A stretch of 64,000 bases of DNA. It comes from Minisyncoccota bacterium (GTDB taxonomy: Bacteria; Patescibacteriota; Minisyncoccia; Phycocordibacterales; UBA9973). How positions within the stretch are numbered: position 1 is the first letter of the stretch; the number at the start of each line of letters is the position of its first letter. Where the stretch lies: positions 20,606 through 84,605 of the forward strand of contig JBAYVZ010000003.1 in NCBI GenBank assembly GCA_041674285.1, given 5' to 3'. Position numbers and translations under genes: made by a program. Shown here piece after piece: positions 1-64,000 of this stretch. A model generated the notes under the pieces. The model saw nothing but the letters and a program-made list of their open reading frames with translations. It did not search any database and was not told the origin of the DNA.

Positions 1-2
1 TA

Positions 3-113
3 GAGACTGCTCGCAATGAAGCGATAGCACTAATTCAAAAAGATCCAAAACTCTCATCGTCACCTATCCTGCTACAAACTGTCGAACAAAAAAATATAAC
101 AATGCATTTTGAA
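3..113 (+). CDS. 3' end of an unidentified CDS (C-terminal ~36 aa), ends at TAA 111-113
   Basis: Frame 3 is open from the window edge to TAA; followed by a terminator hairpin. No recognisable motif. Confidence 0.25.
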
Positions 114-120
114 TAAAATA

Positions 121-152
121 AAACACCTCGACCTAGGTCGGGGTGTTTTATT
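121..152. terminator. bidirectional rho-independent terminator hairpin (ACACCTCGACC/GGTCGGGGTGT) with flanking A/T runs
   Basis: Perfect stem-loop between convergent gene ends. Confidence 0.5.
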
Positions 153-167
153 GATAGAATTATTTTA

Positions 168-629
168 TTAGAAATGCATAAAACCTTTACCTTTTCCTTG
201 CTTACCCTTGCCCTTCTTGTCTTTCATCTCTGTCATCTTTTTTTGCATAGTAGATAGTCTTGTATCAGCCTGAGCCTGAGTGATCACACCCTTTGATACT
301 AGTGCCTGGAGCTGTTCCTTCATCTTTGTAGCATGAGTTGCTTGCATCTTTGCTTTTAATGCTTCCTCTGTTACCCCTTTTGTCTTGGCTAATTCAATAA
401 ATGAAATCCCCTTTGCCCATGCATCTTTTACTTCATCTGCCGTAGCACCGATCAGTGTCGCATGCTCGGCAAACATCGTAGAATGATTTGTAGCTATCTG
501 ATCTGGAGTTAAATTCTTGTTAAATCCTCCACCCATTCCCCCACCAAATGCAGATGCACTACCAGCAGAGAGTAGCATAGCCAGAGCCAATGCAGACACA
601 CTATAACCTAGTATTTTCTTTTTATTCAT
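168..629 (-). CDS. small secreted protein (Sec signal peptide, Gly-rich N-terminal region, KGKGKQGKGKG tail); start taken at MNKKKILGYS (alternative upstream start at 710)
   Basis: Signal peptide LALAMLLSAGSASA; last gene of the ECF-sigma operon. Confidence 0.5.
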   Translation of the reverse strand: MNKKKILGYSVSALALAMLLSAGSASAFGGGMGGGFNKNLTPDQIATNHSTMFAEHATLIGATADEVKDAWAKGISFIELAKTKGVTEEALKAKMQATHATKMKEQLQALVSKGVITQAQADTRLSTMQKKMTEMKDKKGKGKQGKGKGFMHF

Positions 630-713
630 AATTTTATATTTATTATTATTAATGTACGATGATATCTTTCGTACATATATTATTACAATGATAGATATAA
701 AATATTTCAAAAA

Positions 714-1277
714 TTATTCAATTACTGCTCTTGGCATTTTTTCCATTCTCCTGTCAAATCTCTCTATTTTCTTTTTCTCTTTTATATCTCCACGATAGTA
801 TTTATGCATAGGACCTATCACCGGTGGACGTCTATCCTCTCCAATACGAGCCAGCCGAAAATTCACATCAAACATATGCACCACAAAACCAATTAGTACA
901 ACTAAACTTACTAAGCCAAATAAAATATAAGCCAATGGTTTTTTATAAACAAAAGCATGATCTTTGACTAGTACATACAGCACCATGACAAGTGTTATAG
1001 ATAACATCACTATAATCCATGGGATAGATGTCATGAGCATCTTCATCCCCCGTGGACTCAAATCAAATAGATTAAATAAATCTTTTTCATGCAAAACAAG
1101 ACCAATAAAACTAAGCAAGTATACGGTCGCAAAGAACACCACACTCACGAGCAATATATTTAAAACAATCTTCAGCATAAAATACCATCGTGGCTTCATG
1201 TGTATCTTGCCAGATTTTATTGATTCGATTATATTCTCTTGTATTGATTTGTGTTCCATATTATTTTTCATATACAA
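714..1277 (-). CDS. multi-pass membrane protein, possible anti-sigma factor partner of the upstream ECF sigma
   Basis: 3-4 predicted TM helices; 17-nt overlap with the ECF sigma gene (translational coupling). Confidence 0.4.
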   Translation of the reverse strand: MYMKNNMEHKSIQENIIESIKSGKIHMKPRWYFMLKIVLNILLVSVVFFATVYLLSFIGLVLHEKDLFNLFDLSPRGMKMLMTSIPWIIVMLSITLVMVLYVLVKDHAFVYKKPLAYILFGLVSLVVLIGFVVHMFDVNFRLARIGEDRRPPVIGPMHKYYRGDIKEKKKIERFDRRMEKMPRAVIE

Positions 1278-1833
1278 AATTATTATCTTTTAATATTTCC
1301 CTTAGTTTATCTTTCCCTCTTTTTATACGTACCCCTACCGTGGACACCGGGATCTCGAGCACTTGAGATATCTCCCGATAGTCCATATCTTCAAAGAAAT
1401 ACAATATCATCGGTTCTCTGTATTTCGGATCAATTTCTTTGAGGTGCTTATCTAGTAATTTAGAAGTGAATTCTTTTTCAGAAAAATCATCCGCCGTCTC
1501 GGTCGCCACAGGCTGTGGGAAGAATGTATCCAGATCAAGAGAAAATATACGAGAAGAAAGCTTTTTCTTTAGAGCGTTCACAAATTCATTGTGGGCTATA
1601 CGATATATCCACGGGGAAAAAATCTTGCTATTATCAAAACTTTGAATATTTGTATAAGCTTTTATAAACACATCCTGAACGAGATCGTCTGTATCTGATC
1701 TATCGAATAGGAATTTACGAGAATACCTTTTGAGTTTGGCCTCGTATCTATCTACCAATTCTCGGAAACTCTCAATATCCCCTGCTTTTACTAGTAGGAC
1801 AATCTGCTCATCTGTTTTATCAGAATGTATCAT
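1261..1833 (-). CDS. RNA polymerase sigma-70 factor, ECF subfamily
   Basis: Region 2 (DLVQDVFIKAY...WIYRIAHNEF) and region 4 (DYREISQVLEIPVSTVGVRIKRG) motifs. Confidence 0.8.
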   Translation of the reverse strand: MIHSDKTDEQIVLLVKAGDIESFRELVDRYEAKLKRYSRKFLFDRSDTDDLVQDVFIKAYTNIQSFDNSKIFSPWIYRIAHNEFVNALKKKLSSRIFSLDLDTFFPQPVATETADDFSEKEFTSKLLDKHLKEIDPKYREPMILYFFEDMDYREISQVLEIPVSTVGVRIKRGKDKLREILKDNNFVYEK

Positions 1834-1869
1834 TAATATATATTACAACTTAAAGTGGATTTTATTTCA

Positions 1870-3021
1870 TTAGTGGCTATGCCCATGAGAATGAGAGTGG
1901 CCAGTTTGACCCTTGAATGTTCGTCCATGTAGCATCCATACAGATATAAATGTAGTGATCGGGATAGCCAATATCAAACCTATAGAACCTATGAGGGTGC
2001 GGATTATCTCTGAGGCAAACATCTCGCGGTTGATCAATGATATAGATGAACCAAAATTTGGAAAAGAAAAAAGCACGAGCAGTGGTAGTGCTACACCTAC
2101 GTAGGCAATAGCAAGTGTATTCACCAGTGCCCCGATATGTTCCCGGCCGATACGCAGTGATCTAGCAAATACATATGATTTTGATAATTTTGGATCAGCC
2201 CTCCAGAGCTCCTCTACAGACACAGCTTGGCCTATCGCACTATCATATAGTACACCGAGCAATCCAATGATAATCCCACTCAGTAGTAAGCCCTGCAGAT
2301 TGAGTGTACCCCTAGTATTTAAAGCTAGATACGTAGCCTCGTCAGAATCCATACCAGACAGACTAGCGACATGCACTGCTATATAGGCTAGTACTCCGGT
2401 GATCAATACTGTGACGATCATCCCGAGAACTGCACTAGAGGTAGTACGATTGAATCCGTGCGTCACATATGACCCGACTACGATGATGAGCGACGCCACC
2501 ACTGAGCTGACTAGAAATGGTGAAGACCCTGCCACTATCTCCGGGATAAGAATATAAAAAATTAATAGCAATCCACCAATCAGAGAGAGCAGACCACGTA
2601 TACCCTGCCATCCACCAAATATCACAGTTAGAACAACAAACAAGACAGTAAAAAATATTATGTACGGCATACGATTCACATCAGATACGGCATAGATAAT
2701 TTTCCCACTATCATACCTAGTTATCTTACGAGCATAAAATTTTTCTCCTTCTTCTAATTGAAGATAGTCATTCTCAAATATTACGTCATTCTCTGTGCCA
2801 TCCTCTTCGTAGATACGAGCTCTTATCCTCTGAGAATCAGACTCCTCGTCCAGGCCCGGCAATACAGTCTTGCCACTGGACATGATTTCTAGAACTTTAG
2901 CTTTTAGTATCTCCTCTTTGTCTGACTGAATAGTAGCCCCACTCACTAGTACTGGAGATAGAGAAAAAGAAATCAGAAATATAATAAAAATATTTTTTAA
3001 GCTTTTGAGCATTTTTTGCAT
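1870..3021 (-). CDS. YibE/F family membrane protein with His-rich C-terminus (HSHSHGHSH)
   Basis: N-terminal signal/soluble domain followed by a polytopic TM core typical of YibE/F; sits in a metal-homeostasis cluster. Confidence 0.5.
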   Translation of the reverse strand: MQKMLKSLKNIFIIFLISFSLSPVLVSGATIQSDKEEILKAKVLEIMSSGKTVLPGLDEESDSQRIRARIYEEDGTENDVIFENDYLQLEEGEKFYARKITRYDSGKIIYAVSDVNRMPYIIFFTVLFVVLTVIFGGWQGIRGLLSLIGGLLLIFYILIPEIVAGSSPFLVSSVVASLIIVVGSYVTHGFNRTTSSAVLGMIVTVLITGVLAYIAVHVASLSGMDSDEATYLALNTRGTLNLQGLLLSGIIIGLLGVLYDSAIGQAVSVEELWRADPKLSKSYVFARSLRIGREHIGALVNTLAIAYVGVALPLLVLFSFPNFGSSISLINREMFASEIIRTLIGSIGLILAIPITTFISVWMLHGRTFKGQTGHSHSHGHSH

Positions 3022-3422
3022 AGACCAAATAATTCAAATGAATGACTGTTTATCGACGCAAAATCTTTGGCCTGAGACAGGGCCTTCTTTATCAAATCAC
3101 TAGACCCGCAACCTACGAAATCCGAGACTTTTTTGCATGAAGTACATACAATGTGATGGTGGTCATGCTTTTCATCTACTAGCTCAAAATAAGGAACAGA
3201 ATCCTGAAGGTCTACTTGTCGTACCAATCCTGCTTCTTTAAAAGATGACACGATACGATACAATGTCACTTCGTGAGCATTTGACGATTTTATCTTACTA
3301 GCAATATCCTTTAATGTTAAAGGTTGATGAAAAGAATGAAAAATACTAAACAACTCAAGCCTTTGGTCTGTGGCTTTTAGATTTTTATCTCTTAAAATAT
3401 TCTTTAATTCTTCCAAATTCAT
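2997..3422 (-). CDS. Fur family transcriptional regulator (Zur-like)
   Basis: N-terminal wHTH (KxTxQR...); HDHHH and CxxC...CxxC metal sites. Confidence 0.75.
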   Translation of the reverse strand: MNLEELKNILRDKNLKATDQRLELFSIFHSFHQPLTLKDIASKIKSSNAHEVTLYRIVSSFKEAGLVRQVDLQDSVPYFELVDEKHDHHHIVCTSCKKVSDFVGCGSSDLIKKALSQAKDFASINSHSFELFGLCKKCSKA

Positions 3423-3459
3423 CTTCTAATTATACAACAAACAGTAAAATACAGGGAGC

Positions 3460-4200
3460 CTAACCTATAAACACCTGGGATTCATCATGGTGATCATCCT
3501 CACCCCCATGAGTATGAGGCACGAGCACCAATGACATAGTCAATAAAAATGCACCTAGCAAGAATCCTAAGAGATAATCCTTTGTATATTTAGCATGGGA
3601 CAAATCTTGGAAAACTTTCCAAGATACGATACCAGCAGAAACTGCTATCAGTATTGGCTCCACCACTTCACCCACATCTCCACTTATAAACAAGGTTGCG
3701 AAAATAGACAATGATATGAAGATAGAAAAGAACAAAGCACGAATAGGCTTTACACCACTCTCTACTAGGAGTACCTGTTGGCCAAATTGCTGAATAGTCT
3801 GATGCCCCAATATCCCAAACATAGCTACGAATCCCCCTGCAGAAACAGCAATACCATCTACTGCATTGTGGAATATATCAGAAATAAAGATTCTTATTGT
3901 ACTTGTTTTATTGTGTATATGCTTTGATTCTGATTCAGAGTGGTGATGGTGGAATTCTTTTACGAATAGTCCGATAAAGAAACTCCCCAGTAATCCAGCT
4001 CCATACCAAGTGATAGTCCCCTGCAATCCAGAGTCCGCCAATGATTCACGAACGAGGAGGACAATAAGTGCTAGATATACACCTATGGCAAAACCCCGAA
4101 CCCAATCCTTTTGGAAAAAAGATGGATTCTTTGGTAAAAAGAAAACTAATAATGCGGGTAATATACCAGCTAGAAACAATTGAATAAATAAAATACTCAT
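3460..4200 (-). CDS. ZIP family divalent metal (zinc) transporter, ZupT-like
   Basis: HHHH-rich loop and HNAVDG motif; directly downstream of the Fur/Zur gene. Confidence 0.65.
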   Translation of the reverse strand: MSILFIQLFLAGILPALLVFFLPKNPSFFQKDWVRGFAIGVYLALIVLLVRESLADSGLQGTITWYGAGLLGSFFIGLFVKEFHHHHSESESKHIHNKTSTIRIFISDIFHNAVDGIAVSAGGFVAMFGILGHQTIQQFGQQVLLVESGVKPIRALFFSIFISLSIFATLFISGDVGEVVEPILIAVSAGIVSWKVFQDLSHAKYTKDYLLGFLLGAFLLTMSLVLVPHTHGGEDDHHDESQVFIG

Positions 4201-4338
4201 AATTTAAATACAATAATATTAATATATTTGAGTATAATCTAAATGCAATTTTTTTGCAAGTAGAAAAATTACCATTCGCTCTTAATTTAAATCTTCCATA
4301 GAGTTTAATAAAGATAGTAAGGATGAAAAATACAAATA

Positions 4339-5091
4339 TTAGTTTTTATATTTATATATTTTACCATTTTTAAGATCCACAACAGTATCAGCAAGAGAAC
4401 CCCAAGTGAAAGGAATGTTCAACCTGTCTGCAGAACTTTCAATAGTTATTTCATCAAGGTAAATTTCGTCACCATATGTTTCAGATAAATTGTTATATTC
4501 ATGTTTATCTTTATATTGAGTATAAATTGGTATTTCATTTAAAATACAATACGCAATAAGCTCCCCGGGGATAGTGGTACCGACTACCGCATCTTTTCCT
4601 TTTGGTGTTTTAAATTTATATTCATTATATTCATCATTTAGATAAACTTGTTTTGGATAGAAATGAGATTGTTCCAATATTTTTTTAAATTTCTTATTTT
4701 TTGGTCCCATTATTACAAGAATTGATTCTGGGTTTTTTGTTACCCATGGATTTCCACCAAAGAAAGTTGGAATATCATTATGAAAACGGAGCTTAGCTTC
4801 AAGACTAAATTCAACATTCTTTCCCGCTTGCTGTGATGCACTACCCCAAACATGATTAGGATGTGCATGATCTAAAAATTTTCCATCAGTCATTTTATCT
4901 AATAAGTTAAATAATTTTTCAGTAGATTCAAGCTGCTCTTTTTGAGCTTCATAAATACTCAAAAAACCGTTACCAATTTTTTGATAATAATCCTTTATCT
5001 CTTTTATAGTTTCCTCTGGAATTTTTTCTATATTAAAAGCACTTTTTTCAAGGCTATTTTTGCTTGGTTTTGGAAATTGATCAAATTTCAT
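4339..5091 (-). CDS. hypothetical protein (start moved to MKFDQF so as not to overlap the tRNA)
   Basis: The long ORF 4339..5154 overlaps the tRNA; an internal ATG at 5091 gives 250 aa. No recognised family. Confidence 0.4.
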   Translation of the reverse strand: MKFDQFPKPSKNSLEKSAFNIEKIPEETIKEIKDYYQKIGNGFLSIYEAQKEQLESTEKLFNLLDKMTDGKFLDHAHPNHVWGSASQQAGKNVEFSLEAKLRFHNDIPTFFGGNPWVTKNPESILVIMGPKNKKFKKILEQSHFYPKQVYLNDEYNEYKFKTPKGKDAVVGTTIPGELIAYCILNEIPIYTQYKDKHEYNNLSETYGDEIYLDEITIESSADRLNIPFTWGSLADTVVDLKNGKIYKYKN

Positions 5092-5095
5092 CTTG

Positions 5096-5169
5096 TCCGC
5101 CTGCTTGGATTCGAACCAAGGACCCCAGAGGTATAAGCTCTGTGCTCTAACCAACTGAGCTACAGGCGG
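5096..5169 (-). tRNA. tRNA with anticodon UAU (Ile-like body; would read AUA); CCA not encoded
   Basis: Cloverleaf read by hand: acceptor CCGCCTG/CAGGCGG, D-arm GCTCAGTTGGTTAGAGC, anticodon stem CAGAG/CTCTG with loop CTTATAC, T-arm CTTGG-TTCGAAT-CCAAG. Confidence 0.7.
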
Positions 5170-5217
5170 ATCTTAATCCCTACATACTAACAAAAATATA
5201 GGGATTAGTAAACAGAA

Positions 5218-7116
5218 CTAAACGGTTATAATTTCTGGATCTTTTAATTTCGGCTTTATTCCATGCTCAATTATTATCTTGTTGTATTCATCTTGCTCGA
5301 GAGTCTCTACCTCTATCAATTTCTTTGCTATAGCATCTAATATATGACGGTTCTCGGATAGGACCTTGCGGGCTACTTCTAGTGAATCATCCATAATTTT
5401 TTTCACTTCGCCATCTATCACCGCGCTCATCTTTTCAGAATACTCCTTATCATTCACTCCACGGCCGAACAAGGTCTTGCCTCCATCACTCTCGAGAGCT
5501 ATCGGACCGATACTATCACTCATACCCCATCGTGTGACCATAGCACGAGCTAGATTCGTTGCGACTTGTAGATCATTTGAAGGACCAGTAGTTATATCCC
5601 CTAGTATCATCTCCTCGGCTACATATCCACCGAGTGACATTGCTATATCATCGAGGAATTCTTTTTTACTTTGTAGCTTTCGATCTTCTAGTGGGAGCTT
5701 TAATGTATATCCACCAGCGCGTCCACGAGACACTATAGATGCTTTGTGAACTGGATCTGCGTATGGGAGTACTGATGCTACTAGTGCATGTCCTGCCTCG
5801 TGATATGCAGTGATTTCTTTTTCAGCTTTTGAGAGGAGGTGACTCTTGCGCTCTGGGCCCATCATCACCTTTTCAATAGAACGTATCAAATCATTTTGAG
5901 CTACAGTCTTGCGCTCTTCACGAGCAGCGAGGATCGCAGATTCATTCATCAGTGAGTACAAGTCGGCGCCAGAGAATCCGGGAGTTCTTTCTGCTATCAC
6001 CTTTAGATTCACATCTTCTGCAAATGGCTTCTTGCGAGCGTGGATAGAGAGTATCGCTTCACGATCAGATCGGTCAGGTAGGTCTAGAGTCACCCTACGA
6101 TCAAACCGACCTGGGCGTAGAAGTGCTGGATCGAGGACATCTGATCTATTTGTAGCAGCCATCACTATCACCTTTTCTGTCGGCTCGAATCCATCCATCT
6201 CCACTAGTATCTGATTGAGTGTCTGCTCACGTTCATCATTGCCGCCGCCGACACCCGTACCACGCACACGACCTACTGCATCTATCTCGTCGATAAATAC
6301 GATAGATGGTGAAGCCTTCTTGGCCATCTTGAATAGATCACGCACACGACTTGCTCCGACACCGACGAACATCTCTACGAATTCAGATCCAGACAGGTGG
6401 AAGAATGGCACCTCTGCCTCCCCTGCTACTGCACGAGCAAGCAGTGTCTTTCCAGTACCTGGATGTCCTGTGAGTAGTACTCCCTTTGGAATCTGCGCAC
6501 CGATATCTAGAAACTTTTTTGGATTCTTTAAAAAATCTACGATTTCTTCGAGCTCCTGCTTTGCCTCCTTTGCACCGGCCACATCTTTGAATGTTACTTT
6601 ATTTTTCTTGTCATCAGGATTTGTAATTCTTGCTTTTGATTGTCCAAAAGTAAAAGCTTGCATACCCTGCCCCTTGGCCTGGCGAGTCATCATCCATAGG
6701 AAGAATCCGATCAGTAGTACTGGCAATAGGAATGGCAAAATATTCATTAGCCAATACGTAAATCCACTCTCAGTCTTTACCTCTATCGGAGTAGTTGCCA
6801 ATTTTTCTGGAGTCACTCCATAGCGAGTCAGAGTTTCGGACATTGAATTCTCTAATTCCTTCTTTGTCTCACCCACTGTCTTGTCTTTGAATGTGACATT
6901 TACATCACTACCAGAGACCTCGATCTTCTCGATAGTGCCAGCATTTACCCCACTTGCCACATCGGCAATAGTCAGCTTCTTTACCTCTACCCCTGGTTTT
7001 GAGAGTGCACTGTAGGCAAGAGTTATCGCTACAAATATAAATATAGCTATAAAGATTTGTTGGCCAAATTTCGGTAATTGTTGTTTATTTTTCGATGTTT
7101 TTTTATTATTATCCAT
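5218..7116 (-). CDS. ftsH: ATP-dependent zinc metalloprotease FtsH
   Basis: N-terminal TMs; AAA Walker A GHPGTGKT; SRH; HEAGHAL zinc site. Confidence 0.95.
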
Positions 7117-7233
7117 CCCGTTAGAGATAGGTAATGCTTACATTACCGTATCTTATTAATATATATTAAAAATACGACATTCATTTTATAAATCACCCAA
7201 AATTAGAAAGATAACAAGCACATCTCTAACGGG
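7117..7233 (-). promoter_or_regulatory. structured 5' leader element, copy A (12-bp long-range stem CCCGTTAGAGAT/ATCTCTAACGGG enclosing the hairpin GGTAATG-CTTA-CATTACC), directly abutting the ftsH ATG
   Basis: One of three copies of the same architecture (others at 14029-14147 and 28018-28134), with compensatory changes in the stems. Confidence 0.55.
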
Positions 7234-7484
7234 AGACATAAGTCTTTGTATTATATAGTACAAAGGCCTATTTGACAAAATAACTCAAAAGGTGTATAAT
7301 ATACTCAAATGACAGACAATAAAGAACCTCATTTCTTTGCCACAACAGGCAAACAAATGAGTTTAGCTGCACTCGCAACAATAATAGTAGTAATACTATT
7401 TCTGGCCTTCTGCGGCTAACCGGAAAATCTTGGACTGCCATTTATGAGCAGTCCAATTTTGATTATTGTGCTAATATATAAAAT

Positions 7485-7925
7485 ATGGTCACATTTATAG
7501 ACAATAGAAAAGCGCACTTCAATTATGAGGTGATAGAAAAGTTTGAAGCCGGAGTAGAGCTCCTAGGCTTTGAAGTCAAATCTATCCGAGCTGGGATGGT
7601 CAATCTCGCAGGGGCATTTTGTATTGTACGAGGTGGCGAGGTGTACCTGATGGGTATGCATGTCACGCCATATCAAGCCAAGAATACTCCACTTGATTAT
7701 TCACCTGATCGAAACCGCAAACTTTTATTGAATAAAAAAGAAATAAAAGAATTGGGCGATGCAGATAAATCAAAAGGTTTGACTCTAATTCCCCTATCGC
7801 TATATAGTAAGGGGCGTACGATCAAGCTCGAGCTAGGAATCGCAAAGGGTAAAAAATTGCATGACAAGCGCGAGAGTATCAAGAAGAGAGACACTGATCG
7901 TGAGATCAGACGAGAGTATAAATAG
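7485..7925 (+). CDS. smpB: SsrA-binding protein SmpB
   Basis: Conserved SmpB sequence (NRKAHFNYEV...GxEVKS...); followed by the tmRNA. Confidence 0.9.
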   Translation: MVTFIDNRKAHFNYEVIEKFEAGVELLGFEVKSIRAGMVNLAGAFCIVRGGEVYLMGMHVTPYQAKNTPLDYSPDRNRKLLLNKKEIKELGDADKSKGLTLIPLSLYSKGRTIKLELGIAKGKKLHDKRESIKKRDTDREIRREYK

Positions 7926-7956
7926 TTTGAAAGTTTTCTTTGAGAAATAAATATTT

Positions 7957-8343
7957 GGGACTGACGGGCTTCGATAGGAAGTGCCATCATACTTGTGCAT
8001 GTAGAGTCCGCAGGAATCTCTTTAAACTTCTTGCAAAAGACTAAGTGCAAATAAAGTCGCTGCGGTAAAATCTCCATACGCTGGAAATTTTGCTTTCTCA
8101 TTCGCTTAATTATTTAAGCCCGTGAGATGTCAGGCTTATCGACATCCGATAAATAAGCTCTGGCATAATATATCGGGTTACGGAATATAGACAGCTTGAC
8201 TATATTCCCTACAATTAAGAGCTCGGTATGTATTCGTATTTCTTATTCTCTAGGATACATATTTAAAACCAATCGAATAAGATAAACATGTAGACTCATT
8301 TATGAACATTTTTTACACGGCGGTTCAACTCCGCCCAGTTCCA
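7957..8343 (+). ncRNA. ssrA: tmRNA (ssrA); tag reading frame ends ...AGNFAFSFA-TAA
   Basis: 5' GGGACTGACGGGCTTCGA; 3' T-arm GGCGGTTCAACTCCGCC and acceptor CAGTTCC with G3:U70 pair; tag ORF ends AFSFA*, a Mycoplasma-type non-ALAA tag. Confidence 0.8.
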
Positions 8344-8358
8344 CACGTAAAAACATTT

Positions 8359-8386
8359 GCACCCATCAGGGTGCTTTTGTTTTTTG
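8359..8386 (+). terminator. rho-independent terminator after ssrA (GCACCC-ATCA-GGGTGC + T-run)
   Basis: Hairpin followed by TTTTGTTTTTTG. Confidence 0.6.
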
Positions 8387-8508
8387 TGTGGAACTGAACG
8401 AGCAAACTACTTTTCTCGTGTGGCGGAGGTGAAAGACTTTTCATTATTTTGTATCAACAAAATTGAAAAGTACCTGCCGATGTAGTCGGCAACAAGCGTA
8501 CTCGCGGT

Positions 8509-8538
8509 CCGCAGTTCCACAATTTAAAACATTTGCAC
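8509..8538 (+). repeat. truncated duplicate of the ssrA 3' end (cagttccaca..taaaaacatttgcaccca), 28 of 30 nt identical to 8336-8365; att-like remnant
   Basis: Direct repeat about 170 bp downstream of the intact tmRNA 3' end; an inverted 11-mer gtgtggaactg lies at 8387-8397. Confidence 0.5.
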
Positions 8539-8576
8539 CCATTTGGGGCGCTAATGTTTTGTAGTATAATCCCCAT

Positions 8577-10070
8577 ATGACAAATACACCAAAACTAGCA
8601 GTATCTGGATACCGAGGTATCTGGGGAGATACACTAACAATAGACACAGCAAAAAAATACGCTCAATCTTTTGGACTATTCATAAAAGAATCAGGCCCAA
8701 GGCAAGGCCTTGGGCTGACTGTACTCGTAGGTCGCGATGGACGCGAGAGTGGACCTGCAATCAGAGATGCGATAATCCCAGTACTAGAGAGTATGGGTAT
8801 CGATGTTATAGACGGAGATGTCCTCCCTACCCCGACAGTACTCCTAGCTGTACGAGAGAATAAATATGACGGAGCGATCATCATCACAGCTAGTCACAAT
8901 CCTATCGAATACAATGGATTAAAATTCGTAACTGCGAGTGGATTCTTTACCGATGAATCTGAGGTTGAAAAAATTAAAAAGTATTTCAGTTCTCCTCTTG
9001 AGGAGTACCCGCAGGGGGAGGTGGATGATTCCCGTCCACCTCGTCTTTTGAGTACAGAGTCCATCCTTACAGGATCGGTACACCTTTCGCATCTGAGTAC
9101 AGAAGCTCAAGGTCTTGCAGTTGGGTCCCTGTCCCAACTTCACCCTCAAGATGGGAATAAAATTCAGAGCGAGCTGATTAAAATGCACTCAGATAAAATC
9201 CTCTCCCACATAGATGTAGAGCTTATCAAATCTAAAAATTTCAAAGTCGCAGTGGATATGACCAATGGTGCTGCATCTGTGATGGACCCATATCTATTCG
9301 AGCAATTAGACATAGAACTGATACCGATAAATAATGTGGCGGATGGAAAATTCACACACAAACCAGAACCACTAAAACAAAATCTCGGTGAGATTGAAAA
9401 ACTAGTACTCGATAGTGGTGCTGACATAGGATTTGCTCAGGACCCAGATGCAGACAGACTCGTAGTTATAAATGAAAAAGGAGAAATGATATCTGAGGAA
9501 TACACGATAGCCCTCGCAGTAGAGGCAGTACTGTCGGTCGGTGATCATGATGGAGGTACTGTAGTAGTGAACATGTCTACATCACAGATGAATGCAGATA
9601 TTGCAGAAAAATACGGATCAAAATGTATCCGATCAAAAGTCGGAGAAGCAAATGTAGTCGGAGAGATGATAAAGAACAATTCAATTATCGGTGGTGAAGG
9701 AGGCGGAGGAGCTATCTACCCTACTATGAATTTTGCACGTGATAGTTTCTCAACTCTAGCACTCATACTAGAAATACTCGCAAAGAGAAATCTAAAAGTT
9801 TCTGAACTAGTAGATACACTACCTACATACTTTATGAAAAAAGACAAAGTGGATGTATCAGGTAGTCTATCTGAGATGTACTCAAAATTAAAGACACATT
9901 TTTTAGAGGCACAGATAAATGAGCTAGATGGCATCCGATTAGACTTTGCAGATAGATCATGGATCCATCTACGCCCATCGAATACAGAGCCTATAATTCG
10001 CCTGTACGGTGAAGCTAATACTCCCGAAAAAATAGAAGAGCTTTTCAGCGAAACAAAGGCTCTATTCTAG
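8577..10070 (+). CDS. phosphohexomutase family protein (phosphoglucosamine mutase / phosphomannomutase-like)
   Basis: Active-site loop TASHNP and sugar-phosphate binding motifs; ~50-aa GC-richer insertion at 9009-9180. Confidence 0.75.
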   Translation: MTNTPKLAVSGYRGIWGDTLTIDTAKKYAQSFGLFIKESGPRQGLGLTVLVGRDGRESGPAIRDAIIPVLESMGIDVIDGDVLPTPTVLLAVRENKYDGAIIITASHNPIEYNGLKFVTASGFFTDESEVEKIKKYFSSPLEEYPQGEVDDSRPPRLLSTESILTGSVHLSHLSTEAQGLAVGSLSQLHPQDGNKIQSELIKMHSDKILSHIDVELIKSKNFKVAVDMTNGAASVMDPYLFEQLDIELIPINNVADGKFTHKPEPLKQNLGEIEKLVLDSGADIGFAQDPDADRLVVINEKGEMISEEYTIALAVEAVLSVGDHDGGTVVVNMSTSQMNADIAEKYGSKCIRSKVGEANVVGEMIKNNSIIGGEGGGGAIYPTMNFARDSFSTLALILEILAKRNLKVSELVDTLPTYFMKKDKVDVSGSLSEMYSKLKTHFLEAQINELDGIRLDFADRSWIHLRPSNTEPIIRLYGEANTPEKIEELFSETKALF

Positions 10071-10127
10071 ATAATTGGACAAAAAGACAAATATCGGTTA
10101 TTTTAAAAGAAAAACACATTTTAAAAT

Positions 10128-10607
10128 ATGAAGATAGATAACATAAAAGTAGCTATCTTTCATAGAAAAGATACTACAGAAATACAAGCAGAGATGCATA
10201 GTGAAAATTCCTATAATCTGGGCAAAAAAGAAATCGATGATAATTTTAGAATAGAGTTCGAATCTATGTCAAATCAAAAATTCCTAATTTTCCACGAAAA
10301 CAAAAATGGACACTATGAAAATCTTGAAGAAGAAATCGATAGTAAAATTTTAACAAAAATTTCAATCCACAGAAAATTAATTCTAGTGATAATAAAATCT
10401 GGAGGTATGGCCAACCAATACGAACTGGAAATAAAACACGAAAATCACGAGAGTTTGTTTTGGTTTTCACACCCAAAACCAATTAAAATTTTCATGCATT
10501 CGAACGGGATTCCTGACTCTAAAGAAATAGATAGGAATAGAAACCATTTCTTTCTTCAAGCCATCTTTTCGATGATGGACGAAACAGAACTAACAAAAAT
10601 AAGCTAA
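10128..10607 (+). CDS. hypothetical protein
   Basis: ORF only; no motif recognised. Confidence 0.35.
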   Translation: MKIDNIKVAIFHRKDTTEIQAEMHSENSYNLGKKEIDDNFRIEFESMSNQKFLIFHENKNGHYENLEEEIDSKILTKISIHRKLILVIIKSGGMANQYELEIKHENHESLFWFSHPKPIKIFMHSNGIPDSKEIDRNRNHFFLQAIFSMMDETELTKIS

Positions 10608-10634
10608 CACATGGAAATGTATTAGCTTATTTTT

Positions 10635-11399
10635 TTATTTAACACTCTTGATATCATGCTCCCCTATCTTTGTCCTCTTTATATGATATGCGAGAGATTT
10701 TACTCCTAGCACTTTTCCTAGTTCATGAGCAATAGTCCGCATATACGCACCAGACCCACAAGAGATCAAAATTTTTAATATAGGAAATTCAATTACTTCT
10801 GATTCACCGATAAAATGATCCCAGTCTTTTAATATCACTTCTTGACGGAAGTCGCCATCCACTGATGACACTACACTCTTTACATGCTTCAACAAATCAT
10901 CTTTTGAGATAGTCTTTTCTTCTAATATATCTATCTTTGAAATCTTTACTTTATGTTTTGGTATTTCAATCCCAGCCAAGCCTCCCTCTCGAGCGATCTG
11001 GAACAGTGGCTTGCCATCTACTGGCTTTGAGGAATATGGTGGATACTCCTGCTCAACCTCTCCGGTGAATTGTTTGAGGGCTTGATCTATCAGACTATTA
11101 TCAATCGTTGTCTTTGAAATTTCAACTCCCATCACCCTACCTAATAGATCGTAGGTATCCGTCTCGAAACCAAACAGTATAGACAATTCGTATTCTTTAT
11201 TTAAGTCCAAATATTTATCTTTTTCTTTACAGTCCTCTCCCACCAATACTAGCAACAAACCCTCCGCCACTGGATCTAGGCGCCCAGCATATGTCATAGG
11301 TAGTTTTTCCCATTCGGGGTGATTAAAACGAGCTTTTTCCATAGCCTCAAGCGGAGTCTCCCCTATTCTCTTGTATATGATTATCGGTCCGTATGTCAT
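10635..11399 (-). CDS. truB: tRNA pseudouridine synthase, TruB-like
   Basis: Catalytic motif AGRLDPVAEGLL and C-terminal GAYMRTIAHELG segment. Confidence 0.6.
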   Translation of the reverse strand: MTYGPIIIYKRIGETPLEAMEKARFNHPEWEKLPMTYAGRLDPVAEGLLLVLVGEDCKEKDKYLDLNKEYELSILFGFETDTYDLLGRVMGVEISKTTIDNSLIDQALKQFTGEVEQEYPPYSSKPVDGKPLFQIAREGGLAGIEIPKHKVKISKIDILEEKTISKDDLLKHVKSVVSSVDGDFRQEVILKDWDHFIGESEVIEFPILKILISCGSGAYMRTIAHELGKVLGVKSLAYHIKRTKIGEHDIKSVK

Positions 11400-11500
11400 C
11401 TTGCCATAATAACACAGATATGCTATTATCTGGTACAGGTATGTCCCTCCTTATTAAACCAACATTGTTGGAGGTAAAGGACGACAATCTATTATTTTAT

Positions 11501-12025
11501 ATTGATATTCACTTGAGAGAACGAATAAACAACCAAATACGAGCATCCGAACTACGTGTACTATCTAGTACGGGTGAAAACATAGGTGTTTTACCTTTTA
11601 AAGAGGCGCTTTCAATGGCCGAAAAAGAAGGTTTGGATTTGATAGAGATATCGCCCAATGCAGTTCCACCAATAGCAAAGATAATGGATTTTGGTAAATA
11701 CCAATACGAGCAGAGCAAAAAGCAAAAAAAAGCAAAACAAGGTGCAAAAGCATCTGAAACAAAGTCTATCCAGATCAAGATCGCTACAGGAGACAATGAC
11801 CTAGCTTTAAAAGCTCGCAAAGCTTCGGAATGGTTAAAAGAAGGCCACCGTATAAAAGTAGAACTATTCCTGTCTGGAAGAGCAAAGTATATGAATGATA
11901 CTTTCCTAAAAGAAAGACTAGATAGAGTACTTCATTTGATTACAGAAAATTATAAGGTTGCTGAAAATTATAAGAAAGGTCCTAAAGGTCCAACTATCAC
12001 GATAGAAAGAGATAGTAAAAAATAA
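11501..12025 (+). CDS. infC: translation initiation factor IF-3, probable non-AUG (ATT) start; the ORF is open from 11393
   Basis: Aligns well to IF-3 (RINNQIRASELRV...LDLIEISPNAVPPIAKIMDFGK); length from 11501 (174 aa) matches IF-3; a start at 11393 would collide with divergent truB. Confidence 0.7.
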   Translation: MDIHLRERINNQIRASELRVLSSTGENIGVLPFKEALSMAEKEGLDLIEISPNAVPPIAKIMDFGKYQYEQSKKQKKAKQGAKASETKSIQIKIATGDNDLALKARKASEWLKEGHRIKVELFLSGRAKYMNDTFLKERLDRVLHLITENYKVAENYKKGPKGPTITIERDSKK

Positions 12026-12031
12026 AATTGT

Positions 12032-12223
12032 ATGAGTATAAAAACAAATAAATCATTAACAAAGCGTTTGAAGGTTACAAAGAATGGCAAGATCCTATCA
12101 CGTGCACCAGGATTCAACCACTTCAACAGTAAGCAATCTCGCACAAAACAGCTTGCTGGGAAAAAGATGCAGAATCTTAATCTTACAAACAAAATTACAA
12201 GAACATATTTGCCTAACGCGTAA
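12032..12223 (+). CDS. rpmI: 50S ribosomal protein L35
   Basis: 63-aa basic protein; infC-rpmI-rplT synteny. Confidence 0.8.
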   Translation: MSIKTNKSLTKRLKVTKNGKILSRAPGFNHFNSKQSRTKQLAGKKMQNLNLTNKITRTYLPNA

Positions 12224-12253
12224 GACAATATACTAATTTACTAAAATACATAT

Positions 12254-12601
12254 ATGACAAGAGTTAAAAGAGGTACAATTAAAAACAAGCGTCGAAAGAA
12301 TATCCTTTCACAGACAAAAGGATTCCGCTTTGGACGCAGTACAAAAGAAGCTGCAGCAAAGGATGCATTGATGCACGCAGGAGCATACTCATTTGCCCAC
12401 AGAAAAGACAAAAAGGGTGATGCACGCCGTCTATGGCAAGTAAGAATCTCTGCCGCAACTGTAAAACTAGGTATGTCTTACAGTAAGTTTATGGGAGCTC
12501 TAAAGAAAAAGGATATAAAGCTTGATCGCAAGATCCTAGCAGACCTAGCAAGAAAGAACCCAGAGACATTCGCAAGAGTATACGCAACAGCAACAAAATA
12601 A
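12254..12601 (+). CDS. rplT: 50S ribosomal protein L20
   Basis: MTRVKRG...SYSKF...KILADLA; classic L20. Confidence 0.9.
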   Translation: MTRVKRGTIKNKRRKNILSQTKGFRFGRSTKEAAAKDALMHAGAYSFAHRKDKKGDARRLWQVRISAATVKLGMSYSKFMGALKKKDIKLDRKILADLARKNPETFARVYATATK

Positions 12602-12612
12602 ACCATACAAAT

Positions 12613-12647
12613 AAAAAATCTTACAGGTCTTGCCTGTAAGATTTTTT
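12613..12647. terminator. bidirectional terminator (AAAAAATCTTACAGG-TCTTG-CCTGTAAGATTTTTT)
   Basis: Perfect hairpin flanked by A-run and T-run, between convergent rplT and the RNase J-like gene. Confidence 0.7.
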
Positions 12648-12654
12648 ATTTGTA

Positions 12655-14028
12655 TTAGCATTCTAGTATCACACTATCCCCCGCCATAGGAGTCTCGACA
12701 TTTATATCGAGATTATCCTTTAGTTTTTGAGCTAAGAACATAGCTGCCTTTGGCTCACCCATAACTACAAAAACTTTCTTTACAGTGCTAGCTGTGTCTG
12801 AGACGAATTCAAGCAGGTGGTCGGAATCTTTGTGTCCAGAGTATCCTGTAATCTTTTCCATACGGGCTGCAACCTTTACATCTTGACCTTGTATCCGGAT
12901 TATCTTGTGACCCTCCTCTATAGAGCGACCCAGAGTACCTACAGCCTGATAACCGATCAGGAGCAGTGTATTCTTTGGGTCAGGCAAATAATTCTTCTCG
13001 TGATGAATTATTCTACCCCCATTACTCATACCGGACCCTGCTATGATAATCTTGGGATTTGGAGATCGTAGTATTGCCTTGGATTCTTCTGTATCTGGTG
13101 TGATTTTGAGCCCCGGGAAATTAAATATATCATCTCCACCCATAATCACTTTGCGGGCAGTCTCATTGAAGTACTTTTCATACTTTTTATAAATCTTGGT
13201 CAGAGTGATGGCCAGTGGTGAATCCAAGTATATAGGCATCACTGGTATCTCCTTTTTCTCAACAAAAAGATCTATCTCGTACATCAACTCTTGGGTCCTT
13301 TCTAGGGAGAATGATGGTATCATAAGAACTCCGCCCCTTTTGTAATTGTCCAATATAATTTGCTTTAATCTATCAGATCTAACCTCTCTATCCTCATGAT
13401 TTCTATCTCCATATACAGACTCCATAATCATGTAATCTGCATCTGTAATCTTTTCAGTATCTCGTAGTAGTGGAGACGGAGAATTACCTAGGTCACCAGT
13501 GAATACTATCTTCTTTCCGTTGTATACTACCTCGAGCATTCCAGATCCGAGGATATGCCCAGAATCCTTGTATGAGAATTGGAAGCCATGATCCACATTC
13601 ATAATTTGATGGTAATCGAGTACCTCCCATAGGGCCATCGCTTTTTTTGTATTCTCCATGATGTATATCAAGTCTAGGTGATGTATGACATCGTGAGAAA
13701 GTAGATGGTCTGTATCCTCGAGCATTGCCTCGGTAATATCACGAGTAGGTATAGTAGATACTATTTTACCCTGGAATCCTTCGTGGATGAGCTTTGGTAT
13801 AAGACCGATATGATCGATGTGCCCATGTGTAATAAAAAGTATATCAATCTCTTTTGGATCATAAGGAAATGCATCCCAGTTATTCTGATCAGCAGAGAGA
13901 GTCCCCTGCTCTAACCCACAATCAATCAAAAACTTCTTGCCATTGCCCTCTAATAAAAAATTTGCCCCCGTTACTGTACCTGTACCACCACAGAAAGTAA
14001 GCTTGAGATTTGTATCTTTTTGTTCCAT
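12655..14028 (-). CDS. MBL-fold beta-CASP ribonuclease (RNase J-like)
   Basis: HxHxDH motif (FITHGHIDHIG), beta-CASP region, 457 aa. Confidence 0.7.
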   Translation of the reverse strand: MEQKDTNLKLTFCGGTGTVTGANFLLEGNGKKFLIDCGLEQGTLSADQNNWDAFPYDPKEIDILFITHGHIDHIGLIPKLIHEGFQGKIVSTIPTRDITEAMLEDTDHLLSHDVIHHLDLIYIMENTKKAMALWEVLDYHQIMNVDHGFQFSYKDSGHILGSGMLEVVYNGKKIVFTGDLGNSPSPLLRDTEKITDADYMIMESVYGDRNHEDREVRSDRLKQIILDNYKRGGVLMIPSFSLERTQELMYEIDLFVEKKEIPVMPIYLDSPLAITLTKIYKKYEKYFNETARKVIMGGDDIFNFPGLKITPDTEESKAILRSPNPKIIIAGSGMSNGGRIIHHEKNYLPDPKNTLLLIGYQAVGTLGRSIEEGHKIIRIQGQDVKVAARMEKITGYSGHKDSDHLLEFVSDTASTVKKVFVVMGEPKAAMFLAQKLKDNLDINVETPMAGDSVILEC

Positions 14029-14147
14029 CCCGTTAGAAGTAGATAATCTTTAGATTATCGTACTTAAATTAAATAATAAAATCAAAATATCACGAATATC
14101 TTAATATAACTCCCGTAGCCAGAACAACATATGTGACTTCTAACGGG
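14029..14147 (-). promoter_or_regulatory. structured 5' leader element, copy C (outer stem CCCGTTAGAAGT/ACTTCTAACGGG; inner hairpin GATAATC-TTTA-GATTATC)
   Basis: Same architecture as copies A and B, with compensatory base changes in both stems. Confidence 0.5.
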
Positions 14148-14190
14148 ATTCCATTCTTATATTATATCTGAGAGTAAAAATATTTACTAA

Positions 14191-14688
14191 TTACCAGTAG
14201 CGCATGAATACTAGGGCGCAGATAGCGCCAGTAGTATCCCAGAATATATCAGCAGATGTATCTACTATATCCCATGGCACCCCTGCTATTATATTGTTAA
14301 ATATATATTCAAATACCTCCCACAGTAAACCCACGAGTATAGCCCCAAATATCAATAGTATAATCTTGCGATAGAATAAAAAATCGAACTGTATCTTTTC
14401 ATAAAAAAAGTATGTCAATAAAAGTAAGGTAGTGAATCCTCCAACAAAATGCATAGGCATATCGAACCACCAGATAGCTTGATACCAGAAAAACTTCATA
14501 GACAAAATATTGATAATTGCCAATAAAGAAAACAGAATTGCTGTATATTTGATTATTCTCTTGCGTGTCATCATATATAAAGTGTAGCAAATATAAATAT
14601 AAATGAAAAATCCCCTCCATTTCTGAAGAGGATTACTCATTAGGGCTATCAAAGACATATTACCGTAGCTATAAACTACGTGGGACAA
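14191..14688 (-). CDS. small polytopic membrane protein (true start possibly at MMTRKR, 14574)
   Basis: 4 predicted TM helices; no family assigned. Confidence 0.4.
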   Translation of the reverse strand: MSHVVYSYGNMSLIALMSNPLQKWRGFFIYIYICYTLYMMTRKRIIKYTAILFSLLAIINILSMKFFWYQAIWWFDMPMHFVGGFTTLLLLTYFFYEKIQFDFLFYRKIILLIFGAILVGLLWEVFEYIFNNIIAGVPWDIVDTSADIFWDTTGAICALVFMRYW

Positions 14689-14978
14689 GAGAATTTTACA
14701 AATTTGTTCGCAATATATAATTTAAAGCGTACAGTTTTGCAAGATTACACCGGTGTCCCCTATGTAATGTGTTCTAGGTAATATTTCATCAATAACCCTA
14801 CATCTATTATACCGGACACAGGAACTGTCGCAAGTATTTTTTCGATACATCACAGTTTTGACACACATTGCAAATAGTATTTATAGAAAAAATCAAGTTT
14901 ACCCCGTAATAATTTTTGTGATTACTCATATTTACCACTGAAAGTTATATTTAAAAATTTAGTATGGGGTTGATGAAA

Positions 14979-15620
14979 CTAAAATTCAATTTTTTTCAAT
15001 TCTTCAAAATATTTTTCAATTGATTCATCAGTTATGTCTTCTGGATTTATTCTTAAATGAGAAAAAAGTTCTTTCTCAACCTCTCTTATACAATCATAGA
15101 GCATATCTCGATCAGAATCTGTGGTGTGACTAGTATCTGCATATCTTTTATTTGCATCCATCAGTCTTTCTTCGAGGGATTTCACTCCAAATGGTGCCAC
15201 CCTACTATCCGCATAGCTTGCTATCTTGTGCTCCCAGGAACCCTCATCTTTTGCAAGGCACCAATTATGAAAACCTACGGCATCCACGATACCCAGTATG
15301 TCTTTGGATACACCTATATCACCAGCTACACCCATATTTGCCTCGTGTTCTTCAGGGCCATACTTTTCTATATATTGCTTTTGAATATTTTCCCAGTATT
15401 CTACATCTTCACCTTCGAGCAATTCAGGGAACGCTCTTAGTCGGAATTTAACAATATTGCCGATATCATGGAGCATACAACCAATAGCTAAATCTTTTCT
15501 ATTCAATTCAACATTAAAATTATCACATATTTGCATAGCAACAGCCGCCACACGCAACTGGTGCAACTGCAGATTCGGCATTGTATGATATTCCCCGTAT
15601 ATATCCCCTATTGTTCTCAT
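14979..15620 (-). CDS. HD-domain (HDIG) phosphohydrolase
   Basis: H...HD motif (MLHDIGN) and downstream D. Confidence 0.6.
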   Translation of the reverse strand: MRTIGDIYGEYHTMPNLQLHQLRVAAVAMQICDNFNVELNRKDLAIGCMLHDIGNIVKFRLRAFPELLEGEDVEYWENIQKQYIEKYGPEEHEANMGVAGDIGVSKDILGIVDAVGFHNWCLAKDEGSWEHKIASYADSRVAPFGVKSLEERLMDANKRYADTSHTTDSDRDMLYDCIREVEKELFSHLRINPEDITDESIEKYFEELKKIEF

Positions 15621-15631
15621 ATAAAATTATT

Positions 15632-16171
15632 TTAAAACCTCATTTCTGACCAATTTAATTTGTATTTATTTTCAATCAAAGTCCTCTCGCCGTCATTCCA
15701 AGTCTCGTGACTTTCTAGTCCCAGCATTGTAATCATCTTATTTATTTCATCAACACTACCTGCCTCGATCTCCAGATATGATGGCATCCTCGGATATGTA
15801 TCAAAATCAAATTGAACATTATCTAAAGTCCAAGATACTCTATTCTTCTCTTGATGAGCATATGACACGAGGCCGAGCTCGATGAACATATCCTGCATCT
15901 TTTCATGACTATCTACTATCACATTTATCTCTTTGTGCTTACGAGCAACTCCGATCAAATCTGATTTTGCTTTCCATGTGACCTCTACCTTACCTGTACT
16001 ATATGAGCGAATACGTAAGAACCAAGGATTATCATCCTTTGAGACATTGGCAAAACTAAACCAGTCCACAACTAGGCCCACCTCTTGAATCTGCTTTGCT
16101 CCCATTGCTTCAAGCTTTTCCTTTAATATTTTTCCATCTACTTCTAAAACTTTTGTTTCTATTTCATGCAT
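15632..16171 (-). CDS. CYTH-domain protein (triphosphate tunnel metalloenzyme / CyaB-like)
   Basis: N-terminal EIETKVLEV (ExExK) signature; ~180 aa. Confidence 0.6.
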   Translation of the reverse strand: MHEIETKVLEVDGKILKEKLEAMGAKQIQEVGLVVDWFSFANVSKDDNPWFLRIRSYSTGKVEVTWKAKSDLIGVARKHKEINVIVDSHEKMQDMFIELGLVSYAHQEKNRVSWTLDNVQFDFDTYPRMPSYLEIEAGSVDEINKMITMLGLESHETWNDGERTLIENKYKLNWSEMRF

Positions 16172-16175
16172 AAAT

Positions 16176-16823
16176 TTATTTAATTAATTTTCTAGCTTCT
16201 TCTTCTACCAGACTTGCAAATTCTTTAATTTTTGGATCATAGTCAGACCATTCGTGCATATAACTCATTGATTTATTGAAATTCTCCTCTGTCCAATTCT
16301 TAGATTCCCTCTTCCAGTCAATTATCTGCACTGTTGCCTCGATTTTATCTAAGGCATAAGCAAATCGCCCTTCTGCAGTTGAAAATTCTTTATTTGCCTT
16401 TGTATTAATATATTCCTTAAATAGATTTAAAAATTCTGAATATAACTCAGCGGGTAATTCTTTAAATATAATCTCAGCAGAAGATACTTCTCTTTTATAT
16501 TTTTCCTGAAATGCATCTTCATTGAAAGCATGCCCTCCCCCGCCTGAATGTGTTGCTACGGGGCTATAGTCTAAGGCTATGATTTCAACAATATCATGAA
16601 CAAGGATCATCTTTAAAACTTTTTCTAAAGATACTTTATCATTCAAATATGGAGCCAACATTACAGCCAGAATTGCCATTCTATATGAGTGCTCGGCTAC
16701 ACTATCCCAACGCTCTATGCCCTCATTCTCCCAACCAGGCATACCCTTGAAACGTAGCAAATGCTTTACCTTATATACTTCATGGGTGAAATTTAGAATT
16801 TTAATTAAATCATTATTTTCCAT
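16176..16823 (-). CDS. HD-superfamily hydrolase, YfbR-like 5'-deoxynucleotidase
   Basis: AEHSYRMA...LVHDIVEI motifs. Confidence 0.6.
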   Translation of the reverse strand: MENNDLIKILNFTHEVYKVKHLLRFKGMPGWENEGIERWDSVAEHSYRMAILAVMLAPYLNDKVSLEKVLKMILVHDIVEIIALDYSPVATHSGGGGHAFNEDAFQEKYKREVSSAEIIFKELPAELYSEFLNLFKEYINTKANKEFSTAEGRFAYALDKIEATVQIIDWKRESKNWTEENFNKSMSYMHEWSDYDPKIKEFASLVEEEARKLIK

Positions 16824-16875
16824 ATTTTATTAATATAGCACAAAATCCGCCAGTGGCGGATTTTGTGCTAACTTT

Positions 16876-17388
16876 TTATTTCTTAGTCTGTGTAAATTTT
16901 TCGTGAGCTGTACTGTATGAGAATATTTCTGTCTCTGAGAACCAATGAGCTATTTCAAGAGCAGCTTCTTCTGGATCACCTGAAGCATGAATAAGGTTTG
17001 GAATACCAACTTCATTTGCATCTGCATGACCAAAACTCATATGAGAGTAGTCCCCGCGTACCGTACCAGGAAGTGCAGACTTTGGTTCTGTGGCACCTAC
17101 CATCTTGCGCAATAATGCAACAGCCTCAACTCCCTCTAGAACAAAAGCAATAACAGGACCTTCATTCATCATAGACAATGTGACATCAAAAGCTTTTTGA
17201 CCACGACGAGAAACCATCTTGCCTATATTTTCGTAGTGATGAAAAAAGTGATCATAGCTTGGTTGTAGCATCTTTGTAGCCACAATCTTTAATCCTACTT
17301 TTTCAAAGCGAGACAAAATTTCACCCACAATTCCACGCTGTACTGCATCTGGTTTAAAAACAATAAGAGAACGTTCTATAGTTGCCAT
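16876..17388 (-). CDS. ndk: nucleoside diphosphate kinase
   Basis: IVFKPDAVQRG...GTVRGD...NLIHASGD motifs. Confidence 0.8.
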   Translation of the reverse strand: MATIERSLIVFKPDAVQRGIVGEILSRFEKVGLKIVATKMLQPSYDHFFHHYENIGKMVSRRGQKAFDVTLSMMNEGPVIAFVLEGVEAVALLRKMVGATEPKSALPGTVRGDYSHMSFGHADANEVGIPNLIHASGDPEEAALEIAHWFSETEIFSYSTAHEKFTQTKK

Positions 17389-17451
17389 AATTTATATGTA
17401 AATATTACTCAATAATGGATTCATACTACCAGAAAAAGCCTTAAAAAACAA

Positions 17452-18030
17452 CTAGCTTTTAATTTGCTGATCAAAAGTAAACACTGAGTAATCACGAAGT
17501 TTTATACCATAATGACGTTCGTATATAACCCCAGCACTATAACGAACAGCAGTAGATAAATCAAAACCTAAATCTGTCGCCACCTTTTCTACCTTTTCCA
17601 AACTCTTCCCTTCTATCTCTACATAATGAGGTATCAGTGGCCAAGAATCTATATCTATCTCCACATCATCCAAAATATAACGAGTTCTTTTGTTTTCTTG
17701 ATAATCCTCTTTTACTAGACCCAATTCGATCATCAAATCACAAGTTTTATCAAAATTATCAACTATGACTTCTGTCTCAAGCACAACAGAATCCTTGGTT
17801 ATATGTTCACGAGATATAAAATCTTTAACCTTCTTATGCGTCAGAGTCACCTTTTCCCCTTCATCACGAATACGTATATGGGCACCAGATCCAGCAAGTC
17901 GATGATCTGGGTAATCAAAGTGAACTCTTTTATAAAAGAAATCTCCGACTTTTATCGCCCCTAATTTTTCCAATTTAGAAACAAGCTCTGCAACATTAAC
18001 CTCTAAAAATTTTATCTCAATTTCTTCCAT
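17452..18030 (-). CDS. CYTH-domain protein (second paralog)
   Basis: EIEIKFLEV N-terminal signature; 192 aa. Confidence 0.6.
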   Translation of the reverse strand: MEEIEIKFLEVNVAELVSKLEKLGAIKVGDFFYKRVHFDYPDHRLAGSGAHIRIRDEGEKVTLTHKKVKDFISREHITKDSVVLETEVIVDNFDKTCDLMIELGLVKEDYQENKRTRYILDDVEIDIDSWPLIPHYVEIEGKSLEKVEKVATDLGFDLSTAVRYSAGVIYERHYGIKLRDYSVFTFDQQIKS

Positions 18031-18031
18031 A

Positions 18032-18544
18032 TTATTTTTGCCAAGCTTTTACTGATAAGGCGACCTCTTCTGCAATACCATCGATACACTCATAATTTTT
18101 TACTTCTACTTCATCAACCCAAGCATAATCTGTAAATGCCCCATCTTCTAGGACAATATCTCCACTCTTGTATTTAGCCGTAAATTTTACCAAGACAACA
18201 GGAACTTCATCTGGCCTAATAAATGTCTTACTATTTATGTAACGAATCTCAGAGAATATCTCAATACCCGCCTCCTCCATAGCCTCTCTGACTAATAATC
18301 TCTCAATCATATCATTATAGTCTAAAATATCTCCATTTATATGATCTGGATTTTCAACTGGCATATCACCCCACTCTAACTTACCCCCTATTACCCCATA
18401 CCTACCAGGATGAGCAATCTCTCTATCACTACGCTTTAAAATTAGACATTTTTTATCGCTATCGCGATATACTACAACATTCGCAACAAAATAAAATAAT
18501 TTGTCTTTCTTTGCTTTTTCAATTGAAATCTGTTTTGCGGTCAT
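18032..18544 (-). CDS. NUDIX hydrolase (start taken at MTAKQ; the ORF is open to 18637)
   Basis: Nudix box GGKLEWGD...ERLLVREAMEEAGIEI. Confidence 0.65.
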   Translation of the reverse strand: MTAKQISIEKAKKDKLFYFVANVVVYRDSDKKCLILKRSDREIAHPGRYGVIGGKLEWGDMPVENPDHINGDILDYNDMIERLLVREAMEEAGIEIFSEIRYINSKTFIRPDEVPVVLVKFTAKYKSGDIVLEDGAFTDYAWVDEVEVKNYECIDGIAEEVALSVKAWQK

Positions 18545-18560
18545 ATTATTTATTATAATT

Positions 18561-19703
18561 TTATAAGCCTGAATCTTTTTTCTTAATTTCATAATTAAAA
18601 TAAGATTGTGGTTTGCTCTCGTCAGAAATAGGTTCAAACCCTTTTTCCTCTAATAGCTTATTAACTTCTTCAATAGAATAATAACCCTGTTGTTGGCCTG
18701 TTATTTCACGAAAACGATAGCCTTGAAAGAATAATTTCTGATTTGGATTTCTAAAATTTTCTTTTTTTATATCAGGCTCTATATTAGTAGTATCGGAGAT
18801 TTCCTGTGTATCATTTTTAATAACCTCAACTTTTGGTGCTGGAGTATTTTGCGTCTCTTTTATTTTATTACCAATGATTTCTTTTCCATTTTTTAAATTC
18901 TCGTTCAAGACAACTTTTATACTAGGCTCTCTAAATTTTGGGGAATATATTATTCTTGTGTAGGTCTTATCGTCGCTAACTTCTCCCCCTAACCACATTT
19001 CTCCATACTCACCAAGTACAACATATTTTCTGTTTGTAGTAATTTTTTTTTCTTTTTCATCCCAAGAAATAGGTTTTATCCCCCTCTCCTGGAAACTTGA
19101 ATCTATTTCCTTAAAATCAAATTGAGTAAGTGGCTTATTGTTTGGGTCTGGCCTGATAAATTCTACGCAAGTAAACAAATAATTTATGCGACCTAAAAGA
19201 TGATCTTTTTCATCAACAGAAGTTATTTTTTCATTTTCCTCGATTTTTTTAAACAGAATAACTCTCATTTCTTTTTTTATAAGAGATTCATTTTTAATAT
19301 AATTTGAATTCTTAACATCTAATGGCATATCAACTTTACAATCTACTCCATATTTATGCAGAACCTCAACATCTTTTTCATCCAATTTTTGATATATATT
19401 TTCAATATATTTACTCATTAATTCATGAGATTCTTTTTCAGCTTCTGGTGTTTGAATAAGGTTGAATTCTGACTGAACATGGTCACGATACTTAATATAC
19501 AACTCATTGCTATCATTATAAGCCTTTAATCTTTGGTCATTTATATCTTCAACCTTAACTAAATTAGAATTTTTATTTTGTGTATCCAGAGGCTTTGTTT
19601 CTTTTGCTGCAAAAGCAGCAGCCCCAGTCATACCAACAAGAGCCCCGGTCTTTACTACCTTCTTAATCCCCTCTTTTGCTCTGTTGAAAAATCCTTCTTT
19701 CAT
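18561..19703 (-). CDS. hypothetical secreted or membrane-anchored protein downstream of the T4CP-like ATPase
   Basis: N-terminal hydrophobic segment TGALVGMTGAAAFAA; Lys/Glu-rich; probably co-transcribed with 19706-22435. Confidence 0.4.
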   Translation of the reverse strand: MKEGFFNRAKEGIKKVVKTGALVGMTGAAAFAAKETKPLDTQNKNSNLVKVEDINDQRLKAYNDSNELYIKYRDHVQSEFNLIQTPEAEKESHELMSKYIENIYQKLDEKDVEVLHKYGVDCKVDMPLDVKNSNYIKNESLIKKEMRVILFKKIEENEKITSVDEKDHLLGRINYLFTCVEFIRPDPNNKPLTQFDFKEIDSSFQERGIKPISWDEKEKKITTNRKYVVLGEYGEMWLGGEVSDDKTYTRIIYSPKFREPSIKVVLNENLKNGKEIIGNKIKETQNTPAPKVEVIKNDTQEISDTTNIEPDIKKENFRNPNQKLFFQGYRFREITGQQQGYYSIEEVNKLLEEKGFEPISDESKPQSYFNYEIKKKDSGL

Positions 19704-19705
19704 TT

Positions 19706-22435
19706 TTAATTTCTGTATTTATCCATAATCTCCTCCTCTACTTCCTCGCGGTCACGACCGTATTTTAGATATGACAGTTCCTTTATGCTCTCTACTATCG
19801 CCATATTCCCCTGAGGTGGAGCAAATGTAGCTATATTGAATGGCTTTGTAGGCTGACCATTCACGAGCATAGACATATACGCATTTCTATTATCAATCTT
19901 CATGATATCCTTGGCTGTGAATACAGGCTTGAATTTGCTTTCGAGGAATTCTGCATCTTCAGCACCCACTCGGAATACAGTCATAGAACCTACGTTCCCA
20001 AATACTGCATTCTTTATATTGTCCTCGAGCTGAGCGATGTACTGGTGAGCGATAGTTAGAGACAGTCTATACTTACGAGCTTCTGACAAAATAGATTCAA
20101 TAGCATCTGTAGTCACATTTTGGAACTCGTCGATATATAGATAGAAGTCATTCATCTTTTGCCCGTACATATCCACACGAGAGAGTGCGGCCATCTGGAT
20201 CTTGCCCACGATCAGCATTCCGATCAGATTGGCATTGATCTCCCCGAGGCGACCCTTTGAAAGATTCACGAGTAATATCTTTTTATTGTCCATGATGTCT
20301 CGGAAGTTGAATACTGATTTTTCTTGGAGTACTACGGGGCGCATAATATCGTTCGAGATAAAGTTGTCGAACTTTGAAGTCAGGTATGGCACAAAGTTAG
20401 CAAGAGATTGATCCCCTGTCGTCTGTTCAGCATTGACCCAGAATTGTTTGATGATTGGATTTTTACAATGCTCGAGTTTCATATCACGAAAAGCCTTGTC
20501 GGAAAGAACACGTCCGATCTCAAGGAGGGTCGAACCACTCTCTGGGTGCTCCATAACTAGGAATGCCGAGTTCTTGAAATACTGCTCAAACATAGGACCT
20601 CCAGAAGTCTTCATATCGAAAAGCTTGTTGAATATACCCATCAATTCATTCACAACAAAAGTCTTTTGCTCTGGATACTTTGGATCGAATTCAAGCATAT
20701 TCAGACCCATAGGGCGAGCTGTATACGCAGGGTCAAAGTAGATCACGTCATCTAGGCGCTCTGGTGGGATGTAAGATAGGATATCCTGAATATCTGTACC
20801 GTGTGGGTCTATATAGCACACACCGTGCCCTGCACGGATATCCTGAGCTATCATATTCTTCATAATCGTAGTCTTACCTGTACCAGTCTGACCGATGACA
20901 TACATATGTCGTACGCGATCCTCTGGTGCAAAGTATATAGTCTTGTCGATACCACGATAATCATTGTGCCCGAGTATGACACCTTCAGTACCCATCTCAA
21001 TAGGTGCGGGTGCGATACCTGCTTTTGCTTGTTTGAGCTGTGGAGAGTCACCGATACTGTATGGGAAGTGGAAAACAGTGGCCAATTCTTTTAAATTCAA
21101 TGGTATTGAATAATCCGTATCAAGAGTACGGTAAGTAAAATCATGAGCCAGACTCAAAAGGTCGCTCCCGTCTTTATGCTCGAAATCAAAACCATTTCTA
21201 TCTGCCTCAGTGAATTGATTGAATGAAGATTCCACGTCTTGAAGAATCTGATTTGCTCTGTCTTTAGTCTCGGCAGATACAAGGATGCGGATATTTGTCG
21301 TCATTATCGTACTCTTTACTTTTTCAGTGATAGACTCTACAGCAAAATCATTTACCTTTTTCTCTTCTTTTTCTTTATTTGTCCCAAAAAATATTTCAGA
21401 TGCGATTTTTCCAAATTCTTTACCGATCTGACGAGTTATCGATCGGGCATCTTTTACAGACATGCCATTTTTAACATCTTTCAAGATTCTATTGTATTCG
21501 ATAATCAGTCCATCACCCTCGGGCTGCATCACTATCTGTATAGAAGCCCCCTCTCCCTCTTTCTTTAGCTTTGTAAATACATTCAAAATAATATTAAGAG
21601 GATCATGATCAATCGCATCATATAATTTAATAGGATACACTTCATAGTTAGCGAGCTTTGCTATTGAGCCAGCGATCTCACCACCATCACGGAAGATATT
21701 GTAATCATCAGTCAAAAGATTAACCTTTGCATGAGGGTGAACTCCTAACAATTGCTTTTCAAAAAGATCAGCCTTTCGAGATGGCACTGCTGCATAAAAG
21801 ATAAATTGATCTGACCCTTCGGCAAGAGCCACCTCGAGAATAAAATGATCCCGACTATGATTCTGTCTATTGTCACCCACAGAGTGCATGCCCGCATAAA
21901 ACTGCTCCATAGCAGAGAGTAATTCTTTTAGGCTCTTTTTATCATTCTCATTGTCATTTGGATCTGGGAGTGTGATCTCAAATAGAGATATATCGAGGGC
22001 TTTGAAAAGTGGAGTACCCTCTTTGAGTCCTGGGACCTTGTGTGTGCTGTGCAGATACTCGATAAGGAAACGATTGAAATCATCATCCAGATGTGGATTT
22101 TTTAATTTTTCTACAACAGACAATGCGCTAGATACACCCTTTGAAAGTAGTATCCCCAATAATTCCTCCATCTTTGAATCATGGCTCTCTGGTTTTAATC
22201 TCAGGACGAGAGCTTCGTGCTCTTTTTTGTCCATAACAGCACTCTCGTGCATGACGGTCTCTGGCTGGTGATTCTTGTACTCACCTATCACACTGTGAGT
22301 GAGGGCCTCTTTGTTCACATCTTGACCCCCTTCTTTTAACTCGCGCTCACGCTCTGCTATATGAGCACGTAAAAAAACCAACTCCTCCTCTGGGGTTTTA
22401 AACTTGGGTGTATTATTTAAATTAAGTCCTTCCAT
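19706..22435 (-). CDS. large P-loop ATPase of the FtsK/HerA/VirD4-TraD (type IV coupling protein-like) superfamily
   Basis: Walker A GQTGTGKT; YIDPHGTD; Walker B LYIDEFQN; IAHQYIAQL...FRVGAEDAEF resembles the T4CP Q..QL / C-terminal module; ~450-aa N-terminal soluble extension. Confidence 0.5.
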   Translation of the reverse strand: MEGLNLNNTPKFKTPEEELVFLRAHIAERERELKEGGQDVNKEALTHSVIGEYKNHQPETVMHESAVMDKKEHEALVLRLKPESHDSKMEELLGILLSKGVSSALSVVEKLKNPHLDDDFNRFLIEYLHSTHKVPGLKEGTPLFKALDISLFEITLPDPNDNENDKKSLKELLSAMEQFYAGMHSVGDNRQNHSRDHFILEVALAEGSDQFIFYAAVPSRKADLFEKQLLGVHPHAKVNLLTDDYNIFRDGGEIAGSIAKLANYEVYPIKLYDAIDHDPLNIILNVFTKLKKEGEGASIQIVMQPEGDGLIIEYNRILKDVKNGMSVKDARSITRQIGKEFGKIASEIFFGTNKEKEEKKVNDFAVESITEKVKSTIMTTNIRILVSAETKDRANQILQDVESSFNQFTEADRNGFDFEHKDGSDLLSLAHDFTYRTLDTDYSIPLNLKELATVFHFPYSIGDSPQLKQAKAGIAPAPIEMGTEGVILGHNDYRGIDKTIYFAPEDRVRHMYVIGQTGTGKTTIMKNMIAQDIRAGHGVCYIDPHGTDIQDILSYIPPERLDDVIYFDPAYTARPMGLNMLEFDPKYPEQKTFVVNELMGIFNKLFDMKTSGGPMFEQYFKNSAFLVMEHPESGSTLLEIGRVLSDKAFRDMKLEHCKNPIIKQFWVNAEQTTGDQSLANFVPYLTSKFDNFISNDIMRPVVLQEKSVFNFRDIMDNKKILLVNLSKGRLGEINANLIGMLIVGKIQMAALSRVDMYGQKMNDFYLYIDEFQNVTTDAIESILSEARKYRLSLTIAHQYIAQLEDNIKNAVFGNVGSMTVFRVGAEDAEFLESKFKPVFTAKDIMKIDNRNAYMSMLVNGQPTKPFNIATFAPPQGNMAIVESIKELSYLKYGRDREEVEEEIMDKYRN

Positions 22436-22466
22436 TCCTAAATTATATCATCAATGACATCTAAAT

Positions 22467-22500
22467 AAAAAATACACCAGTCCGACTGGTGTATTTTTTA
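22467..22500. terminator. terminator hairpin (ACACCAGTCCGACTGGTGT + T-run) downstream of map
   Basis: Perfect stem flanked by A/T runs. Confidence 0.55.
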
Positions 22501-22501
22501 T

Positions 22502-23269
22502 TTAGATTTTAGTTAGAATTTCTGGGTCGCCTTCGGTGATGAGTATAGTGTGCTCAAAGTGAGCAGCACGTCCGCCATCCTCTGTCTTTACTGTATATCC
22601 ATCATCAGCGACATAGATATGAGCACTGCCCGATGTGAGCATAGGCTCTATGGCTACTACCATGCCTGGCACGAGCTTTGTACCCTTGCCTGCCTTGCCG
22701 TAGTTTGGGATGTATGGATCTTCATGAATCTTCTTGCCTACACCGTGCCCTGAGAGCTCTCTGACGATACCATAGCGATTGTGTACGAATGACTCGATGG
22801 CATAGCCTATATCACCTGTTGTAGCACCTCCACGAGCTGCCCAGATACCGATATCGAGTGCTTCACGGGTATCATCTAGCAGTCTCTGATCTCTCTTGGA
22901 TATTGCCCCTACGCCTACAGTCATAGCATGATCTGTATAGAGACCCTTGTACTTGATACCCAGGTCTATAGATACGATATCCCCCTCTTTTAGTATGATA
23001 CCTCTCTTTGGTATACCGTGGACAATCTCGCTATTCACAGATGAGCATAGTGTAGCTGGGTATGGCTTTGCATGACCCTCTGGGCGATAGTTCAGAAATG
23101 CAGGATCTCCACCCCTCTCCTTTATCAATTTATAAGCATACTGATCAAGCTCATAAGTAGAGATGCCTGGCGCCACCTTTTCGGCAACCAATGCTAAAAT
23201 CTCGGCGAGTATTTTACCCCCTTCCCTCAATATCTCGATCTCTTCTGCTGTTTTTATTATTACTGCCAT
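22502..23269 (-). CDS. map: type I methionine aminopeptidase
   Basis: Conserved MetAP-I sequence and metal ligands; the secY-adk-map neighbourhood. Confidence 0.9.
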   Translation of the reverse strand: MAVIIKTAEEIEILREGGKILAEILALVAEKVAPGISTYELDQYAYKLIKERGGDPAFLNYRPEGHAKPYPATLCSSVNSEIVHGIPKRGIILKEGDIVSIDLGIKYKGLYTDHAMTVGVGAISKRDQRLLDDTREALDIGIWAARGGATTGDIGYAIESFVHNRYGIVRELSGHGVGKKIHEDPYIPNYGKAGKGTKLVPGMVVAIEPMLTSGSAHIYVADDGYTVKTEDGGRAAHFEHTILITEGDPEILTKI

Positions 23270-23307
23270 ATTTGCTTATATTATCCAATATATACCTTTT
23301 TTGCAAA

Positions 23308-24873
23308 CTAAAAAATTCTTTTTCTCCTTTGAGATACCCGGTCTGAGTGTCTAGAAAAGAAACACTTTCTTGGAATAGGTATCTTCATTTTTCTATAAAA
23401 ATTAAGCTCCTGATCTGTAATGATATAGTTTCTTCCTGTTTCTTCGCATCGTAAAATTTGATGCTTAATAGAATCATCAACATCTTCTATATTATCAGGT
23501 AGATTTTCCAAGGATAACGTCTCCCTACCTGTAGTAAATTGAATGTGATCAAAATAATTAAAACCGTGAGACAAGGCTTGTTCTTTTGTGAGAGGATAAT
23601 TATCCTGAGCTATGGTTTCGTTGTACCCAAAATGAGAATACTTTGATGGGAAGAATTCACCCCATTCTCCTGTGTTCTTCATATGAGCAATTATTTTCGT
23701 CTTAAGATCAAAATACTCCTGTTTTGAATATTGCTTGTTTAATATGCAATACTGAGCTTGCCTTAACCCAGAACATCCAAATAAGTCAGACGAACCAAAA
23801 CAATGCTCAACATAACAAACATCACTACATTTATATGAAAAAATAGTGAACAATGCCAAGCGGTCATTGTCTGGAGTAATACCTTCGTAGCACATCTCAT
23901 TCTCTCCCCCTACTAACATATCGTATCCATCTTTTATATCATTCCCATTTTCAAAAAATTTAACATTATGAAGGCGTCTGCCCGTATAACAATACTTTGC
24001 ATTATTACTATTCAAAAGCGCTTCACCTACACAATCAACACAATTAATCATAAATGGTTCACCTAAAGGAAAATTAGAAATAAGATTAGCGAATTCTTTT
24101 TTTGCTTCTTGTTGACCACTATAACTACCCAGCTTAAATTCAGATATTATTTTATGATAATCTTCTTTTGTATATTGCTCATTTTTGAACATATACTGTC
24201 CTCCACGCAACCCGACACACATAAAACAATCCTGAAGATTTCGGCAGTCATAACAAAAAGAGCTTGAAATCAAATTTTGAGAATAAAAGCAAAATTTACA
24301 ATCGTAACACTGGTTCAAAAATATTGATTCATATATTCTCTCTGACGCAAAAATATCCATCGAATCTACGACCTCTACAGCATTTGGACCTGATACCCCA
24401 TATGAGTACATGCAATCTTCATTCTTCCAAGCCATCGAAACCATATAAGAATTTTTTGCATAAGCTTCATTTTGAGTATACTCACAATTCACGCTACCAA
24501 TACCATCATCATTCATAAGTGCGATTAGAGGGACTTCTTTTTGGAGTTCATGGAATTGATCGAAAAATGGGCGCGAAAAATCAAAATCACGACCATAAGA
24601 TTTTGGATCCCAATTGTCGCTCCACCATTCTTTTACTGAATATACTTTCCTATCCTCTTCCGGAGAATAAAGAGATATTATATTTTTACCAGTAGAATCA
24701 CACTTTCTATTATAAAAAGTAAAATCATTCCTCCATGTCATCCTTCTTTGTCTGCGACACTGAGGGCAAAAAGTCGGTGCTGGTACACCGATCTTTTCAT
24801 AGAAAGAAAAATCATCAACCTCTATCACAAAAGTTTTCTTACAATTCTGACAATTTTTACTTTCAGGATTCAT
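23308..24873 (-). CDS. cysteine-rich protein with N- and C-terminal zinc-ribbon motifs and ~4 internal Cys-rich repeats; function unknown
   Basis: CQNC..CPQCRRQRR at the N-terminus; repeats of the type C.DC.FC..SQNL..S.FCYDC.NL.DCF.C; C-terminal RCEETGRNY...RKCFF. Confidence 0.4.
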   Translation of the reverse strand: MNPESKNCQNCKKTFVIEVDDFSFYEKIGVPAPTFCPQCRRQRRMTWRNDFTFYNRKCDSTGKNIISLYSPEEDRKVYSVKEWWSDNWDPKSYGRDFDFSRPFFDQFHELQKEVPLIALMNDDGIGSVNCEYTQNEAYAKNSYMVSMAWKNEDCMYSYGVSGPNAVEVVDSMDIFASERIYESIFLNQCYDCKFCFYSQNLISSSFCYDCRNLQDCFMCVGLRGGQYMFKNEQYTKEDYHKIISEFKLGSYSGQQEAKKEFANLISNFPLGEPFMINCVDCVGEALLNSNNAKYCYTGRRLHNVKFFENGNDIKDGYDMLVGGENEMCYEGITPDNDRLALFTIFSYKCSDVCYVEHCFGSSDLFGCSGLRQAQYCILNKQYSKQEYFDLKTKIIAHMKNTGEWGEFFPSKYSHFGYNETIAQDNYPLTKEQALSHGFNYFDHIQFTTGRETLSLENLPDNIEDVDDSIKHQILRCEETGRNYIITDQELNFYRKMKIPIPRKCFFSRHSDRVSQRRKRIF

Positions 24874-24877
24874 ATTT

Positions 24878-25390
24878 TTATTTTACAAAACCAATACGTC
24901 TATTTTTGGGTTTTGATTCTTGCATTAAAAGCTGCTTGAGGACTTCAAAAACTTGACGGAGCTGGGTGTCGTATTTCTTCTCCATACCTTCTATTTTTTT
25001 TCTGAGTTTTATATTAGTTGAAAGTAATTCTCTAATCTTTGTAAATGTACGTATGATTTGAATATTTACTTGTATCGCCCTTTCACTATTTAAGATACTT
25101 GAAAGCATAGCTACACCTTGCTCGGTGAATACGTATGGTAATTGTGTTGAAAATTTAAGAGACTTTAGGTGGTCACAATTTGTGACCACCTTATCTTTCT
25201 CTTTACCATTTAATTGGAACATAAAATCTGATGGAAATCTTTTTATATTTCTCTTTACTGCTTGGTTTAAAACCTTAGTTTGAACACCGTAAAGAGAAGC
25301 TAGGTCAGTGTCCAACATAACTTTCTTCCCTCTTACTAGGAGTATATTACTGAGAATGATTTCATCTGGAATTAGAGTGACTTTCTTCAT
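24878..25390 (-). CDS. ORF6N-domain DNA-binding protein (KilA-N/antirepressor-like)
   Basis: ILLVRGKKVMLDTDLASLYGV.TK.LNQAVKRN..RFP.DFMFQL ... FTEQGVAMLSSIL.S.RA..VNI.IIR.F is the canonical ORF6N signature. Confidence 0.75.
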   Translation of the reverse strand: MKKVTLIPDEIILSNILLVRGKKVMLDTDLASLYGVQTKVLNQAVKRNIKRFPSDFMFQLNGKEKDKVVTNCDHLKSLKFSTQLPYVFTEQGVAMLSSILNSERAIQVNIQIIRTFTKIRELLSTNIKLRKKIEGMEKKYDTQLRQVFEVLKQLLMQESKPKNRRIGFVK

Positions 25391-25414
25391 ATATAAATTA
25401 TAACACTAAAGTTT

Positions 25415-26101
25415 TTATTTTATTAACGTCCCTAAAAACTCTCTCCCATTTAAATAATTCTTTAAATTTTCTATATTCTTACCATTCATTATCACTACCT
25501 CGAGCCCTAGCTCTTCTGATTCACGGGCTGCTACTGGATCAAAGGGTGATGATAGTCCTGGGTGCCATTCATCTGGCAATATCTTTCTGAATTCTGCCCA
25601 AGTAGTATCCTCGATCTTTTTTGCATCAGGATATTTATTTGGATCTTTATCATAAGCAAAATCAATATTTGAAAGATTTATCACTCGTCCTGCATTTACT
25701 ATCCTAGCTACATGTACAGCAGCTAGATCGCTACTATTCCCCGGCTTCCATCCACCACCTACGATGATAGATTTATCTGTCTCGGGCATATGATCTGGAT
25801 CGAGAATTATATATGGATGAGCAAGACCGTTGAATGCTATACGTACGAGCTCTGCATTTAGCCTTGTAGCTGCTATACCCATCCAATCTAGATCCTCCTC
25901 TGTCGGAGATACAATACTCTTTAGATATTCATTATAATTCCTACATATCCTCCCCCCGCCTGTGATGATCACGAATTTAAAACCTTGATTTACAAATTCA
26001 GAAATTAATTTAACAAAAGATGACAAAAACGAAACATCTACCTCGTTTGGAACTACGAGTGATCCCCCCAAAGATATGACGATGCGCTTTTGTTTGTCCA
26101 T
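25415..26101 (-). CDS. pyrH: UMP kinase, archaeal/eukaryal-like short form
   Basis: Amino-acid-kinase fold: IVISLGGS...VIITGGG...DPNKYPDAKKI. Confidence 0.65.
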   Translation of the reverse strand: MDKQKRIVISLGGSLVVPNEVDVSFLSSFVKLISEFVNQGFKFVIITGGGRICRNYNEYLKSIVSPTEEDLDWMGIAATRLNAELVRIAFNGLAHPYIILDPDHMPETDKSIIVGGGWKPGNSSDLAAVHVARIVNAGRVINLSNIDFAYDKDPNKYPDAKKIEDTTWAEFRKILPDEWHPGLSSPFDPVAARESEELGLEVVIMNGKNIENLKNYLNGREFLGTLIK

Positions 26102-26107
26102 TCTATT

Positions 26108-26698
26108 TTATATTCCTAGAGATTTAATAATATCAGTGTGGACTTGTTCTACAGATTGCTCTCCATTTATAGTCACCATATTGTAACCAGATTTACCTTC
26201 AAAGTATTTCATAGATGGCAATACGTTATTTATGTATTCATCAAAACGTGTCTCTATACCCTCATCTGTGTCATCTGTACGGGCACGTAGCTTCATGCGC
26301 TTCATCGCTTCCTCCTTGCCAACTTCTATATATATAACGTGAATATTTTCACGACTATAAAACTGCATAGCTTTTTCAAAACTTTCAGACTGTGAAATTG
26401 TCCTAGGATATCCATCAGAAATAAAAGACATCTTCTCTGTCATATTAGAAATTAATATATTTGTGAAAAGACTTGTTGTTAGAAAATCTGGGGCAAGCAA
26501 TCCCTTTTCTGAGATTTTTTTGACCAGTTGACCAGTATAGCCCCCATTGTCTACAATCTTTCGATATTCTACCCCTGGAGATATATAGATAACGTCTTCT
26601 ACTAATTTGTGCTCACTCAGATATTTATCCAAGAGTTCACCTTGTGTCCCCTTGCCAGAACCTGCTATTCCAAAAAATATAAATGTGTATGGTTTCAT
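26108..26698 (-). CDS. adk: adenylate kinase-like nucleoside monophosphate kinase (start taken at MKPYTF)
   Basis: P-loop GIAGSGKGTQ; lies between secY and map. Confidence 0.65.
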   Translation of the reverse strand: MKPYTFIFFGIAGSGKGTQGELLDKYLSEHKLVEDVIYISPGVEYRKIVDNGGYTGQLVKKISEKGLLAPDFLTTSLFTNILISNMTEKMSFISDGYPRTISQSESFEKAMQFYSRENIHVIYIEVGKEEAMKRMKLRARTDDTDEGIETRFDEYINNVLPSMKYFEGKSGYNMVTINGEQSVEQVHTDIIKSLGI

Positions 26699-26712
26699 CT
26701 TATTAATATACC

Positions 26713-26745
26713 ATAAAAAATCCCTCAATTAAATGAGGGAATTTT
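26713..26745. terminator. hairpin AATCCCTCA-ATTAAA-TGAGGGAATT with flanking A/T runs between secY and adk
   Basis: Related to the identical hairpins at 31233 and 32302. Confidence 0.4.
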
Positions 26746-28017
26746 TTAGTACTCTCTCATCGAGAGCTCGGCTTCAATTTTCTTTATAATATCAAGCACT
26801 ACAGACACTACGATCAGGAGAGCTGTACCCCCTAGAGCAAAAGCAGTGATTCCAGTGATAGCCTTCATGACTAGAGGTAGAACAGCTATCACACCTAGGA
26901 ACACAGCTCCCATCAGAGTCACACGGTTCAATATCTTTGCGATATAGTCACGTGTAGCTATGCCTGGGCGGATACCTGGGATAAATGCACCGTTCTTCTG
27001 TAGATTCTCAGAAATTTGATTTGGATCAAATGTAACTGCTGTATAAAAATATGTAAATAGGAATACAAAAATAAAGTAGACTAGAGAGTATAACCATACA
27101 TTTTGTACGAACCATAGTAGAGCATCTCCTATTGCCTTTAATGTACCGTTTGACATCCCTGCTAGGAAATTACCAGCCATTTGAGGGAACAATAGTATAG
27201 ATAGAGCAAAGATTATAGGGATAACTCCTGATTGATTCACACGTAGAGGGATATAAGTCTCTGATCCACCAGTAGTAGCCCCACCACGGATTTGACGTGC
27301 ATAAGTCACTGGGATAGGACGCTCAGCCTCTGTGACAATAACTACACCCACGATTATCAATATTCCAACAACTAGGAATAGTAGGTACATAGGGATACTA
27401 GCTACATCAAAAGTAAATAGGAATTGATTCAACTCTTTATGGATATTCGCTACGATACCAGCAAAGATGATCAATGATACACCGTTACCAATACCAAATT
27501 CTGAAACTAGCTCACCGAGCCACATTAACAACATTGAACCAGCTACGATAACTGCTACGTTTGCAATCTGACCAAACACTGTTATATCACCGAGTACACC
27601 TTGCTGAGACAACAACATCATGAATGTAATACCTTGGATAATAGCAAGAGGTATAGTCAGTAGACGGCTGATGCGGTTGAATTTCTTCTTGCCAATCTCG
27701 CCATCTTCCTGATACATAGCCTTTATACGAGGTGACATGATAGTCACAAGCTGCATGATGATAGATGAAGTGATGTATGGGCCTACTCCAAGCATGATAA
27801 GAGAAAGATGAGACAATCCCCCACCAGAGAAGACATTCAATACTCCTAGGAATTGATTATTATTCAAAAACGCTTGTAGCTTCATAGCATCTACTCCAGG
27901 AATCGGAATAGCAGCTAGTAGACGAAACACCACCAATATAGCAAGAACAAACAAGACACGCTTTCGGAGCGCCTTGTCGGTAAAAACTGTTTTTATTTTA
28001 TGTAGAAACTTTTCCAT
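26746..28017 (-). CDS. secY: preprotein translocase subunit SecY
   Basis: 10-TM SecY sequence; after rplO. Confidence 0.95.
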   Translation of the reverse strand: MEKFLHKIKTVFTDKALRKRVLFVLAILVVFRLLAAIPIPGVDAMKLQAFLNNNQFLGVLNVFSGGGLSHLSLIMLGVGPYITSSIIMQLVTIMSPRIKAMYQEDGEIGKKKFNRISRLLTIPLAIIQGITFMMLLSQQGVLGDITVFGQIANVAVIVAGSMLLMWLGELVSEFGIGNGVSLIIFAGIVANIHKELNQFLFTFDVASIPMYLLFLVVGILIIVGVVIVTEAERPIPVTYARQIRGGATTGGSETYIPLRVNQSGVIPIIFALSILLFPQMAGNFLAGMSNGTLKAIGDALLWFVQNVWLYSLVYFIFVFLFTYFYTAVTFDPNQISENLQKNGAFIPGIRPGIATRDYIAKILNRVTLMGAVFLGVIAVLPLVMKAITGITAFALGGTALLIVVSVVLDIIKKIEAELSMREY

Positions 28018-28134
28018 CCTGTTAGAGATAGGTAGTCAAAAGACTACCGTATCTTATTAATTATTGTAAATAATATATATTATAAATAAACTCTCTAATC
28101 TATCTTATAAAACAACAAACGAATCTCTAACAGG
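28018..28134 (-). promoter_or_regulatory. structured 5' leader element, copy B (outer stem CCTGTTAGAGAT/ATCTCTAACAGG; inner hairpin GGTAGTC-AAAA-GACTACC), filling the rplO-secY spacer
   Basis: Same architecture as copies A and C; the C-to-T change in the 5' arm is compensated by G-to-A in the 3' arm. Confidence 0.55.
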
Positions 28135-28145
28135 ATCCATTAGTA

Positions 28146-28574
28146 TTATTTTATAGTTCCACCAGCTTTTTCAATCTTTGCTTTAGCTGAGTCAGAAACG
28201 ATACAACCTTCAACTGTGATCGAGACTGTGATGTCCCCTGTTCCTAGGATCTTTACCTTTGGAAGCTTGCCACTTACCTTGCGGATAAGCTTGTTAGCAA
28301 AAAGTGCTGTAGGGTTCACAACTGTTCCGTCTGTAAATATATTCAATGAAGAAACATTCACAACGTTTGGCTTTGAAACTGTAGACTTAAAACGATATCC
28401 ACGAAGTTTTGGAAGCTTCTTTATGATATCACGAATTTGAGGACGGCGCTTGTTACCAGCACGAGCTGTCTGACCCTTTCCTCCACGTCCAGATTGCTTA
28501 CCACGAGTACCACCACGTCCTACTTGGCGTGCCTTCTTATTTGGATTTTTTCTTTTTAATTCGTTTAATTGCAT
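28146..28574 (-). CDS. rplO: 50S ribosomal protein L15
   Basis: Gly/Arg-rich N-terminus (GRGGTRGKQSGRGGKG) and operon order. Confidence 0.9.
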   Translation of the reverse strand: MQLNELKRKNPNKKARQVGRGGTRGKQSGRGGKGQTARAGNKRRPQIRDIIKKLPKLRGYRFKSTVSKPNVVNVSSLNIFTDGTVVNPTALFANKLIRKVSGKLPKVKILGTGDITVSITVEGCIVSDSAKAKIEKAGGTIK

Positions 28575-28588
28575 AAATATGATTTAAA

Positions 28589-29188
28589 TTATTTAACTTC
28601 TTCTGCTACTACTTCTTTGACTGCTTTTGGTGCACGAGACTTTAGCATCTTTAGTGCTCCGTATGTAGCGCGAGCATTGTTCAGCTTGTTCTTACTGCCT
28701 GATTGGATCTTACCAGTGACATTCTTGATACCAGCTAGGACCAACATGTCTCGAACAGTACTTCCTGCTACTAGACCCTTACCCTTGTTTGGCATAATGT
28801 TGATTCTTGAACTTCCGAATTTGAATGATGCTTCATGGTTGATTGACATTTCTTTTGTCACAGCGATTTTGAACATATTCTTCTTTGCAGCACGTAGAGC
28901 CTTTGCTATAGCTACAGCTGTGTCAGCACCCTTTCCTGTTCCTAGCCCGATTGAACCTTTTTTATCACCTATAGCGAGAGCTACAGCGAATGTCATACGA
29001 CGTCCCCCTGATACCACACGAGTAACACGGCGGATAGAAACCATTTTCTGGTCAAACTCTGGCTTTGGCTTTTCAAAGAAAGCACGTGGCTTTCTCTCTC
29101 CATTCCCTCCTGTGTTTGGTCGGCCACCTGCTGGTCTTGTACCGAAACGAGGTTTTGTATTTGTAGTTGGTTTGTTATTTGTATCCAT
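28589..29188 (-). CDS. rpsE: 30S ribosomal protein S5 with N-terminal Gly/Pro-rich extension
   Basis: S5 dsRBD and C-terminal domain motifs; no rpmD (L30) gene between rpsE and rplO. Confidence 0.9.
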   Translation of the reverse strand: MDTNNKPTTNTKPRFGTRPAGGRPNTGGNGERKPRAFFEKPKPEFDQKMVSIRRVTRVVSGGRRMTFAVALAIGDKKGSIGLGTGKGADTAVAIAKALRAAKKNMFKIAVTKEMSINHEASFKFGSSRINIMPNKGKGLVAGSTVRDMLVLAGIKNVTGKIQSGSKNKLNNARATYGALKMLKSRAPKAVKEVVAEEVK

Positions 29189-29196
29189 AAAATTTA

Positions 29197-29538
29197 TTAA
29201 AATTCTAAGCCTCCTGCGCGAGCGCCGTCAGCTAGTGCTTTTACGCGACCAGTATATTTAAATCCATTACGATCAAAAACAACAGTTTTTACTCCCTTTG
29301 CAGTAGCTAGCTTTGCTATCTCTGCTCCGACTGCTGTAGCACGTTCTGTCTTTGTCCCTTTTTCGATTTTCATGTCTGAAGAAGAAGCTAGAGTCACCCC
29401 TTTTGTATCATCAATAATCTGAGCATAGATAAATGCATTTGAACGAAATACTGAAAGACGAGGGCGTGAAGAACCAACACCAATCTTTGCACGAATCTTT
29501 TTCTTTAGACGTATTCTTTTTTCTTGTTTCTTGTTCAT
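29197..29538 (-). CDS. rplR: 50S ribosomal protein L18
   Basis: Conserved L18 sequence. Confidence 0.9.
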
Positions 29539-29543
29539 ATATT

Positions 29544-30080
29544 TTATGCAGCTTTCTTACCTTGCTTACGACGAATAACTTCAGTATCGTAACGGAAACC
29601 TTTACACTTGTATGGTTCTGGCTTCTTTAATGAACGAACATTTGCTGTCCACTGACCAACAAGTTCTTTGTCGATACCTATAACTGTAACTGTGTTCTTT
29701 TCTGCTGTAACTGTTAGACCCTCTGGGATATCTACGTTTACTGGGTGTGAAAAACCAAGAGCAAGCTTTAGAACTTTACCTGCTACTTCTGACTTGTATC
29801 CAACTCCTTCTAGGATAAGCTTCTTTGTATAACCAGTGTTTACACCGTTTACCATGTTTTTGATATGAGAAGCATATGTACCCCATAGAGCACGCTCTGT
29901 CTTATCATTCTCATTCTTTGGAGTTAGTGTGATTTCTGAACCGTTGATATTTATAGCAACAGTACCAGGGAAATCACGCACTAGTGTACCCTTTGATCCT
30001 TTTACAGAAAAAGTAGCACCTGTTAGCTTAACTTCAGTTCCTGCGGGGATATTTATTATTTGTTTTCCTATACGTGACAT
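29544..30080 (-). CDS. rplF: 50S ribosomal protein L6
   Basis: Conserved L6 sequence. Confidence 0.9.
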
Positions 30081-30089
30081 AAAATGTTA

Positions 30090-30476
30090 TTACCAGATTT
30101 TAAATAATACTTCGCCTCCGACCATCTCTTTACGAGCTTGCTTGTCTGTTAAGATACCTTTTGGTGTTGAAAGAAACATTGATCCAAAACCATGACGAAC
30201 AGAGCGGATATCCTTTACCCCCTTATAAACACGACATGATGACTTTGAAACACGTTCTACTCCTGTAACTTTTGGTGATCCATCTACATATACCAATTCA
30301 AGTTCTAGTGTAGGGAATCCCTTCTGCATCTTCTTTGTTGCTTTACCTAGGTACCCTTCTTTTACTAGAGCATCTGCTATTGATTGCTTTAATTTTGAAT
30401 ATGGAACAGTCACAGACTCGCGTTCTACGCGGTTTGCATTCTTTACCATATTTACCATGTTTGCTATTTGATCCAT
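30090..30476 (-). CDS. rpsH: 30S ribosomal protein S8
   Basis: Conserved S8 sequence. Confidence 0.9.
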   Translation of the reverse strand: MDQIANMVNMVKNANRVERESVTVPYSKLKQSIADALVKEGYLGKATKKMQKGFPTLELELVYVDGSPKVTGVERVSKSSCRVYKGVKDIRSVRHGFGSMFLSTPKGILTDKQARKEMVGGEVLFKIW

Positions 30477-30505
30477 ATATTTTTAGTTAAAAGTTTATTT
30501 TGAGA

Positions 30506-30691
30506 TTACCAAGAAGACTTGCGTACGCCTGGTAGCATACCTTCATTTGCCATTTCACGGAAGCAGATACGACATAGACCGAAATCTCTCATAAATGCAT
30601 GCCCACGACCACAACGAAAACAACGATTTGTCTCTCGAGATGTAAACTTACTCTTCTTTAAATGTCTTGCTATAACTGATGTTTTTGCCAT
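30506..30691 (-). CDS. rpsZ: 30S ribosomal protein S14 type Z (zinc-binding, 61 aa)
   Basis: MAKTSVIAR...C.RCG...CR.CFRE; the longer ORF to 30805 is an N-terminal over-extension. Confidence 0.85.
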
Positions 30692-30892
30692 ATTATAATT
30701 TATCTTAATAAAACTGCCCCAAGGACCGTCCTTGGGATATGATTGCGATATCTCATTCCTTTTCTTAAAAGTATTATCTCTTAAGGAGAAGAACGGATCT
30801 ATCAATCACGTCCCCCTATCCTATCAGATAGGTAGGATAATGTCAAATAAAAAAGCAGCATTATGTTTTCAGGCATAATACTGCTCTCTCTT

Positions 30893-31159
30893 TTAGTGAC
30901 CCTTAGCTGGTGGTTTCCTTTTAAAGAAAACCTTTGTCCAAAGGAGATAAACTCCTAAGGACATTATCACTAGTTGCATAACCCCTGCAACTAGGTTACT
31001 TAGCATTATCTTAATGCTAAGAGTGAAGGAATCGATCTCACGGACGTACGATTCTGGCGAGATCAAATGCCAGAAAAATAATACTATAAACCCTATAATA
31101 AGGGCGAAACCTGCGAACCACCTTGGGCTCGTTAGGATCCTAATCCAAAGTTCTCTCAT
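30893..31159 (-). CDS. small membrane protein (2 TM) inserted within the r-protein operon
   Basis: 88-aa ORF with two hydrophobic helices; sits between rpsZ and the DUF5672-like gene. Confidence 0.4.
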   Translation of the reverse strand: MRELWIRILTSPRWFAGFALIIGFIVLFFWHLISPESYVREIDSFTLSIKIMLSNLVAGVMQLVIMSLGVYLLWTKVFFKRKPPAKGH

Positions 31160-31232
31160 TTGTGTATATTATACACCTTTTCATCAATTTTGTCAATATT
31201 GGATAAATACCCTATTTTATAAGGCTAAACAC

Positions 31233-31258
31233 AATAAAATCCCTCAGATGAGGGATTT
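31233..31258. repeat. hairpin AAAATCCCTCA-GAT-TGAGGGATTT, downstream flank of the inserted gene
   Basis: Identical to the hairpin at 32302-32328. Confidence 0.7.
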
Positions 31259-32276
31259 AGAACAATTTTTTACTTTCAGTCACCTCCAATGGTATTGATT
31301 TAGTGCAAAGATAGAAATTGACCAATATTGAACCAACCTTGGTATTATATAAAACACTAGAATGTATCCCATTCATTGGATTGTCTGTATTTGACTCAGA
31401 TATATTCTCAATATCACCCGCTCGAGAATAATATTCTGCTCGCTTTTCAAGTATTTCTCTTATATCTTCATCTCTAAAAACGAGACAAACATTCAAATCT
31501 GTTTTGTTGTCTGAATTAAAAGAATACCCTTCTAGTGCGATATTTTCAAATACTCTTTTTATTTCTCTAAATTTAACAACTCTCCTACGTGGAAGAAAAA
31601 AAATCAAAGGAAAATCTGGGTATCTATTTACCAAGGTATCAATATTTTTATTAAATAAACCATGGAAACCAAAAGGCTTATCATACCAACCATAGTCCTC
31701 AACAACGCTAAATTTCATACCTAGTTCTGACTGAGCATATTTAACCCCCTCTTCTTCAAATAAGTCTCTGTACCACACACATAGTGCCACATCTTCAGCA
31801 TGGAATTTTGTAATCCTGCCTTCATTTGCAAACTTTTGCGAAAGTTCCAAAAACTTTTTACTTCGCAAGGAAAAACCACCATTACCTACGACAAACTTTG
31901 AGTCCGGCTTATTTCTATTTTTTTCTAACCAATGCATACCAGAAAGAGGTGCTCCAATATAGTCATATTCTAAAAATTCTGGGGTCCAACTTTCAGGATT
32001 TAAAACAAAACCATCATACTGAACCAATAGGACATAGTCCGTATCTACATAATCATTTAGATCTTGAATGCAAAATTTTGAAAAATCTTCTATTGATCCA
32101 ATATGTGGTATTTTTATTAATCTTTCATCATCTGATGATATTGAACTTAATAATTTAACAGAACCAAATTCAATACCCTTTTCAGAAATATCCATCGCAG
32201 CTATTAATCTTTCTATATTCACACAATCGATACCCAAAAGTGTAACATTTGGAAGTTGTATTCTACTCATATTCAT
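31257..32276 (-). CDS. hypothetical protein, possibly a DUF5672-like nucleotide-sugar transferase-like protein; inserted between rplE and rpsZ
   Basis: 339-aa ORF; family assignment from memory only (low); flanked by identical hairpins. Confidence 0.35.
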   Translation of the reverse strand: MNMSRIQLPNVTLLGIDCVNIERLIAAMDISEKGIEFGSVKLLSSISSDDERLIKIPHIGSIEDFSKFCIQDLNDYVDTDYVLLVQYDGFVLNPESWTPEFLEYDYIGAPLSGMHWLEKNRNKPDSKFVVGNGGFSLRSKKFLELSQKFANEGRITKFHAEDVALCVWYRDLFEEEGVKYAQSELGMKFSVVEDYGWYDKPFGFHGLFNKNIDTLVNRYPDFPLIFFLPRRRVVKFREIKRVFENIALEGYSFNSDNKTDLNVCLVFRDEDIREILEKRAEYYSRAGDIENISESNTDNPMNGIHSSVLYNTKVGSILVNFYLCTKSIPLEVTESKKLF

Positions 32277-32301
32277 ATAATACCATTTTAGAAACCAACA
32301 A

Positions 32302-32328
32302 AAAATCCCTCAGATGAGGGATTTTATG
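32302..32328. repeat. hairpin AAAAATCCCTCA-GAT-TGAGGGATTTT, upstream flank of the inserted gene
   Basis: Identical stem and loop to 31233-31258. Confidence 0.7.
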
Positions 32329-32336
32329 GAAACAGA

Positions 32337-32876
32337 TTATTTCTTGAATGGTACACCGATGAGTTCAAAGAATTTTGTTGCTTCAGGCTTTGTCTTGGCT
32401 GTAGTCACGATTGTAACTGCCATACCGAATACATCCTTTAGCTCTTCATCCCCTGTCTCTGGAAAGATTGTGTGTTCCTTTATAGACATAGTTAGATTAC
32501 CGATATCATCTACGATCTTTCTCTCGATACCACGAAAGTCTTTTGTACGAGGGATAGCTACATTGATTAGCTTGTCTAGGAATCCGTACATACGAGCTCC
32601 ACGTAGAGTAACAACTACACCGATCGGATCACCTGTACGAATCTTGAATGATGCGACAGATTTCTTTGCACCGCGTAGAGATGGCTTTTGACCAGTGATC
32701 TTTGCGATACGATCCATGATGAACTTGTTGCGATCCTTGTCGCGCTTGATACCAGAACCAGTACCAACAGCAACAACAACCTTTGTAAGGCGAGGTGCAG
32801 CCATACTACTCTTGTAGCCAAATTCACCCTTGAGTGTACTGTATGCTTTCTTTTCTTTTATCTTTGTTGTTTCCAT
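32337..32876 (-). CDS. rplE: 50S ribosomal protein L5
   Basis: Conserved L5 sequence. Confidence 0.9.
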   Translation of the reverse strand: METTKIKEKKAYSTLKGEFGYKSSMAAPRLTKVVVAVGTGSGIKRDKDRNKFIMDRIAKITGQKPSLRGAKKSVASFKIRTGDPIGVVVTLRGARMYGFLDKLINVAIPRTKDFRGIERKIVDDIGNLTMSIKEHTIFPETGDEELKDVFGMAVTIVTTAKTKPEATKFFELIGVPFKK

Positions 32877-32882
32877 AATATT

Positions 32883-33098
32883 TTAACTTACTTTCTTAAC
32901 ATTGGACACGTGGATAGGCATTGCCTTTTCTACGATCTGACCTTTTGCTCCACGAGTAGCTTTCATGTGTTTCTTCTTCATGTTTACACCTTCGATGATA
33001 ACCATGTTTGAAGTAGGCATTGCTTTCTCAATCTTGCCTTTCTTACCCTTACTTCCCCCAGCTATTACTATTACATTGTCTCCTTTTTTTACGTGCAT
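32883..33098 (-). CDS. rplX: 50S ribosomal protein L24
   Basis: KOW motif ([18 protein letters not shown]). Confidence 0.9.
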
Positions 33099-33227
33099 AT
33101 ATTTTCTAAATTTTATAATTTTTAATTTTGTAATTTCTAAATAATTTTTTAATGTAATAATTTTTAAACATTGAAGTTTGGGTCATTATTTAAAAATTAA
33201 AAATTGGAAATTAAAAATTCTTGTTAC

Positions 33228-33599
33228 TTAAATGACTTCCGGGGCAAGTGAGATTATTTTCTGGTATCCACGTTCTGCCAATTCACGAGGAATAGGACCG
33301 AACACACGACCTGCTTTTGGATCTTGCTTGTCTTTTTCTAGAATAACTACTGCGTTGTCATCAAATCTGATGTATGAACCATCTTTTCGGCGAAATGCAT
33401 TTGTAGTACGTACAACGACAGCCTGTAGAACGTCCTTTTTCTTTACTCCCTTGCGAGGTTCAGCTACCTTTACTGATAGGACTACACGGTCACCGATACC
33501 AGCATAACGACGCTTTGAAGATCCAAGCACTTTGAAAACCTTTCCGACTTTACCGCCGGCATTATCTGTGATCTTTACTACTGTTCCGTCTTGTATCAT
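33228..33599 (-). CDS. rplN: 50S ribosomal protein L14
   Basis: Conserved L14 sequence. Confidence 0.9.
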   Translation of the reverse strand: MIQDGTVVKITDNAGGKVGKVFKVLGSSKRRYAGIGDRVVLSVKVAEPRKGVKKKDVLQAVVVRTTNAFRRKDGSYIRFDDNAVVILEKDKQDPKAGRVFGPIPRELAERGYQKIISLAPEVI

Positions 33600-33608
33600 A
33601 AAATATTG

Positions 33609-33854
33609 TTACGCAATTACCTTAAAATGCTTGTCTTTTGACATTGGTTTTGTCTCTTCGATTTCGACTACATCGCCAATTTTCTTTGTGTTGTTTTCAT
33701 CATGAGCCTTGTATTTCTTGCTCTTCTTGATGCGCTTTCCGTATTTTGTGTGTTCTACGAAGCGAGTTACAGATACTACTACTGTCTTATCCATCTTGTC
33801 ACTTGTAACGACACCTTTTAATACTTTATTCTTATTTGTCTTTGTTGTATTCAT
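33609..33854 (-). CDS. rpsQ: 30S ribosomal protein S17
   Basis: Conserved S17 sequence; no rpmC (L29) gene between rpsQ and rplP. Confidence 0.85.
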
Positions 33855-33859
33855 ATATA

Positions 33860-34282
33860 TTATCGTGCTACCACGCGAGTCTTAACTGGTAACTTTGTAC
33901 CGGCCTTTCGAAGTGCTTCTTTTGCAAGAGCTTCTGGGATGCCGTCTACTTCAAATAATACACGTCCAGGGAATATTTCTACGCAGTAACCTTGTGGATC
34001 TCCTTTACCCTTTCCCATACCTACCTCGGCTGGCTTTGCTGTAAATGGTCTGTCAGGGAAAATACGGATCCAAATGCGTCCGGCTTTTGTAGCAGTACGA
34101 GTAGCCACCTTACGAGCAGACTCGATTTGGTTTGACTTGATGCGTCCAGCACTGATAGCCTTGAGACCATATGAACCAAAAGCAACAGTAAGACCACGAG
34201 TCTCTACTCCACTCTGCATTCTACTCTCGCTCTTGCGACCAGTATGCCACTTTCTAAATTTTACTTTTTTGGGTAATAACAT
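33860..34282 (-). CDS. rplP: 50S ribosomal protein L16
   Basis: Conserved L16 sequence. Confidence 0.9.
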
Positions 34283-34296
34283 ATAGATTATTTAGA

Positions 34297-34959
34297 TTAC
34301 TTTTTTTCATCACTAAAAACTTCTCCACGGTATATCCAGACCTTGATACCGATATCTCCATAACTCATATGAGCCTTTTCACGAGCAAAATCAACGTCAG
34401 CACGGAATGTCTGAAGTGGAATAGAACCACGCTTTATCTGCTCTGTACGTGCGATTTCTGAACCAGCAAGACGTCCTCCTAGGAATATACGTGCTCCCTT
34501 TACTCCGCGAGCAGTCATAACCTTTTCGATTGTCTGTTTTAGCACACGGCGGTATGGTAGACGCTTTTCAAGACCCTCGGCTATCATACATGCTACGATT
34601 GCAGCATCTGCATCAGGATTTGCTACTTCTACTATATCTAGCTTTAAATCTTCACTAGCTACGATACGGCGCTTTGCCAATGCCTTGATTATATCTGCCT
34701 TTAGCTTTGTAGCACCATCCCCTCCACGTCCGATAATCATACCAGGGCGAGATGTGTGAACGATAACTTTTGTAGCTTTTGCATTTCTTTCAATATCAAC
34801 ACGAGAAACATAAAAACCACGTAGCTTCTTTGCTAAGAATTCACGGATAACAACATCACTTGCTAGCAAGTTACTGTATTTCTTATCAGCAAACCATCGT
34901 GATTTCCAATCACGGAGTGTTACTAGTCTATGTGCGTATGGATGGACAACTTTTGACAT
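34297..34959 (-). CDS. rpsC: 30S ribosomal protein S3
   Basis: KH domain and C-terminal domain. Confidence 0.9.
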   Translation of the reverse strand: MSKVVHPYAHRLVTLRDWKSRWFADKKYSNLLASDVVIREFLAKKLRGFYVSRVDIERNAKATKVIVHTSRPGMIIGRGGDGATKLKADIIKALAKRRIVASEDLKLDIVEVANPDADAAIVACMIAEGLEKRLPYRRVLKQTIEKVMTARGVKGARIFLGGRLAGSEIARTEQIKRGSIPLQTFRADVDFAREKAHMSYGDIGIKVWIYRGEVFSDEKK

Positions 34960-34972
34960 AAATATCTATAAA

Positions 34973-35377
34973 TTAATCTTTCTTAGCAGTCTTTGCTACC
35001 TTTTTTGGAGCTTTTACTGTTTTTGGTGTTGATTTCGACTTTTTTGGTGTAATAACTTTTTCAGCAAGAGTAAGCACGACATGACTTGTGCGCTTGTTTA
35101 TGCGTGAAGCAGATCCACGAGCACGAGGCATTGAACGCTTCATAACTATACCCTTGTCTACTGTAACACTTGAAACTACAAGGTTTTCTGAACTTATACC
35201 AGAGTTCTTTGCGTTTGCAATTGCTGAATTCAATAGCTTTTGTATAGGAAGTGATGCTCTCTTTGGCAAGAAAGACAAATGCGTATTAGCATCAGCAACC
35301 CTTTTGCCTTTAATTAGTTCCGCTACAAGGCGAACCTTGCGGGGTGACTGTCTATAGTTTTTTAGAAATGCTTTCAT
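34973..35377 (-). CDS. rplV: 50S ribosomal protein L22
   Basis: Conserved L22 sequence with Lys-rich tail. Confidence 0.9.
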   Translation of the reverse strand: MKAFLKNYRQSPRKVRLVAELIKGKRVADANTHLSFLPKRASLPIQKLLNSAIANAKNSGISSENLVVSSVTVDKGIVMKRSMPRARGSASRINKRTSHVVLTLAEKVITPKKSKSTPKTVKAPKKVAKTAKKD

Positions 35378-35387
35378 AGTTTAATTA

Positions 35388-35735
35388 TTATTTCTTCTTA
35401 GTATCAGCTGTCGTAGCCTTTGCGGACTTTGCGGCTGTAATCTCAGCTTCTTTCTTCTTCTGCTCTAATTCTTTCTGCATCTTACCTCCGTGACGTACGA
35501 ATTTCTTTGTAGGAGAGAATTCACCCAATCGGTGACCTACCATGTCTTCTGAAACCAGAACTTCGACATGAGTCTTACCATTGTGCACCCCAAACATAAA
35601 ACCTACCATCACTGGCGATATAACGCACGCACGAGACCATGTTTTAATCATGCCTGTCTCGATTGGCTTTTTTCCGGCAATCTTTTTCAAGAGCCTTTCG
35701 TCTACATATGGACCTTTTTTTAGTGATCTTGTCAT
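35388..35735 (-). CDS. rpsS: 30S ribosomal protein S19
   Basis: Conserved S19 sequence; normally adjacent to rplB, here separated from it by ~7.9 kb. Confidence 0.9.
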
Positions 35736-35839
35736 AACAATATAAAGAAGCTCTAACTGAGCTCGTAGGGTTATACTAGCAAATTTAAAATAATTGTCAA
35801 ATTTATCCCCCTACCCCATTTAACCCAATGTACATAGGA

Positions 35840-35881
35840 TTGTTTTTTTACCCAAATGTGGTACTGTAAAAGAAAAATTCT
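35840..35881 (+). promoter_or_regulatory. repeated 42-nt leader/promoter element ttgtttttttRcccaaatgtggtactgtaaaagaaaaattct (copy 1, upstream of the pyrD-like gene)
   Basis: Near-identical to 38219-38260; a partial third copy lies before 37019. Confidence 0.45.
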
Positions 35882-35908
35882 ATAAAACAAACAATAAACA
35901 AAAAGGTT

Positions 35909-36886
35909 ATGATACTACGCAACATCTATTTTCTCCCAGCACAAGGTGCCTCGGGAGTACAAGGTTTTTTTGGAGACCCAAGATATCCAGAATACAAACA
36001 CAGCGGATTGATAAGAGCGACTTTTGGAGATATTTTCCATGGAATGGGATTTGTTTCCAAGACAGGAACTTATTTCTACAACAAAGGCAATGTGGAATTA
36101 GACAGAAATGGCTATTCCTTTAAAAGATTTGCCCCAGACGCAATTCGACCTTTTATTCTCAGAGGGGCAGCCCTAAATGCTGTAGGACTCAGTAATCCTG
36201 GTTATGAAAAGTTACTCAAAACAGGTTTATGGTTTGAGCGAACAGACCCATTTATGTTGTCATTTATGGCAGTGGAGAATACAGTAGAAAAGAGAATTGC
36301 TGAAGCTGAACTATTTGTAGAAGAAATGGCAAATTATCTTGGAAAATTTCGCACTCAATTTGCACTACAAGTAAATCTTTCCTGTCCCAATGTAGGTCAC
36401 GAGCAACATGGCTTGATTGCAGAATCATACAAAATGTTTGAGATTCTAAATAGACTAAGAATTCCATTAGTTCCTAAAATCAACGCATTACTCGATCCGG
36501 GAATCGCTTTTGAAATCATGGATCATCCTGCCTGCGATGCCCTATGTGTATCAAATACCATACCTTTTGGACAAGGACCTAGTGGTAAAATTGATTGGTC
36601 TAAATATGGACCCAAAGGTAAATCACCGCTTGAAAGAAAGAAGTATCCCCCCGGTGGATTATCAGGTGCACCAATATTCCCATTGGTGGTAGATTGGCTA
36701 CGTCATGCTAGCGAACTGAAAAATAGCAAGCCAATAATCGCTGGTGGTGGAGTTATGGACAAGGAATCCGTAGAAATATTGGCACAATATCCAAATGTAG
36801 AGGCCATATCCATAGGATCAGTAGCATTCCTAAGACCAGGGAGAGTAAGGGGAATAATAAAACAATGCTATAAAAGCATTAATTAA
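35909..36886 (+). CDS. dihydroorotate dehydrogenase family (class 1-like) flavoenzyme
   Basis: LSNPGYEKL, NLSCPNV, GGLSGAPI, IIAGGGV motifs match the DHOD / dihydropyrimidine dehydrogenase fold. Confidence 0.65.
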   Translation: MILRNIYFLPAQGASGVQGFFGDPRYPEYKHSGLIRATFGDIFHGMGFVSKTGTYFYNKGNVELDRNGYSFKRFAPDAIRPFILRGAALNAVGLSNPGYEKLLKTGLWFERTDPFMLSFMAVENTVEKRIAEAELFVEEMANYLGKFRTQFALQVNLSCPNVGHEQHGLIAESYKMFEILNRLRIPLVPKINALLDPGIAFEIMDHPACDALCVSNTIPFGQGPSGKIDWSKYGPKGKSPLERKKYPPGGLSGAPIFPLVVDWLRHASELKNSKPIIAGGGVMDKESVEILAQYPNVEAISIGSVAFLRPGRVRGIIKQCYKSIN

Positions 36887-37018
36887 AATCCCATTTTTAA
36901 AAAAAATAGAAAGTCCTGTTTTGCTTGCGCAAAACAGGACTTCTTGCTTTCTGGGTCCAAAAAGGCTAATCTAAAAGAAAAATTTCTAAATTAAATCACT
37001 TCTTTAAACAACTAAATT

Positions 37019-38173
37019 ATGAGCAAAATCAAAACAACTGACGAATTTGATAATTTCTCTAAAAATTTTCAAAAGGAACACACCATGCCCTATGCTTTCG
37101 GGATCGGAATCTGCTTTGAGGACGAAAAAGGGAAACCTATTGCCCACAAGTGGCTCGCTCTAAGTGTAGACGAAAACCTTGGTACAGCTTCAGTATTGAT
37201 GAAATCAATGGGAATTAAAATGGAAGGAAACTACCCGCAATACTACAAAATGAATGAATTCATTGCCATAGATATTGAAAAATATTTTTCACCCTTCGAA
37301 AATGACGGGAAATATCATGAAAACATAAAGGCACTAGAATACACTCAATACATAAAGTATAAAAGGACTAATGCTGTATTAATTTTCTATCCAACACAAG
37401 ATTTCTTTGGAGGTATGATATCTAGTAATGCTGACGCACATTTTCGATTGGCAGCCATTTCTCGACTGAAATTTAAACCTAACACAATCTGTTTGGACAA
37501 TTTATTAAATGTTTTACCAAAAAATGTGTACCTAAGTAACGGAGATGTTTGCAGTATTGATTTTTGGAATCAAGAAGAATTTATAAAGGGAAACTCACAA
37601 GTTCAAATTCAAAACATAGACCAGATACCTTTTCTTATATGGGGAGCACCCATTCCACCTAAGGTGCGTATTGCTAGTATTGATTGTGCCAGACTCGGGG
37701 CATACCTATCCCCTGGAACTACGATCATGCCCTATGGCTTTGTAAATTTCAATGCTGGGACTCTCGGAAAATCAATGGTAGAAGGCACAATTTCTGCGGG
37801 AACCACTATTGATGATGGTACAGATATCGGTGCTAGGTCTGGATTCCTCGGAACACTTTCTGGTGGAAACACAACAAAGCTTTCAGCTGGTAAAAATTGC
37901 CTTATTGGTGCTGAGTCTCAGTGTGGTGTGATTCTGGGAGACAACTGCGTAATAGCGACAGGAACTTGTTTTGCACAAGGTACCCCAATTCTGGAAATTG
38001 ATCCAAACATTAAAGAACTTGATAACCCATCAAGAATAATCCGTATTGGAAAAGCAAAAGATTACAATGGCAAAAGTGACCTGACTTTCTGGAGAAATTC
38101 AATTACAGGTGCATTGGAAGTTTTTAATAAAACTAACAAGCATAGTCTGAACGAAGAACTCCACAAGAATTAA
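37019..38173 (+). CDS. left-handed beta-helix acyltransferase, DapD-like (tetrahydrodipicolinate N-succinyltransferase family) with ~200-aa N-terminal domain
   Basis: PPKVRIASIDCARLGAYLSPGTTIMPYGFVNFNAGT...hexapeptide repeats resemble DapD (..GAFI..T.LMPSYVNIGA..). Confidence 0.55.
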   Translation: MSKIKTTDEFDNFSKNFQKEHTMPYAFGIGICFEDEKGKPIAHKWLALSVDENLGTASVLMKSMGIKMEGNYPQYYKMNEFIAIDIEKYFSPFENDGKYHENIKALEYTQYIKYKRTNAVLIFYPTQDFFGGMISSNADAHFRLAAISRLKFKPNTICLDNLLNVLPKNVYLSNGDVCSIDFWNQEEFIKGNSQVQIQNIDQIPFLIWGAPIPPKVRIASIDCARLGAYLSPGTTIMPYGFVNFNAGTLGKSMVEGTISAGTTIDDGTDIGARSGFLGTLSGGNTTKLSAGKNCLIGAESQCGVILGDNCVIATGTCFAQGTPILEIDPNIKELDNPSRIIRIGKAKDYNGKSDLTFWRNSITGALEVFNKTNKHSLNEELHKN

Positions 38174-38196
38174 TTAAATTTAATAAAAATAAGCAC

Positions 38197-38228
38197 CCTA
38201 TGCATATAATGCATAGGGTTGTTTTTTT
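38197..38228 (+). terminator. terminator hairpin CCCTATGCATATAATGCATAGGG + T-run
   Basis: Perfect palindrome followed by TTGTTTTTTT; its T-run merges into copy 2 of the 42-nt element. Confidence 0.65.
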
Positions 38229-38293
38229 GCCCAAATGTGGTACTGTAAAAGAAAAATTCTTAATTTTAAATCACTCTTTAAACAATTAAATTT

Positions 38294-39277
38294 ATGAGCA
38301 ACACAGAAATCACGACAAACTACGCAGGGCAAATTACAAAAGCTCTCTTAGATTCAAATTCAGCTGGCTACGACTTTGCTAACCCTAAACAATGGGCTAG
38401 TGGTACGTACAACCCTTTTTATGTGGACAACAGAAACCTTCAATCACTCCCAGAAATCAGGAAAATTCTGAGAAAAGGATTGGCTTCTTTAATTAATGCA
38501 GAAGTTGATTATGTTTATGGTATTCCTAATGCAGGCATTGCCCCTGCTACACTCCTGGCTCTGGAATTAAACAAACCGTTGTTGTTAAAATTAAACGGAT
38601 TGTATTATTCCATTGACTTGAACTATGTAAAAGAGCTTGTCCGAAATAACTCAAAAGAAATTGTTTGGGGTACTGAGATCATCGCTGGTACGACACCCTT
38701 TGGTACTGTATGTGGAATAGTTGCAGCAGAAGAATCCGATCTGCCATTTGTATTTATCCGCAAGGAACCGAAGGGTCACGGATTGAACAAGCAAATCGAA
38801 GGGATTATCAAACCTGGCGCTTTTGTGACACTAATGGACCCAATAGTTAAAGAATTCGACAGGTACACAGAGATCGCCAAAACGGCCATAGTAGAATCTG
38901 GAATGGATCCACGTTACACATGGGAAATCCCATTAAAAATCGAAAAGGAAGCTGAAGGCATCCTCGGGGCTACGATAGTTAGCAATGAGGACCTGGTAAG
39001 TACCGGAGAATCCATGTTGAAAGAAATAACAGATTTAGCTGATGAATATTCAGCAAAAATCATTCCTATTTCGATTTTTGATTACAAGCTGAATTCTGCA
39101 GTTGAAAATTTCAAAAAACATGGGATAGAGAACCGTAGCGTGGTAGATTTCCTTGAGATTTTAAAAGCCCTCGGAGAGAAGGGTATGCCAGATGCAGATG
39201 AAAGAAAAATCTGGACTTGGTACATGGATCAACCCAACTGGGGAGACAAGAACGGCTTCCCTGCTGTTCGTAAATAA
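38294..39277 (+). CDS. type I phosphoribosyltransferase-like protein (OPRTase-like core, 327 aa, atypical)
   Basis: FVFIRKEPKGHG..QIEG matches the OPRTase FNRKEAKDHGEGG..G; the canonical PRPP loop is replaced by AFVTLMDPIVKEF; a second PRPP-like motif TIVSNEDLVSTGESM lies further C-terminal. Confidence 0.5.
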   Translation: MSNTEITTNYAGQITKALLDSNSAGYDFANPKQWASGTYNPFYVDNRNLQSLPEIRKILRKGLASLINAEVDYVYGIPNAGIAPATLLALELNKPLLLKLNGLYYSIDLNYVKELVRNNSKEIVWGTEIIAGTTPFGTVCGIVAAEESDLPFVFIRKEPKGHGLNKQIEGIIKPGAFVTLMDPIVKEFDRYTEIAKTAIVESGMDPRYTWEIPLKIEKEAEGILGATIVSNEDLVSTGESMLKEITDLADEYSAKIIPISIFDYKLNSAVENFKKHGIENRSVVDFLEILKALGEKGMPDADERKIWTWYMDQPNWGDKNGFPAVRK

Positions 39278-39308
39278 CGTAAATAAAACAAGGGATTTAA
39301 AAAATAAA

Positions 39309-39338
39309 AAGAGGGCGACACTATCGTGTCCCCCTCTT
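39309..39338. terminator. bidirectional terminator AAGAGGGCGACACTATCGTGTCCCCCTCTT
   Basis: Between convergent genes 38294-39277 and 39365-40252. Confidence 0.6.
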
Positions 39339-39364
39339 TTTTAGTTTGGCTAACTTTTTTTAAT

Positions 39365-40252
39365 TTAATGAATTGATTGTTTTCTTAAACTAATAAATCC
39401 AGAAATTGAACTCTGTAATTTTATAGTTTCCCTTCTGGCAGCTTCAGCGAAATCTTCACCAGCAGATGCATACAAAATACCGCGCGATGAATTGATCATA
39501 ATTCCACCATTGTTAATATTCAAACCTGCAGCCAGTGTGGCCTCCAAGTCACCACCTTGAGCCCCAATCCCTGGAATAAGTCTATCCAACTCTCCACCTG
39601 TTTGTTCTACAATACGCTTTAAATCTTCAGTAAAAGTCGCACCGGTAACAAGCATGCAATTTTTGTTTTTGTTCCAGGTTTTTTCATCTGAAATACGCTT
39701 TGCTACATTCAAATACAATGGTAGTCCATTCTCGCAAATCATACCCTGGAATTCATCACTACCCTTGTTCGAGGTGCGGCACAATACGATGATACCGTTG
39801 TCTTTACGTTCCAAAAATGGTGTTAATCCCGTGTAGCCCATATATGGGTTAACGGTCACAGCATCAGCACCAATCACTTCAAATACAAAACGTGCATATC
39901 TTTCAGCGGAATTTTCAATTTCAGAGACTTTCATGTCGAGTATAGATCGTATACCTTTTGATTTAGCATGGGCCACAATACTCTCCAAAATACTCGAACC
40001 GATAGCTCCGTACGGCAAGTAGAAAGCCAAATTTGGCTTGTAAACTTTTACAACATCACAAGTGGCATCAATAATCTTGTTATTAAAGAAAACCATAGAG
40101 TCATGGATGTGATTATCTGAACCCCATTCCCCGCCAATTTGTTCTTTGACAGAAATCGGGATTTTTTCATAATCAGTGTCCATACCTACGCAAACCATTC
40201 TTTGATCTGCATCCATCTGACGCATTGCGTCCATAAAATTAATTGTACTCAT
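39365..40252 (-). CDS. pyrF: orotidine 5'-phosphate decarboxylase, type 2 (long form)-like
   Basis: VKVYKPNLAFY, DMKVSEI, GADAVTVNPYMG, LIPGIGAQGGD motifs. Confidence 0.6.
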   Translation of the reverse strand: MSTINFMDAMRQMDADQRMVCVGMDTDYEKIPISVKEQIGGEWGSDNHIHDSMVFFNNKIIDATCDVVKVYKPNLAFYLPYGAIGSSILESIVAHAKSKGIRSILDMKVSEIENSAERYARFVFEVIGADAVTVNPYMGYTGLTPFLERKDNGIIVLCRTSNKGSDEFQGMICENGLPLYLNVAKRISDEKTWNKNKNCMLVTGATFTEDLKRIVEQTGGELDRLIPGIGAQGGDLEATLAAGLNINNGGIMINSSRGILYASAGEDFAEAARRETIKLQSSISGFISLRKQSIH

Positions 40253-40374
40253 ATTCCTATATATATTTAAGGGTTTTTGTATACATTACAAGATATATAG
40301 TCTATGTCAATACAAAAAATTTTGATTTTAAGGGTTGAACTGATACTATAGAGCAAAACATTCAAAAAAAATAA

Positions 40375-41061
40375 ATGGAAAAACAAGAAAAACTAGTAAA
40401 ACTGCTTTTAGAAAAAGGAATTATTAAATTCAGATCCGAGGAACCAGTCGAAGAGAACCCTCAAATCAAGAGCCCTATGTACACCGACTTTGCTATGATT
40501 GTAGATTGGGATGAAATATCATCACTATCTACAGAAATATTGGCATCAAAAATTGATCAGAAAATAAATGAACTTGGTTTAATTTTTGATTTCATTGTTG
40601 GAATAAGCACAGCCGGCATACAAGTGGGTAAATTGATCGCTGAAAAATACGACAAACCATTCACGAGAATCAAAAGTGGCCAAACATACTCAGGAAATTC
40701 TGGAGACAATAATTTCATGCACGAACCACACTTTGTGAGCGGCAAAAAAGCCCTAGTAGTAGAGGACATTATTTACGCCAATGGAAATATGGTAAAAGAA
40801 GTGGATCTGATACGAAGACTCGGGGCTAGCGTAGTGATGGGGGCATCCATTCTCACCTACAACAACCTTGATTACCAAGGAGAGATCATTGAGAAGCAAA
40901 TTCCACTAGTTAATTCTCTAACAATCGACGAGGTTTTGATTATTTGCATTAAAAAAGAAATAATAAAGCCAAACGATTTTGAGATTCTAAAGAATTTTTT
41001 CATTGACCCCCGAAGCTGGTACAACAAGAACTTCCCAAACACAGCAATCGGGTCTAATTAG
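40375..41061 (+). CDS. type I phosphoribosyltransferase-like protein (OPRTase-like fold, degenerate PRPP motif VVEDIIYANGNM)
   Basis: IKFRSEE..SPMYTD ... KALVVEDIIYANG resembles PyrE, but with Y-A-N-G where the TTGG/TAGT loop should be. Confidence 0.45.
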   Translation: MEKQEKLVKLLLEKGIIKFRSEEPVEENPQIKSPMYTDFAMIVDWDEISSLSTEILASKIDQKINELGLIFDFIVGISTAGIQVGKLIAEKYDKPFTRIKSGQTYSGNSGDNNFMHEPHFVSGKKALVVEDIIYANGNMVKEVDLIRRLGASVVMGASILTYNNLDYQGEIIEKQIPLVNSLTIDEVLIICIKKEIIKPNDFEILKNFFIDPRSWYNKNFPNTAIGSN

Positions 41062-41170
41062 CACATTCACCAAAACAAAAAAATCCCTTACGATTCATTC
41101 GTAAGGGACTTTTTTATTTAAGCTTACAACTGTATAGAACAAAAAGCACCCGTATGGGTGCTTTTTTATA

Positions 41171-42256
41171 TTATTTACCACTATTTAGATATTTTGGAAT
41201 AAAGACTAGAAGTATTTTATAAAAATCCTCTATCGCCTTTATCTCTACGTATTCATCTTTTGTGTGAATATTAGGAGAATCAATGCGGGTAATTATAGCT
41301 GGTATTCCCAATTCTGAAAAAAATCTTGCATCCGAGCTACCCTCCATCTTTCCAAACTCAATCTTTTTACCCAAGACATCAGCGGATACTTTTTTATACA
41401 TCTGAACAAAAGGATGCTTTGGATCCTGAATAAACGGCTCCCCTGACATCACAACCTCAGCATTTGAAAACAGAGAATTAATCTTCTTTAAGATAAACTC
41501 TTTATCTTTTATGCCTGGATATCTGACATCCAATAGCATCTCAGCATAATCAGGAACTTTATTTACAGCATCACCACCTTTTATCAAGCCTAAATTCATA
41601 GTGGTTTTCCATTGTCTGGTTTTTAATTCAGGAATTATTTTTCTAAGCTTTAAATAATCTTTTATTAATTTATCAATCGCATTCTCGCCCCAAAAAGGTC
41701 GTGATCCGTGAGCACTCTTACCAAAACCTTTTAGTTTTAATTGCAAAATACCCTTTTTATTTACAACGATAGTAGACAACTCTGTTCCCCCATCAGGAGC
41801 AATGACGAGGCCCGCGCGGTATTTTTCTTTTTTTATTAAATACTCAGTACCATTCCTGCCCCCAATCTCCTCATCGGTAGTCAGCATGAGTGCGACAGAA
41901 TTATGCTGTCCATCTCGAGCAAAAGTCCTAAGAGCGAGCATCATAGCAGCACAGCCAGCCTTCATGTCCCCTGTACCCCGACCATACATCCTACCCTTTT
42001 TAACTACAGGATTGAATTGGTCTATATTTCCAGGCACAACGTCTAAATGCCCAGACAAAATCAAGTCAAAATTTTTACCCTCAGACAAACTAACAATAAT
42101 GACAGGATAATCATTTTGATTAAAAACTTTTACAAAGACTTGCTCATTCTCAAAGAATTTTTTAACAAACTCAACAATGTCAAACCGACCATCATTTTTA
42201 CTACTGTCTATCTTGACCAAATTAGAGGTTAATTCAATTAATTCTTTTTTATCCAT
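41171..42256 (-). CDS. M20 family metallo-hydrolase (DapE/ArgE/N-acyl-amino-acid deacylase-like)
   Basis: LSGHLDVVP, GRGTGDMKAG, TTDEEIGG signatures. Confidence 0.7.
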   Translation of the reverse strand: MDKKELIELTSNLVKIDSSKNDGRFDIVEFVKKFFENEQVFVKVFNQNDYPVIIVSLSEGKNFDLILSGHLDVVPGNIDQFNPVVKKGRMYGRGTGDMKAGCAAMMLALRTFARDGQHNSVALMLTTDEEIGGRNGTEYLIKKEKYRAGLVIAPDGGTELSTIVVNKKGILQLKLKGFGKSAHGSRPFWGENAIDKLIKDYLKLRKIIPELKTRQWKTTMNLGLIKGGDAVNKVPDYAEMLLDVRYPGIKDKEFILKKINSLFSNAEVVMSGEPFIQDPKHPFVQMYKKVSADVLGKKIEFGKMEGSSDARFFSELGIPAIITRIDSPNIHTKDEYVEIKAIEDFYKILLVFIPKYLNSGK

Positions 42257-42324
42257 ATTTTTAATATATCATATTTAATCTAATAAATAAGGAGGTCACA
42301 GAGACCTCCTTATAGACAACAACC

Positions 42325-43314
42325 TTACAAAACCAACCCAAATGTAGTATCCGTTGCTCCATGAATTTTGTAATTCTTTCGAGAATTCCACAACCCACCA
42401 GCATAAACATAATCCTTTATTTGTGGACTATACACAAAGAACAACCGAAATATCATCGGATCGCCATTACGCAACATAGGAGCAATAAATGACTGATAAT
42501 ACATAGAATTGTTTTCCTCTAGTACCCTTTTAATTCTAGTTTTTGTAGATATCCCGCTTATACCAGAATCTTCAAGAATTTTTTTGTGCGGGTACCATAT
42601 CTCCACACCTCTAGCTTTAGAACATTGTTTAGCTTTCAAGCAAAAACCTAAATCCCACTCAAAGTCATTAAAATCATCCACTGTAACTTCTTTCCATAAA
42701 CCCATTTCTAGGCCGTAACTCTTGTTTCCCTTTTGCTTCAAAGAACTTACTGATCGATTTTCAAATTTATGAAATTCTTCTTCGTTGGGTTCTGCTTTTA
42801 TCAAAAGTAAGTCTTGTGAATTTAAAGCATCTTCCATTGATATCATAGGAGTCCAGCAATCATAGCGACCATCTCGCCTCTCTGATAAAACTGTTTTAAA
42901 TTCCGGCCAATAAGGATTTATTTCCTTAAGCGTTTCTCTAAAACGAGGATTTGTCTCGTTAGCAATGCCCATACCACTAGGTCTCTCTTCAACTTCATAG
43001 ATATGTATTTCGGAGTCTTCCCGGAGTACACAATCCAACCTGATAAACAGCGAAGGTACACCAAAATTATGCTGAACCCAAGTTTCTTCTTTTGAAAAAA
43101 AATCTTTCCATTTATTTATTAAGGATAAGGCTTGTTTTTCGCATAAAGCTGATAATTTATACTCTTCATATGAGTAATTATTTTTCCAATTCATATTTCG
43201 ATTATATTTATTTTTTAAAGAACTATAAGGTAGCTCTGTTACCTGAGATTTTGTTTTGGTGAGCCTCACGCTCCCGTTTATACTAGATGACCTCATCTCG
43301 TATAAATATAGCAA
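42325..43314 (-). CDS. hypothetical protein (possible ATP-grasp-like ligase; start uncertain)
   Basis: ORF only; weak resemblance of IHIYEVEERPSGMGIA to ATP-grasp motifs; last gene of the island on this strand. Confidence 0.3.
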   Translation of the reverse strand: MLYLYEMRSSSINGSVRLTKTKSQVTELPYSSLKNKYNRNMNWKNNYSYEEYKLSALCEKQALSLINKWKDFFSKEETWVQHNFGVPSLFIRLDCVLREDSEIHIYEVEERPSGMGIANETNPRFRETLKEINPYWPEFKTVLSERRDGRYDCWTPMISMEDALNSQDLLLIKAEPNEEEFHKFENRSVSSLKQKGNKSYGLEMGLWKEVTVDDFNDFEWDLGFCLKAKQCSKARGVEIWYPHKKILEDSGISGISTKTRIKRVLEENNSMYYQSFIAPMLRNGDPMIFRLFFVYSPQIKDYVYAGGLWNSRKNYKIHGATDTTFGLVL

Positions 43315-43570
43315 CAGCTATAGTGATTTTTTTCGAACCACCATTCTTGGGGTTTCTAGACTCCCCAAGAACACTGATACGAAAACAAACACCAGATCTC
43401 GTATTTGAGAGCTGGTGTTTGTTTTGAGTTAGTTTCTTAGTTTAATTAAATATCAACGCAAATATCAGCTTTCAAATTTGAAAGCTTCCAGAAGATGACA
43501 TATGCGATATTGTTGATATTTCTATCCATAATTTATTTATAGCATGTATATAAATTTATGCAAGAATACA

Positions 43571-43602
43571 AAAAAGCACCCAATGGGTGCTTTTTGTGAT
43601 AG
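43571..43602. terminator. terminator hairpin AAAAAAGCACCCAATGGGTGCTTTTT immediately after rplB
   Basis: Separates rplB from the inserted island. Confidence 0.65.
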
Positions 43603-43621
43603 AGATTTAAAATAGGATAGA

Positions 43622-44467
43622 CTATTTCTTTGCTTTACCAACACGTCGTCGTGAGACAATGTGCATATTTGAGTATTTCTTTGGTGTACGAGTCTTCTGG
43701 CCCTTTCCAGATGGCTTTCCCCACATAGTCTTGGCACGGCGTAGACCTCGTCCTTGAGCTCCTTCACCTCCTCCGTATGGGTGGTCTACAGGGTTCATGG
43801 CACTTCCACGTACTGTAGGGCGGATACCCTTCCAGCGTGAACGTCCAGCTTTACCAAAATTCTGAAGATGGAATTCTCCATTTGAAACTTCACCGATACA
43901 TGCCCAGCAGTTTTCAGAAACTTTTCGAACTTCTGTAGATGGCATCTTGATGTTTGTAAAACCATCATCGTTTGCAACTACTTGTCCGAATACTCCTGCT
44001 GCACGTACTAGTTTTCCACCGTTACCTGGCTTTATCTCGATGTTGTATACAAATGTACCAACTGGGATAATCTTCAAAGGCATACGGTTTGCAACTGTTA
44101 GTGGTGCTTTTTCTCCGACTGTAAACTTGTCCCCTACTTTTACAGACTTTGGAACCACTACATAACGCTTTTCTCCGTCAGCATATACTGCAAGACCGAT
44201 AAATGCATTTCTGTTTGGATCGTATTCTATAGAAGTTATCTTTGCTGGGATATCATGCTTGTTGTACATAAAGTCAACTTCACGATACAGACGCTTGTGA
44301 CCACCCCCCTTGTGGCGAGTAGTGATGCGACCCTGGTGATTGCGTCCAACTGAACGCTTGAAACCGTGAGTCAAAGATTTTTCAGGTGTACTTGTTGTAA
44401 GAACATTGCGGTATGAGACAGTAGTCTGATGACGCTTTGATGGTGTTGTAGGTTTATATGTTTTCAT
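43622..44467 (-). CDS. rplB: 50S ribosomal protein L2
   Basis: Conserved L2 sequence. Confidence 0.95.
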   Translation of the reverse strand: MKTYKPTTPSKRHQTTVSYRNVLTTSTPEKSLTHGFKRSVGRNHQGRITTRHKGGGHKRLYREVDFMYNKHDIPAKITSIEYDPNRNAFIGLAVYADGEKRYVVVPKSVKVGDKFTVGEKAPLTVANRMPLKIIPVGTFVYNIEIKPGNGGKLVRAAGVFGQVVANDDGFTNIKMPSTEVRKVSENCWACIGEVSNGEFHLQNFGKAGRSRWKGIRPTVRGSAMNPVDHPYGGGEGAQGRGLRRAKTMWGKPSGKGQKTRTPKKYSNMHIVSRRRVGKAKK

Positions 44468-44472
44468 AAAAA

Positions 44473-44799
44473 TTATACAAATTCAATCTTATCGCCCTTC
44501 TTTAAATATACGACCGCCTTTTTACCACCCTGTTTCTTTCCAGATTTACCACGGATAAAAACAATTTTTTCTGTGATTTGTGTTGTTGTCACTCTTATTG
44601 GAGTAACTCCGTAAAGCATTTTGATTGCCTTTTTGATCTCTGTCTTGTTTGCATTTGTTGCTACATTGAATGTATAAGCATTGTTTTGTGCAGCACGTGC
44701 AGCTTTTTCAGTAATACGAAGCCCTTTTATAAGAGGATGTGTCTTTGTCGCCTTTTCATCTACCTTAGTATCTACTTTTTTTGTTTTTGTTGTAGCCAT
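44473..44799 (-). CDS. rplW: 50S ribosomal protein L23
   Basis: Conserved L23 core and operon position. Confidence 0.85.
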   Translation of the reverse strand: MATTKTKKVDTKVDEKATKTHPLIKGLRITEKAARAAQNNAYTFNVATNANKTEIKKAIKMLYGVTPIRVTTTQITEKIVFIRGKSGKKQGGKKAVVYLKKGDKIEFV

Positions 44800-44803
44800 A
44801 AAA

Positions 44804-45472
44804 TTATTTCTTTTCTATTTTACCTCCCAAAAACGCAACAGATTCTGTTGGAGAAGCAATAATAAGATATTTATATGAAAGAAGGTCGACTGGATTCATG
44901 TTGCGAACTTCGTCAATCTCAGCGATTGGGATGTTTGCAAAACTCTTCTTTAAGACATCATTTTTTGCAGGAACTGTGATGTAAGCTTTTGGCTTTGTAC
45001 CTACACAGATTTTTTCAAATCCAGATACAGTACTCAAATCTTTCAACACAGCAATTGCGTCCTTTGTTTTGATATTTTTCATTGAAAGATCTTCAACAAA
45101 CAATATTTCACCATTCTTGAATTTCTTTGAAAGAACTGTGAATAGAGCTTGAATCTTCATCTTCTTGTTGATTTTCTGAGCGTAGATCTTATCGTTGCGT
45201 GGACCATGTGTCACACCTCCGCCTACCCAGATAGGTGAGCGAGATGAACCGTGACGTGCACGTCCTGTTCCCTTTTGTTTCCAAGGCTTGCGTCCTCCAC
45301 CACGAACTTCTCCGCGTGTTTTGACATGAGCTACAGGTGTACGAGCATTTGCTTGCATAGCTGTAACTACTTGGTGAACTAGGTCAGCGTTCCATTTTAG
45401 ACCAAAAACTTGCTCTGGAAGTTTTAGACTTCCAACAGACTTACCCTTTTGATTGTATACTTGTGTTTCCAT
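44804..45472 (-). CDS. rplD: 50S ribosomal protein L4
   Basis: Conserved L4 sequence. Confidence 0.9.
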   Translation of the reverse strand: METQVYNQKGKSVGSLKLPEQVFGLKWNADLVHQVVTAMQANARTPVAHVKTRGEVRGGGRKPWKQKGTGRARHGSSRSPIWVGGGVTHGPRNDKIYAQKINKKMKIQALFTVLSKKFKNGEILFVEDLSMKNIKTKDAIAVLKDLSTVSGFEKICVGTKPKAYITVPAKNDVLKKSFANIPIAEIDEVRNMNPVDLLSYKYLIIASPTESVAFLGGKIEKK

Positions 45473-45476
45473 AATA

Positions 45477-46076
45477 TTATCCTATGACTTCCACTAGAGT
45501 ACCACGTCGTCCAGGGATTGCGCCTTTAATGAGTAATTGGTTGTTTTCAACATCTACGCCGACCACTTTCAAGTTGCGAACTGTGATACGATCACCGCCC
45601 ATACGTCCCGCCATGCGCATACCTTTTGGTACACGATTACGTAGACCTCCACCGATAGAACCTGGCTCACGCTCAGAATGCTTCTGACCGTGTGTACGAG
45701 GACCTCCGGCAAAGCCGTGACGCTTCACTACACCTTGAAAACCTTTTCCTTTTGATACACCTGATACAATAACTGTATCCCCTTTAGCAAAACTGCTGAC
45801 AGTGATACGATCACCGACTGCGATTTCTTCGATATCGCGAAACTCTCGAAGATGCTTGTAAGCACCCTCCTTAACATGGCCCAGGTGTGCTTTTGTCGCA
45901 CGCTCCTTTTTCTGATCGAGGAATGCTACTTGAACAGCAGTATAGCCATCAGATTCTGGAGTCTTCACTTGAGTAACGACAATAGGACCCGCATCGATAA
46001 CCGTTGCTGGAACCACTGTACCGTCCTCTTCGAAGAACTGCACCATATTCTGTTTTTTACCTAGAATAAATTTCAT
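45477..46076 (-). CDS. rplC: 50S ribosomal protein L3
   Basis: Conserved L3 sequence. Confidence 0.9.
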   Translation of the reverse strand: MKFILGKKQNMVQFFEEDGTVVPATVIDAGPIVVTQVKTPESDGYTAVQVAFLDQKKERATKAHLGHVKEGAYKHLREFRDIEEIAVGDRITVSSFAKGDTVIVSGVSKGKGFQGVVKRHGFAGGPRTHGQKHSEREPGSIGGGLRNRVPKGMRMAGRMGGDRITVRNLKVVGVDVENNQLLIKGAIPGRRGTLVEVIG

Positions 46077-46093
46077 AAATATATAGTCTCTAA

Positions 46094-46447
46094 TTACATC
46101 ATTTTCACATCAATATCTACTCCGGACGGAAGAGACAAGTTTGTCAACGCCTCGATAGTCTTTGGATTTGGGTTCAAGATATCGATAACACGCTTGTGAA
46201 TTCTTATTTCAAACTGTTCACGAGCATTCTTGAATACGAATGATGCACGGTTCACAGTGTACTTCTTTATTTCAGTTGGAAGAGGGATTGGACCGACGAT
46301 CTTTGCATCGTAGCGAAGTGCTGTATCGATAATCTGCTTGACACTAGTGTCAAGAATCTTATTTTCATAAGCTCTTACGCGGATACGAAGTCGAACGACA
46401 CCGTCCTCTTTCACCTTTTTTTCTTTTTTAACGGTAGTTGTAGTCAT
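46094..46447 (-). CDS. rpsJ: 30S ribosomal protein S10
   Basis: Conserved S10 sequence. Confidence 0.9.
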   Translation of the reverse strand: MTTTTVKKEKKVKEDGVVRLRIRVRAYENKILDTSVKQIIDTALRYDAKIVGPIPLPTEIKKYTVNRASFVFKNAREQFEIRIHKRVIDILNPNPKTIEALTNLSLPSGVDIDVKMM

Positions 46448-46542
46448 ATAATGAGTTGTTAAAGTTTATAAAGTAAAAAGTTTATAAAGTAAATGTATTT
46501 GTACCTACTTTCAACTTTCAACTTTCAACTTAAAGGCAATTG

Positions 46543-47742
46543 CTACGCAATTATCTTTGTTACGACACCAGCACCGACTGTCTTACCTCCTTCACGGATA
46601 GCAAAGTGTGTTTGATCTTCGAGAGCTACAGGAGTAACTAGTTTTACCTTTAGTTTTACTGTATCGCCTGGCATAACCATCTCTACTCCCTCTGGAAGTG
46701 TTGATTCACCTGTTACGTCAGTTGTACGGATGTAAAATTGTGGCTTGTAACCAGTAAAGAATGGAGTGTGGCGACCACCTTCCTCCTTCTTTAGAACGTA
46801 AACTTCACATTCAAATTCTGAGTGTGGAGTAACTGAACCGATTTTAGCAAGAACTTGTCCACGAGTGATATCTTCTTTTTTGATACCACGGATAAGGATA
46901 CCTGCGTTGTCGCCAGCCATACCTTCTTTTAGGTTTTTGTTGAACATTTCGATACCAGTAACTGTAGTCTTTACAGTGTCCTTGATTCCGACGATTTCTA
47001 CGTCTTCACCAACTTTCACGATACCACGCTCGATTTTACCTGTAACCACTGTTCCACGTCCTTCGATAGAAAAGATATCTTCGATTGGCATTAGGAATGG
47101 CTTTGTAACATCGCGTTATGGTTGTGGGATGTATGTATCTAGAGCATTTGCAAGATCTAGGATCTTCTTTGCCCATTCATCATTGTTATCTGCTGATTCT
47201 AGGGCCTTTAGAGCTGAACCACGGATAACTGGAGTGTTTGCACCATCGTAACCGTTCTTTGTAAGCAATTCACGTAGTTCTTCTTCAACAAGTTCCAACA
47301 TGTCTGCGTCATCCACCATGTCACACTTGTTAAGAAATACGACGAATTGTGGCACACCAACCTGCTTTGCTAGGAGCACGTGTTCACGTGTCTGTGGCAT
47401 TGCACCGTCAGTAGCTGCAACAACAAGAATAGCACCGTCCATTTGAGCGGCACCAGTAATCATGTTTTTGATGTAGTCAGCGTGACCTGGAGCATCGATG
47501 TGAGCGTAGTGGCGAGCTGGTGTCTCATATTCATTGTGAGACAAAGCGATTGTGATTCCACGAGCTTTTTCTTCAGGAGCTGAGTCAATATCACCCACCC
47601 CCTTTAGTTTTGCACTATATCCACCACCTTGGCGAGCCAATGTGTTAAGGATTGCTGCTGTTAAAGTCGTCTTGCCGTGGTCAACGTGGCCAATAGTACC
47701 AACGTTTACGTGCGGCTTTGAACGATTAAATTCTTCTGCCAT
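46543..47742 (-). CDS. tuf: elongation factor Tu interrupted by a single in-frame TAA (47116-47118): possible pseudogene, sequencing error or recoding site
   Basis: ORFs 47116..47742 and 46543..47091 are in the same frame and read ...[22 protein letters not shown]..., colinear with EF-Tu (..[21 protein letters not shown].. in Thermus). Confidence 0.85.
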
Positions 47743-47754
47743 ATATGTTTTATT

Positions 47755-47803
47755 GGTCCCCCACCACTTAACGAATTTAAAATTCTATAAGTGGTGGGGG
47801 ACA
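47755..47803. promoter_or_regulatory. perfect 14-bp stem hairpin (GTCCCCCACCACTT...AAGTGGTGGGGGAC) in the tuf 5' leader
   Basis: Lies 12 nt upstream of the tuf ATG; no U-run on the mRNA strand. Confidence 0.4.
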
Positions 47804-47956
47804 TAAATTATTAATAATTATTATTTCACCTGCACCTAGCTAAGGCTCAGGTCCCTTTTTTAGGAGGGCACGCAGAAAATGCGATGAACCAATAGTAGCA
47901 AATTTCAGTAAAATGTCAAATAGATTAGGTGCTAGTAATTAGTGACTATTTACTAG

Positions 47957-47988
47957 TAAAAAACACAAAAGAGCCCGATTGGGCTCTT
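47957..47988. terminator. terminator hairpin AAAAGAGCCCGATTGGGCTCTTTTGT after the secreted-protein operon
   Basis: Stem-loop flanked by A/T runs downstream of 48016. Confidence 0.6.
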
Positions 47989-48015
47989 TTGTACTAACAA
48001 CTAGAAACTAATTCT

Positions 48016-49290
48016 TTACCAAGTTATGAGGACACCTCCATTTGCCCCATTCCCAGTCATCCAATCATGATTATTTATACCACCTTCTCCTATGTCAATT
48101 TCAAATTTAGCATTGATAGGCAGATCTTCCCATCTATAAGTATTTACAACGTGAGCACCTGCACCACCACCACCACTCATAGGGGTGACGAATTCTCCTC
48201 CTACTAAAATTTTTGTTGTACAGAAAAGAGCACTAGCAAGTGTTGATTCTCTTCCAAAACCTCCCCCTCCGGCACCCCAACTAATAGTATTAGGCGACAA
48301 ACCTCTACCATTTGTAGTTCCGGTACGAGCACCACCTGCGCCTCCATATCCTCCAACTGTCATATTACCACCTGATATTGCAAACGTTGATGTTGCAGAA
48401 GTTCCACCACTACCACCCACACAAGCAGAATTAGTAGAATACCCACCTGAAGCTGAAAAAATTGACGGAGTTACAACAAAAGGATTTTGGCCATTCCCAC
48501 CCTTAGCAGTCGCTTGTTCTATCCCATTTACATAACCCTTACCCCCTTCACCACCTGTTTGCATTGTAGTACCCCAAGTAGTAGTACCGTAGCCCATTTT
48601 CCCAGCTTCAGCTTGAATTGTATAAAAAGTAGGTGTTGAACCAGAATAAATTCTCAAGGAAGAAGAATCCCCAGGGTTAGTTTTATTACCTGCGTTACCT
48701 GGATTTGAGTCTGTCCTAGGAACACTATTTCCACCAGCCCCCCAAAGCTCTACTTTTATATCTTTTACACCAGGGGGTAAAATAGCAGTGTCAAAGGTAT
48801 GATGTCCAGGAGTATTCCTATACCAAACACCAGAAAAAGAAGAACAAACAGTCAATTCTCCTGACGATGAGGCACATAGTCTCTTCGGTCCAGGCTTACC
48901 TCCAGAAATATCAATATTTTCTAGAACTAATCTATCCACACTGACCTTGCCTGTTCCTGGGCTAAAATTACAACCAGAAGGAGTACAGTTAGCACTACCT
49001 AAATTCAAACTACCAAAAGAAGCAGCATTACCATTTACAACCATAGAACCCTCTACATGGAAATTTGCTATTGGCGCACTAGATGTACCCAAAGCCAATT
49101 TACTTGTTTTATATTGAGGACTATATGTACCACCCATTAATGGCATGGCAGTATTACTTGCTGAAGAAAATGAGGCAGGACGAGATGTGTAGGTAGCAAA
49201 AGTATTTAAACCTAAAGTAAGAACAAGTGCTGGTACTAATATTTTTAAAATTTTAAATAAGTCTTTCATATTTTTATTAATTATGGGCAA
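48016..49290 (-). CDS. secreted protein: N-terminal domain paralogous to the two small secreted proteins (with C..C loop) + C-terminal Gly-rich domain (GAGGNS..GGEGGKG..GGYGGAGGAR..)
   Basis: Signal peptide; RLCASSSGELTVCSS loop; Gly-rich repeats reminiscent of phage tail-fibre-like Gly-rich domains. Confidence 0.5.
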   Translation of the reverse strand: MPIINKNMKDLFKILKILVPALVLTLGLNTFATYTSRPASFSSASNTAMPLMGGTYSPQYKTSKLALGTSSAPIANFHVEGSMVVNGNAASFGSLNLGSANCTPSGCNFSPGTGKVSVDRLVLENIDISGGKPGPKRLCASSSGELTVCSSFSGVWYRNTPGHHTFDTAILPPGVKDIKVELWGAGGNSVPRTDSNPGNAGNKTNPGDSSSLRIYSGSTPTFYTIQAEAGKMGYGTTTWGTTMQTGGEGGKGYVNGIEQATAKGGNGQNPFVVTPSIFSASGGYSTNSACVGGSGGTSATSTFAISGGNMTVGGYGGAGGARTGTTNGRGLSPNTISWGAGGGGFGRESTLASALFCTTKILVGGEFVTPMSGGGGAGAHVVNTYRWEDLPINAKFEIDIGEGGINNHDWMTGNGANGGVLITW

Positions 49291-49709
49291 ATAATAATCT
49301 CTTTGTTTGTATCAATACATAATGATTCCAATGTGTAGACGCTAGAGGATGAACCAGAAGACCCACCACCAGTCGACACGCTCAATCCATATGGATCTTG
49401 AATATCCCAAATATAAAGCTCATTTGAATATACAGAACCGACTTGAGCGAAATTACCCCATATTCCTAATGACTTTATGTAAGAATTCCCATAAACATTC
49501 AAAGTAGAACCTGAGCTAGCTGTTGTTCCTAAACTTAGAGATCCCCATATATTCTGAACTTTATTACCCGTATTTATGACTGGACCAAGATTTGATGCTG
49601 GGTCAGAAACTGAGGGTTTAGGCGTATAGGCTGCAGAAACCCAATTTATTGCTACTGTAAAAACTAGAGCAATTATTAATATTTTTATAGTGTGTAAAAT
49701 TTTTTTCAT
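49281..49709 (-). CDS. small secreted protein with C-terminal Cys loop (LCIDTNKEIIICP)
   Basis: Signal peptide; paralog of 49711-50193. Confidence 0.5.
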   Translation of the reverse strand: MKKILHTIKILIIALVFTVAINWVSAAYTPKPSVSDPASNLGPVINTGNKVQNIWGSLSLGTTASSGSTLNVYGNSYIKSLGIWGNFAQVGSVYSNELYIWDIQDPYGLSVSTGGGSSGSSSSVYTLESLCIDTNKEIIICP

Positions 49710-49710
49710 A

Positions 49711-50193
49711 TTATTGGCAAATTACAACTTTGTGTGTTCCATTATCAAGACAGAGAGCCCGACTAGCCCCTGTACCTCCAGATAAACCATAAACATGCAT
49801 CTTCTCCTGAATTACGCTAGACTGGGACTGCGTCGTCTTAACTGTATTGTTAACTACCATTTTGTTCGCAGTGACAGATCCAGGTATACCCAAAGAATCC
49901 GCAGATAAATCAAGAGACCCAAATGTAGTAAGACCGTATACATATACTGTTGAATCATTGCCATTACTCAAATAATCATAATAAGAACCAACAACCAAAG
50001 CATGAGGGACTTTATTACCAGAAGCACCAGTAGGAGTAGTTCCCACCTTGGACTGATCGACTAAAGGTGATGTTGTATATACAGGAGTAGAGAATCCTCC
50101 ATTTGGTGGAGTCGCAGTAGGCCCAGCAAATGCTACGCCAGCAAATGCTACGCCCACCAAAACCATGATTGAGAAAATTTGTTTTGTTTTCAT
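49711..50193 (-). CDS. small secreted protein with C-terminal Cys loop (LCLDNGTHKVVICQ)
   Basis: Signal peptide VAFAGVAFAG; paralog of 49281-49709. Confidence 0.5.
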   Translation of the reverse strand: MKTKQIFSIMVLVGVAFAGVAFAGPTATPPNGGFSTPVYTTSPLVDQSKVGTTPTGASGNKVPHALVVGSYYDYLSNGNDSTVYVYGLTTFGSLDLSADSLGIPGSVTANKMVVNNTVKTTQSQSSVIQEKMHVYGLSGGTGASRALCLDNGTHKVVICQ

Positions 50194-50197
50194 ATAA

Positions 50198-53100
50198 TTA
50201 GCGTTCTATTACTTTTATCTTCTTTGTTAATGGGTCAAAATTTACAGTTACATCATCACTACCTGGCTTTGTTGGATTTGAACAAGTGACCCTAAATATC
50301 GTAGGACCAGGATCAGAAACCGACACCGCATACCCAATAGAATTATTATCCATCTGAGCAGGTTGACCAGAAGCTACAGAAGTATTCTTTGTTACATTAG
50401 AAATTGCACAAGAATTTGCGAATGTAGATGTCCAATAAAGGTTTACATTTTCATAAATTTTTGCATTAGCTGGGAAAGCCCATGCGGTTACTATTGGTGT
50501 TGGGTTTACGGCAGTTACTCTCACTAGTATTGGCCCAACAGTCGCTCCATACATATCCAAACAGTTATAGAGAGTAAACGTCTGAGGTCCAGGTGTATTT
50601 CTTATAGTTACAGGAGTACTACTATTACCTATTATGTTTCCTGATTTCCAAGGAGACCCAGGACTAGTTGACGCCCTACAAGAGTTGGCACTGACACCAG
50701 ATATCTCCCAAAATAGTGTCTGAGTAGTTCCGATCACCGCCTCAATATTACGTGTATTTACATTTCCTATACCAAATTTTACAACAGCAGGAACTGGTGG
50801 AATCGTGGTCACAGTCACATCCAGATACTTAGTCACACTTGAATTTGCAGAGTTGAAACATTCCAACATGAATGAATCACCTGTTGATGATATAGATACA
50901 GGGAATGCATTAGGCGCCGTCAAGTTGGCAGAAAGTCGTGCGTTATTTAGCTTTACACTTGATGGTGATGTTCTATAAATATCACATCCACCACTAGCAT
51001 TTGTGGTTGACCAATACAATCCAGTATTTCTATTTGTTGAAGGTACAGGATTTATCGTAGCTTGTAAACCACCGTCGATTACTGGATCTGCAATGACCCC
51101 AACATTCACAGATAGATCTTTTGATACAAGAGAAACCCCGTCAGTACATGTAATTCTAAAAATAGAATTTGCAGATACACTCACTCCTGGCCTATTACCA
51201 TTCTTAGTCAAACCTATACCAAGATCAGAAAATGAGGGTGTAATTCTAGCAAGATTACATGAAGTAGTGTTTACCGATGTCCAACTCAATGTAGTATTGC
51301 CCCCCGAAGTAGAGCTAAATGATCCTGGGGTAGCTATAAATGAAGTAATTGAAGGTAGAGTCCCTGGATTATTCACAGAAATTAAAGAAGTTGAAGATTT
51401 TGTTTCTACTGGCAAAAGTTTGTTAAAACAATCAACTTTATATAGAGCATTCTGTGTCCCCACGTTAAATGTCTTATTGTAGAAAGCCAAGCTATTTGAC
51501 ACTATTCCTCCTGAATTTTCTGCCATCGGAGAAGCAACCCATCCATCACTCACAGCTTGAACAATACCGTTTACGGTCTTACTTGCATTACATGCAACCA
51601 TATTCCCAGTAATAGGTGTTTCAACTGTATTGTTAATAAATATCTTGTAGTAGATATTCGAAGATGGAGAATATGGTAATCCAGATAATCCAACCCTAAA
51701 ATCCCCGCCGGGAGTTGATGCAAGATAAAGATGATTCCACTGAGAAGGAGGAGCAACAAATCTTACCCAATATTTTGTACCTTTCACAACATTTACATTA
51801 TTTATAGGTATATAGCCCCAATTATAGGTTGTAGTTGAATTTGAAGGCCAGACAGCAGAAGGATTTGGAAATACTGCATTTTGACTACTCAGCATGCCAC
51901 CAAGCGAACCATTATTATCCCTATGGATATAAACGTTTAAATCGTATGGCTTATATGCAGTATTTGCCTTATAATAAATTTTTATTTGTCTTAGTGGTCC
52001 AGTGTCTTGAGCCACAAAACTCTGCATAGAATGCTGTGTCGAGGTCGGGCTATCCATCAATACTGAAGATGCAGGCGTAATGGGGCCAATATTCCCTAAG
52101 CCATTTGTCTGATAGGTGCCGACTCTCTTATGTGTATAAAAATTTATATTAGAAGCATTTGGGGATGGGTATGATACAGAGTTAGGATTGGCTGATATAT
52201 TATCCATAAAATTCCAAACTTTTACAGGCTGGGTAAATGTAACAGACTGACCATTGTTAATATTGGTACAAGTCAATGAATAAGTATTTGAATATTGGCC
52301 TACATATATATTCTTAGACCCAGAGACAGGTGTAGCAGATGGAGACCCGGACCAAAGAGATCCAGACCAATTAGTATCCCCAGAAGTGTTTGAAGCAGAA
52401 CATGTCGTAGCATTTTTAACAGACCATGTAAGATTTACAGCATTCAGCGATTTTATATCTACTGGATTTGGCAATTTACTTGAATCTACAACATAAGAAA
52501 CATCATTTTTGTCTACTGTAAAAGTAACAGTCGGTGATACTTTTATGCTTACAGAAGAGGTTCTGATTATCGTACCATTAGAACAAACGATACTATATAT
52601 AGCATCAGAAGGGCCCACATTTACTGTAAAATATTTCCCCGAACCAGATGACGGTACTATTGAACCAACCCAACCGTCACCAGCAGCCTGACTAACACCA
52701 TTTACTGTCTTTGAAGCAGTACAAGCTGTGGGTGCTACTGTAGTTGAAGTATTTAAAGAATTAAAAAAGCTAAGAAGAACCTGATTACTAGACTCAGAAA
52801 CTACATATTTTGATGCGGATAAAGATATATACATATTCCCAGTAGACCCCGAAATCTTTACCCCACTCATATCAATCCAACCAACTACATCACTTCCCCA
52901 GGCATATCCAGACATATTTCTAGGCATAGTTGAATTACCCGCAGCAGCAACAGAAACACCAGAAAGGTCTATGAAGCCAGAAAATCCTGGTAAGGAAGTT
53001 GAACCGTTACCAGATAATACCTTTGCGAAACCAGAGAGAGTGGTCGCAGAAGTCATAGATCCAATTTTTGGAGCACACAATGCGACAGTATTCCCAGCAG

Positions 53101-53380
53101 GACAAGAAGCGAGAGTCGGGTCAAAATGTATCCAACCCAAATTATCATTCCAAGCGTAGTTCGAAAGTAACTTAGTGCTATCATTTACAGTCACTTTAAA
53201 AGAGCCATTACCGCAGGCCCCAATATCTCCACAATTGAAACTAATCCAACCAACGTTTCCAGACCATGCACTACCAGAAAGTTCAAAATCGGCAGCATCT
53301 ACATTAGAAGCAAAAGAAAATAAACTAAAAATAAAAACTGCCGCAAAACCTATATTGGATAAGTATTTTTTAATATTCAT
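50198..53380 (-). CDS. giant secreted/cell-surface repeat protein (1060 aa from MNIKKYL); N-terminal 'AW....GWI.F' repeats
   Basis: Signal peptide; repeated SGSAWSGNVGWISF / YAWNDNLGWIHF / GYAWGSDVVGWIDM; Ser/Thr/Asn-rich beta-rich body. Confidence 0.5.
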   Translation of the reverse strand: MNIKKYLSNIGFAAVFIFSLFSFASNVDAADFELSGSAWSGNVGWISFNCGDIGACGNGSFKVTVNDSTKLLSNYAWNDNLGWIHFDPTLASCPAGNTVALCAPKIGSMTSATTLSGFAKVLSGNGSTSLPGFSGFIDLSGVSVAAAGNSTMPRNMSGYAWGSDVVGWIDMSGVKISGSTGNMYISLSASKYVVSESSNQVLLSFFNSLNTSTTVAPTACTASKTVNGVSQAAGDGWVGSIVPSSGSGKYFTVNVGPSDAIYSIVCSNGTIIRTSSVSIKVSPTVTFTVDKNDVSYVVDSSKLPNPVDIKSLNAVNLTWSVKNATTCSASNTSGDTNWSGSLWSGSPSATPVSGSKNIYVGQYSNTYSLTCTNINNGQSVTFTQPVKVWNFMDNISANPNSVSYPSPNASNINFYTHKRVGTYQTNGLGNIGPITPASSVLMDSPTSTQHSMQSFVAQDTGPLRQIKIYYKANTAYKPYDLNVYIHRDNNGSLGGMLSSQNAVFPNPSAVWPSNSTTTYNWGYIPINNVNVVKGTKYWVRFVAPPSQWNHLYLASTPGGDFRVGLSGLPYSPSSNIYYKIFINNTVETPITGNMVACNASKTVNGIVQAVSDGWVASPMAENSGGIVSNSLAFYNKTFNVGTQNALYKVDCFNKLLPVETKSSTSLISVNNPGTLPSITSFIATPGSFSSTSGGNTTLSWTSVNTTSCNLARITPSFSDLGIGLTKNGNRPGVSVSANSIFRITCTDGVSLVSKDLSVNVGVIADPVIDGGLQATINPVPSTNRNTGLYWSTTNASGGCDIYRTSPSSVKLNNARLSANLTAPNAFPVSISSTGDSFMLECFNSANSSVTKYLDVTVTTIPPVPAVVKFGIGNVNTRNIEAVIGTTQTLFWEISGVSANSCRASTSPGSPWKSGNIIGNSSTPVTIRNTPGPQTFTLYNCLDMYGATVGPILVRVTAVNPTPIVTAWAFPANAKIYENVNLYWTSTFANSCAISNVTKNTSVASGQPAQMDNNSIGYAVSVSDPGPTIFRVTCSNPTKPGSDDVTVNFDPLTKKIKVIER

Positions 53381-53381
53381 A

Positions 53382-53699
53382 TTATTGATACAAGCTTTTA
53401 ATAATCTCGAGCTCTCGAGCACGAGCTTCCTTGGTAGGTAATGTATTTGATTTTTTGCTTTGGGATTGTTCCACGAATTCTATTTTTTGTTCTTCTGACA
53501 GATTTATATTCATAGCATCTTCGGCTGTATTATTTATCATCTCTTGTATTTTTTCTTCTTCTGTCTGAGGTATTAGAGAAGCTTTGTATTTTTTATAAAA
53601 AAAGACACCAAGTAGAACTAGAACAATTAATAAAATTATTATAATGATATTTTTTTTCTGAGAGAAAAAATTTTGTGAAACTTTTTTTATGTCAATCAT
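53382..53699 (-). CDS. small N-terminally membrane-anchored protein, first gene of the secreted-protein operon
   Basis: Single TM (IIIIILLIVLVLLGVFF) followed by a charged region; its stop abuts the start of the giant protein gene. Confidence 0.45.
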   Translation of the reverse strand: MIDIKKVSQNFFSQKKNIIIIILLIVLVLLGVFFYKKYKASLIPQTEEEKIQEMINNTAEDAMNINLSEEQKIEFVEQSQSKKSNTLPTKEARARELEIIKSLYQ

Positions 53700-53810
53700 T
53701 GTATTTTTATTATATCACGCATGCAAAGTATCACAACACAAAATCTTGCTTTTCTGTGGAAAAGTTGGTATTATGTTTATACAAATGTCCGTCTCGAACC
53801 GGACTTTTTT

Positions 53811-53993
53811 AGTAAAATAATGAGCCGTAGGCGAATATATTTTATTTATGCAAAACAAGGAGCATCGCGACTATGTTTTGCGCTAGTAAAATAAGGAGCT
53901 ACGTGTGAACATATTTTATTTATTCAAAATAGGGAGCGAAGCGACCATATTTTGTATTTTAGCAAAATTAAATAGAAGGCATAAATATTTTTT
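53811..53993 (+). repeat. about 2.5 tandem imperfect ~75-bp repeats (agtaaaataaKgagc...atattttatttat.caaaa.aRggagc..gcgac.atRtttt) upstream of nusA, preceded by the hairpin GTCCG-TCTCGAAC-CGGAC-TTTTTT
   Basis: Seen by eye; sits in the divergent region between the surface operon and nusA. Confidence 0.5.
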
Positions 53994-54012
53994 CATGCCG
54001 GACAATAAATAT

Positions 54013-55234
<1,222 letters not shown>

Positions 55235-55288
55235 TAAATAAAAACAACTTTATAACTTTTGACATTATAAACTTTATAACTAAATCCT

Positions 55289-55873
55289 ATGGCAAACATA
55301 AACCAAAAACCTAGTAAATACATGTATAACCTATTGCACGTGCTACCCGCATTTGCAAACGAAGAAAAGGGTGTAATCAATGCAATTATCGAAGTATCAG
55401 CAGGATCTATCAATAAATATGAGATGATTACAGAATCAGGCCAGCTGAAGCTCGATCGTGTAGGATATTCAACACTCGCATACCCATTTACATACGGAGC
55501 TATCCCTATGACTTGGGATTATGATGGTGATCCACTAGATGTAGAGATTGTGAACATCACAGAACCTCTAGTACCAGGATCCCTAGTAGAAGCTAGAGTT
55601 ATCGGTGTAATGAAATTCGTAGATGGTGGTGAGGTAGACGACAAGATCATTGCAGTATTAGCTGATGATCGTCGCTCTGACCACATCAAGACAGTAGAAG
55701 ATCTAGGTGAATACTTTAAAACAGAGACTAAATATTTCTGGGAAAACATAAAATACCTAAAGAAACCAGGCACAGGAGTAGTAGAGACATTTTACGGACC
55801 AGAGGAAGCAATCAAAGTCCTAAAAGAATGCGAAGAGAAATACGCAAAAGAATACGCTCCAAAACTGGACTAA
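55289..55873 (+). CDS. ppa: family I inorganic pyrophosphatase
   Basis: DGDPLDV, EIPxG-like and other PPase motifs. Confidence 0.9.
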   Translation: MANINQKPSKYMYNLLHVLPAFANEEKGVINAIIEVSAGSINKYEMITESGQLKLDRVGYSTLAYPFTYGAIPMTWDYDGDPLDVEIVNITEPLVPGSLVEARVIGVMKFVDGGEVDDKIIAVLADDRRSDHIKTVEDLGEYFKTETKYFWENIKYLKKPGTGVVETFYGPEEAIKVLKECEEKYAKEYAPKLD

Positions 55874-55962
55874 TACATATAAAACACCCCTATTTATAGG
55901 GGTGTTTTATTGTTTTTGACAAAATACAAATTAATGCTATTCTAAAGAAAAAACCCAAAACC

Positions 55963-56820
55963 ATGAGACAATTAAAAATTTCAAGGCAATTCACAAATAG
56001 GGACGCCAGATCTCTTGATGTATTTTTCAACGAAATGAGCAAGACACCACTCCTTAGCGATGAGGATGAGATATCTCTAACACAAAGGATAAGAGATGGA
56101 GATCACGTAGCCCTAGAAAAACTAGTGACCTCAAATCTGAGGTTTGTAGTATCAGTAGCAAAACAATACCAGAACCAAGGATTATCATTGGGAGACTTGA
56201 TAAATGAAGGTAGTATCGGACTAACCAAGGCGGCCCAAAAATTTGACGAGACCCGTGGATTTAAATTTATATCTTATGCAGTATGGTGGATCAGTCAATC
56301 AATAATCGCGGCTATAGTGAATAGCGCCAAAATGATTCGTCAACCATTAAACAAAGTTGTTCTGGGTAATAAAATAAATGCAAAAACGGGACAGCTTGGG
56401 CAAGAATTAGGGAGAGAACCTAGCGACGAAGAGATTATGGAATATTTAGACATAGATAAAGAAAGTTTTAACCATTATTTAGAAAGCGCAAAACATCTAT
56501 CTCTAGATTCCCCTATCAGTGAAGAAGGCGATATCACTATTTTAGACACCATCGATAATCAAGAAGAGAGCCCTGACTCAATCTTAATGAAAGAATCTCT
56601 TAGTATTGAATTAAAAAGAGTTATAAATAAATCATTAAACGAAAAAGAGAAAGAGGTTTTAATCTATTATTATGGATTGGACGGCAATGCCCCACTAAGA
56701 TTAGAAGACATAGCCAAAATAATGAAAATCACCAGGGAGGGTGTACGCCAGATAAAAGAAAAGTCTCTTAGAAAATTGGGTAAACATACTTACCGAAAAA
56801 AATTAATCTCATATTTATGA
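55963..56820 (+). CDS. RNA polymerase sigma-70 family factor (RpoD/SigA-like, short)
   Basis: Regions 1.2-4 are present: PLLSDEDEISL, NLRFVVSVAKQY, FKFISYAVWWISQSI, C-terminal HTH. Confidence 0.8.
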   Translation: MRQLKISRQFTNRDARSLDVFFNEMSKTPLLSDEDEISLTQRIRDGDHVALEKLVTSNLRFVVSVAKQYQNQGLSLGDLINEGSIGLTKAAQKFDETRGFKFISYAVWWISQSIIAAIVNSAKMIRQPLNKVVLGNKINAKTGQLGQELGREPSDEEIMEYLDIDKESFNHYLESAKHLSLDSPISEEGDITILDTIDNQEESPDSILMKESLSIELKRVINKSLNEKEKEVLIYYYGLDGNAPLRLEDIAKIMKITREGVRQIKEKSLRKLGKHTYRKKLISYL

Positions 56821-56897
56821 GAATAAAGCCTCTGCAATTATTAATTGCAGAGGCTTTTTTGACAAAAAGGTGTTATTTATATAGACTGTGAACACAT

Positions 56898-57959
56898 ATG
56901 ATCAAAACAACAGTAACAAAATTAGAAAAAAGTGAGGTAGAAATCACTGGTATTATAGAGAGTGCAGTATTTATGTCCTATGAGGACAAGGCCCTAGCAC
57001 ACCTAGGAGAGAGAATAGAATTACCAGGTTTTCGCCCAGGTAAAGCTCCGGCTGAGATAATAAAGCAAAATATCAACGATATGATGCTATTAGAAGAGAT
57101 GGCAGAGCGTGCAATCACTGCATCTTACGCAGAAATCATCGAACAGGAAAAGATCGATGCTATCGGTCGCCCAGAGATCAGTATTACAAAGATTGCTCGT
57201 GGTTCTGACCTTGAATTCAAGATCAAAACAGCAGTTCTACCAGAGATAAAGCTCCCAGACTACAAGAAAATAGCAAAAGAAGAGAACGCAAAGGAAGATT
57301 ACAAGAAAGAGGTTGTGATAGAAGAGGCAGATATCGAAAAAACTCTACTCGATCTACGTAAAATGCGTGCTCACCAAGATCTTCACAAGAATGATGAACC
57401 AGGTACACCCCACACAGAACACCCAGAACCAGAAGAAAAAGATCTACCTGTGATCGATGACGAATTTGCAAAATCAATCGGTAAATTTGAAAATGTAGCA
57501 GAATTAAAGGCAAAAATTGCTGAGAATCTAAAGACAGAAAAGGAAACTGACCAAAAGGACAAACGCCGTCTAGCTATCATCGAGAAATTACTAGAACAGA
57601 CAGAGGGTGAACTACCTGAAATCCTAGTAAATGCAGAATCAGACAAGCTGATGTACCGCCTAGAAGCAGATGTGACTCAGATGGGATTCAAATTCGATGA
57701 ATATTTGACTCAAGTAGGAAAAACAGAGGCTGACTTGAGAAATGAATGGAAGCCAGAGGCAGAAAAGCGTGCAAAACTAGCTATGATCATACACCGCTTG
57801 ATGGAATTGGAAAATCTAAGACCAAGCGATGAAGAAGTTCAAAAAGAAGTAGACGTATTGGTAAATATGTACAAAGATGCGGATCCAATCCGAGCTCGTG
57901 CATATGTAGAACAGATGATTGGCAATGAAAAAGTATTTTCTTTCCTAGAGAATCAATAA
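56898..57959 (+). CDS. tig: trigger factor (short form)
   Basis: N-terminal ribosome-binding domain with GFRPGKAP motif. Confidence 0.8.
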   Translation: MIKTTVTKLEKSEVEITGIIESAVFMSYEDKALAHLGERIELPGFRPGKAPAEIIKQNINDMMLLEEMAERAITASYAEIIEQEKIDAIGRPEISITKIARGSDLEFKIKTAVLPEIKLPDYKKIAKEENAKEDYKKEVVIEEADIEKTLLDLRKMRAHQDLHKNDEPGTPHTEHPEPEEKDLPVIDDEFAKSIGKFENVAELKAKIAENLKTEKETDQKDKRRLAIIEKLLEQTEGELPEILVNAESDKLMYRLEADVTQMGFKFDEYLTQVGKTEADLRNEWKPEAEKRAKLAMIIHRLMELENLRPSDEEVQKEVDVLVNMYKDADPIRARAYVEQMIGNEKVFSFLENQ

Positions 57960-57969
57960 AGATTAGTTT

Positions 57970-57994
57970 CCAGTAACTAGTTTCTAGTAACTAG
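57970..57994. promoter_or_regulatory. pair of 11-bp odd palindromes (CCAGTAACTAG-TTT-CTAGTAACTAG), candidate regulator operator
   Basis: Same motif pair as 58919-58943, upstream of clpP. Confidence 0.4.
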
Positions 57995-58050
57995 AAAGAA
58001 AAAAGACCGGAGCATAAACGCTTCGGTCTTTTTTATTTGTTTTCCTATTT

Positions 58051-58725
58051 TTACTTATTTAGGTCTAATTTGTGAATAACAGCATTTGATGTATCCACTT
58101 TGAATTCGATAGTGTCCTTGTACTTTAAATTTCCAAGGTTTAACTCAAATTTAAATTCTTTTGGTAAAGAATTGTAATCGAATTGGTCAAAATAAGAGTA
58201 AGGTAGCTCGGAATATCTATCAAAACCACTCTTACCCAGAGTCTTACCATAAAAATGGGTCACCAAGAATGTAGATTCAATGTATTTGGGATAGCCGTCT
58301 ACTTTGGCTAATGTACCATCTTCGTACTTCACCACTATAGCATCACCATTACCACCAATACCTGCTGGACCAGTAGAATAATCCCAAAAGCAATGATCCA
58401 CATCAAGCTTATTTAGGATTGCTTCATCATTACAACGTATCCTATGTAAATCGTTTCCATCTTTGTCTCGGACATCTACCCATGGTCCGTAATGCAGATA
58501 GTAGCAGAAGCACCATCCGGTGAAATTAGCTCCGCCTGGAATAATCCATTCGAACATCTGCATTTTTACCGGAGGTTGTGGAGGTACTACAACTACCGCC
58601 TGTTTTGGGGGAGGTGTTTTATTGTAACCACATGTCAGACACTCCTTTTGGCAAGAACTCGATGCAAAGATAAATGCAAAGATCATCGCTATCGAAATAG
58701 CGGAAAAGAAAAATTTATTTTTCAT
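58051..58725 (-). CDS. lipoprotein (lipobox FASSSC), Pro-rich linker, function unknown
   Basis: Signal peptide with a lipobox cysteine. Confidence 0.5.
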   Translation of the reverse strand: MKNKFFFSAISIAMIFAFIFASSSCQKECLTCGYNKTPPPKQAVVVVPPQPPVKMQMFEWIIPGGANFTGWCFCYYLHYGPWVDVRDKDGNDLHRIRCNDEAILNKLDVDHCFWDYSTGPAGIGGNGDAIVVKYEDGTLAKVDGYPKYIESTFLVTHFYGKTLGKSGFDRYSELPYSYFDQFDYNSLPKEFKFELNLGNLKYKDTIEFKVDTSNAVIHKLDLNK

Positions 58726-58918
58726 TTTAAATTGGTTTATATTTTGCTCATATTATATCATATTTGTACCCTATTTGTCAAGGTAAAAAATTCCCCTATT
58801 GAGGGGTGGATTTTGTACTCAAAAGACGGGGTGGACAGGGCCCATCCACCTCCCCCTACGGGTACTCCTCAAGAGGAGAATTATCTGTTATACTAACCCT
58901 ACAATTACCAATAATTCC

Positions 58919-58943
58919 CTAGTCACTAGCAACTAGTCACTAG
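58919..58943. promoter_or_regulatory. pair of perfect 11-bp odd palindromes (CTAGTCACTAG-CAA-CTAGTCACTAG) 11 nt upstream of the clpP ATG
   Basis: Direct repeat of a palindromic half-site pair; a classic operator architecture. Confidence 0.45.
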
Positions 58944-58953
58944 AACCTAACCC

Positions 58954-59538
58954 ATGTTAATCCCAACAGTAATAGAAAAGACAAGCAACGGTGAACGAGC
59001 ATATGATATATACTCTCGCCTTTTAAATGAGCGCATTATTTTCCTAGCCGGCCCTATCGATGACCATATGGCCAACCTTGTCATCGCCCAGCTCCTGTAC
59101 CTAGAGCATACTGATAATAAGAAGGATATCTCACTATATATCAATTCCCCTGGTGGATCTGTAACGGCAGGTCTCGCTATCATCGACACTATGAACTTTA
59201 TCAAGAGTGATGTATCGACTATCTGTGTAGGTATCGCCGCATCTATGGGAGCACTCATCCTATCTGCAGGTGAAAAAGGTAAAAGATTTACTCTACCGAA
59301 CTCTGAGGTGATGATCCACCAAGTGATGGGTGGTGCCGAGGGTCAGGCTAGTGATATCGCCATAAATGCAAAGCATATACTACGAAGCAAGGATACATTG
59401 AACAAAATCCTAGCCAAGAATACAGGCAAGAAATTTGAAGATGTAGAAAAAGATGCAGATCGCGACTACTGGATGAATGCAGATGAAGCCAAGAAATACG
59501 GTATCATCGACCAGATAATCACAAAAGTAAAAAAGTAA
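58954..59538 (+). CDS. clpP: ATP-dependent Clp protease proteolytic subunit
   Basis: Ser-His-Asp triad context (GIAASMGA...MIHQ). Confidence 0.95.
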
Positions 59539-59546
59539 AACAAAAA

Positions 59547-59583
59547 AATCTGCCCAAGGCGCGAGCCTTGGGCAGATTTTTAT
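59547..59583. terminator. bidirectional terminator AAAAAAATCTGCCCAAGGCGCGAGCCTTGGGCAGATTTTT
   Basis: Between convergent clpP and the P-type ATPase gene. Confidence 0.7.
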
Positions 59584-62153
59584 TTTATATGTTTGTGTTT
59601 ATTTATAAAGAAGTATTTTGTAAATTCTATCACCCATACATTTACAGCGAGCCATCCAAATAAAATCCACAGATAATCAAATGGAACAGAGATTAATCCA
59701 AATATGTCTTGCCCAGTCTTTGTATAAATTGTCGCAAAGATTAAAATCAATCCTATCAATACGCTAAGATTCAAGCGCCAATTACCAAAAAGATTATATT
59801 CCCAAATATATTTATCCAGATCGATAAACGAATAAGAAATTATCAATATATAAGAGGCAAAACACAAGAAGAATATTGACTGTGCCAATTTAATATCAAA
59901 AATATTTTTTGTTAACAAATAATATAGGACAAAGAGTAGCAAAGAAGACACCGTACCAATACCCAAAGCCATAAATTTAATTTTAAAATCAAATATTTTT
60001 TTATTTTTAGTCCTTAATATATTATTCCTATCATAAGCAAAAGCGATAGCTGGTAGTGTCCCCGTGAGGACATTTACCCATATGATCTGCAATGCAGTCA
60101 GAGGTAGAGCCAGCCCTGCGATAAGTGAACCGGTGATAACAAAGACTTCATCAAGAGAATTCGACATCAAATACACAAAGACCTTTTGTATATTTTTCCT
60201 TATGCCGTGCCCAAGTGCGATTGTATCTACAATAGTTCTAAAGTTATCTTTTAGTAAAATCATATCTGCTGCACTTTTTGCAACTTCACTACCAGAAGAT
60301 AGAGATATCCCTATATCCATTGCTTTTAATGATGGAGAGTCATTCACCCCATCCCCAGTCATAGCCACAATCTCACCGAGCTTTTGATATAACTTGCCTA
60401 TCCTCAATTTATCTTCAGGGGTAACTCTGGCAAATATTTTAATCTTAGGCAATATTTCTAATAAATCTTCATCACTTATATTTTCCAACTGAGAACCGGT
60501 CAAGATCTCGTCCTCGCTCGCATTTATCCCGACTTTTTCCCCTATGAATTTAGCTGTCCCCGGAAGGTCCCCTGTGATCATCTTGACTGCCACACCTCTC
60601 TTTACTATCTCATCGATATCATTTTTTATCCCATCTCTGAGTAAATCCGAGAATACAAAGAGACCTAGTAAATTCAAATCACCCAGATTAGAACCACCAT
60701 CTTCACTCTTTTGAGCTATAGCTACTAATCTTTTACCCTCACTACTCAAAAAGTCTATGTTTTTTAATAATTCTGCTTTATGAGCATCATCAAGATTAGA
60801 ATTATTTATTAAAATATCTGGTGCACCTAGAAATACAAATAAACTATCAGATGATGATACGGAATATTTATTTGTTGAATTAAAAGATGATATGATCTTG
60901 ACGCTATTTATTTTAAAATCTGGGTCAATATTCTGCCCGTCAATAATCCTAGACAAGATCACTTCAAAAGCATTGCCGGAATATTCTATCCCCTTTTCAT
61001 CATTCTTGCGGAGAACAACAGAGAAATTTTTCCTAGCTTTAATTAAAATATTTTTCTGATTATCTGACAAATTGCCTACATCAAATACCGGCATATCACT
61101 AAAATTAAAACCTTTATCTAGAAGTAAAATATTTTCAAGATTGAGCTTGCCCTCAGTCAAAGTCCCTGTTTTATCTGTCAAAATCAAAGTCGTAGACCCT
61201 AGGGTCTCTGCCGCAGATAATTTTCGAATCAATCCTCCTTTTTTTGAAATATTCAAAATTCCAACGGAGAGTATCACCGTGAGGGCGATAGGCAAAGCCT
61301 CCGGCACTGCACCTACAGCTACAGCAGAAGCCAGGACTAGCATTTCAAATATATTCTCTCCTCTATATATACCCAAGATAAATACAAAAGATACTATCAA
61401 AATCGCAACGATCAGTATATACCAAGAAACATTTTTCACCGCAGATTGAACAGGGGTCAATACTTTTTTTGTATTTGCCAATGTGTGTGCTATTTTACCA
61501 ATTTCAGTATTTTCACCTATATGCGTAACAACCCCCACCCCATTTCCATTTGTCACCAAGGTACCACAAAAACAATAATTGCGTCTTTCTGTGATTAGTG
61601 AATCTGTGACTACCCCCTCAATTTTTTCCACGGGTAGAGATTCCCCTGTTAGGATCATCTCATCAGTTTTTAAATTTGTAACTTCGATCAATCTTATATC
61701 GGCAGGGACTCGAGCACCATACTGCAAAACAACGATATCCCCCACAACCAAATCTTCTGCTCCTATCTCTATAATCTCTCCGTCTCTTTTAACTAGGGCT
61801 TTATTTTTAATGAATTTTTTTAAATTCTCGATAGTGTTCTCTGCTCGATACTCTTGATAAGTACTAAGGAGAACATTTATTAGAATAGCGGCCCAGATCA
61901 CTATAGTCTCCATATTTTCCCCTAAATAGACAGTGACGAGGGAGGCAAATATAAGTATAAATATCAATGGATTCAGGAATTGAGTAAAAAATGTACGGAT
62001 CAAGCCATTTTTACTATTTTCTTCAAATATATTCTTACCATATTCTTTTTGTCTGAGTTCTACATCTTTTTCAGAAAGACCAGAAATATCTGTTTTTAAA
62101 TTTTCTAGAACAACTTTTGAATCTAGGTTGTAAAATGAATGTAAATTTTGCAT
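59580..62153 (-). CDS. P-type cation-transporting ATPase (P2-like, Ca2+/Mg2+ type); start taken at MQNLHSF
   Basis: DKTGTLT phosphorylation motif; TGDGVNDSPSLK hinge; 8-10 TMs. Confidence 0.85.
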   Translation of the reverse strand: MQNLHSFYNLDSKVVLENLKTDISGLSEKDVELRQKEYGKNIFEENSKNGLIRTFFTQFLNPLIFILIFASLVTVYLGENMETIVIWAAILINVLLSTYQEYRAENTIENLKKFIKNKALVKRDGEIIEIGAEDLVVGDIVVLQYGARVPADIRLIEVTNLKTDEMILTGESLPVEKIEGVVTDSLITERRNYCFCGTLVTNGNGVGVVTHIGENTEIGKIAHTLANTKKVLTPVQSAVKNVSWYILIVAILIVSFVFILGIYRGENIFEMLVLASAVAVGAVPEALPIALTVILSVGILNISKKGGLIRKLSAAETLGSTTLILTDKTGTLTEGKLNLENILLLDKGFNFSDMPVFDVGNLSDNQKNILIKARKNFSVVLRKNDEKGIEYSGNAFEVILSRIIDGQNIDPDFKINSVKIISSFNSTNKYSVSSSDSLFVFLGAPDILINNSNLDDAHKAELLKNIDFLSSEGKRLVAIAQKSEDGGSNLGDLNLLGLFVFSDLLRDGIKNDIDEIVKRGVAVKMITGDLPGTAKFIGEKVGINASEDEILTGSQLENISDEDLLEILPKIKIFARVTPEDKLRIGKLYQKLGEIVAMTGDGVNDSPSLKAMDIGISLSSGSEVAKSAADMILLKDNFRTIVDTIALGHGIRKNIQKVFVYLMSNSLDEVFVITGSLIAGLALPLTALQIIWVNVLTGTLPAIAFAYDRNNILRTKNKKIFDFKIKFMALGIGTVSSLLLFVLYYLLTKNIFDIKLAQSIFFLCFASYILIISYSFIDLDKYIWEYNLFGNWRLNLSVLIGLILIFATIYTKTGQDIFGLISVPFDYLWILFGWLAVNVWVIEFTKYFFINKHKHIK

Positions 62154-62190
62154 TAGTTTATTATAGCAAAAAACATAGTATAATAGACCT

Positions 62191-62943
62191 ATGGAAATCA
62201 TAATATTAACTATTTTAGTAATCGTACTATTTATCTACTGCCTAAAGATCAAGACGGATAGTGTCGCTGTCGAAAAATCATTCACATCTATCGTGAATCA
62301 CACATTTCGTACACCACTCACCCGTATAAAGTGGATGAGTGACAATCTAAAACCCGAGACTACTCTAGCAGAACAGATGGAAATTGCGAAAAACATATCC
62401 TATTCTACAAATCATCTCCTAGAGATAGTAGATACACTAGCCGGCATCAAAGATCTAAACAATGGATCCGTATATGCTATGAAGACTATATCCCTACGCG
62501 AGATTATCGAGGATGGCATAGCAAAATTCAACAATCCGATAAATGAAAAGAAATTAAAGCTCCAAATTCCAGCATTTAACTCTATCCCCCTATTTACTGC
62601 AGATACAAAAAAGATTTCATTTGCTATTCACGCAGTGCTGGAGAACTCTATCTGGTATTCAAAACCTGAAGGCACTATCTCTATCGAGGCTGGAGTATCG
62701 GGTAGCAGTATCAATCTATCTATACATGATGGTGGTATGGGCATGAACTGGAAAGACCGCCGCAATGTCGGAGACAAATTCTACCGTAGCACCGAAGCAG
62801 TCAAGATGAACACAGACGGAATGGGACTATCACTCTATATGGCCAAAAAGATTATGGAGATGCATGGAGGAAGTATATCTTTCAAATCACACGGTCGTGA
62901 CCGAGGGTCTGTATTCTATATATCGATACCCATCTCAAAATAA
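62191..62943 (+). CDS. small membrane-anchored sensor histidine kinase
   Basis: H-box NHTFRTPLT; N, G1 and G2 boxes (GMGLSL); single N-terminal TM; no response regulator gene adjacent. Confidence 0.75.
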   Translation: MEIIILTILVIVLFIYCLKIKTDSVAVEKSFTSIVNHTFRTPLTRIKWMSDNLKPETTLAEQMEIAKNISYSTNHLLEIVDTLAGIKDLNNGSVYAMKTISLREIIEDGIAKFNNPINEKKLKLQIPAFNSIPLFTADTKKISFAIHAVLENSIWYSKPEGTISIEAGVSGSSINLSIHDGGMGMNWKDRRNVGDKFYRSTEAVKMNTDGMGLSLYMAKKIMEMHGGSISFKSHGRDRGSVFYISIPISK

Positions 62944-63164
62944 ACACGACACTGTACAAACTGACCTTTTTGGCGTATTATATAGTTATCGAATTTTAAT
63001 AGTTAGAAGAGTGTCTAATTTAAAGTACGGTTTATCTGGTAATTCCCAAAATGATATTTATTTCTATGAACAAAATTTTCCTTTCAATCCCCCGTTTGTA
63101 CAAAAATACCTATATTCTAAAGCGCCTATAAAGCGTAGTATTTTAAAGTGACACAGTCACATTT

Positions 63165-64000
63165 ATGAGTTTAACAGCAATAATCATATCGATTGCCGCC
63201 GCACTAGCTGGGGTAGGTATTGGATATTATTTGCGTCTGATCATCTCTCTTGGACAAAAAGGTTCTATGGACCTTGAGATCAAGCAGATGATGATGGCCG
63301 CAAAAGAAGAAGCACAGAAAGTCGTCGACGAGGCCAAGAAAAAGACCGAGGAGAGAGTAGCTGAGCTTCACGCAGAAGAAAAGAAAAAAGAGGCTGAATG
63401 GAAAGAGACAGAGCGTCGCCTGGTAAAAAAGGATGAGATGCTAGATAGTCGCCAAGCCGAGATTGATAAAGAAGTTGAAAAGATAAAGACAAAAGTAGAA
63501 GAGGTAAAGAAGATCAAAGAGCGTGTCGATGGTATGCAAGAGGAAAAGCAAAAAGAATTGGAAAAGGTGGCTCACCTATCATCCGATGATGCTCGTGAAC
63601 TCCTCATGAAGAATATTGAAGTAAAGTACGAGGAAGATTTGCTAGTCCGCATGCAAAAGATGGAGACTACAAATGCCGAAAAGCTAGATCGTCGTGCAAA
63701 AGATATCCTATCTACATCTATCAACCGCCTTGCAGCTTCAACTGCTAGTGAGATGATGATGACATCAGTAAATATCCCAAATGATGAGATCAAGGGAAAG
63801 ATTATCGGTAAAGAAGGTAGAAATATCCGCGCATTCGAGCGAGCAGCCGGAGTAGAGCTAGTGATAGACGAGACTCCAGGTGCGATAGTCATCTCTTCAT
63901 TTGATCCAGTTCGCAGACAAGTAGCCCGTCTAGCATTGGAGAACCTTATCCTTGATGGCCGAATCCAACCAGCAAAGATCGAGGAAGTAGTAGCCAAAGC
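63165..64000 (+). CDS. rny: ribonuclease Y (5' part; continues beyond the window)
   Basis: N-terminal TM, long coiled coil, KH domain [12 protein letters not shown]; open to the window end. Confidence 0.8.

Follow-up and report, generated by a model that had tools for sequence, protein, structure and literature searches.

Three copies of an element of 117-119 nt, each lying flush against the start codon of a gene, were found in the window, the stretch of 64,000 nucleotides (64 kb) analysed in this study. Comparison with the corresponding sequences of close relatives identifies the three elements as insertions, of which at least one occurred recently. It is highly probable that they are non-coding derivatives of a mobile element of about 277 bp, generated by internal deletion, and that the sole gene of this parent encodes an 84-88-aa nuclease of the GIY-YIG class. 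The original prediction favoured a functional RNA coordinating the three genes, ftsH, secY, and an RNase gene, and mentioned MITE-like insertions with 12-bp terminal inverted repeats (TIRs) and TCCAT-like flanks as an alternative. Empty sites and target duplications showed that the alternative is the correct one.

Three elements at start codons in the window

As read from the window sequence, all three elements lie on the minus strand, at 7117-7233 (copy 1), 28018-28134 (copy 2), and 14029-14147 (copy 3). The 12-nt arms are perfect reverse complements in each copy, and a change in one arm from copy to copy is matched by a change in the other (AGAT/ATCT, AAGT/ACTT, and C/G versus T/A). The sequence CCYGTTAGARRT occurs exactly six times in the window, that is, in both arms of the three copies without a mismatch; 1.96 occurrences with up to one mismatch were expected from shuffles. 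The 5′ and 3′ arms span 7233-7222 and 7128-7117 in copy 1, 28134-28123 and 28029-28018 in copy 2, and 14147-14136 and 14040-14029 in copy 3. With the terminal base pair T...A included, copy 1 occupies 7116-7234 (T 7234 and A 7116), copy 2 occupies 28017-28135 (T 28135 and A 28017), and copy 3 occupies 14028-14148.

The 3′ arm of each copy runs exactly to an ATG, so that A 7116 of copy 1, which is located in the ftsH 5′ UTR, is the A of the ftsH start codon. The downstream genes are ftsH (5218-7116), secY (26746-28017), and a beta-CASP/MBL RNase gene (12655-14028), and their identities were confirmed by Pfam. Copy 2 is located between rplO (28146-28574), the upstream neighbour, and secY, while smpB and the tmRNA gene lie beside ftsH. 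In the predicted folds of the three copies, an outer stem of 13-14 bp is accompanied by a 7-bp inner hairpin adjoining the 3′ arm. The stem exceeds the arms in length, as pairing continues into the flanking T and the AU of the AUG. The inner hairpin lies at 7130-7147 in copy 1 (GGTAATG-TAAG-CATTACC), 28031-28048 in copy 2, and 14042-14059 in copy 3. The fold z-scores range from -3.5 to -4.4 for the sense strand and from -3.3 to -6.3 for the antisense strand. The original description of these features, namely the positions and strand, the exactly complementary arms, the 3′ arm ending at the AUG of the three genes, the mirrored arm differences, and the always-pairing inner hairpin, was reproduced. 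The CGTATCTTATTAA box, which was described as conserved, is common to copies 1 and 2 only.

A second ATG is present 6-7 nt on the 5′ side of each 5′ arm. The upstream sequences are ATGTCT, ATGGAT, and ATGGAAT in copies 1, 2, and 3, and the sequences after the 3′ arm are ATGGAT, ATGGAA, and ATGGAA in the same order. This second ATG arose by duplication of the host start codon. The relic of the original ftsH start lies at 7235-7239. The upstream duplicated target of copy 2, ATGGA at 28136-28140, is the original secY start, 5 nt past the rplO stop codon; it contains the duplicated TGGA (28139-28136), whose downstream counterpart (28013-28016) forms the working secY start codon together with the terminal A of the element. 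The direct repeat of copy 3, ATGGAA, lies at 14149-14154 upstream and 14028-14023 downstream.

The coding capacity of the window copies is limited to mini-ORFs of 4-17 codons opening at the relic ATG. The mini-ORF of copy 1 has 17 codons, starts within 7235-7239, and runs through the 5′ arm. That of copy 2 opens within 28136-28140 and has 11 codons (MDPVRDSFVVL and a stop), and that of copy 3 opens within 14149-14154 and has 4 codons (MESR and a stop, the latter being the TAG of the 5′ arm). A profile built from more than 100 relatives matched only the three copies in the window (E = 4e-12, 2e-10, and 3e-7). No further or degenerate copies, GIY-YIG ORF, or full-length element was found in the 64-kb window with nhmmer and hmmsearch profiles. 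The interiors of the window copies have decayed so far that they do not align to the nuclease gene on their own, and with the full-length profile described below only the arms score (E = 0.008).

Empty sites and target duplications

Relatives with 86-97% identical proteins and conserved synteny were compared at the three genes, where the original prediction had suggested looking for the element at orthologous positions. It was absent at secY, ftsH, and the RNase gene. The secY site is empty in the related loci L123, L124, and L246, whose SecY sequences are 88-89% identical to that of the window. They read ...AAATAATA followed directly by ATGGAAAAG, the latter beginning 2-7 nt past the rplO stop codon. 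The window site reads ...ACTAA-TGGA-[TCCTG...CAGGA]-TGGA-AAAG with the element in brackets. Compared with the empty sites, this is an exact insertion accompanied by a duplication of TGGA.

The RNase-gene site is empty in L247, where the protein is 97% identical and the flanking DNA is identical; the sequence ...TATAATATAAGA is followed by ATGGAA and CAAAAAG with no element. In L246, a syntenic 21-kb locus lacks all three copies. Its empty ftsH site reads ...TATAATACAAGGACTT followed by ATGGATAAAAAC, and, read on, ...TATAATACAAGGACTT-ATGGATAAA. Thus, the upstream ATGTCT of the window is a decayed ATGGAT, with ATGTC in place of ATGGA. The verified duplications are therefore TGGA for secY and ATGGAA for the RNase gene, while the upstream copy at ftsH has decayed to ATGTC. 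The comparisons with L247 and L246 also revealed that the presence or absence of the element is polymorphic between close relatives.

Related elements in other genomes

A scan of 185,579 species genomes with both arms revealed further copies of arm pairs with the MITE spacing at at least 120 loci. Among the matches listed, most belong to Patescibacteria (Saccharibacteria, Paceibacterota, Kaiserbacteria, and others), and Planctomycetota, Omnitrophota, and Elusimicrobia are also represented. The elements end in terminal inverted repeats of 12-14 bp with the form (T/C)CCCGTTAGARRT...AYYTCTAACGGG(A/G). Across 122 relatives, 1572 of the 1586 arm pairs examined are Watson-Crick pairs, the arm core being fixed by the search pattern. 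Since the search patterns fixed this core, the apparent invariance of the outer arms is partly due to ascertainment.

Of 134 elements of 100-135 nt, 93 adjoin a start codon with an ORF of at least 60 codons. The terminal base pair is T...A in 85 of these 93, and the flanks of the T...A elements at start codons have the layout ...A-TGNN-[T-CCCG...CGGG-A]-TGNN.... Identical 4-nt flanks were found in 70 of the 93 start-codon elements (TGAA in 49 and TGGA in 19), while the flanks are non-identical in about a quarter of the copies. The length of the duplication is variable, usually 4 bp and overall 3-6 nt of direct repeat. In Patescibacteria, the host ORF is untouched by the insertion; the terminal A of the element and the duplicated TGNN rebuild the ATG, and the original A-TGNN stays upstream. 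The bias towards start codons may reflect a preference for A-TG-R-A targets combined with purifying selection, rather than active targeting.

Is the element linked to particular genes? The 113 downstream host proteins fall into 155 Pfam families, with at most four proteins per family. In 81 of the MITEs at start codons the inner hairpin is gene-proximal, and in 14 it is gene-distal (14/95 inverted). The MITE family marks no regulon. The further copies in public genomes, at at least 120 loci, precede unrelated genes and occur in either orientation.

A full-length element encoding a GIY-YIG nuclease

By following solo and odd-sized arm pairs, I found an element in the locus L060 (3888-4164, reverse strand) in which the same arms surround an 84-aa ORF. 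Elements of about 277 nt with an intact GIY-YIG ORF (PF01541, E ~1e-16) are present in L060, L118, L102, and L012, loci in which a MITE and a full-length copy are separated by no more than 8 kb. The ORF scores 60-62 bits against PF01541, for which the Pfam cut-off is 22.6, and the motifs Y-x-Y...Y-T-G...R...H-N...Y-Y-E are visible in the ORF sequences. Among solved structures, the UPF0213 protein BH0048 (PDB 1ZG2, E = 8e-6) is the nearest. The NCBIfam model of group I intron endonucleases (TIGR01453) gives 22 bits, below its cut-off of 56 bits. The protein is a bare catalytic domain of about 86 aa (84-88 aa) with no DNA-binding domain.

Arm pairs with the full-length spacing (240-268 nt) were found at at least 120 metagenome loci. 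Among the 121 full-length-spaced matches listed, 95 have a recognisable GIY-YIG ORF of 78-105 aa, and the ORF length is 84-88 aa in 81. Among 36 unique full-length elements with the T...A terminal pair, the type found in Patescibacteria, 32 adjoin a co-oriented host start codon and none is antisense to one. The commonest C-terminus of the ORF, ...KNRLKRFLSLTG before the stop, is encoded by the 3′ arm (TTC CTA TCT CTA ACG GGA TGA). The TGA, which consists of the terminal A and the duplicated TGA-, ends 4 nt beyond the CGGG and overlaps with the rebuilt host ATG (GGGATGA). This overlapping TGA is the stop codon of the ORF in 60 of the 121 full-length matches listed. A second ORF type, ending in ...RLGASYL or ...FFSENF, has a TAA stop inside the 3′ arm and TGGA flanks (22 of the 121 matches listed).

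The ATG of the nuclease ORF lies 17-21 nt inside the element. The usual distance is 21 nt, which places the ORF in the reading frame of the original host ATG; 17 of 25 testable cases showed this agreement. This is also seen in database annotations; among the best 120 database homologues, 44 have an annotated length of 95 aa and start with M-N-P-V-R-D-x-x-x-M, which corresponds to MNPVRDxxx plus 86 aa. The MNPVRD extension results from the host ATG-AAT and the translation of the 5′ arm, CCC-GTT-AGA-GAT.

Positions 1-94 of the MITE profile align to positions 1-100 of the full-length element, and positions 78/93-118 align to 230/250-278. Thus, the MITEs are internal-deletion derivatives of the full-length element. 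Besides both arms, a MITE retains a decayed 5′ segment of about 80 nt and the two halves, now joined, of an inner inverted repeat of 12-15 bp. A segment located 71 nt into the ORF of full-length elements (L-R-K-R-F codons) is complementary to the 12 nt immediately preceding the 3′ arm. With 60 distinct 12-mers, the mean best match is 10.25 of 12 positions, compared with 7.5 for shuffled queries. The inner hairpin of 7-13 bp in MITEs is what stays after a deletion between the halves of the inner repeat, and the hairpin of copy 1 is such a remnant of the long-range inner stem. That the inner stem is merely a by-product of a repeated K-R-F peptide (palindrome AAGCGCTT) was considered and rejected, because the complementarity holds where the C-terminus differs (...LGASYL and ...KSFLQNF).

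The possible mobility enzyme

The nuclease is probably the enzyme that moves the family, acting in trans on the MITEs, as far as can be judged from sequence. This activity is assigned to it because the nuclease gene is the only content of the element. In the proposed mechanism, the GIY-YIG nuclease would cut the arms and T-N-N-A targets in trans, and host repair or ligation would finish the move. If both duplication boundaries were cut with a 4-nt stagger, the excised fragment would carry cohesive T-N-N-A ends; the donor could then be resealed precisely, and the fragment could be ligated into a target cut in the same way. This cut geometry would also suit the link between subtype and duplication (TGAA versus TGGA). 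Enzymes of the GIY-YIG class are hydrolytic nucleases, and those characterised generally leave short 3′ overhangs, by which the 4-bp duplication is not obviously explained.

Alternatively, the MITEs might be moved by another, conventional transposase, the GIY-YIG ORF being a passenger or a homing or maintenance nuclease like TnpB in IS605. No prokaryotic DNA transposon is known to use a GIY-YIG enzyme, the 4-bp T..A duplication and the CCC/GGG termini resemble, as a possible lead, those of DDE elements such as piggyBac or IS5, and the window has MITEs with no nuclease gene. Nevertheless, this alternative is unlikely. Arm pairs in 1.69 Mb of sequence around more than 250 elements form recurrent size classes of about 40-80, 100-130, and 260-290 nt, and no class is larger than about 290 nt or big enough for a transposase. 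No same-ended element with a DDE, HUH, Ser/Tyr, or DEDD transposase, and no larger same-arm element with any transposase, was found in these 1.69 Mb of loci, the long pairs being neighbouring MITEs. An arm pair in L110 was rejected as a larger autonomous element since it encloses ordinary genes. Moreover, the 277-nt class consists almost entirely of the ORF, and the arms and the duplication provide the start and stop of the ORF, an argument for the co-evolution of gene and ends as one unit.

Regulatory RNA or transposon ends

Could ftsH, secY, and the RNase gene be coordinated by the element as a conserved cis-regulatory RNA, such as a translational regulator, a thermometer, a standby site, or an RNase-processing signal? 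The strong predicted helix takes in the AU of the AUG, the element is carried by three essential or housekeeping genes, and the changes in the arms and the inner hairpin are mirrored. Such a role is nonetheless very improbable, given the empty orthologous sites, the flanking target duplications, the 155 Pfam families represented downstream of the relatives, the inverted gene-start copies (14/95), and the origin of the sequence from a nuclease gene by deletion. The covariation of base pairs, which had been taken as the sign of a functional RNA, is that of transposon terminal inverted repeats. In RNA stems G.U would be favoured over A.C, whereas the counts of G.U and A.C mismatches are 7 and 7 for the outer stem and 19 and 20 for the inner one. 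These strand-symmetric mismatches point to a constraint at the DNA level (ends, a cruciform, or a mobility hairpin) and not on one RNA strand. The suggested Rfam search gave no match to the elements, either at the gathering threshold for the window or at E<=1 for four related loci, and a description of the element was found neither in Rfam nor in the literature searchable as full text.

Transcription and translation around the window copies

By its SecY sequence, the source organism is a Paceibacterota/Nomurabacteria-like member of the Patescibacteria. The source genome has a G+C content of about 38% and, in a crude gene map, almost no Shine-Dalgarno sequences; start codons follow A/T-rich stretches, and many of them sit 6-8 nt past a TATAAT box. 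This suggests that many of its mRNAs may be leaderless. The RNase gene has a TATAAT box at 14166-14161, 6 nt before the upstream ATGGAA, and because of this spacing its mRNA is probably leaderless. The secY gene is part of a ribosomal-protein operon. For ftsH, a promoter-like site (TTGTCA-17-TATAAT, 11/12 matches) lies at 7250-7278 on the minus strand, and the same sequence precedes the empty site of L246. Since this native promoter lies upstream of the insertion, the whole element would enter the ftsH leader transcript. The sequence gives no support for an outward promoter within the MITE; copy 2 has one weak match (9/12), and the gene strand of copies 1 and 3 has none.

In the predicted fold of the mRNA, the start codon lies at the foot of a long helix. 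With the native ftsH promoter on the upstream side of the element, translation of the host gene from such a buried start codon is a real question. One possible answer, which I regard as rather doubtful, is a relay in which the MITEs are transcribed whole and ribosomes start at the relic upstream ATG. The mini-ORFs MSPVRD... (17 codons), MDPVRD... (11 codons), and MESR with its stop would be translated through the 5′ arm; this would melt the arm-arm helix and expose the real AUG, so that ftsH, secY, and the RNase gene would stay expressed. Among relatives, the mismatches at the upstream relic ATG are mostly 1-nt register shifts (3- or 5-bp duplications), the numbers being tiny. Cleavage of the helix by an RNase and ribosome shunting are alternatives to the mini-ORF relay.

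In a further scheme, ribosomes would hop from the upstream AUG across the base of the helix to the downstream AUG-GA, so that the element is translationally spliced out. In copies 2 and 3 a stable helix is flanked on both sides by an identical AUGGA(A), the predicted fold brings the two AUGs side by side, and a buried AUG would need a special route in a genome with almost no Shine-Dalgarno sequences. However, the duplication is already accounted for by transposition, as the empty sites indicate, and the match has been lost in copy 1 (ATGTC versus ATGGA) though it precedes the essential ftsH gene. In addition, no stop codon directly follows the take-off codon in copies 1 and 2, there is no nascent-peptide signal, and unmasking by the mini-ORF or breathing of the AU-rich end of the helix would be simpler. 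Such a bypass or shunt is hardly credible. An integron attC site was rejected outright, since its order is RYYYAAC ... GTTRRRY (inverse core first and core last), while the elements have GTTAGAR first and YTCTAAC last on both strands.

A possible start-codon strategy

I tentatively propose that the parent may represent an undescribed class of prokaryotic DNA transposon of about 277 bp, for which the term "start-codon capture" could be used. To my knowledge, it would be the smallest autonomous mobile element. It would insert between the A and the TGNN of a start codon and borrow the host promoter and start codon, its 5′ arm being read as MNPVRD.... The stop codon (TGA) would be supplied by the target duplication, and the ribosomes would be passed on to the host gene by stop-start coupling, returning through the ATGA overlap to the rebuilt ATG. 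The nested inverted repeats of the parent would be kept by compensatory changes even within the coding sequence. Sister lineages with other terminal base pairs may do the same to tRNA-Pro genes, inserting at their 5′ end, and those in Planctomycetota and Omnitrophota may insert just upstream of Shine-Dalgarno sites. The window MITEs could serve as natural experiments, in which the essential genes secY and ftsH would be translated although a 14-bp helix covers their AUG, presumably with the help of a mini-ORF whose translation opens the helix.

For the annotation of the window, the covarying stem at three start codons represents transposon ends and not a regulon signal, and a tempting false positive is thereby removed. 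To present knowledge, the GIY-YIG class has not been recognised as a driver of prokaryotic DNA transposition; if confirmed, the nuclease would add a new class of transposon enzyme. The architecture is fitted to the host start codon, which makes the insertion nearly harmless. The family may be a lead to an unrecognised class of minimal transposon with a start-codon strategy. If confirmed, such a class would help to explain why small genes annotated as "GIY-YIG nuclease family protein" are abundant and seemingly horizontally mobile in Patescibacteria. It would also account for the ambiguity of gene-caller starts, such as the 95-aa and 86-aa forms of the nuclease, and provide a small experimental model of how translation is initiated and coupled in bacteria lacking Shine-Dalgarno sequences. 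The only related remark found in the literature searched is in a published survey, where a GIY-YIG catalytic-domain protein appears among the genes for which a transfer from Patescibacteria to other bacteria is predicted (PMC12455944).

Comparison with known systems

The closest counterparts of the window copies are bacterial MITEs. The Correia elements of Neisseria, RUP, and Nezha are likewise about 100-150 nt in length and non-coding, with perfect TIRs, a short target duplication, and many copies; they also share with the window MITEs the insertion next to genes, co-transcription as a long hairpin, and polymorphism between strains. On the other hand, their parents are insertion sequences with a DDE transposase, whereas the parent found here is a 277-nt element with a GIY-YIG nuclease only. 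The present family also differs from them in inserting inside a start codon, which is rebuilt, in its distribution over several phyla, and in its nearly invariant arm cores. As far as I know, the parent belongs to no IS family that can be named.

The IS200/IS605 family and its PATE/MITE derivatives resemble the present family in their very small size, conserved end hairpins, and short non-coding derivatives. However, IS200/IS605 elements have no TIRs or target duplication and are moved by an HUH Y1 transposase, in contrast to the perfect TIRs, duplications, and GIY-YIG gene described here. A resemblance to piggyBac, one of form only, lies in the 4-bp T..A duplication (TTAA for piggyBac; TGAA, TGGA, TTAA, or TTTA here), the CCC...GGG termini, the 13-bp TIR, and a geometry that would permit precise excision. 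Nevertheless, piggyBac is a eukaryotic DDE transposon that differs in enzyme class, size, and host range, and the present element has no DDE gene.

The GIY-YIG catalytic domain is shared with I-TevI, the Seg proteins of T4, and UPF0213 proteins (1ZG2, BH0048), and a selfish gene wedged between host genes is also a common theme. Unlike the I-TevI and Seg homing endonucleases, the parent encodes a protein of 84-88 aa with no DNA-binding domain and carries inverted repeats and target duplications. A homing endonuclease has one cognate site, while the present family is found at more than 100 unrelated host genes. The parent was therefore rejected as a homing endonuclease gene of this type, in view of its many targets, duplications, bare domain, and TIGR01453 score (22 versus 56 bits).

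Finally, Rickettsia palindromic elements and group I and II introns are selfish insertions that preserve the host product, as does the present element. They are silent by in-frame translation or splicing, whereas the present family achieves this by duplicating and rebuilding the start codon and, unlike them, in full-length copies also by the ATGA stop-start overlap.

Elements with C...G and G...C terminal pairs

In the metagenome contigs L192, L244 and L183, it was found that full-length elements encoding the GIY-YIG nuclease occupy the 5′ ends of tRNA-Pro genes, as at 93-375 of L192. The outermost bases of these elements are G...C. According to ARAGORN, the tRNA-Pro starts 4 nt inside the element, and its first four nucleotides, CGGG, are the final bases of the element. 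A duplicated CTGTAG/CTGTGG lies on both sides of the tRNA-Pro-linked elements. The 5′ end is rebuilt here as at start codons, with a tRNA as the target.

Elements with the terminal pair C...G were found in Planctomycetota, Omnitrophota and Elusimicrobia, flanked by T-N-N-A sequences (TTTA, TTGA, TAAA), at loci including L003, L022, L036, L052, L056, L075, L082, L106, L119 and L120. The next long ORF begins 1-20 nt downstream for 16 of the 35 MITEs of this type, and a Shine-Dalgarno sequence often follows the MITE immediately on its 3′ side (GGGG-TAAAGGAG...ATG). Some C...G-type elements have extended arms, either CTTGC.../...GCAAG or TTTAC.../...GTGAA.

Promoters and terminators in the window

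The window genes lack Shine-Dalgarno motifs, and many of their ATGs are preceded at 6-8 nt by a TATAAT box (for example, the gene starts at 3422, 22435, 25390, 44467, 62191 and 10070). This suggests that leaderless or near-leaderless mRNAs are widespread in this Paceibacterota genome. In the MITEs before ftsH (copy 1) and secY (copy 2), the inner hairpin followed by GTATCTTATT resembles an intrinsic terminator on the plus strand (7130-7156 and 28031-28057, respectively). The strand with this terminator-like score is the antisense one relative to the host genes. Transcription entering ftsH and secY in the antisense direction might be stopped at the site. A plus-strand promoter at 7272-7300, TTGACA-17-TATAAT, matches the consensus perfectly (12/12) and faces smpB (7485-7925), which is directly followed by the tmRNA gene (7957-8346), both on the same strand. 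The smpB-facing promoter overlaps the divergently oriented ftsH promoter.

Further relatives have unrelated spacers between rplO and secY, of 41 nt (L121/L122, 1460-1500) and 74 nt (L125, 1427-1500), which share ...AAACCT(C)ATAACTTA(A)TTTATGG. L121 contains a small palindrome. The rplO-secY junction seems to be a gathering place for different insertions.

Size variants and a possible second GIY-YIG family

Two extra size classes bearing the family's arms turned up incidentally close to the targeted elements. The smaller, of ~40-80 nt, number about 40 copies and are barely more than two arms and a loop (for example, L076 1344-1404, L117 832-881, L112 2629-2685 and L089 1501-1570), and partial deletions of ~190 nt are rare (for example, L057 858-1048). 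A full-length element at L118 1335-1612 is a non-start insertion, lying at a TTAA site. It has a +1 frameshift close to its 3′ end, and thus the ORF reads out through the arm; it is possibly a decaying copy. In L060, 4 nt separate a solo right-hand element end (…ATAATCTCTAACGGGG, 3850-3885) from a complete full-length copy, suggesting a tandem or nested insertion, or a partial deletion.

I also found a different small GIY-YIG gene (L010 2150-2560). Since it is bounded on each side by another repeat, which has its own hairpin (TATATTCCGCAGTAGCTCTCCGCCAGCTGGCGGAGG[G/T]AGAGCA), there is a suggestion of more than one family of repeat-bounded mini GIY-YIG elements.

Follow-up and report, generated by a model that had tools for sequence, protein, structure and literature searches.

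Predicted terminator hairpins and accessory genes at a break between rplE and rpsZ in the ribosomal protein cluster of a Patescibacteria lineage

Introduction

Few bacterial loci are normally as tightly packed and as conserved in gene order as the S10-spc cluster, which serves as the syntenic marker block in CPR phylogeny and binning. The stretch of DNA analysed here (the window, 64,000 nucleotides) carries two additional genes between rplE and rpsZ, the larger of which is bracketed by two hairpins of identical sequence. A preliminary description of the window took this for an insertion within an essential operon, and took the hairpins to suggest either a hairpin-targeting insertion mechanism or recurrent attenuators. 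Two questions follow: what the hairpins are, and how the genes came to lie at this position.

The repeated hairpins T1 and T2

The genes concerned (rplE, the DUF5672 gene, the 88-aa ORF and rpsZ) are all encoded on the minus strand. The principal features were as follows.

32337..32876, minus strand: rplE (L5), final gene of the transcription unit upstream (Pfam Ribosomal_L5 + L5_C).
32302..32325, minus strand: T1, predicted intrinsic terminator after rplE (AAAAUCCCUCAUCUGAGGGAUUUU then UUGUUGG; terminator scan).
31257..32276, minus strand: DUF5672 gene, probable inserted cargo, 339 aa (337 aa from the second ATG), Pfam PF18922.
31237..31258, minus strand: T2, apparent copy of T1 ending the DUF5672 gene (terminator scan, sequence identity).
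30506..30691, minus strand: rpsZ (S14, zinc-ribbon type, 61 aa; Pfam Ribosomal_S14, start codon from alignment to relatives).
26721..26740, minus strand: predicted secY terminator with the related stem UCCCUCA/UGAGGGA (terminator scan; -19.4 kcal/mol, z -5.2).

The sequence AATCCCTCAGATGAGGGATT was present in exactly two copies in the window, at 31238-31257 and 32304-32323, and in no copy in 100 dinucleotide-preserving shuffles. The bracketing of the larger gene noted in the preliminary description was thereby borne out. Identity between T1 and T2 covered 23 nt (AAAATCCCTCAGATGAGGGATTT), which form a perfect palindrome, and the flanks were without homology. The two copies are spaced 1066 bp apart and enclose the DUF5672 gene between rplE and rpsZ. 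Each comprises a stem of 9-10 bp and a loop of 4 nt (AGAT on the plus strand, AUCU on the transcribed strand), rather than the 3-nt GAT loop originally assigned.

T1 starts 11 nt past the rplE stop codon and has a stem of 10 bp (4 GC pairs), then UUGUUGGUUU after UUUU (folding energy -14.8 kcal/mol, z -3.6). T2 has a 9-bp stem then UAUUGUGUUU (-13.1 kcal/mol, z -3.7), and this stem overlaps the TAA stop codon of the DUF5672 gene. Both are followed 3' by a U-run when read on the gene (minus) strand, at about 32296-32301 for T1 and about 31228-31236 for T2. A GC-rich stem with a U-run and a co-oriented stop codon just upstream are the characteristics of rho-independent terminators. From these features T1 and T2 are predicted to be Rho-independent terminators on the coding (minus) strand, at which transcription would end. 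Their identity suggests that they are copies of one another. The related hairpin reported earlier between secY and adk was also confirmed (TCCCTCA-tttaat-TGAGGGA at the position listed above).

Distribution and ancestry of the hairpin type

In metagenomes the hairpin sequence was found 50 times in 49 contigs; 45 occurrences lay 80 nt or less from a gene end and none lay inside a long ORF. The 22-mer hairpin was single-copy per metagenome contig except in the lineage of the window. In 48 unrelated contigs it stood once, at a gene end, in some cases between convergent genes of unrelated organisms. Such a distribution is that expected of a terminator type and argues against a repeat element. Neither was it a generic, many-copy terminator accompanied by genes present in all relatives: two copies were found in the window, and the two genes between rplE and rpsZ are not common to relatives.

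A hairpin identical to T1 (AAAAATCCCTCATCTGAGGGATTTTT) lies 3' of rplE in relative L027, where the gap is just 185 nt and holds no insertion, and close variants of T1 follow rplE in L010, L015, L017 and L037. A crude scan placed a terminator-like hairpin 100 nt or less from rplE in at least 50 of 81 relatives; this and the other counts (32/81 in the strictest scan, 47-50 of about 81 in later ones) are lower bounds, as strict scans skip U-runs that lie partly inside A/U-extended stems, and inspection by eye added further cases. Stem sequences of these orthologous post-rplE hairpins differ among relatives and the hairpin itself is kept. Because L027 has the identical hairpin without an insertion, and similar hairpins follow rplE clade-wide, T1 appears to be the conserved, ancestral terminator of rplE and not the mark of a mobile insertion proposed at first. 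T1-type hairpins were also found 3' of secY, in L106 and L111.

The break between rplE and rpsZ

About 80 Paceibacteria genomes were surveyed as relatives, and both rplE and rpsZ were visible in 51. The gap between them (L5-to-S14) exceeded 100 nt in all 51. Its median was 1539 nt, the shortest gap had 144 nt and measured lengths reached 4248 nt; it was >6 kb in several genomes. Median gaps between other adjacent ribosomal protein genes were 5-43 nt, except for L2-to-S19 at 602 nt. The minimal form of the rplE-rpsZ gap comprises a terminator, a sigma-70 promoter, a structured leader of approximately 80 nt and rpsZ.

The operon was intact in no relative, as the junction is split by terminator and promoter in 51/51 genomes with both genes visible. 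In the synteny comparison that had been suggested, the two gap genes of the window are absent from this site in relatives, and the junction itself is never tight and holds other genes. Approximately 104 gap ORFs of relatives fell into 80 clusters, with mixed Pfam content (pilins, PG-binding proteins, kinases, toxin-antitoxin pairs, reverse transcriptase and others). Judged by gene order and these signals, the S10-spc cluster would not be one operon in this Patescibacteria lineage (Paceibacteria, 'Nomurabacteria') and would be cut after rplE. The junction rplE|rpsZ is a hotspot for accessory genes, and a second such hotspot lies at rplB|rpsS. Literature searches returned nothing relevant on an insertion hotspot in Patescibacteria.

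Predicted promoter and structured leader of rpsZ

Three features lie upstream of rpsZ.

30818..30846, minus strand: predicted promoter of the rpsZ-rpsH-... unit (TTGACA-17-TAGGAT, upstream TG; promoter scan).
30735..30811, minus strand: structured leader of rpsZ-rpsH, conserved, whose core resembles the S8 site (covariance model 69.7 bits, E 2e-15).
30717..30737, minus strand: terminator-like hairpin then UUUUAUU, between the leader and the rpsZ start (-13.1 kcal/mol, z -2.4).

Relatives have a TTGACN-17-TAGTAT-type promoter at the equivalent place before rpsZ. The covariance model of the leader gave one match per locus, always directly 5' of rpsZ-rpsH (51 matches in 820 kb and one in the window); S8 is encoded at 30090-30476 of the window. 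Within core columns 13-16 and 81-86 of alignment A3, the residues U, C, G, A, U and A were invariant or nearly so. The leader showed covariation: pair 13-86 was GC in 23 sequences, AU in 18 and CG in 2, and pair 14-85 was AU in 40 and GC in 3; neither was unpaired in any sequence.

The core was compared with the E. coli h21 sequence, using the definition of the S8 site given in PMC4176348. It matches the 16S helix 21 core at pairs 596-644 and 597-643, at U598-A640 and C599-G639, and at the bulged U641 plus A642, to which U83 and A84 of the leader correspond. The leader thus mimics the S8-binding core of 16S helix 21, and is a putative S8 autoregulatory site. The hairpin at 30717..30737 is possibly an attenuator; it is not general among relatives. 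Rfam at gathering thresholds returned tRNA and tmRNA only for the whole window. Searched in E-value mode, 30650-32400 gave nothing above chance level; the matches, among them Phe_leader (E 0.2) and a CRISPR direct repeat (E 3.8), were all rejected. The literature searched held nothing relevant on a ribosomal protein leader in Patescibacteria.

The arrangement bears on a reading of T1 and T2 as regulated attenuators. Modulated read-through, by a protein or by upstream translation, would couple the DUF5672 gene, and perhaps rpsZ and the genes downstream, to the ribosomal operon, and the identity of the hairpins would reflect a common factor. The shared UCCCUCA/UGAGGGA stem of T1/T2 and the secY terminator, and the T1-type hairpins after secY in relatives, would allow for a shared factor at operon breaks, while the weak expression signals of the DUF5672 gene (see below) leave room for a contribution of read-through. 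Around T1/T2, however, neither an alternative (antiterminator) pairing nor a leader peptide is apparent, and the varied stems of the orthologous post-rplE hairpins speak against recognition of a specific sequence. In every relative rpsZ has a promoter and leader of its own, and the hairpin sequence also stands between convergent genes in unrelated organisms. Regulated attenuation was considered quite improbable.

The DUF5672 gene

The 339-aa protein matched Pfam PF18922 at 71.1 bits (cut-off 24.4, E 1e-19), in line with the family named in the preliminary description. An AlphaFold model was obtained with pLDDT 88 and pTM 0.83. The top Foldseek matches in the PDB were chondroitin synthase, B3GalT6, GfsA, EXT1/2 and EXTL2 (E 3e-7 to 1e-4, TM 0.3-0.43), from which a GT-A glycosyltransferase-like (Rossmann-like) fold is predicted. 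Invariant residues were D88-G89-F90 and E161-D162. A sequence search of the PDB gave nothing meaningful, an exact-sequence lookup of the protein gave no record, and literature searches on DUF5672 found nothing relevant.

The GC content of the gene is 32% vs 39-43% for the flanking ribosomal protein genes. No DUF5672 gene was present at the rplE-rpsZ site in any of 80 related genomes, and a 60%-identical homologue is located elsewhere in its genome. These observations support the proposal that the gene is inserted cargo, found at this site only in the species-level lineage of the window. An empty-site allele was not found among the relatives compared, so the junctions before and after insertion could not be set against each other.

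32277..32285, minus strand: candidate extended -10 promoter of the DUF5672 gene (TGgTATTAT, read from the sequence).

This element is identical in L001, L002 and L087. The gene lacks both a strong -35 element and a Shine-Dalgarno sequence. A leaderless mRNA starting at the second ATG is predicted from the position of the extended -10.

The 88-aa unit and strain comparison

The second gene of the gap forms a unit with its own predicted signals.

31168..31196, minus strand: perfect sigma-70 consensus promoter of the 88-aa unit (TTGACA-17-TATAAT; promoter scan 12/12).
30893..31159, minus strand: 88-aa ORF with two hydrophobic segments (ORF list).
30849..30890, minus strand: predicted terminator of the 88-aa unit, 17-bp stem then U6 (-20.9 kcal/mol, z -5.6).

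The ORF and its two hydrophobic segments agree with what had been described. The stretch also folds as a string of approximately 8 hairpins (z -5.2 vs -2.0 for a coding control), and the ORF has one homologue cluster only, at 99% identity. The stretch may encode a protein, act as a structured RNA or do both.

Strains L001, L002 and L131 carry the DUF5672 gene and both hairpins, with AACT as the T1 loop, and are without the 88-aa unit. L087 has the unit and the same arrangement as the window. The unit is a 373-bp addition between T2 and the rpsZ promoter. Its flanks showed no clean insertion, approximately 30 nt of promoter spacer having been replaced, which points to allelic exchange and not to simple insertion. 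By its strain-level presence the unit appears to be a later addition than the DUF5672 gene. Across these strains the ribosomal protein block is 99-100% identical and adk approximately 70% identical, with indels at gene junctions; the pattern resembles a recombination mosaic. The best L5 match among GTDB representatives was 85% identical. In viral contigs, a 23-mer of the 88-aa unit was absent and a single, distant (41%) DUF5672 relative was found, so a phage origin is not supported.

Duplicated pairs of predicted terminators and the possible origin of T2

A second duplicated pair lies in the window, at the rplB junction.

43568..43595, minus strand: H2a, predicted terminator after rplB, first of the second pair (repeat family D14).
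41139..41166, minus strand: H2b, near-identical copy of H2a ending a two-gene cargo block (repeat family D14).

The block ended by H2b encodes a 329 aa protein and an M20-peptidase-like protein of 361 aa. A third pair was found after rplE in L039, with 16-nt arms identical and loops different. In all three pairs (T1/T2, H2a/H2b and L039) the repeated unit is exactly the palindrome, and the sequences of the pairs are unrelated to each other. Loop lengths differ within H2a/H2b and within the L039 pair. L020 and L009 have partial duplications of a terminator/promoter module. Of about 50 filled rplE-rpsZ gaps, approximately 2-4 showed a duplicated terminator, as did 1 of 32 rplB-rpsS gaps. Such duplication is rare, and therefore not the general way in which the hotspot is filled.

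Direct repeats of a palindrome that flank exactly one gene, in a pattern repeated within the window (H2a/H2b) and in L039, might be recombination sites of a mobile system (integron attC-like, IS200/IS605, REP/RAYT or Xer/dif-like), with the DUF5672 gene as a site-specific cassette. Their 9-6-9 arm-centre-arm geometry would also fit the core site of a tyrosine recombinase. No integrase, resolvase, Y1 or DDE transposase was found, however, at Pfam E <= 1e-5 among approximately 50 non-ribosomal window ORFs of at least 90 aa, about 15 of which were without any family match. Nor did the families listed for the 101 gap ORFs of relatives include a recombinase or transposase (25 of 28 families being listed in one batch). 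attC sites are 57-141 bp long, with R''-L''/L'-R' arms, extrahelical bases and a GTTRRRY core, and have IntI, attI and Pc nearby. The 23-nt perfect palindrome is not of this length and has neither extrahelical bases nor a GTTRRRY core; IntI, attI and Pc were all absent from the locus, and the annotated context of L001 held no recombinase. The pairs are local and mutually unrelated, which argues against a shared site, and the loop length differences within pairs would not be expected of a conserved crossover region. The single-copy occurrence of the same 22-mer at gene ends in the 48 unrelated contigs likewise speaks against such a site. A mobile system of this kind was judged very improbable. 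A MITE or transposon was rejected, as the palindrome copies are direct and surround an intact gene, with no further terminal inverted repeats and no transposase.

T2 may instead have arrived with the cargo. The DUF5672 gene would then already have ended in a hairpin of the common type, which recombined through short homology with the resident rplE terminator, with no duplication of the target. Terminators of the AAATCCCTCA.CTGAGGGATTT type are widespread, and in the clade occur after secY; segment replacement by recombination is frequent in the population, as seen in the adk allele (approximately 70%) and the replaced promoter spacer. Against this, all 23 of 23 nt are identical, loop included, whereas the nearest DUF5672 homologues elsewhere (approximately 60%) lack a hairpin of this kind; the end of the L003 gene is just 16 nt away from a convergent gene. 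A single homology of 23 nt cannot alone integrate a linear fragment, and H2a/H2b and L039 would each require the same course of events independently. Little credence was given to this route.

The preferred route to T2 is duplication of the whole palindrome during insertion, which we infer from the features of the three pairs. Duplication could have occurred if the extruded hairpin was broken at its base, in a staggered or structure-specific manner, and subsequent selection would keep the stems while loops drift. In a more general form, palindromic terminators at breaks of the ribosomal cluster would be insertion targets, where a structure-specific cut at the hairpin base, once the palindrome is extruded, lets foreign DNA be captured and duplicates the whole palindrome, with no element-encoded recombinase. 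If true, this 'palindrome-sized target-site duplication' would explain why the repeated unit is the palindrome in three independent pairs. We regard this general form as unlikely, and a hairpin-targeted insertion mechanism is unproven because no recombinase or transposase was found.

Proposed history of the locus and its implications

The explanation that best fits the data combines terminator hairpins, a clade-wide split of the cluster, insertion of the DUF5672 gene after T1 with T2 as a copy, and later addition of the 88-aa unit. We hold this to be probable, at roughly three chances in four. Transcription would end at the terminator after rplE and be restarted at rpsZ by the sigma-70 promoter and the S8-site-mimicking leader. 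With the gap insulated transcriptionally on both sides, inserted DNA would do no polar harm, and different genomes would accumulate different accessory genes there. The low-GC DUF5672 gene would have been inserted immediately after T1, and T2, beside its stop codon, would keep the cargo insulated from the rpsZ promoter. The 373-bp unit (consensus promoter, 88-codon ORF or structured RNA, strong terminator) would have been added later between T2 and the rpsZ promoter. Whole gap alleles would then be exchanged between strains by homologous recombination in the conserved ribosomal protein flanks, by which cargo is spread and replaced.

As hairpins, T1 and T2 are unremarkable; what draws interest is the hotspot found throughout the clade, together with the leader. 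Two fixed breaks (rplE|rpsZ and rplB|rpsS) across a class of Candidate Phyla Radiation bacteria act as hypervariable hotspots. As these junctions lie in a marker block, contig breaks, chimeric bins and gene-order assumptions need care. If confirmed, the leader would be the first described ribosomal protein autoregulatory leader in Patescibacteria, within the Rfam and literature searched, and S8 control would have moved independently from rplE to rpsZ. Terminator palindromes that are exactly duplicated on either side of an inserted gene offer a testable trace of the entry of cargo insulated by promoters and terminators into small, streamlined genomes without obvious mobile-element machinery.

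Comparison with known systems

REP/BIME elements resemble T1 and T2 in being short 3' intergenic palindromes able to stabilise or terminate transcripts and open to duplication. The present case differs from REP/BIME and RAYT in that the 64 kb contain two copies of the hairpin only, the sequence changes from pair to pair and the window has no RAYT-like gene. As in integron cassettes, a single gene is bounded by repeated hairpin-capable sites; unlike them, the site is a 23-nt perfect palindrome, the upstream copy (T1) would be the ancestral terminator of the neighbouring gene and the cargo apparently has its own promoter.

Hotspots of horizontal transfer between conserved core genes were reportedly described by Oliveira and colleagues in 2017 in Nat Commun. 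The present locus is like chromosomal integration hotspots in its constant rplE/rpsZ flanks and unrelated accessory content, and the allele mosaicism is consistent with homologous recombination in the flanks. It is unlike known hotspots in lying inside the S10-spc ribosomal cluster, with no tRNA gene, integrase or prophage.

The translational operator of the E. coli spc operon is bound by ribosomal protein S8 (PMC3616713, PMC4176348). Like that operator, the leader lies on an S8-encoding mRNA and has the equivalents of U598, C599, G639, A640, U641 and A642 with Watson-Crick pairs at 596-644 and 597-643. The E. coli operator lies over the rplE start codon, whereas the leader is 5' of rpsZ, behind its own promoter. 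The leader further differs in its extra conserved helices P2 and P3 and a CUCC/GAAAA internal loop, in that the A595 equivalent is not conserved, and in giving no Rfam match.

T1 and T2 are closest to intrinsic terminators, including bidirectional A-tract/U-tract ones, with which they share the stem, the 4-nt loop, the U-run and an upstream A-tract that makes the element symmetric. They depart from typical intrinsic terminators in that an apparently inserted gene lies between two copies with 23 nt of identity, one of which overlaps the stop codon of that gene.

Hairpin pair and local gene arrangement

The motif AATCCCTCNNNNGAGGGATT was found exactly twice in the window (31238-31257 and 32304-32323) and in none of 100 shuffles of it. 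The hairpin after rplE (T1) and its match at the end of the DUF5672 gene (T2) were identical over 23 nt (AAAATCCCTCAGATGAGGGATTT), were spaced 1066 bp apart and formed family D9 in a repeat search of the window. Comparison of their flanks gave no likeness outside the shared 23 nt. The features concerned were as follows.

32337-32876, minus strand, rplE, upstream of the pair
31257-32276, minus strand, 339-codon ORF enclosed by the pair, Pfam DUF5672 match (E 1e-19)
30893-31159, minus strand, 88-codon ORF, between T2 and rpsZ
30506-30691, minus strand, rpsZ, downstream of the pair

The exact motif count, ORF calls and Pfam match bore out the preliminary description of identical hairpins around a DUF5672 gene between rplE and rpsZ; the hairpin loop had been slightly misread there, and the remainder of the description stood.

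All genes from rplE to rpsZ were on the minus strand, along which the order was rplE, T1, extended -10 box, DUF5672 gene, T2, promoter, 88-codon ORF, terminator, second promoter, leader, rpsZ and rpsH. T1 began 11 nt past the rplE stop codon and was followed by a U-run. The T2 stem took in the TAA stop codon of the DUF5672 gene and was followed by UUUUAUUGUGUUU. Folding energies were -14.8 (T1) and -13.1 kcal/mol (T2), with z approximately -3.6, and a terminator scan detected both. T1 and T2 carry every sequence property of intrinsic terminators; low weight was given to the alternative that the hairpins act as regulated attenuators.

A candidate extended -10 box (TGgTATTAT) adjoined the ATG of the DUF5672 gene. 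A start at the second ATG was favoured by one gene caller and by homologue N-termini, and the mRNA is predicted to be leaderless from that codon. The 88-codon unit had a perfect TTGACA-17-TATAAT promoter and a terminator with a 17-bp stem (-20.9 kcal/mol). On the rpsZ side, a TTGACA-17-TAGGAT promoter preceded a leader of approximately 120 nt, then rpsZ, rpsH and the following genes.

The DUF5672 family was abundant in Patescibacteria (5556 matches), many members carrying an extra nucleotidyltransferase domain. The closest match outside this species had approximately 60% identity, and the 60% homologue examined lay away from r-protein genes. GC (32%) and GC3 (23%) of the DUF5672 gene were both under the values of its neighbours. 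The AlphaFold model (pLDDT 88) gave GT-A glycosyltransferases as best PDB matches, which supports the earlier label "sugar-transferase-like" at the level of predicted fold only.

Census of the hairpin

A search of metagenome contigs for the pattern AAATCCCTCANCTGAGGGATTT gave 50 sites, spread over 49 contigs of 22-68% GC. At 45 of the sites a long ORF ended no more than 80 nt away, most of these sites lying between convergent genes, and none of the 50 was inside a long ORF; by sequence the pattern is therefore a recurrent A-tract/U-tract terminator type. Two sites followed secY, in the relatives L106 and L111. Two copies occurred in only one of the 49 contigs (L131, of the lineage of strain L001). 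A dispersed mobile repeat was rejected because the census points to a gene-end terminator type; within the window, which holds two copies only, the sequence is not a generic many-copy terminator either.

The rplE-rpsZ junction in related genomes

L5 protein was used to scan GTDB species representatives, giving 80 loci (L5 identity 63-85%), all from Paceibacteria or 'Nomurabacteria' MAGs. Presence of the genes at this site in all relatives, together with dozens of hairpin copies after unrelated genes, had been named beforehand as grounds for rejecting the insertion reading; a DUF5672 gene adjoined rplE in none of the 80 loci.

The rplE and rpsZ genes were never tightly spaced. The gap was 144-4248 nt in the 51 loci showing both genes, and in several further loci rpsZ was more than 6 kb from rplE. 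Median gaps were 1539 nt for L5-S14 and 602 nt for L2-S19, against 5-43 nt for the remaining adjacent pairs of the cluster. Approximately 104 gap ORFs fell into 80 clusters, nearly all mutually unrelated, encoding pilin-like proteins, peptidoglycan-binding proteins, nucleotide kinases, a sigma factor, an HTH/Gp49 pair, NUDIX, reverse transcriptase, Schlafen/AlbA and DUF4143 proteins. In the shortest gaps (147-200 nt; L015, L016, L027, L032, L033 and L077) the basal layout was stop codon, terminator hairpin, TTGACN-17-TAGTAT promoter, conserved leader and rpsZ. One of these loci, L027, had the exact hairpin of the window (AAAAATCCCTCATCTGAGGGATTTTT) after rplE without an insertion, and close variants of T1 followed rplE in L010, L015, L017 and L037, so T1 is the orthologous, ancestral rplE terminator.

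Across these loci the rplE-rpsZ junction marks a transcriptional break throughout the clade and is a hotspot for accessory genes. What had been described as an essential operon is split at this junction across the whole clade.

Two loci differed in arrangement. In L017 (6537-6890), from another lineage, a small unit analogous to the 88-codon unit was inserted after the rplE terminator and ahead of the rpsZ promoter; it comprised a promoter, an ORF of approximately 25 codons encoding a hydrophobic peptide, and a terminator, and part of the promoter (AGGGCTATC) was duplicated. In L069 (1921-2733), the leader and rpsZ-rpsH were upstream of rplE, not downstream, the leader having moved together with these genes in a rearrangement.

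Second break and terminator duplication

A second clade-wide break was found between rplB and rpsS. In the window, hairpin H2a (43568-43595) followed rplB (43622-44467), two co-oriented cargo genes came next (329 aa; 361 aa, M20-peptidase-like), and hairpin H2b (41139-41166), near-identical to H2a and differing in the loop alone, followed them; rpsS started only at 35735. In L039, the genes inserted after rplE (2.7 kb) lay between two hairpins whose 16-nt arms were identical and whose loops differed; a promoter followed the second hairpin. The terminator/promoter module was partly duplicated in L020 and L009. Such duplications were exceptional: approximately 2-4 were seen among 50 rplE gaps with inserts, and 1 among 32 such rplB gaps. 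The repeated unit of T1/T2 was the palindrome itself, and import of a look-alike terminator along with the cargo was given low weight.

Pfam searches of the window covered approximately 50 non-ribosomal ORFs, each 90 aa or longer; approximately 15 had no match. Integrase, transposase and resolvase families were absent both from these scanned ORFs and from the listed families of 101 gap ORFs, and a cassette mechanism driven by a recombinase was likewise given low weight.

Pyrimidine-pathway genes and others occupied approximately 7.9 kb at 35735-43622. Repeated intergenic terminator/promoter modules (35833-35881 and 38212-38260, 96%; 36948-37018 and 38222-38292, 72%) stood before three neighbouring plus-strand genes of this insert, and regulatory modules appear to have been copied locally in this genome.

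Comparison of strains

Three loci from other samples (L001, L002 and L131) were 98-100% identical to the window across the r-protein block and possessed the DUF5672 gene and both hairpins, with T1 loop AACT in place of AUCU. A fourth, L087, matched the window but for one SNP. Since all four carry the gene, the DUF5672 insertion predates these strains. The whole 88-codon unit was missing from L001, L002 and L131, the difference being a 373-bp indel with approximately 30 nt of rpsZ promoter spacer replaced; by this comparison it is a later, strain-specific addition.

The 88-codon ORF spanned the promoter-to-terminator interval and coded two hydrophobic segments, which favours a protein. Its product was an orphan in a homologue search, and its sequence formed approximately eight consecutive near-perfect hairpins (for example 30970-30994 and 30999-31021), with a fold z of -5.2 over the ORF body and -7.3 once the terminator was included (coding control, -2.0). 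Because of the orphan status and the string of hairpins the unit is ambiguous: in place of an ordinary membrane-protein gene it may represent a structured RNA or else a toxin-type mRNA that folds tightly.

The pairwise identity profile was a mosaic (r-protein genes 99-100%, adk approximately 70%, more indels at gene junctions), a signature of recombinational segment replacement. The adk gene (26138-26703) was about 65-80% identical to the L001 allele, adjoining secY approximately 99%, which suggests an adk allele swapped in by recombination; the secY-adk spacer length was also unlike that of L001. A 170-aa ORF6N (KilA-N-like) gene (24878-25390, minus strand), between a pyrH-like kinase and a 521-aa gene, had no counterpart in L001 and is therefore another strain-specific insertion at a gene junction. 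The rplN-rplX spacer (33099-33227) was 129 nt, very AT-rich and repetitive; in L001 this distance was 4 nt.

Origin of the insertions

The arrangement is real and its central objects are, by sequence, ordinary terminators. The best-supported explanation for the insertion is the clade-wide split of the ribosomal cluster serving as a hotspot. Insertions would be tolerated in the rplE-rpsZ gap because it is insulated towards rplE by a terminator and towards rpsZ by that gene's own promoter and leader. Given the identity mosaic and the replaced promoter spacer, the extremely conserved r-protein genes could provide homology arms for exchange of whole gap alleles between strains. With less confidence, T2 would have arisen by duplication of the whole palindrome as the DUF5672 gene was captured beside T1; selection since then would keep the stems and let the loops drift. 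Loop differences were seen in L001, H2a/H2b and L039. The novelty lies in the setting, where the S10-spc cluster of Paceibacteria has two fixed hotspots, terminator palindromes are occasionally duplicated exactly around cargo, and rpsZ follows a candidate S8-responsive leader.

Other features of the window

The tuf gene (46543-47742) had an in-frame TAA at 47116-47118 (minus strand) where relatives have Glu (IPQP*RDVTKPF), giving two ORFs of 208 and 182 aa; this could be a sequencing/consensus error, a pseudogene or recoding. A motif of approximately 66 nt (7109-7174, 14021-14086 and 28010-28075, read on the minus strand) lay directly upstream of ftsH, a beta-CASP RNase J-like gene and secY. 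It comprised a -10-like box, a hairpin (GGTAATG..CATTACC type) and the start-codon region, and may be a shared 5'-UTR element. ARAGORN predicted a tRNA-Ile with anticodon UAU (5095-5169, minus strand); in most bacteria AUA is decoded by a lysidine-modified CAU tRNA.

Leader upstream of rpsZ

Directly upstream of rpsZ-rpsH, the window (30735-30811, minus strand) and related loci (L007-L086) shared a leader of approximately 80 nt that was conserved and covarying. In an alignment of 43 distinct sequences, 84.9% of cells were paired (66.8% in shuffles) and the covariation score was 0.515 (0.194 in shuffles), a value attained by 0 of 500 shuffles. Sliding the 3' partner by 1-3 columns gave scores of at most 0.21. 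The covariance model matched the window once (30735-30811, 69.7 bits) and 820 kb of related loci 51 times, one match per genome and every one just upstream of rpsZ, including the rearranged L069. A terminator-like hairpin with UUUUAUU (30717-30737, minus strand) lay between this leader and the rpsZ start codon; it was found in the window lineage and a few relatives (L016 and L049), was not general, and could be a leader-coupled attenuator.

The invariant core, 5'-R-A/G-U-C ... G-A-U-A-Y-Y-3' with U and A bulged, matched E. coli 16S helix 21 at positions 596-599 and 639-644. The S8-binding core there contains a (G597-C643)-U641 triple, an invariant A642 and an A596-U644 pair (PMC4176348). Leader pair 13-86 was GC in 23 sequences, AU in 18 and CG in 2; pair 14-85 was AU in 40 and GC in 3. 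The L038 core, AGUC/GAUACU, equalled the E. coli sequence. No Rfam family matched the leader, and literature searches found nothing on such a leader, which is a candidate S8 autoregulatory site. The E. coli S8 operator overlaps the rplE start codon (PMC3616713), whereas the candidate site in Paceibacteria lies in the 5' leader of rpsZ-rpsH and not at the rplE start.

Follow-up and report, generated by a model that had tools for sequence, protein, structure and literature searches.

The locus described here raises one question: is the stop codon that interrupts the gene tuf, encoding the elongation factor EF-Tu, a property of the organism or of the sequence that was deposited? The gene lies in a stretch of DNA of 64,000 nucleotides (hereafter the window), and the preliminary description of the window had reported a single in-frame TAA within it. 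Translation of the minus strand from 47745 to 46540 bore this out. The frame reads as a 399-codon EF-Tu with only one stop symbol, at codon 209 (47118..47116), where the plus strand reads tta. The list of open reading frames splits the gene into two pieces in the same frame, one of 208 aa (47742..47116) and one of 182 aa (47091..46543). The features of the locus are the following.

46543..47742, minus strand: tuf (EF-Tu), 399 codons and a TAG stop, intact apart from codon 209
47116..47118, minus strand: in-frame TAA at codon 209; all near relatives have GAA (Glu) at the orthologous position
47118: the substituted base, A on the plus strand of the window and C in four related loci (L001, L002, L003 and L004)

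On the coding strand, the change at 47118 is G>T, which converts GAA to TAA. We compared the product of tuf with known proteins, and found that the translation without codon 209 is 100% identical to a protein of 399 aa (P0001), which carries the domains PF00009, PF03144 and PF03143 (GTP_EFTU, D2 and D3) and has Glu at position 209. The domains are thus colinear with EF-Tu; the frame is interrupted in the window and unbroken in all relatives. Among the 120 closest EF-Tu sequences, Glu209 is conserved at a level of at least 90% and is flanked by the invariant residues P208 and R210, and all 120 proteins have a sense residue at position 209. These closest sequences all come from metagenome-assembled genomes (MAGs) of Candidatus Paceibacterota, Nomurabacteria and other Patescibacteria (CPR), and the window EF-Tu is 87-100% identical to the EF-Tu of Paceibacteria (Patescibacteria/CPR). 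The linker that joins the G domain to domain II contains the stop, and an in-frame ATG (Met218) lies 8 codons downstream of it.

The gene also matches the canonical EF-Tu gene upstream of the S10 operon. Both encode 399 aa with the GTP_EFTU, D2 and D3 domains, and in both tuf is directly upstream of rpsJ-rplC-rplD-rplW-rplB. The position directly upstream of rpsJ is likewise found in L001 and L002. The difference from the canonical gene is codon 209, which is TAA instead of GAA in this assembly alone.

The neighbourhood of tuf has several features of its own. In the spacer between tuf and rpsJ (46461-46535), we found a 17-nt direct repeat, AAAGTTTATAAAGTAAA, in two copies, and three tandem copies of TTTCAAC. 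On the other side of the gene, a perfect 15-bp G+C-rich inverted repeat with a 17-nt loop (GTCCCCCACCACTTA ... TAAGTGGTGGGGGAC; 47756-47802) precedes the tuf start codon on the coding strand and ends 13 nt before it, and no obvious Shine-Dalgarno sequence was found between this repeat and the start codon. The inverted repeat could be the terminator of the upstream gene or a structure in the 5'-UTR. The gene fusA usually lies upstream of tuf. In the window, the genes directly upstream are five without Pfam hits (48016-53699, minus strand), including those for a protein of 1,060-1,074 aa and for a Gly/Ser/Thr-rich protein of 417-424 aa. This block is poorly conserved, being either 77-88% identical or replaced among relatives; L002 has fn3/Por_Secre_tail proteins there. 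This suggests a fast-evolving locus for surface or secreted proteins.

The S10/spc ribosomal protein cluster of the window is itself interrupted. About 7.4 kb of unrelated genes lie between rplB and rpsS (35900-43320), including genes for a DHO dehydrogenase, an OMP decarboxylase, a phosphoribosyltransferase, an M20 peptidase and a hexapeptide transferase, and a DUF5672 gene lies between rplE and rpsN/rpsH (31257-32276). The content inserted in the cluster varies among the relatives L002, L005 and L006.

To place the TAA among related sequences, we compared the window with public assemblies, two of which represent the same organism. The ENA contig k141_1702343 of ERZ27247358 (257,961 bp; loci L001, L012 and L014) is colinear with the window and 99.976-99.981% identical to it, with no indels. 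Contigs of the Logan assembly of SRR6484325 (L007, L011, L013, L015 and L016) have 99.96-100% identity to the window, also with no indels, and agree with the ENA contig wherever they overlap it. In the ENA contig, codon 209 of tuf is GAA (the Logan loci compared do not reach tuf), and base 47118 is the sole difference between the two genes over 1,200 nt, with no indels. This agrees with the earlier observation that tuf has no further sign of decay. The C at 47118 is also present in L002 (93% identity) and in L003 and L004 (about 95.5%). Furthermore, we scanned one genome per GTDB species and the JGI metagenome collection with a 35-mer around codon 209 in which the variable base was left open. 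The scan gave one locus in each collection, L003 (MAG JAGOUR01) and L004, and all four loci with the 35-mer, as well as L002, have C at 47118 and therefore GAA. The ENA and Logan assemblies may share reads and would in that case amount to a single witness; independent evidence for the direction of the change comes from the more distant relatives.

An exact-sequence look-up traced the protein variants of the window, including the two tuf fragments called by JGI/IMG, to one public contig of 87,594 bp, deposited at NCBI/JGI as 'MAG: Candidatus Paceibacterota bacterium' (locus tags WC089_, proteins MFA71920xx). Since the variants are on record from this contig only, the changes belong to the deposited MAG and are absent from every other assembly. 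Exact look-ups of the two tuf fragments, of the uL6 G159C variant and of two further ORFs in a contig index gave no hit. NCBI has no tuf protein for the WC089_ contig, as expected if tuf had been annotated there as a pseudogene.

The comparison with the ENA and Logan assemblies covered 57,088 bases of the window, the region 30683-36542 and a small gap at 5124-6175 lying outside it. We identified 14 differing sites, or about 1 per 4.1 kb. For eight of them more distant relatives could be aligned, and the window base was the odd one out at all eight (8/8); an outgroup was lacking at the other 6 of the 14. Because the window base is unique at all eight polarised sites, the changes must have arisen in the window sequence and do not stem from divergence shared with others. 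Apart from base 47118 in tuf, the sites are the following.

29606: private C>A, uL6 Gly159>Cys in the conserved PEPYKGKG motif; seven relatives have C
27440: private G>T, SecY Pro193>His; the proline is conserved in solved SecY homologues
56295: private G>T, RpoD/SigA Arg111>Ser; the residue belongs to WWIRQ, a conserved motif of region 2
19261: private C>A, Gly148>Val in a hypothetical protein of 380 aa
24657: private T>C, Lys73>Glu in a hypothetical protein of 521 aa
49512: private A>T, synonymous at Ser66 of a 142-aa protein
2942: T>C relative to the Logan contig L016, Asn27>Ser in a YibE_F-family protein; no outgroup for the direction
8052: C>T relative to the ENA contig, synonymous AAC>AAT in the tmRNA tag reading frame; no direction assigned
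8414: G>T relative to the ENA contig, intergenic
40290: private C>A, intergenic
47909: private G>T, intergenic, upstream of tuf
58798: C>A relative to the ENA and Logan contigs, intergenic
4278: A>G relative to the Logan contig, intergenic

Nine of the 14 differences are G:C>T:A changes (8414, 19261, 27440, 29606, 40290, 47118, 47909, 56295 and 58798). The other five are an A>T change at 49512 and transitions at 2942, 4278, 8052 and 24657. Under uniform substitution at 38% G+C, 12.7% of changes are expected to be G:C>T:A, and the observed 9/14 departs strongly from this expectation (binomial p = 9e-6). As an internal control, we used the natural differences that separate the window from relatives at 95-99% identity, of which about two-thirds (about 67%) are transitions, with a synonymous to non-synonymous ratio of about 6:1. 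The divergence from L005, for example, comprises 280 transitions, 77 G-T/C-A transversions and 61 other transversions, and the spectrum of the private set differs from it significantly (Fisher p = 2.8e-4). No common sequence context, such as CCG or a methylation motif, was evident at the nine G:C>T:A sites.

The effects on proteins also differ from natural divergence. The eight coding changes comprise six missense changes, one nonsense change (EF-Tu Glu209>stop) and one synonymous change. In the control there are 247 synonymous and 42 non-synonymous differences, and the first seven private coding changes depart from this proportion (Fisher p = 8.5e-5). Alignment to solved structures placed three of the missense changes at residues conserved across bacteria: PEPYKGKG of uL6 becomes PEPYKCKG, WWIRQ of RpoD region 2 becomes WWISQ, and the proline replaced in SecY is shared by the best-matching SecY structures, which come from three species. 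The earlier remark that tuf is the only interrupted essential gene of the window was upheld, the genes called on the ENA and Logan contigs all being full-length open reading frames in the window; several essential genes do carry private missense changes, which are not visible from the window alone. The substitutions are spread over codon positions and conserved residues as if unselected. The G:C>T:A excess is limited to one dataset and has no signature of selection.

A nonsense change in such a set is not surprising. In the coding sequence of the window, 10.7% of the possible G:C>T:A changes create a stop codon, and with five to six coding changes of this class the probability of at least one nonsense change is 43-49%. 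GAA>TAA is a prime nonsense route in this AT-rich, Glu-rich proteome.

The TAA therefore very probably arose by an error at one base (GAA>TAA) of the deposited MAG and does not reflect the organism itself. Sequencing or assembly error at this codon was among the options listed in the preliminary description, and the GAA of the nearest assemblies and the place of the change within a private, mostly G:C>T:A set both favour it. Base 47118 would be a consensus error of the G>T/C>A class, the putative error being read from the comparison of assemblies. The source of this class would be oxidised guanine (8-oxoG) or G/T base-calling errors, and such errors could have entered the consensus where local coverage was low, through amplification of scarce, damaged template, or during consensus building or polishing. 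The privacy of the substitutions, their spectrum, their unselected look and the chance expectation for a nonsense change come directly from the comparison; their physical cause we infer.

G/T confusion is known in Illumina base calling. C>A/G>T artefacts from 8-oxoG formed during DNA handling or library preparation have been described, and they were documented at low allele fraction (Costello et al. 2013, PMC3616734). The window changes share with these artefacts the dominant substitution class (9/14), the restriction to one dataset and the disregard of codon position and conservation. They differ in that 8-oxoG artefacts are documented at low allele fraction in deep data, whereas the window changes stand in an assembled consensus, and the CCG>CAG context of 8-oxoG artefacts has no clear enrichment among the nine sites. 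The low allele fraction of the published artefacts is the main weakness of the explanation by sequence error. Artefacts at low fraction should enter a consensus only if coverage is low or if scarce template has been amplified, and the length of the contig (87.6 kb) argues against very low coverage.

Alternatively, the substitutions may be real mutations of a variant lineage that the assembler captured, such as a clone with faulty 8-oxoG repair (MutM/MutY-type) or one under oxidative stress. On this view, the nonsense change in tuf would have arisen recently and be lethal or nearly so, and it would be carried by cells that do not grow, by relic DNA or by a minority variant. We consider this unlikely. 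The variants are indeed present in the deposited assembly, and mutators deficient in GO repair show a G:C>T:A bias, which fits the spectrum of the set. There is also a mild intergenic excess, with 5 of the 14 differences in intergenic sequence compared with about 13% non-coding DNA in the window (binomial p = 0.027). This excess could reflect weak selection, that is, real mutations, but equally poorer coverage of AT-rich spacers, or chance. On the other hand, a stop in tuf together with the changes in uL6 KGKG, RpoD WWIRQ and the SecY proline, all within 64 kb, is implausible as a majority genotype. Moreover, the natural divergence of the clade has no G:C>T:A dominance, though that divergence is mostly at synonymous sites.

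A nonsense allele in one of two tuf copies was another option of the preliminary description, but it is very unlikely that the genome has a second, intact tuf and that the window copy is a newly inactivated pseudogene. Many bacteria carry both tufA and tufB, and fusA is not upstream of the window tuf, so a separate copy in a str operon is conceivable. Against this, tuf differs from its relative at one base in 1,200 nt and has none of the decay of a pseudogene. The exact EF-Tu P0001 is recorded on a single contig, and the GTDB representative of the clade has a single match to the 35-mer around codon 209. Both the 258-kb MEGAHIT contig and the 87.6-kb MAG contig run unbroken through tuf, while a near-identical repeat of 1.2 kb would usually break short-read contigs. 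A second copy would also leave the parallel damaging changes in the single-copy genes secY, rplF and rpoD unexplained.

A real stop that the cell bypasses is highly improbable. The bypass would be readthrough at Pro-UAA-C, a suppressor tRNA encoded elsewhere, or synthesis of EF-Tu as two pieces, the G domain (1-208) and, from a restart at Met218, domains II-III. Some features of the site do agree with it: the stop falls in an interdomain linker with an in-frame ATG nearby, and the TAA is preceded by proline, a residue that slows termination in E. coli when it stands before a stop codon. However, the stop is absent from every relative, including the 99.98%-identical DNA, so nothing can have evolved around it. 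The window holds only a tRNA-Ile(UAU) and a tmRNA, and the adjoining 4.7 kb of the ENA contig encode tRNAs for Arg-UCG, Gly-UCC, Pro-UGG and Gly-GCC; no tRNA with a UUA anticodon was found in the window or in these 4.7 kb. TAA is the main terminator of the window, ending 56 of its 68 genes. In addition, ATG218 is not preceded by a Shine-Dalgarno-like sequence, and a product begun there would be missing RDVTKPFL, with which domain II opens (its first strand). Nor could basal UAA readthrough supply the amounts of EF-Tu, the most abundant protein of the cell. We would give just as little credence to a TAA in the sole tuf of a living Paceibacteria lineage that obtains its EF-Tu by Pro-UAA-C readthrough or as two polypeptides. 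The option of site-specific readthrough raised in the preliminary description thus found no support, with the stop in no relative and no suppressor tRNA in the loci searched. A conserved recoding site was also considered and rejected, as no relative has the TAA.

A reassignment of UAA to a sense codon in this organism has a negligible probability, because nothing beyond the single in-frame TAA in 64 kb speaks for it, nearly all ribosomal protein genes are among the 56 of 68 that end in TAA, no other conserved gene of the window is interrupted and no tRNA(UUA) was found in the loci searched; stop-codon usage by itself refutes this reading, and the earlier judgement that there is no global reassignment of UAA holds. 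Known cases of recoding are UGA read as Gly in Gracilibacteria/SR1 and UAG read as Gln in some phages. The likeness of the tuf codon to stop-codon recoding in bacteria and phages is limited to an in-frame stop in a conserved gene. Unlike those cases, the stop in the window occurs once, is missing from the relatives and lacks a matching tRNA in the loci searched, and TAA is the main terminator.

The two RNA genes of the window are of interest in themselves. The tRNA-Ile(UAU) is located at 5095-5169 on the minus strand (ARAGORN; Rfam tRNA, 71 bits). Most bacteria read AUA through a CAU tRNA with the lysidine modification made by TilS, and a genomic UAU tRNA-Ile is less common. This gene may be informative on AUA decoding in the lineage. 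At 7485-8344 on the plus strand, smpB (146 aa) is followed immediately by the tmRNA gene, whose tag is ANKVAAVKSPYAGNFAFSFA.

The result is mainly of value for quality control. The rate of substitution errors in the MAG appears to be about 2.5e-4 per base, with a G>T signature. At that rate, a genome of roughly 1 Mb would contain a few hundred false variants, and its false 'pseudogenes' might number ten or more. Gene loss and unusual translation are frequent topics in discussions of Patescibacteria/CPR genomes, and a spurious internal stop in a core gene such as tuf can distort counts of pseudogenes, estimates of completeness and inference of the genetic code. The TAA in tuf is almost certainly not a real biological feature. 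In annotation, codon 209 should be read as GAA (Glu), and the cell most likely makes an ordinary full-length EF-Tu with Glu209.

Follow-up and report, generated by a model that had tools for sequence, protein, structure and literature searches.

Multicomponent protein assemblies on the bacterial surface have been described in several forms. The WxL/Csc clusters of Gram-positive bacteria and the nap of Bacillus, whose BclA protein carries a TNF/C1q-like head, are two of these; in chaperone–usher and sortase pili, the tip adhesins consist of a pilus module to which an extra binding domain has been added. Wall-binding repeats, in turn, are short and rich in aromatic residues. Phages employ receptor-binding proteins of the brush type, such as gp24 of the cyanophage Pam3 (7YPX), gp38 of the Salmonella phage S16 (6F45), and gp33 with gp29 of the mycobacteriophage Bxb1 (9D93). 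How the ultrasmall Patescibacteria recognize and hold their hosts is largely unknown. The literature on this subject that we retrieved centers on the type IV pili of a few cultivated Saccharibacteria, and that on the Paceibacteria notes only generic "Ig-like/PKD secreted proteins." Here, we analyze a five-gene operon from a tiny, probably host-attached Paceibacterota bacterium and suggest that it is a second candidate system. Our principal reading, to which we give a probability of about one half, is that the operon encodes a Sec-exported, multipart fiber apparatus of the cell surface, in which g1 and g2 would form an anchored platform that displays fibers of g3–g5 for an external ligand. We found no paper that describes the cluster, and searches of the literature for its motifs, for PF21722 and for a CPR fiber cluster yielded nothing of relevance.

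The operon lies in a stretch of 64,000 nucleotides (the window). Its five co-directional genes occupy the minus strand (53699..48016), preceded by a promoter-like site and followed by a strong terminator:

53709..53736, minus strand: promoter-like site directly 5' of g1, TTGTGA-16-TATAAT with a TG extension (extended -10)
53699..53382, minus strand: g1, ORF of 105 aa
53380..50198, minus strand: g2, ORF of 1060 aa from an ATG, or 1074 aa from an upstream GTG
50193..49711, minus strand: g3, ORF of 160 aa
49709..49281, minus strand: g4, ORF of 142 aa
49269..48016, minus strand: g5, ORF of 417 aa from an ATG, or 424 aa with an upstream TTG
47962..47995, minus strand: intrinsic terminator 3' of g5 at the operon's end, a 15-bp stem with a T run

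The first-pass annotation of this DNA had described five co-directional genes, and all five ORFs are indeed present on the minus strand. It had put their spacing at 0-5 nt, which is correct for the first three gaps (1, 4 and 1 nt) but not for the 11 nt between g4 and g5. Its repeat protein of 1060 aa is g2 as read from the ATG and as given in the public annotation of the same MAG; its length of 424 aa for g5 is reached via the upstream TTG, whereas the ATG and the public annotation both give 417 aa. The promoter-like site is a consensus match of a kind no commoner in this region than expected by chance, and its position fits a single transcription unit for g1–g5. Fusion of neighboring genes through read-through was ruled out because adjacent frames differ. 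An alternative genetic code, considered on account of an in-frame TAA in tuf, was likewise rejected: since TAA ends nearly every gene of the window and relatives have Glu at the position of this tuf codon, the gene boundaries stand.

Each of the products of g2–g5 begins with a single hydrophobic segment followed by an A-x-A-type site, with putative cleavage, in gene order, at VDA↓AD, AFA↓GP, VSA↓AY and TFA↓TY. Called by eye and from hydropathy rather than with SignalP, these are predicted Sec-type signal peptides; none of the four proteins has a C-terminal hydrophobic segment. The g1 protein is bitopic, with a short basic N-terminus, one predicted transmembrane segment at about aa 18-35 (hydropathy peak 3.11) and an acidic, helical C-terminal region that ends in ..RELEIIKSLYQ; its charge distribution suggests an N-in/C-out topology. 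The predictions thus agree with the earlier view that these proteins are exported or membrane-anchored. A g1 ortholog lies directly upstream of every g2 ortholog, and in other Patescibacteria g1-like small transmembrane proteins, with the C-terminal motif [ED]x[EKR]xxI[IL]xS[LI], lie directly upstream of genes of the AW..GWI family, to which g2 belongs. That the five proteins match no nameable family also held: none reaches the threshold of any curated family in Pfam, NCBIfam or PHROGs, and PDB sequence searches with g5, g2 and the profiles of the g5 family, the AW..GWI family and the small proteins gave nothing usable. Low-scoring matches of g1 to Rz-like spanins and other families were of the transmembrane-plus-helix type and were not accepted as homology.

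The g2 protein can be divided as follows:

53294..53380, minus strand: signal peptide (aa 1-29, ..SNVDA↓AD), from hydropathy, with a putative cleavage site
52826..53293, minus strand: four-repeat AW..GWI domain (aa 30-185), from its motifs and from alignment with seven other proteins
50261..52825, minus strand: stalk (aa 186-1040), seven putative Ig-like units with one Cys pair each
50201..50224, minus strand: extreme C-terminal motif KKIKVIER, kept in orthologs

The repeated AW....GWI.F motifs reported for this protein are readily found, three of them clear (aa 38, 76 and 160) and a degenerate fourth between these. They follow the family's consensus G.AW..N.GWI.F in four hairpin-like repeats, and the domain aligns with seven proteins of different architectures. 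A family HMM (A6) that includes g2 itself matches g2 as the sole ORF of the window (E 1.5e-59); with the g2 domain as a tblastn query, at least 546 confirmed stretches were found in Patescibacteria genomes, and sequence searches of Pfam and the PDB gave no match to it. The stalk's Cys pairs (220/266, 327/371, 597/651, 708/745, 799/841, 901/940 and 991/1033) and its recurrent L.W....C...C pattern suggest Ig-like folds, with a central domain free of Cys (about aa 385-590) between them; when g2 was compared with itself by BLAST, no internal repeats were listed away from the diagonal. Other AW..GWI proteins carry PKD, Ig, CARDB or fn3 domains in the stalk's place. One locus (L024) encodes a type-IV-pilin-like protein that has the AW..GWI domain at its C-terminus. 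Two parts of g2 are uniformly conserved among its orthologs, the AW..GWI domain with 48-57% identity and the C-terminal tail with 65-90%; in the central domain and Ig units, identity varies from 20% to 67%. Across the family, the C-terminus follows the motif P(-6)-x-Phi(-4)-x-E(-2)-x; Glu occupies position -2 in 64 of 82 AW..GWI proteins versus 57 of 1019 background ORFs, and in g2 itself (..VIER). This conserved tail may represent a novel signal for sorting or anchoring.

Some of these properties would also suit structural proteins of the envelope, or proteins associated with an S-layer, that have no specific adhesive role, g2 being a coat bound to the wall or S-layer via its AW..GWI repeats and g3–g5 its accessories. 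The g2 protein is poor in charged residues, rich in Ser, Asn and Thr (34%) and composed of putative Ig-like units, a makeup shared by many coat proteins; its 18 Cys lie in nine local pairs. Its short, aromatic-rich repeats near the signal peptide resemble wall-binding repeats, although they match no such family, and proteins of the AW..GWI family abound in the phylum. The products of the remaining three genes are organized as follows:

49711..50193, minus strand: g3, predicted secreted headless N-module protein of 160 aa with a terminal C-x10-C loop
49281..49709, minus strand: g4, predicted secreted headless N-module protein of 142 aa with a terminal C-x9-C loop
48835..49269, minus strand: g5 N-module (aa 1-145), comprising signal peptide, conserved N-terminal segment, short stalk and C-x9-C loop
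48016..48834, minus strand: g5 head (aa 146-417 and stop codon), predicted TNF-like beta-sandwich with a polyglycine-rich "brush" domain

In the N-module, the signal peptide is followed by about 70 conserved aa (..P..PP..N..P.N....Q.K.G.L.[IL]G....P...L.V.G), and this arrangement is found in g3, g4 and g5. We constructed an HMM from 28 distant members of the family, all outside this clade; of the 215 ORFs in the window, it matches g4 (E 3e-24), g5 (E 2e-17) and g3 (E 7.5e-6) alone. Because this independent model selects exactly these three, they have in common a single N-terminal module with a Cys loop at its end. In BLASTP, g4 also matches the N-terminus of g5 (E 3e-7). By these sequence comparisons the three N-termini are true paralogs, as had been proposed, and the reported C-x9-10-C loops and the sizes of about 140-160 aa for g3 and g4 proved accurate as well. 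The segment G.L.IG....P...L.V.G recurs in the shafts of the relatives P0032, P0039 and P0044. An AF2 model of g4 (mean pLDDT 66.6) has a signal helix, a Pro-rich linker and a short beta region; the g5 N-module is poorly modeled as a monomer (pLDDT < 40), and structural matches of the N-module to beta-solenoids were insignificant. The products of g3–g5 may trimerize, and the headless g3 and g4 may be co-subunits of the g5 stalk or adaptors.

Three proteins with one common module, one of them with an extra binding domain as in pilus tip adhesins, could conceivably build a polymerized pilus or fimbria. Here g3 or g4 would polymerize via the common module as major and minor subunits, with g5 as the tip adhesin, g2 as an usher-like component or stalk and g1 as the anchor, much as in the first-pass scheme of subunits, tip or fiber protein and anchor. 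The conserved segment at the mature N-terminus could then serve as a donor strand, and the terminal Cys pairs could make inter-subunit disulfides. We consider this distinctly improbable. The 102 N-module ORFs and g1–g5 are free of prepilin-peptidase motifs, LPXTG and lipoboxes, and of class III signal peptides (G↓[FM]T[LT][LI]E with Glu at +5); the operon has no assembly ATPase, usher, sortase or chaperone; the g4 model resembles no pilin; and the Peptidase_S74 and collagen domains found in the N-module family mark trimeric fibers, not head-to-tail polymers.

Among the three paralogs, g5 alone has a head. In its predicted structure, the strands of a beta-sandwich run into stacked glycine-rich loops, and structural similarity to solved members places it in the class of Pam3 gp24, S16 gp38 and Bxb1 gp33 (TNF-like with a polyglycine receptor-binding domain), an assignment that rests on one AF2 model (five sequences) since no sequence similarity links the head to a solved structure or a phage record. 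A tblastn search of 50,697 phage records with the head found nothing. Against the Pfam profile PF21722 (Gly_rich_2), the one notable match of the family searches, g5 scores below the gathering cutoff (E 0.0087, 16.5 bits versus 24.3) and is thus not a member, yet its aa 158-417 align end to end, with positions 5-225 of 226; two of the five g5 orthologs match at E <= 0.1. A comparison of the g5 family with P0013 by hhalign did not link their two Gly-rich domains, and a g5-head HMM reaches, weakly, P0051 and P0024 only. Within the clade, identity is 46-78% in the head, a value inflated by glycine runs, versus 36-48% in the stalk. At the sequence level, such conservation runs opposite to the variable tip expected of a host-range determinant, and it favors the structural envelope proteins considered above.

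The nature of the heads argues otherwise. The predicted fold of the g5 head is otherwise known from receptor-binding fiber tips and from ligand-binding ectodomains, and the N-module proteins encoded next to AW..GWI genes include some with Peptidase_S74 (7 of 97, C-terminal; four confirmed, with 35-59 bits versus a cutoff of 22), Collagen (3), Gly_rich_2 (2, best E 7e-30), GP38 or H_lectin, with Gp10_C in one further N-module relative. In P0013, an AW..GWI domain is joined directly to a Gly_rich_2 head without an N-module, a fusion that hints at a Rosetta-stone link between this domain and the head. Because the N-module heads vary so widely across genomes (lectin, Gp38, Gp10_C, S74-assisted fibers), ligand recognition fits better than a uniform coat, and the several loci with multiple AW..GWI and N-module genes also speak against the latter; a purely structural role seems to us unlikely.

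In L001, L003 and L011 (the last being the locus of P0009), nusA and tuf flank the whole cassette. Two short contigs hold partial copies, one with g1 and g2 adjoining nusA (L004), the other with the end of g2 followed by g3–g5 and tuf (L005), and the more distant L006 has g1 and an AW..GWI gene at the same position; the relatives that share it have 36-61% protein identity. At another genomic site, L010 combines a g1-like gene, an AW..GWI gene and genes for one headed and two headless N-module proteins. Word-index homolog searches yielded few relatives (g5, 5 clusters; g2, 12; a mixed small-protein profile, 4), and an exhaustive profile search only 35 proteins, mostly via the N-module. N-module genes are present in 49 of 74 species-level AW..GWI loci, in 34 of which one lies within 500 nt; about a third of the loci have none within 10 kb. 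Where the two are neighbors, they are always on the same strand (82/82, versus a background of 78%) at a median gap of 436 nt, and a g1-like membrane protein often precedes them. The label "lineage-specific" therefore had to be abandoned: the g1-like, AW..GWI and N-module blocks recur together, as a conserved cluster, in many lineages of Patescibacteria, and it is the exact five-gene cassette that is restricted to a small clade.

The predicted match of the g5 head to phage fiber proteins, together with Peptidase_S74, GP38 and Gp10_C in the N-module family, might suggest a tail-fiber remnant of a prophage or tailocin kept in the chromosome. However, g2–g5 all have predicted Sec signal peptides, which virion proteins lack; the locus has no other phage genes, its neighbors being housekeeping genes; and the search of phage records with the head was empty. 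Neither the AW..GWI nor the N-module family (the latter scanned with a tighter small-protein alignment as the query) had a confirmed match in 2.9 million viral contigs. Given this, the Sec signals and the fixed nusA-tuf position across such divergent relatives, it is unlikely that the locus derives from a phage, and a decayed prophage or tailocin is in our estimation very improbable. What survives of the first-pass suggestion of a tail-fiber-like module is the existence of relatives of the common module with Peptidase_S74, collagen, GP38 and Gly_rich_2 heads, not a phage ancestry.

We infer that the operon is one elaborate copy of an undescribed Patescibacteria cluster and that this cluster is a cell-surface attachment device. 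In the fiber apparatus that we favor, g1 would hold g2 at the membrane and g2 would project from the cell as a platform, on which the N-modules of g3, g4 and g5 would dock, most likely at the AW..GWI domain. The ligand of the g5 head would sit on another cell, most plausibly that of the presumed episymbiont's host. The arrangement would be analogous to a phage baseplate with exchangeable fibers, but assembled via the cell's own secretion pathway. More tentatively, and with considerable doubt, the cluster may be a host-recognition organelle, hitherto undescribed, of the entire phylum: a Sec-exported platform (small membrane protein and AW..GWI protein with the C-terminal P-x-Phi-x-E-x tail) with exchangeable fibers that have one common docking module and heads of phage-receptor-binding type (brush, Gp38, S74-assisted spikes, collagen, lectins). 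Such an organelle would help to determine the hosts available to an episymbiont for attachment, and its fiber in this clade could be a heterotrimer, with one headed paralog and two headless ones. If our favored model is right, the type of head encoded in a genome could serve to predict host or ligand, and the AW..GWI/N-module pair would represent a docking interface that is new and merits study and annotation. Two protein families and a small anchor family, unrecognized by Pfam and NCBIfam, are co-encoded in many Patescibacteria lineages, on one strand and mostly as neighbors, and three family HMMs would turn hundreds of "hypothetical proteins" into a recognizable cluster.

Among known systems, the phage brush proteins differ from g5 in that the latter has a predicted Sec signal peptide and an unrelated N-terminal module, is chromosomal, syntenic and outside any phage, and is without detectable sequence similarity to the solved structures or phage records; compared with Pam3 gp24, it also lacks an alpha-helical shaft, and no fiber chaperone gene is evident. 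To Gly_rich_2 proteins, g5 is similar over the whole profile, and other N-module proteins match it strongly, but g5 itself stays below the cutoff and unlinked to P0013. The trimeric fibers with Peptidase_S74 (PF13884) or collagen domains have counterparts in N-module proteins that carry these C-terminal domains beside AW..GWI genes elsewhere, whereas g3, g4 and g5 have neither domain. Type IV pili of Patescibacteria are, like this apparatus, candidate host-contact structures of episymbionts. The differences are that neither the five proteins nor any of the 102 N-module ORFs has a prepilin-peptidase site, that the window has no pilus assembly genes, and that the signals of g2–g5 are predicted to be of Sec type with A-x-A sites. 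Finally, although the five proteins have no WxL, DUF916, collagen or C1q match in Pfam or NCBIfam, the WxL/Csc clusters and the BclA nap offer an analogy in that they combine several co-secreted surface proteins with a small anchor in the membrane or wall and with repeats that attach non-covalently; BclA, in particular, also has a fiber that ends in a TNF-like head.

The cassette consists of five co-directional genes, numbered g1 to g5 in transcription order; the last feature below lies at the end of g2.

53699..53382, minus strand: g1, membrane protein, ORF of 105 aa
53380..50198, minus strand: g2, giant protein, ORF of 1060 aa counted from ATG
50193..49711, minus strand: g3, ORF of 160 aa
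49709..49281, minus strand: g4, ORF of 142 aa
49269..48016, minus strand: g5, ORF of 417 aa counted from ATG
50201-50224, minus strand: C-terminal P-x-Phi-x-E-x motif of g2, from comparison of the family's C-termini

The common orientation reported in the first-pass annotation was confirmed, as was its spacing of 0-5 nt for the first three gaps (1, 4 and 1 nt); the g4-g5 gap is 11 nt. Its length of 424 aa for g5 needs an upstream TTG start, and the public annotation of the same genome gives 417 aa, together with 1060 aa for g2. Since the genes are separated by gaps and their reading frames differ, they are separate genes. Immediately upstream of g1 is a promoter-like site whose -10 element is extended, immediately downstream of g5 a terminator with a 15-bp stem, and tuf has a promoter-like site of its own, signals from which g1-g5 is predicted to be a single transcription unit. 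Its neighbours are housekeeping genes: nusA, ppa, rpoD and tig, in divergent orientation, on one flank, and tuf and the S10 operon on the other.

The flanks have peculiarities of their own. The tuf gene (47742..46543, minus strand) contains an in-frame TAA at 47116-47118 (..YIPQP*RDVTKPF..) that splits EF-Tu into ORFs of 208 and 182 aa. In the related loci L001, L003 and L011 the same codon is GAA or GAG (Glu), so that the TAA is a single G-to-T difference; recoding is unlikely because TAA ends nearly all genes of the window, and the difference more probably reflects a minority allele or an error of sequencing or assembly. The ribosomal-protein operon is broken between rpsS (35388..35735) and rplB (43622..44467): about 8 kb there (35909-43314) hold genes that are not ribosomal and run in both orientations, and L001 and L003 carry smaller inserts at this site. 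Between tig and clpP (58051-58725, minus strand) there is a 224-aa ORF whose N-terminus resembles that of a lipoprotein (..IFASSSC..) and precedes a Pro-rich stretch.

In L001, L003 and L011 all five genes occupy the interval from nusA to tuf, and the short contigs L004 and L005 contain part of the cassette in that neighbourhood; identity in these relatives is 37-61% for g5 and 36-52% for g2. In the more distant L006, g1 and a 700-aa protein with the N-terminal repeat domain of g2 (the AW..GWI domain) adjoin nusA. At the DNA level these genomes are 78-95% identical in the flanks; most of the cassette falls under 70% or shows no detectable identity. Its best-conserved DNA (50114-50236, 77-88% identity to relatives) covers the final codons of g2 (DPLTKKIKVIER) and the signal peptide of g3 (MKTKQIFSIMVLVG..AFAG); translational coupling and a functional signal are both possible reasons.

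That these are exported proteins, as had been proposed, is supported for g2 to g5, each of which has a single N-terminal hydrophobic segment ending at an A-x-A-type site (VDA|AD, AFA|GP, VSA|AY and TFA|TY; cleavage positions predicted). The g1 protein has one very hydrophobic segment with the more basic flank on its N-terminal side and an acidic helical tail on its C-terminal side. A prepilin-peptidase site, an LPXTG motif and a lipobox were sought in the five proteins and found in none (0/5). A true polymerising pilus, one of the rival readings, is opposed by the absence of pilin, sortase and usher signatures, and of assembly genes.

The paralogy noticed in the first pass also holds. The g4 protein aligns end to end with the N-terminal 145 aa of g5, terminal Cys pair included (E 3e-7), and g3 is a more distant paralog. 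When 1.84 billion representative proteins were searched exhaustively with a profile, 35 relatives emerged, the majority matching only the first 80-180 profile positions, which correspond to the N-terminal module common to g3, g4 and g5 (the N-module). An HMM built from 28 of these distant proteins, hence independent of the window's clade, matched exactly three of the 215 window ORFs: g4 (3e-24), g5 (2e-17) and g3 (7.5e-6). The module begins with a signal peptide, continues with a conserved segment (..P..PP..N..P.N....Q.K.G.L.[IL]G....P...L.V.G) and a short beta-rich stalk, and closes with a C-x9-10-C loop, which is the terminus of the "headless" g3 and g4 and, in the "headed" g5, the junction to the Gly-rich domain.

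Behind its signal peptide, g2 has an AW..GWI domain of about 155 aa with four hairpin-like repeats (G.AW..N.GWI.F), for which no match was found among Pfam models or PDB sequences. It is followed by seven units of the pattern L.W....C...C, each with one Cys pair, interrupted by a Cys-free domain of about 200 aa, and by a C-terminal tail (..DPLTKKIKVIER). Among g2 orthologs the AW..GWI domain is 48-57% identical and the tail 65-90%, against 20-67% in the central and Ig-like regions. Elsewhere the domain is joined to differing partners (Big_2, LamG, LVIVD, CarboxypepD_reg), and the AW..GWI proteins carry spacer-type domains only (PKD, Ig, CARDB, fn3). Their extreme C-terminus follows the pattern P(-6)-x-Phi(-4)-x-E(-2)-x, with [FWIVY] at -4 (for example FEEF, WKEI, FQEV and VIER, in the window and loci L011-L090); Glu occupies -2 in 64 of 82 such proteins versus 57 of 1019 background ORFs (5.6%). 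No hydrophobic anchor follows the motif in these proteins. P-x-[FWIVY]-x-E-x is perhaps a signal for sorting or anchoring that has not been described before. In P0013, a 683-aa ENA metagenome protein that lacks an N-module, the AW..GWI domain leads directly into a Gly_rich_2 (PF21722) head, itself followed by Ig-like repeats, an arrangement that may be a Rosetta-stone link between domains of g2 and g5. A Candidatus Harrisonbacteria MAG (L024:8930-10438) encodes a type-IV-pilin-like protein (N-terminus MRGFTLLE.., Pfam N_methyl match in the family scan) with the domain at its C-terminus, so that a pilus may display the domain in one lineage at least.

The appendage had been thought lineage-specific, a view contradicted by the distribution of its building blocks. 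A scan of one genome per species confirmed at least 546 AW..GWI stretches, and among the matches listed nearly all records are titled as Patescibacteria lineages: Minisyncoccia, Paceibacterota and Parcubacteria groups (including Harrison-, Giovannoni-, Kaiser-, Nomura-, Adler-, Yonath-, Taylor-, Portnoy- and Niyogibacteria), and also MAGs labelled Saccharibacteria. Two of the listed records bear a Bacteroidota label (L021, Patiriisocius sp.; L039, Bacteroidetes bacterium) and may be mis-binned contigs or rare transfers. When ORFs were called and HMM-searched in 80 of these loci, 74 yielded an AW..GWI ORF, and 49 of the 74 also had N-module genes, in 34 loci within 500 nt of the AW..GWI gene; about a third had none nearby. 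The median gap between the two is 436 nt. Every one of the 82 N-module ORFs shares its strand with the AW..GWI gene, versus 78% of long ORFs generally. Immediately upstream of that gene there is a g1-like protein in 12 loci (by HMM) and a small single-transmembrane ORF in 26 of 74 (by hydropathy screen), about 20 of the 26 ending, as judged by eye, in [ED]x[EKR]xxI[IL]xS[LI]. At L010, an unrelated genomic site, the whole parts list recurs, with a g1-like protein, an AW..GWI protein of 338 aa, an N-module protein of 655 aa that has a Gly-rich head, and two Cys-loop proteins without a head. In a Candidatus Kaiserbacteria MAG (L064:4655-14417) the array is expanded: eight N-module genes, several of which encode C-terminal parts very rich in glycine, share one strand with two AW..GWI genes inside 10 kb. 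A prophage remnant is contradicted by the signal peptides, by synteny and by viral collections, since 2.9 million viral contigs gave no confirmed member of either family.

Peptidase_S74, which serves trimeric fibres and spikes as an intramolecular chaperone, terminates 7 of 97 N-module proteins (four checked, 35-59 bits against a cutoff of 22). Other C-terminal domains in the clusters are collagen triple-helix repeats (3), Gly_rich_2 (2, best E 7e-30), GP38 adhesin, H-type lectin and Hint, and another relative has the T4 Gp10 C-terminal domain. The picture suggested by these architectures is of fibres with a constant N-terminal module and interchangeable binding heads, encoded beside a stalk-like protein whose repeat domain and tail are constant. 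Since the window's clade and L010 both have one headed and two headless paralogs, the fibre stalk could conceivably be a heterotrimer.

An AF2 model of g5 built from five orthologs is confident over most of the head (aa 146-417; 10-residue block means about 65-92), with values below 50 in three loops and a non-confident N-module. The head appears to be of the TNF-like/polyglycine "brush" type; no sequence-level link of g5 to solved structures or phage records was found, so this assignment is structural, from one model, for which Foldseek returned no match in the PDB. Pfam Gly_rich_2 covers its full profile length on g5, yet scores 16.5 bits against a threshold of 24.3. Within the clade the head is more conserved than the stalk of g5, which argues against a rapidly diversifying host-range determinant, although glycine runs inflate the identity of the head.

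In the mechanism we propose, g1 would tether g2 at the membrane and g2 would project outward as a platform to which g3, g4 and g5 would attach by their N-modules, probably at the AW..GWI domain; the ligand of the g5 head would be an external one, most plausibly borne by a host cell in view of known Paceibacteria lifestyles. Going by its seven Ig-like units, the projecting stalk would measure very roughly 30-40 nm. Docking is supported by the tight co-encoding of the two families, by P0013, where the head sits directly on the AW..GWI domain, and by the uniform conservation of this domain and the tail beside the variable regions of g2. A purely structural role in the envelope would suit the composition of g2 and accounts less well for the variety of binding heads. 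There is a substantial chance that the cluster is a phylum-wide attachment system. Its AW..GWI domain, N-module and g1 family are not recognised by Pfam or NCBIfam, and literature searches for the cluster or its motifs found no description. The folds, an Ig-like stalk and a TNF-like/polyglycine head, are already known, as is the concept of a surface adhesin in general. In Pam3 gp24, which is similar to S16 gp38 and the ALK ectodomain, the strands of a TNF-like domain run on into a glycine-rich domain responsible for host-receptor recognition (PMC9608196), and polyglycine "brush" domains are considered anti-receptors (PMC13243795).
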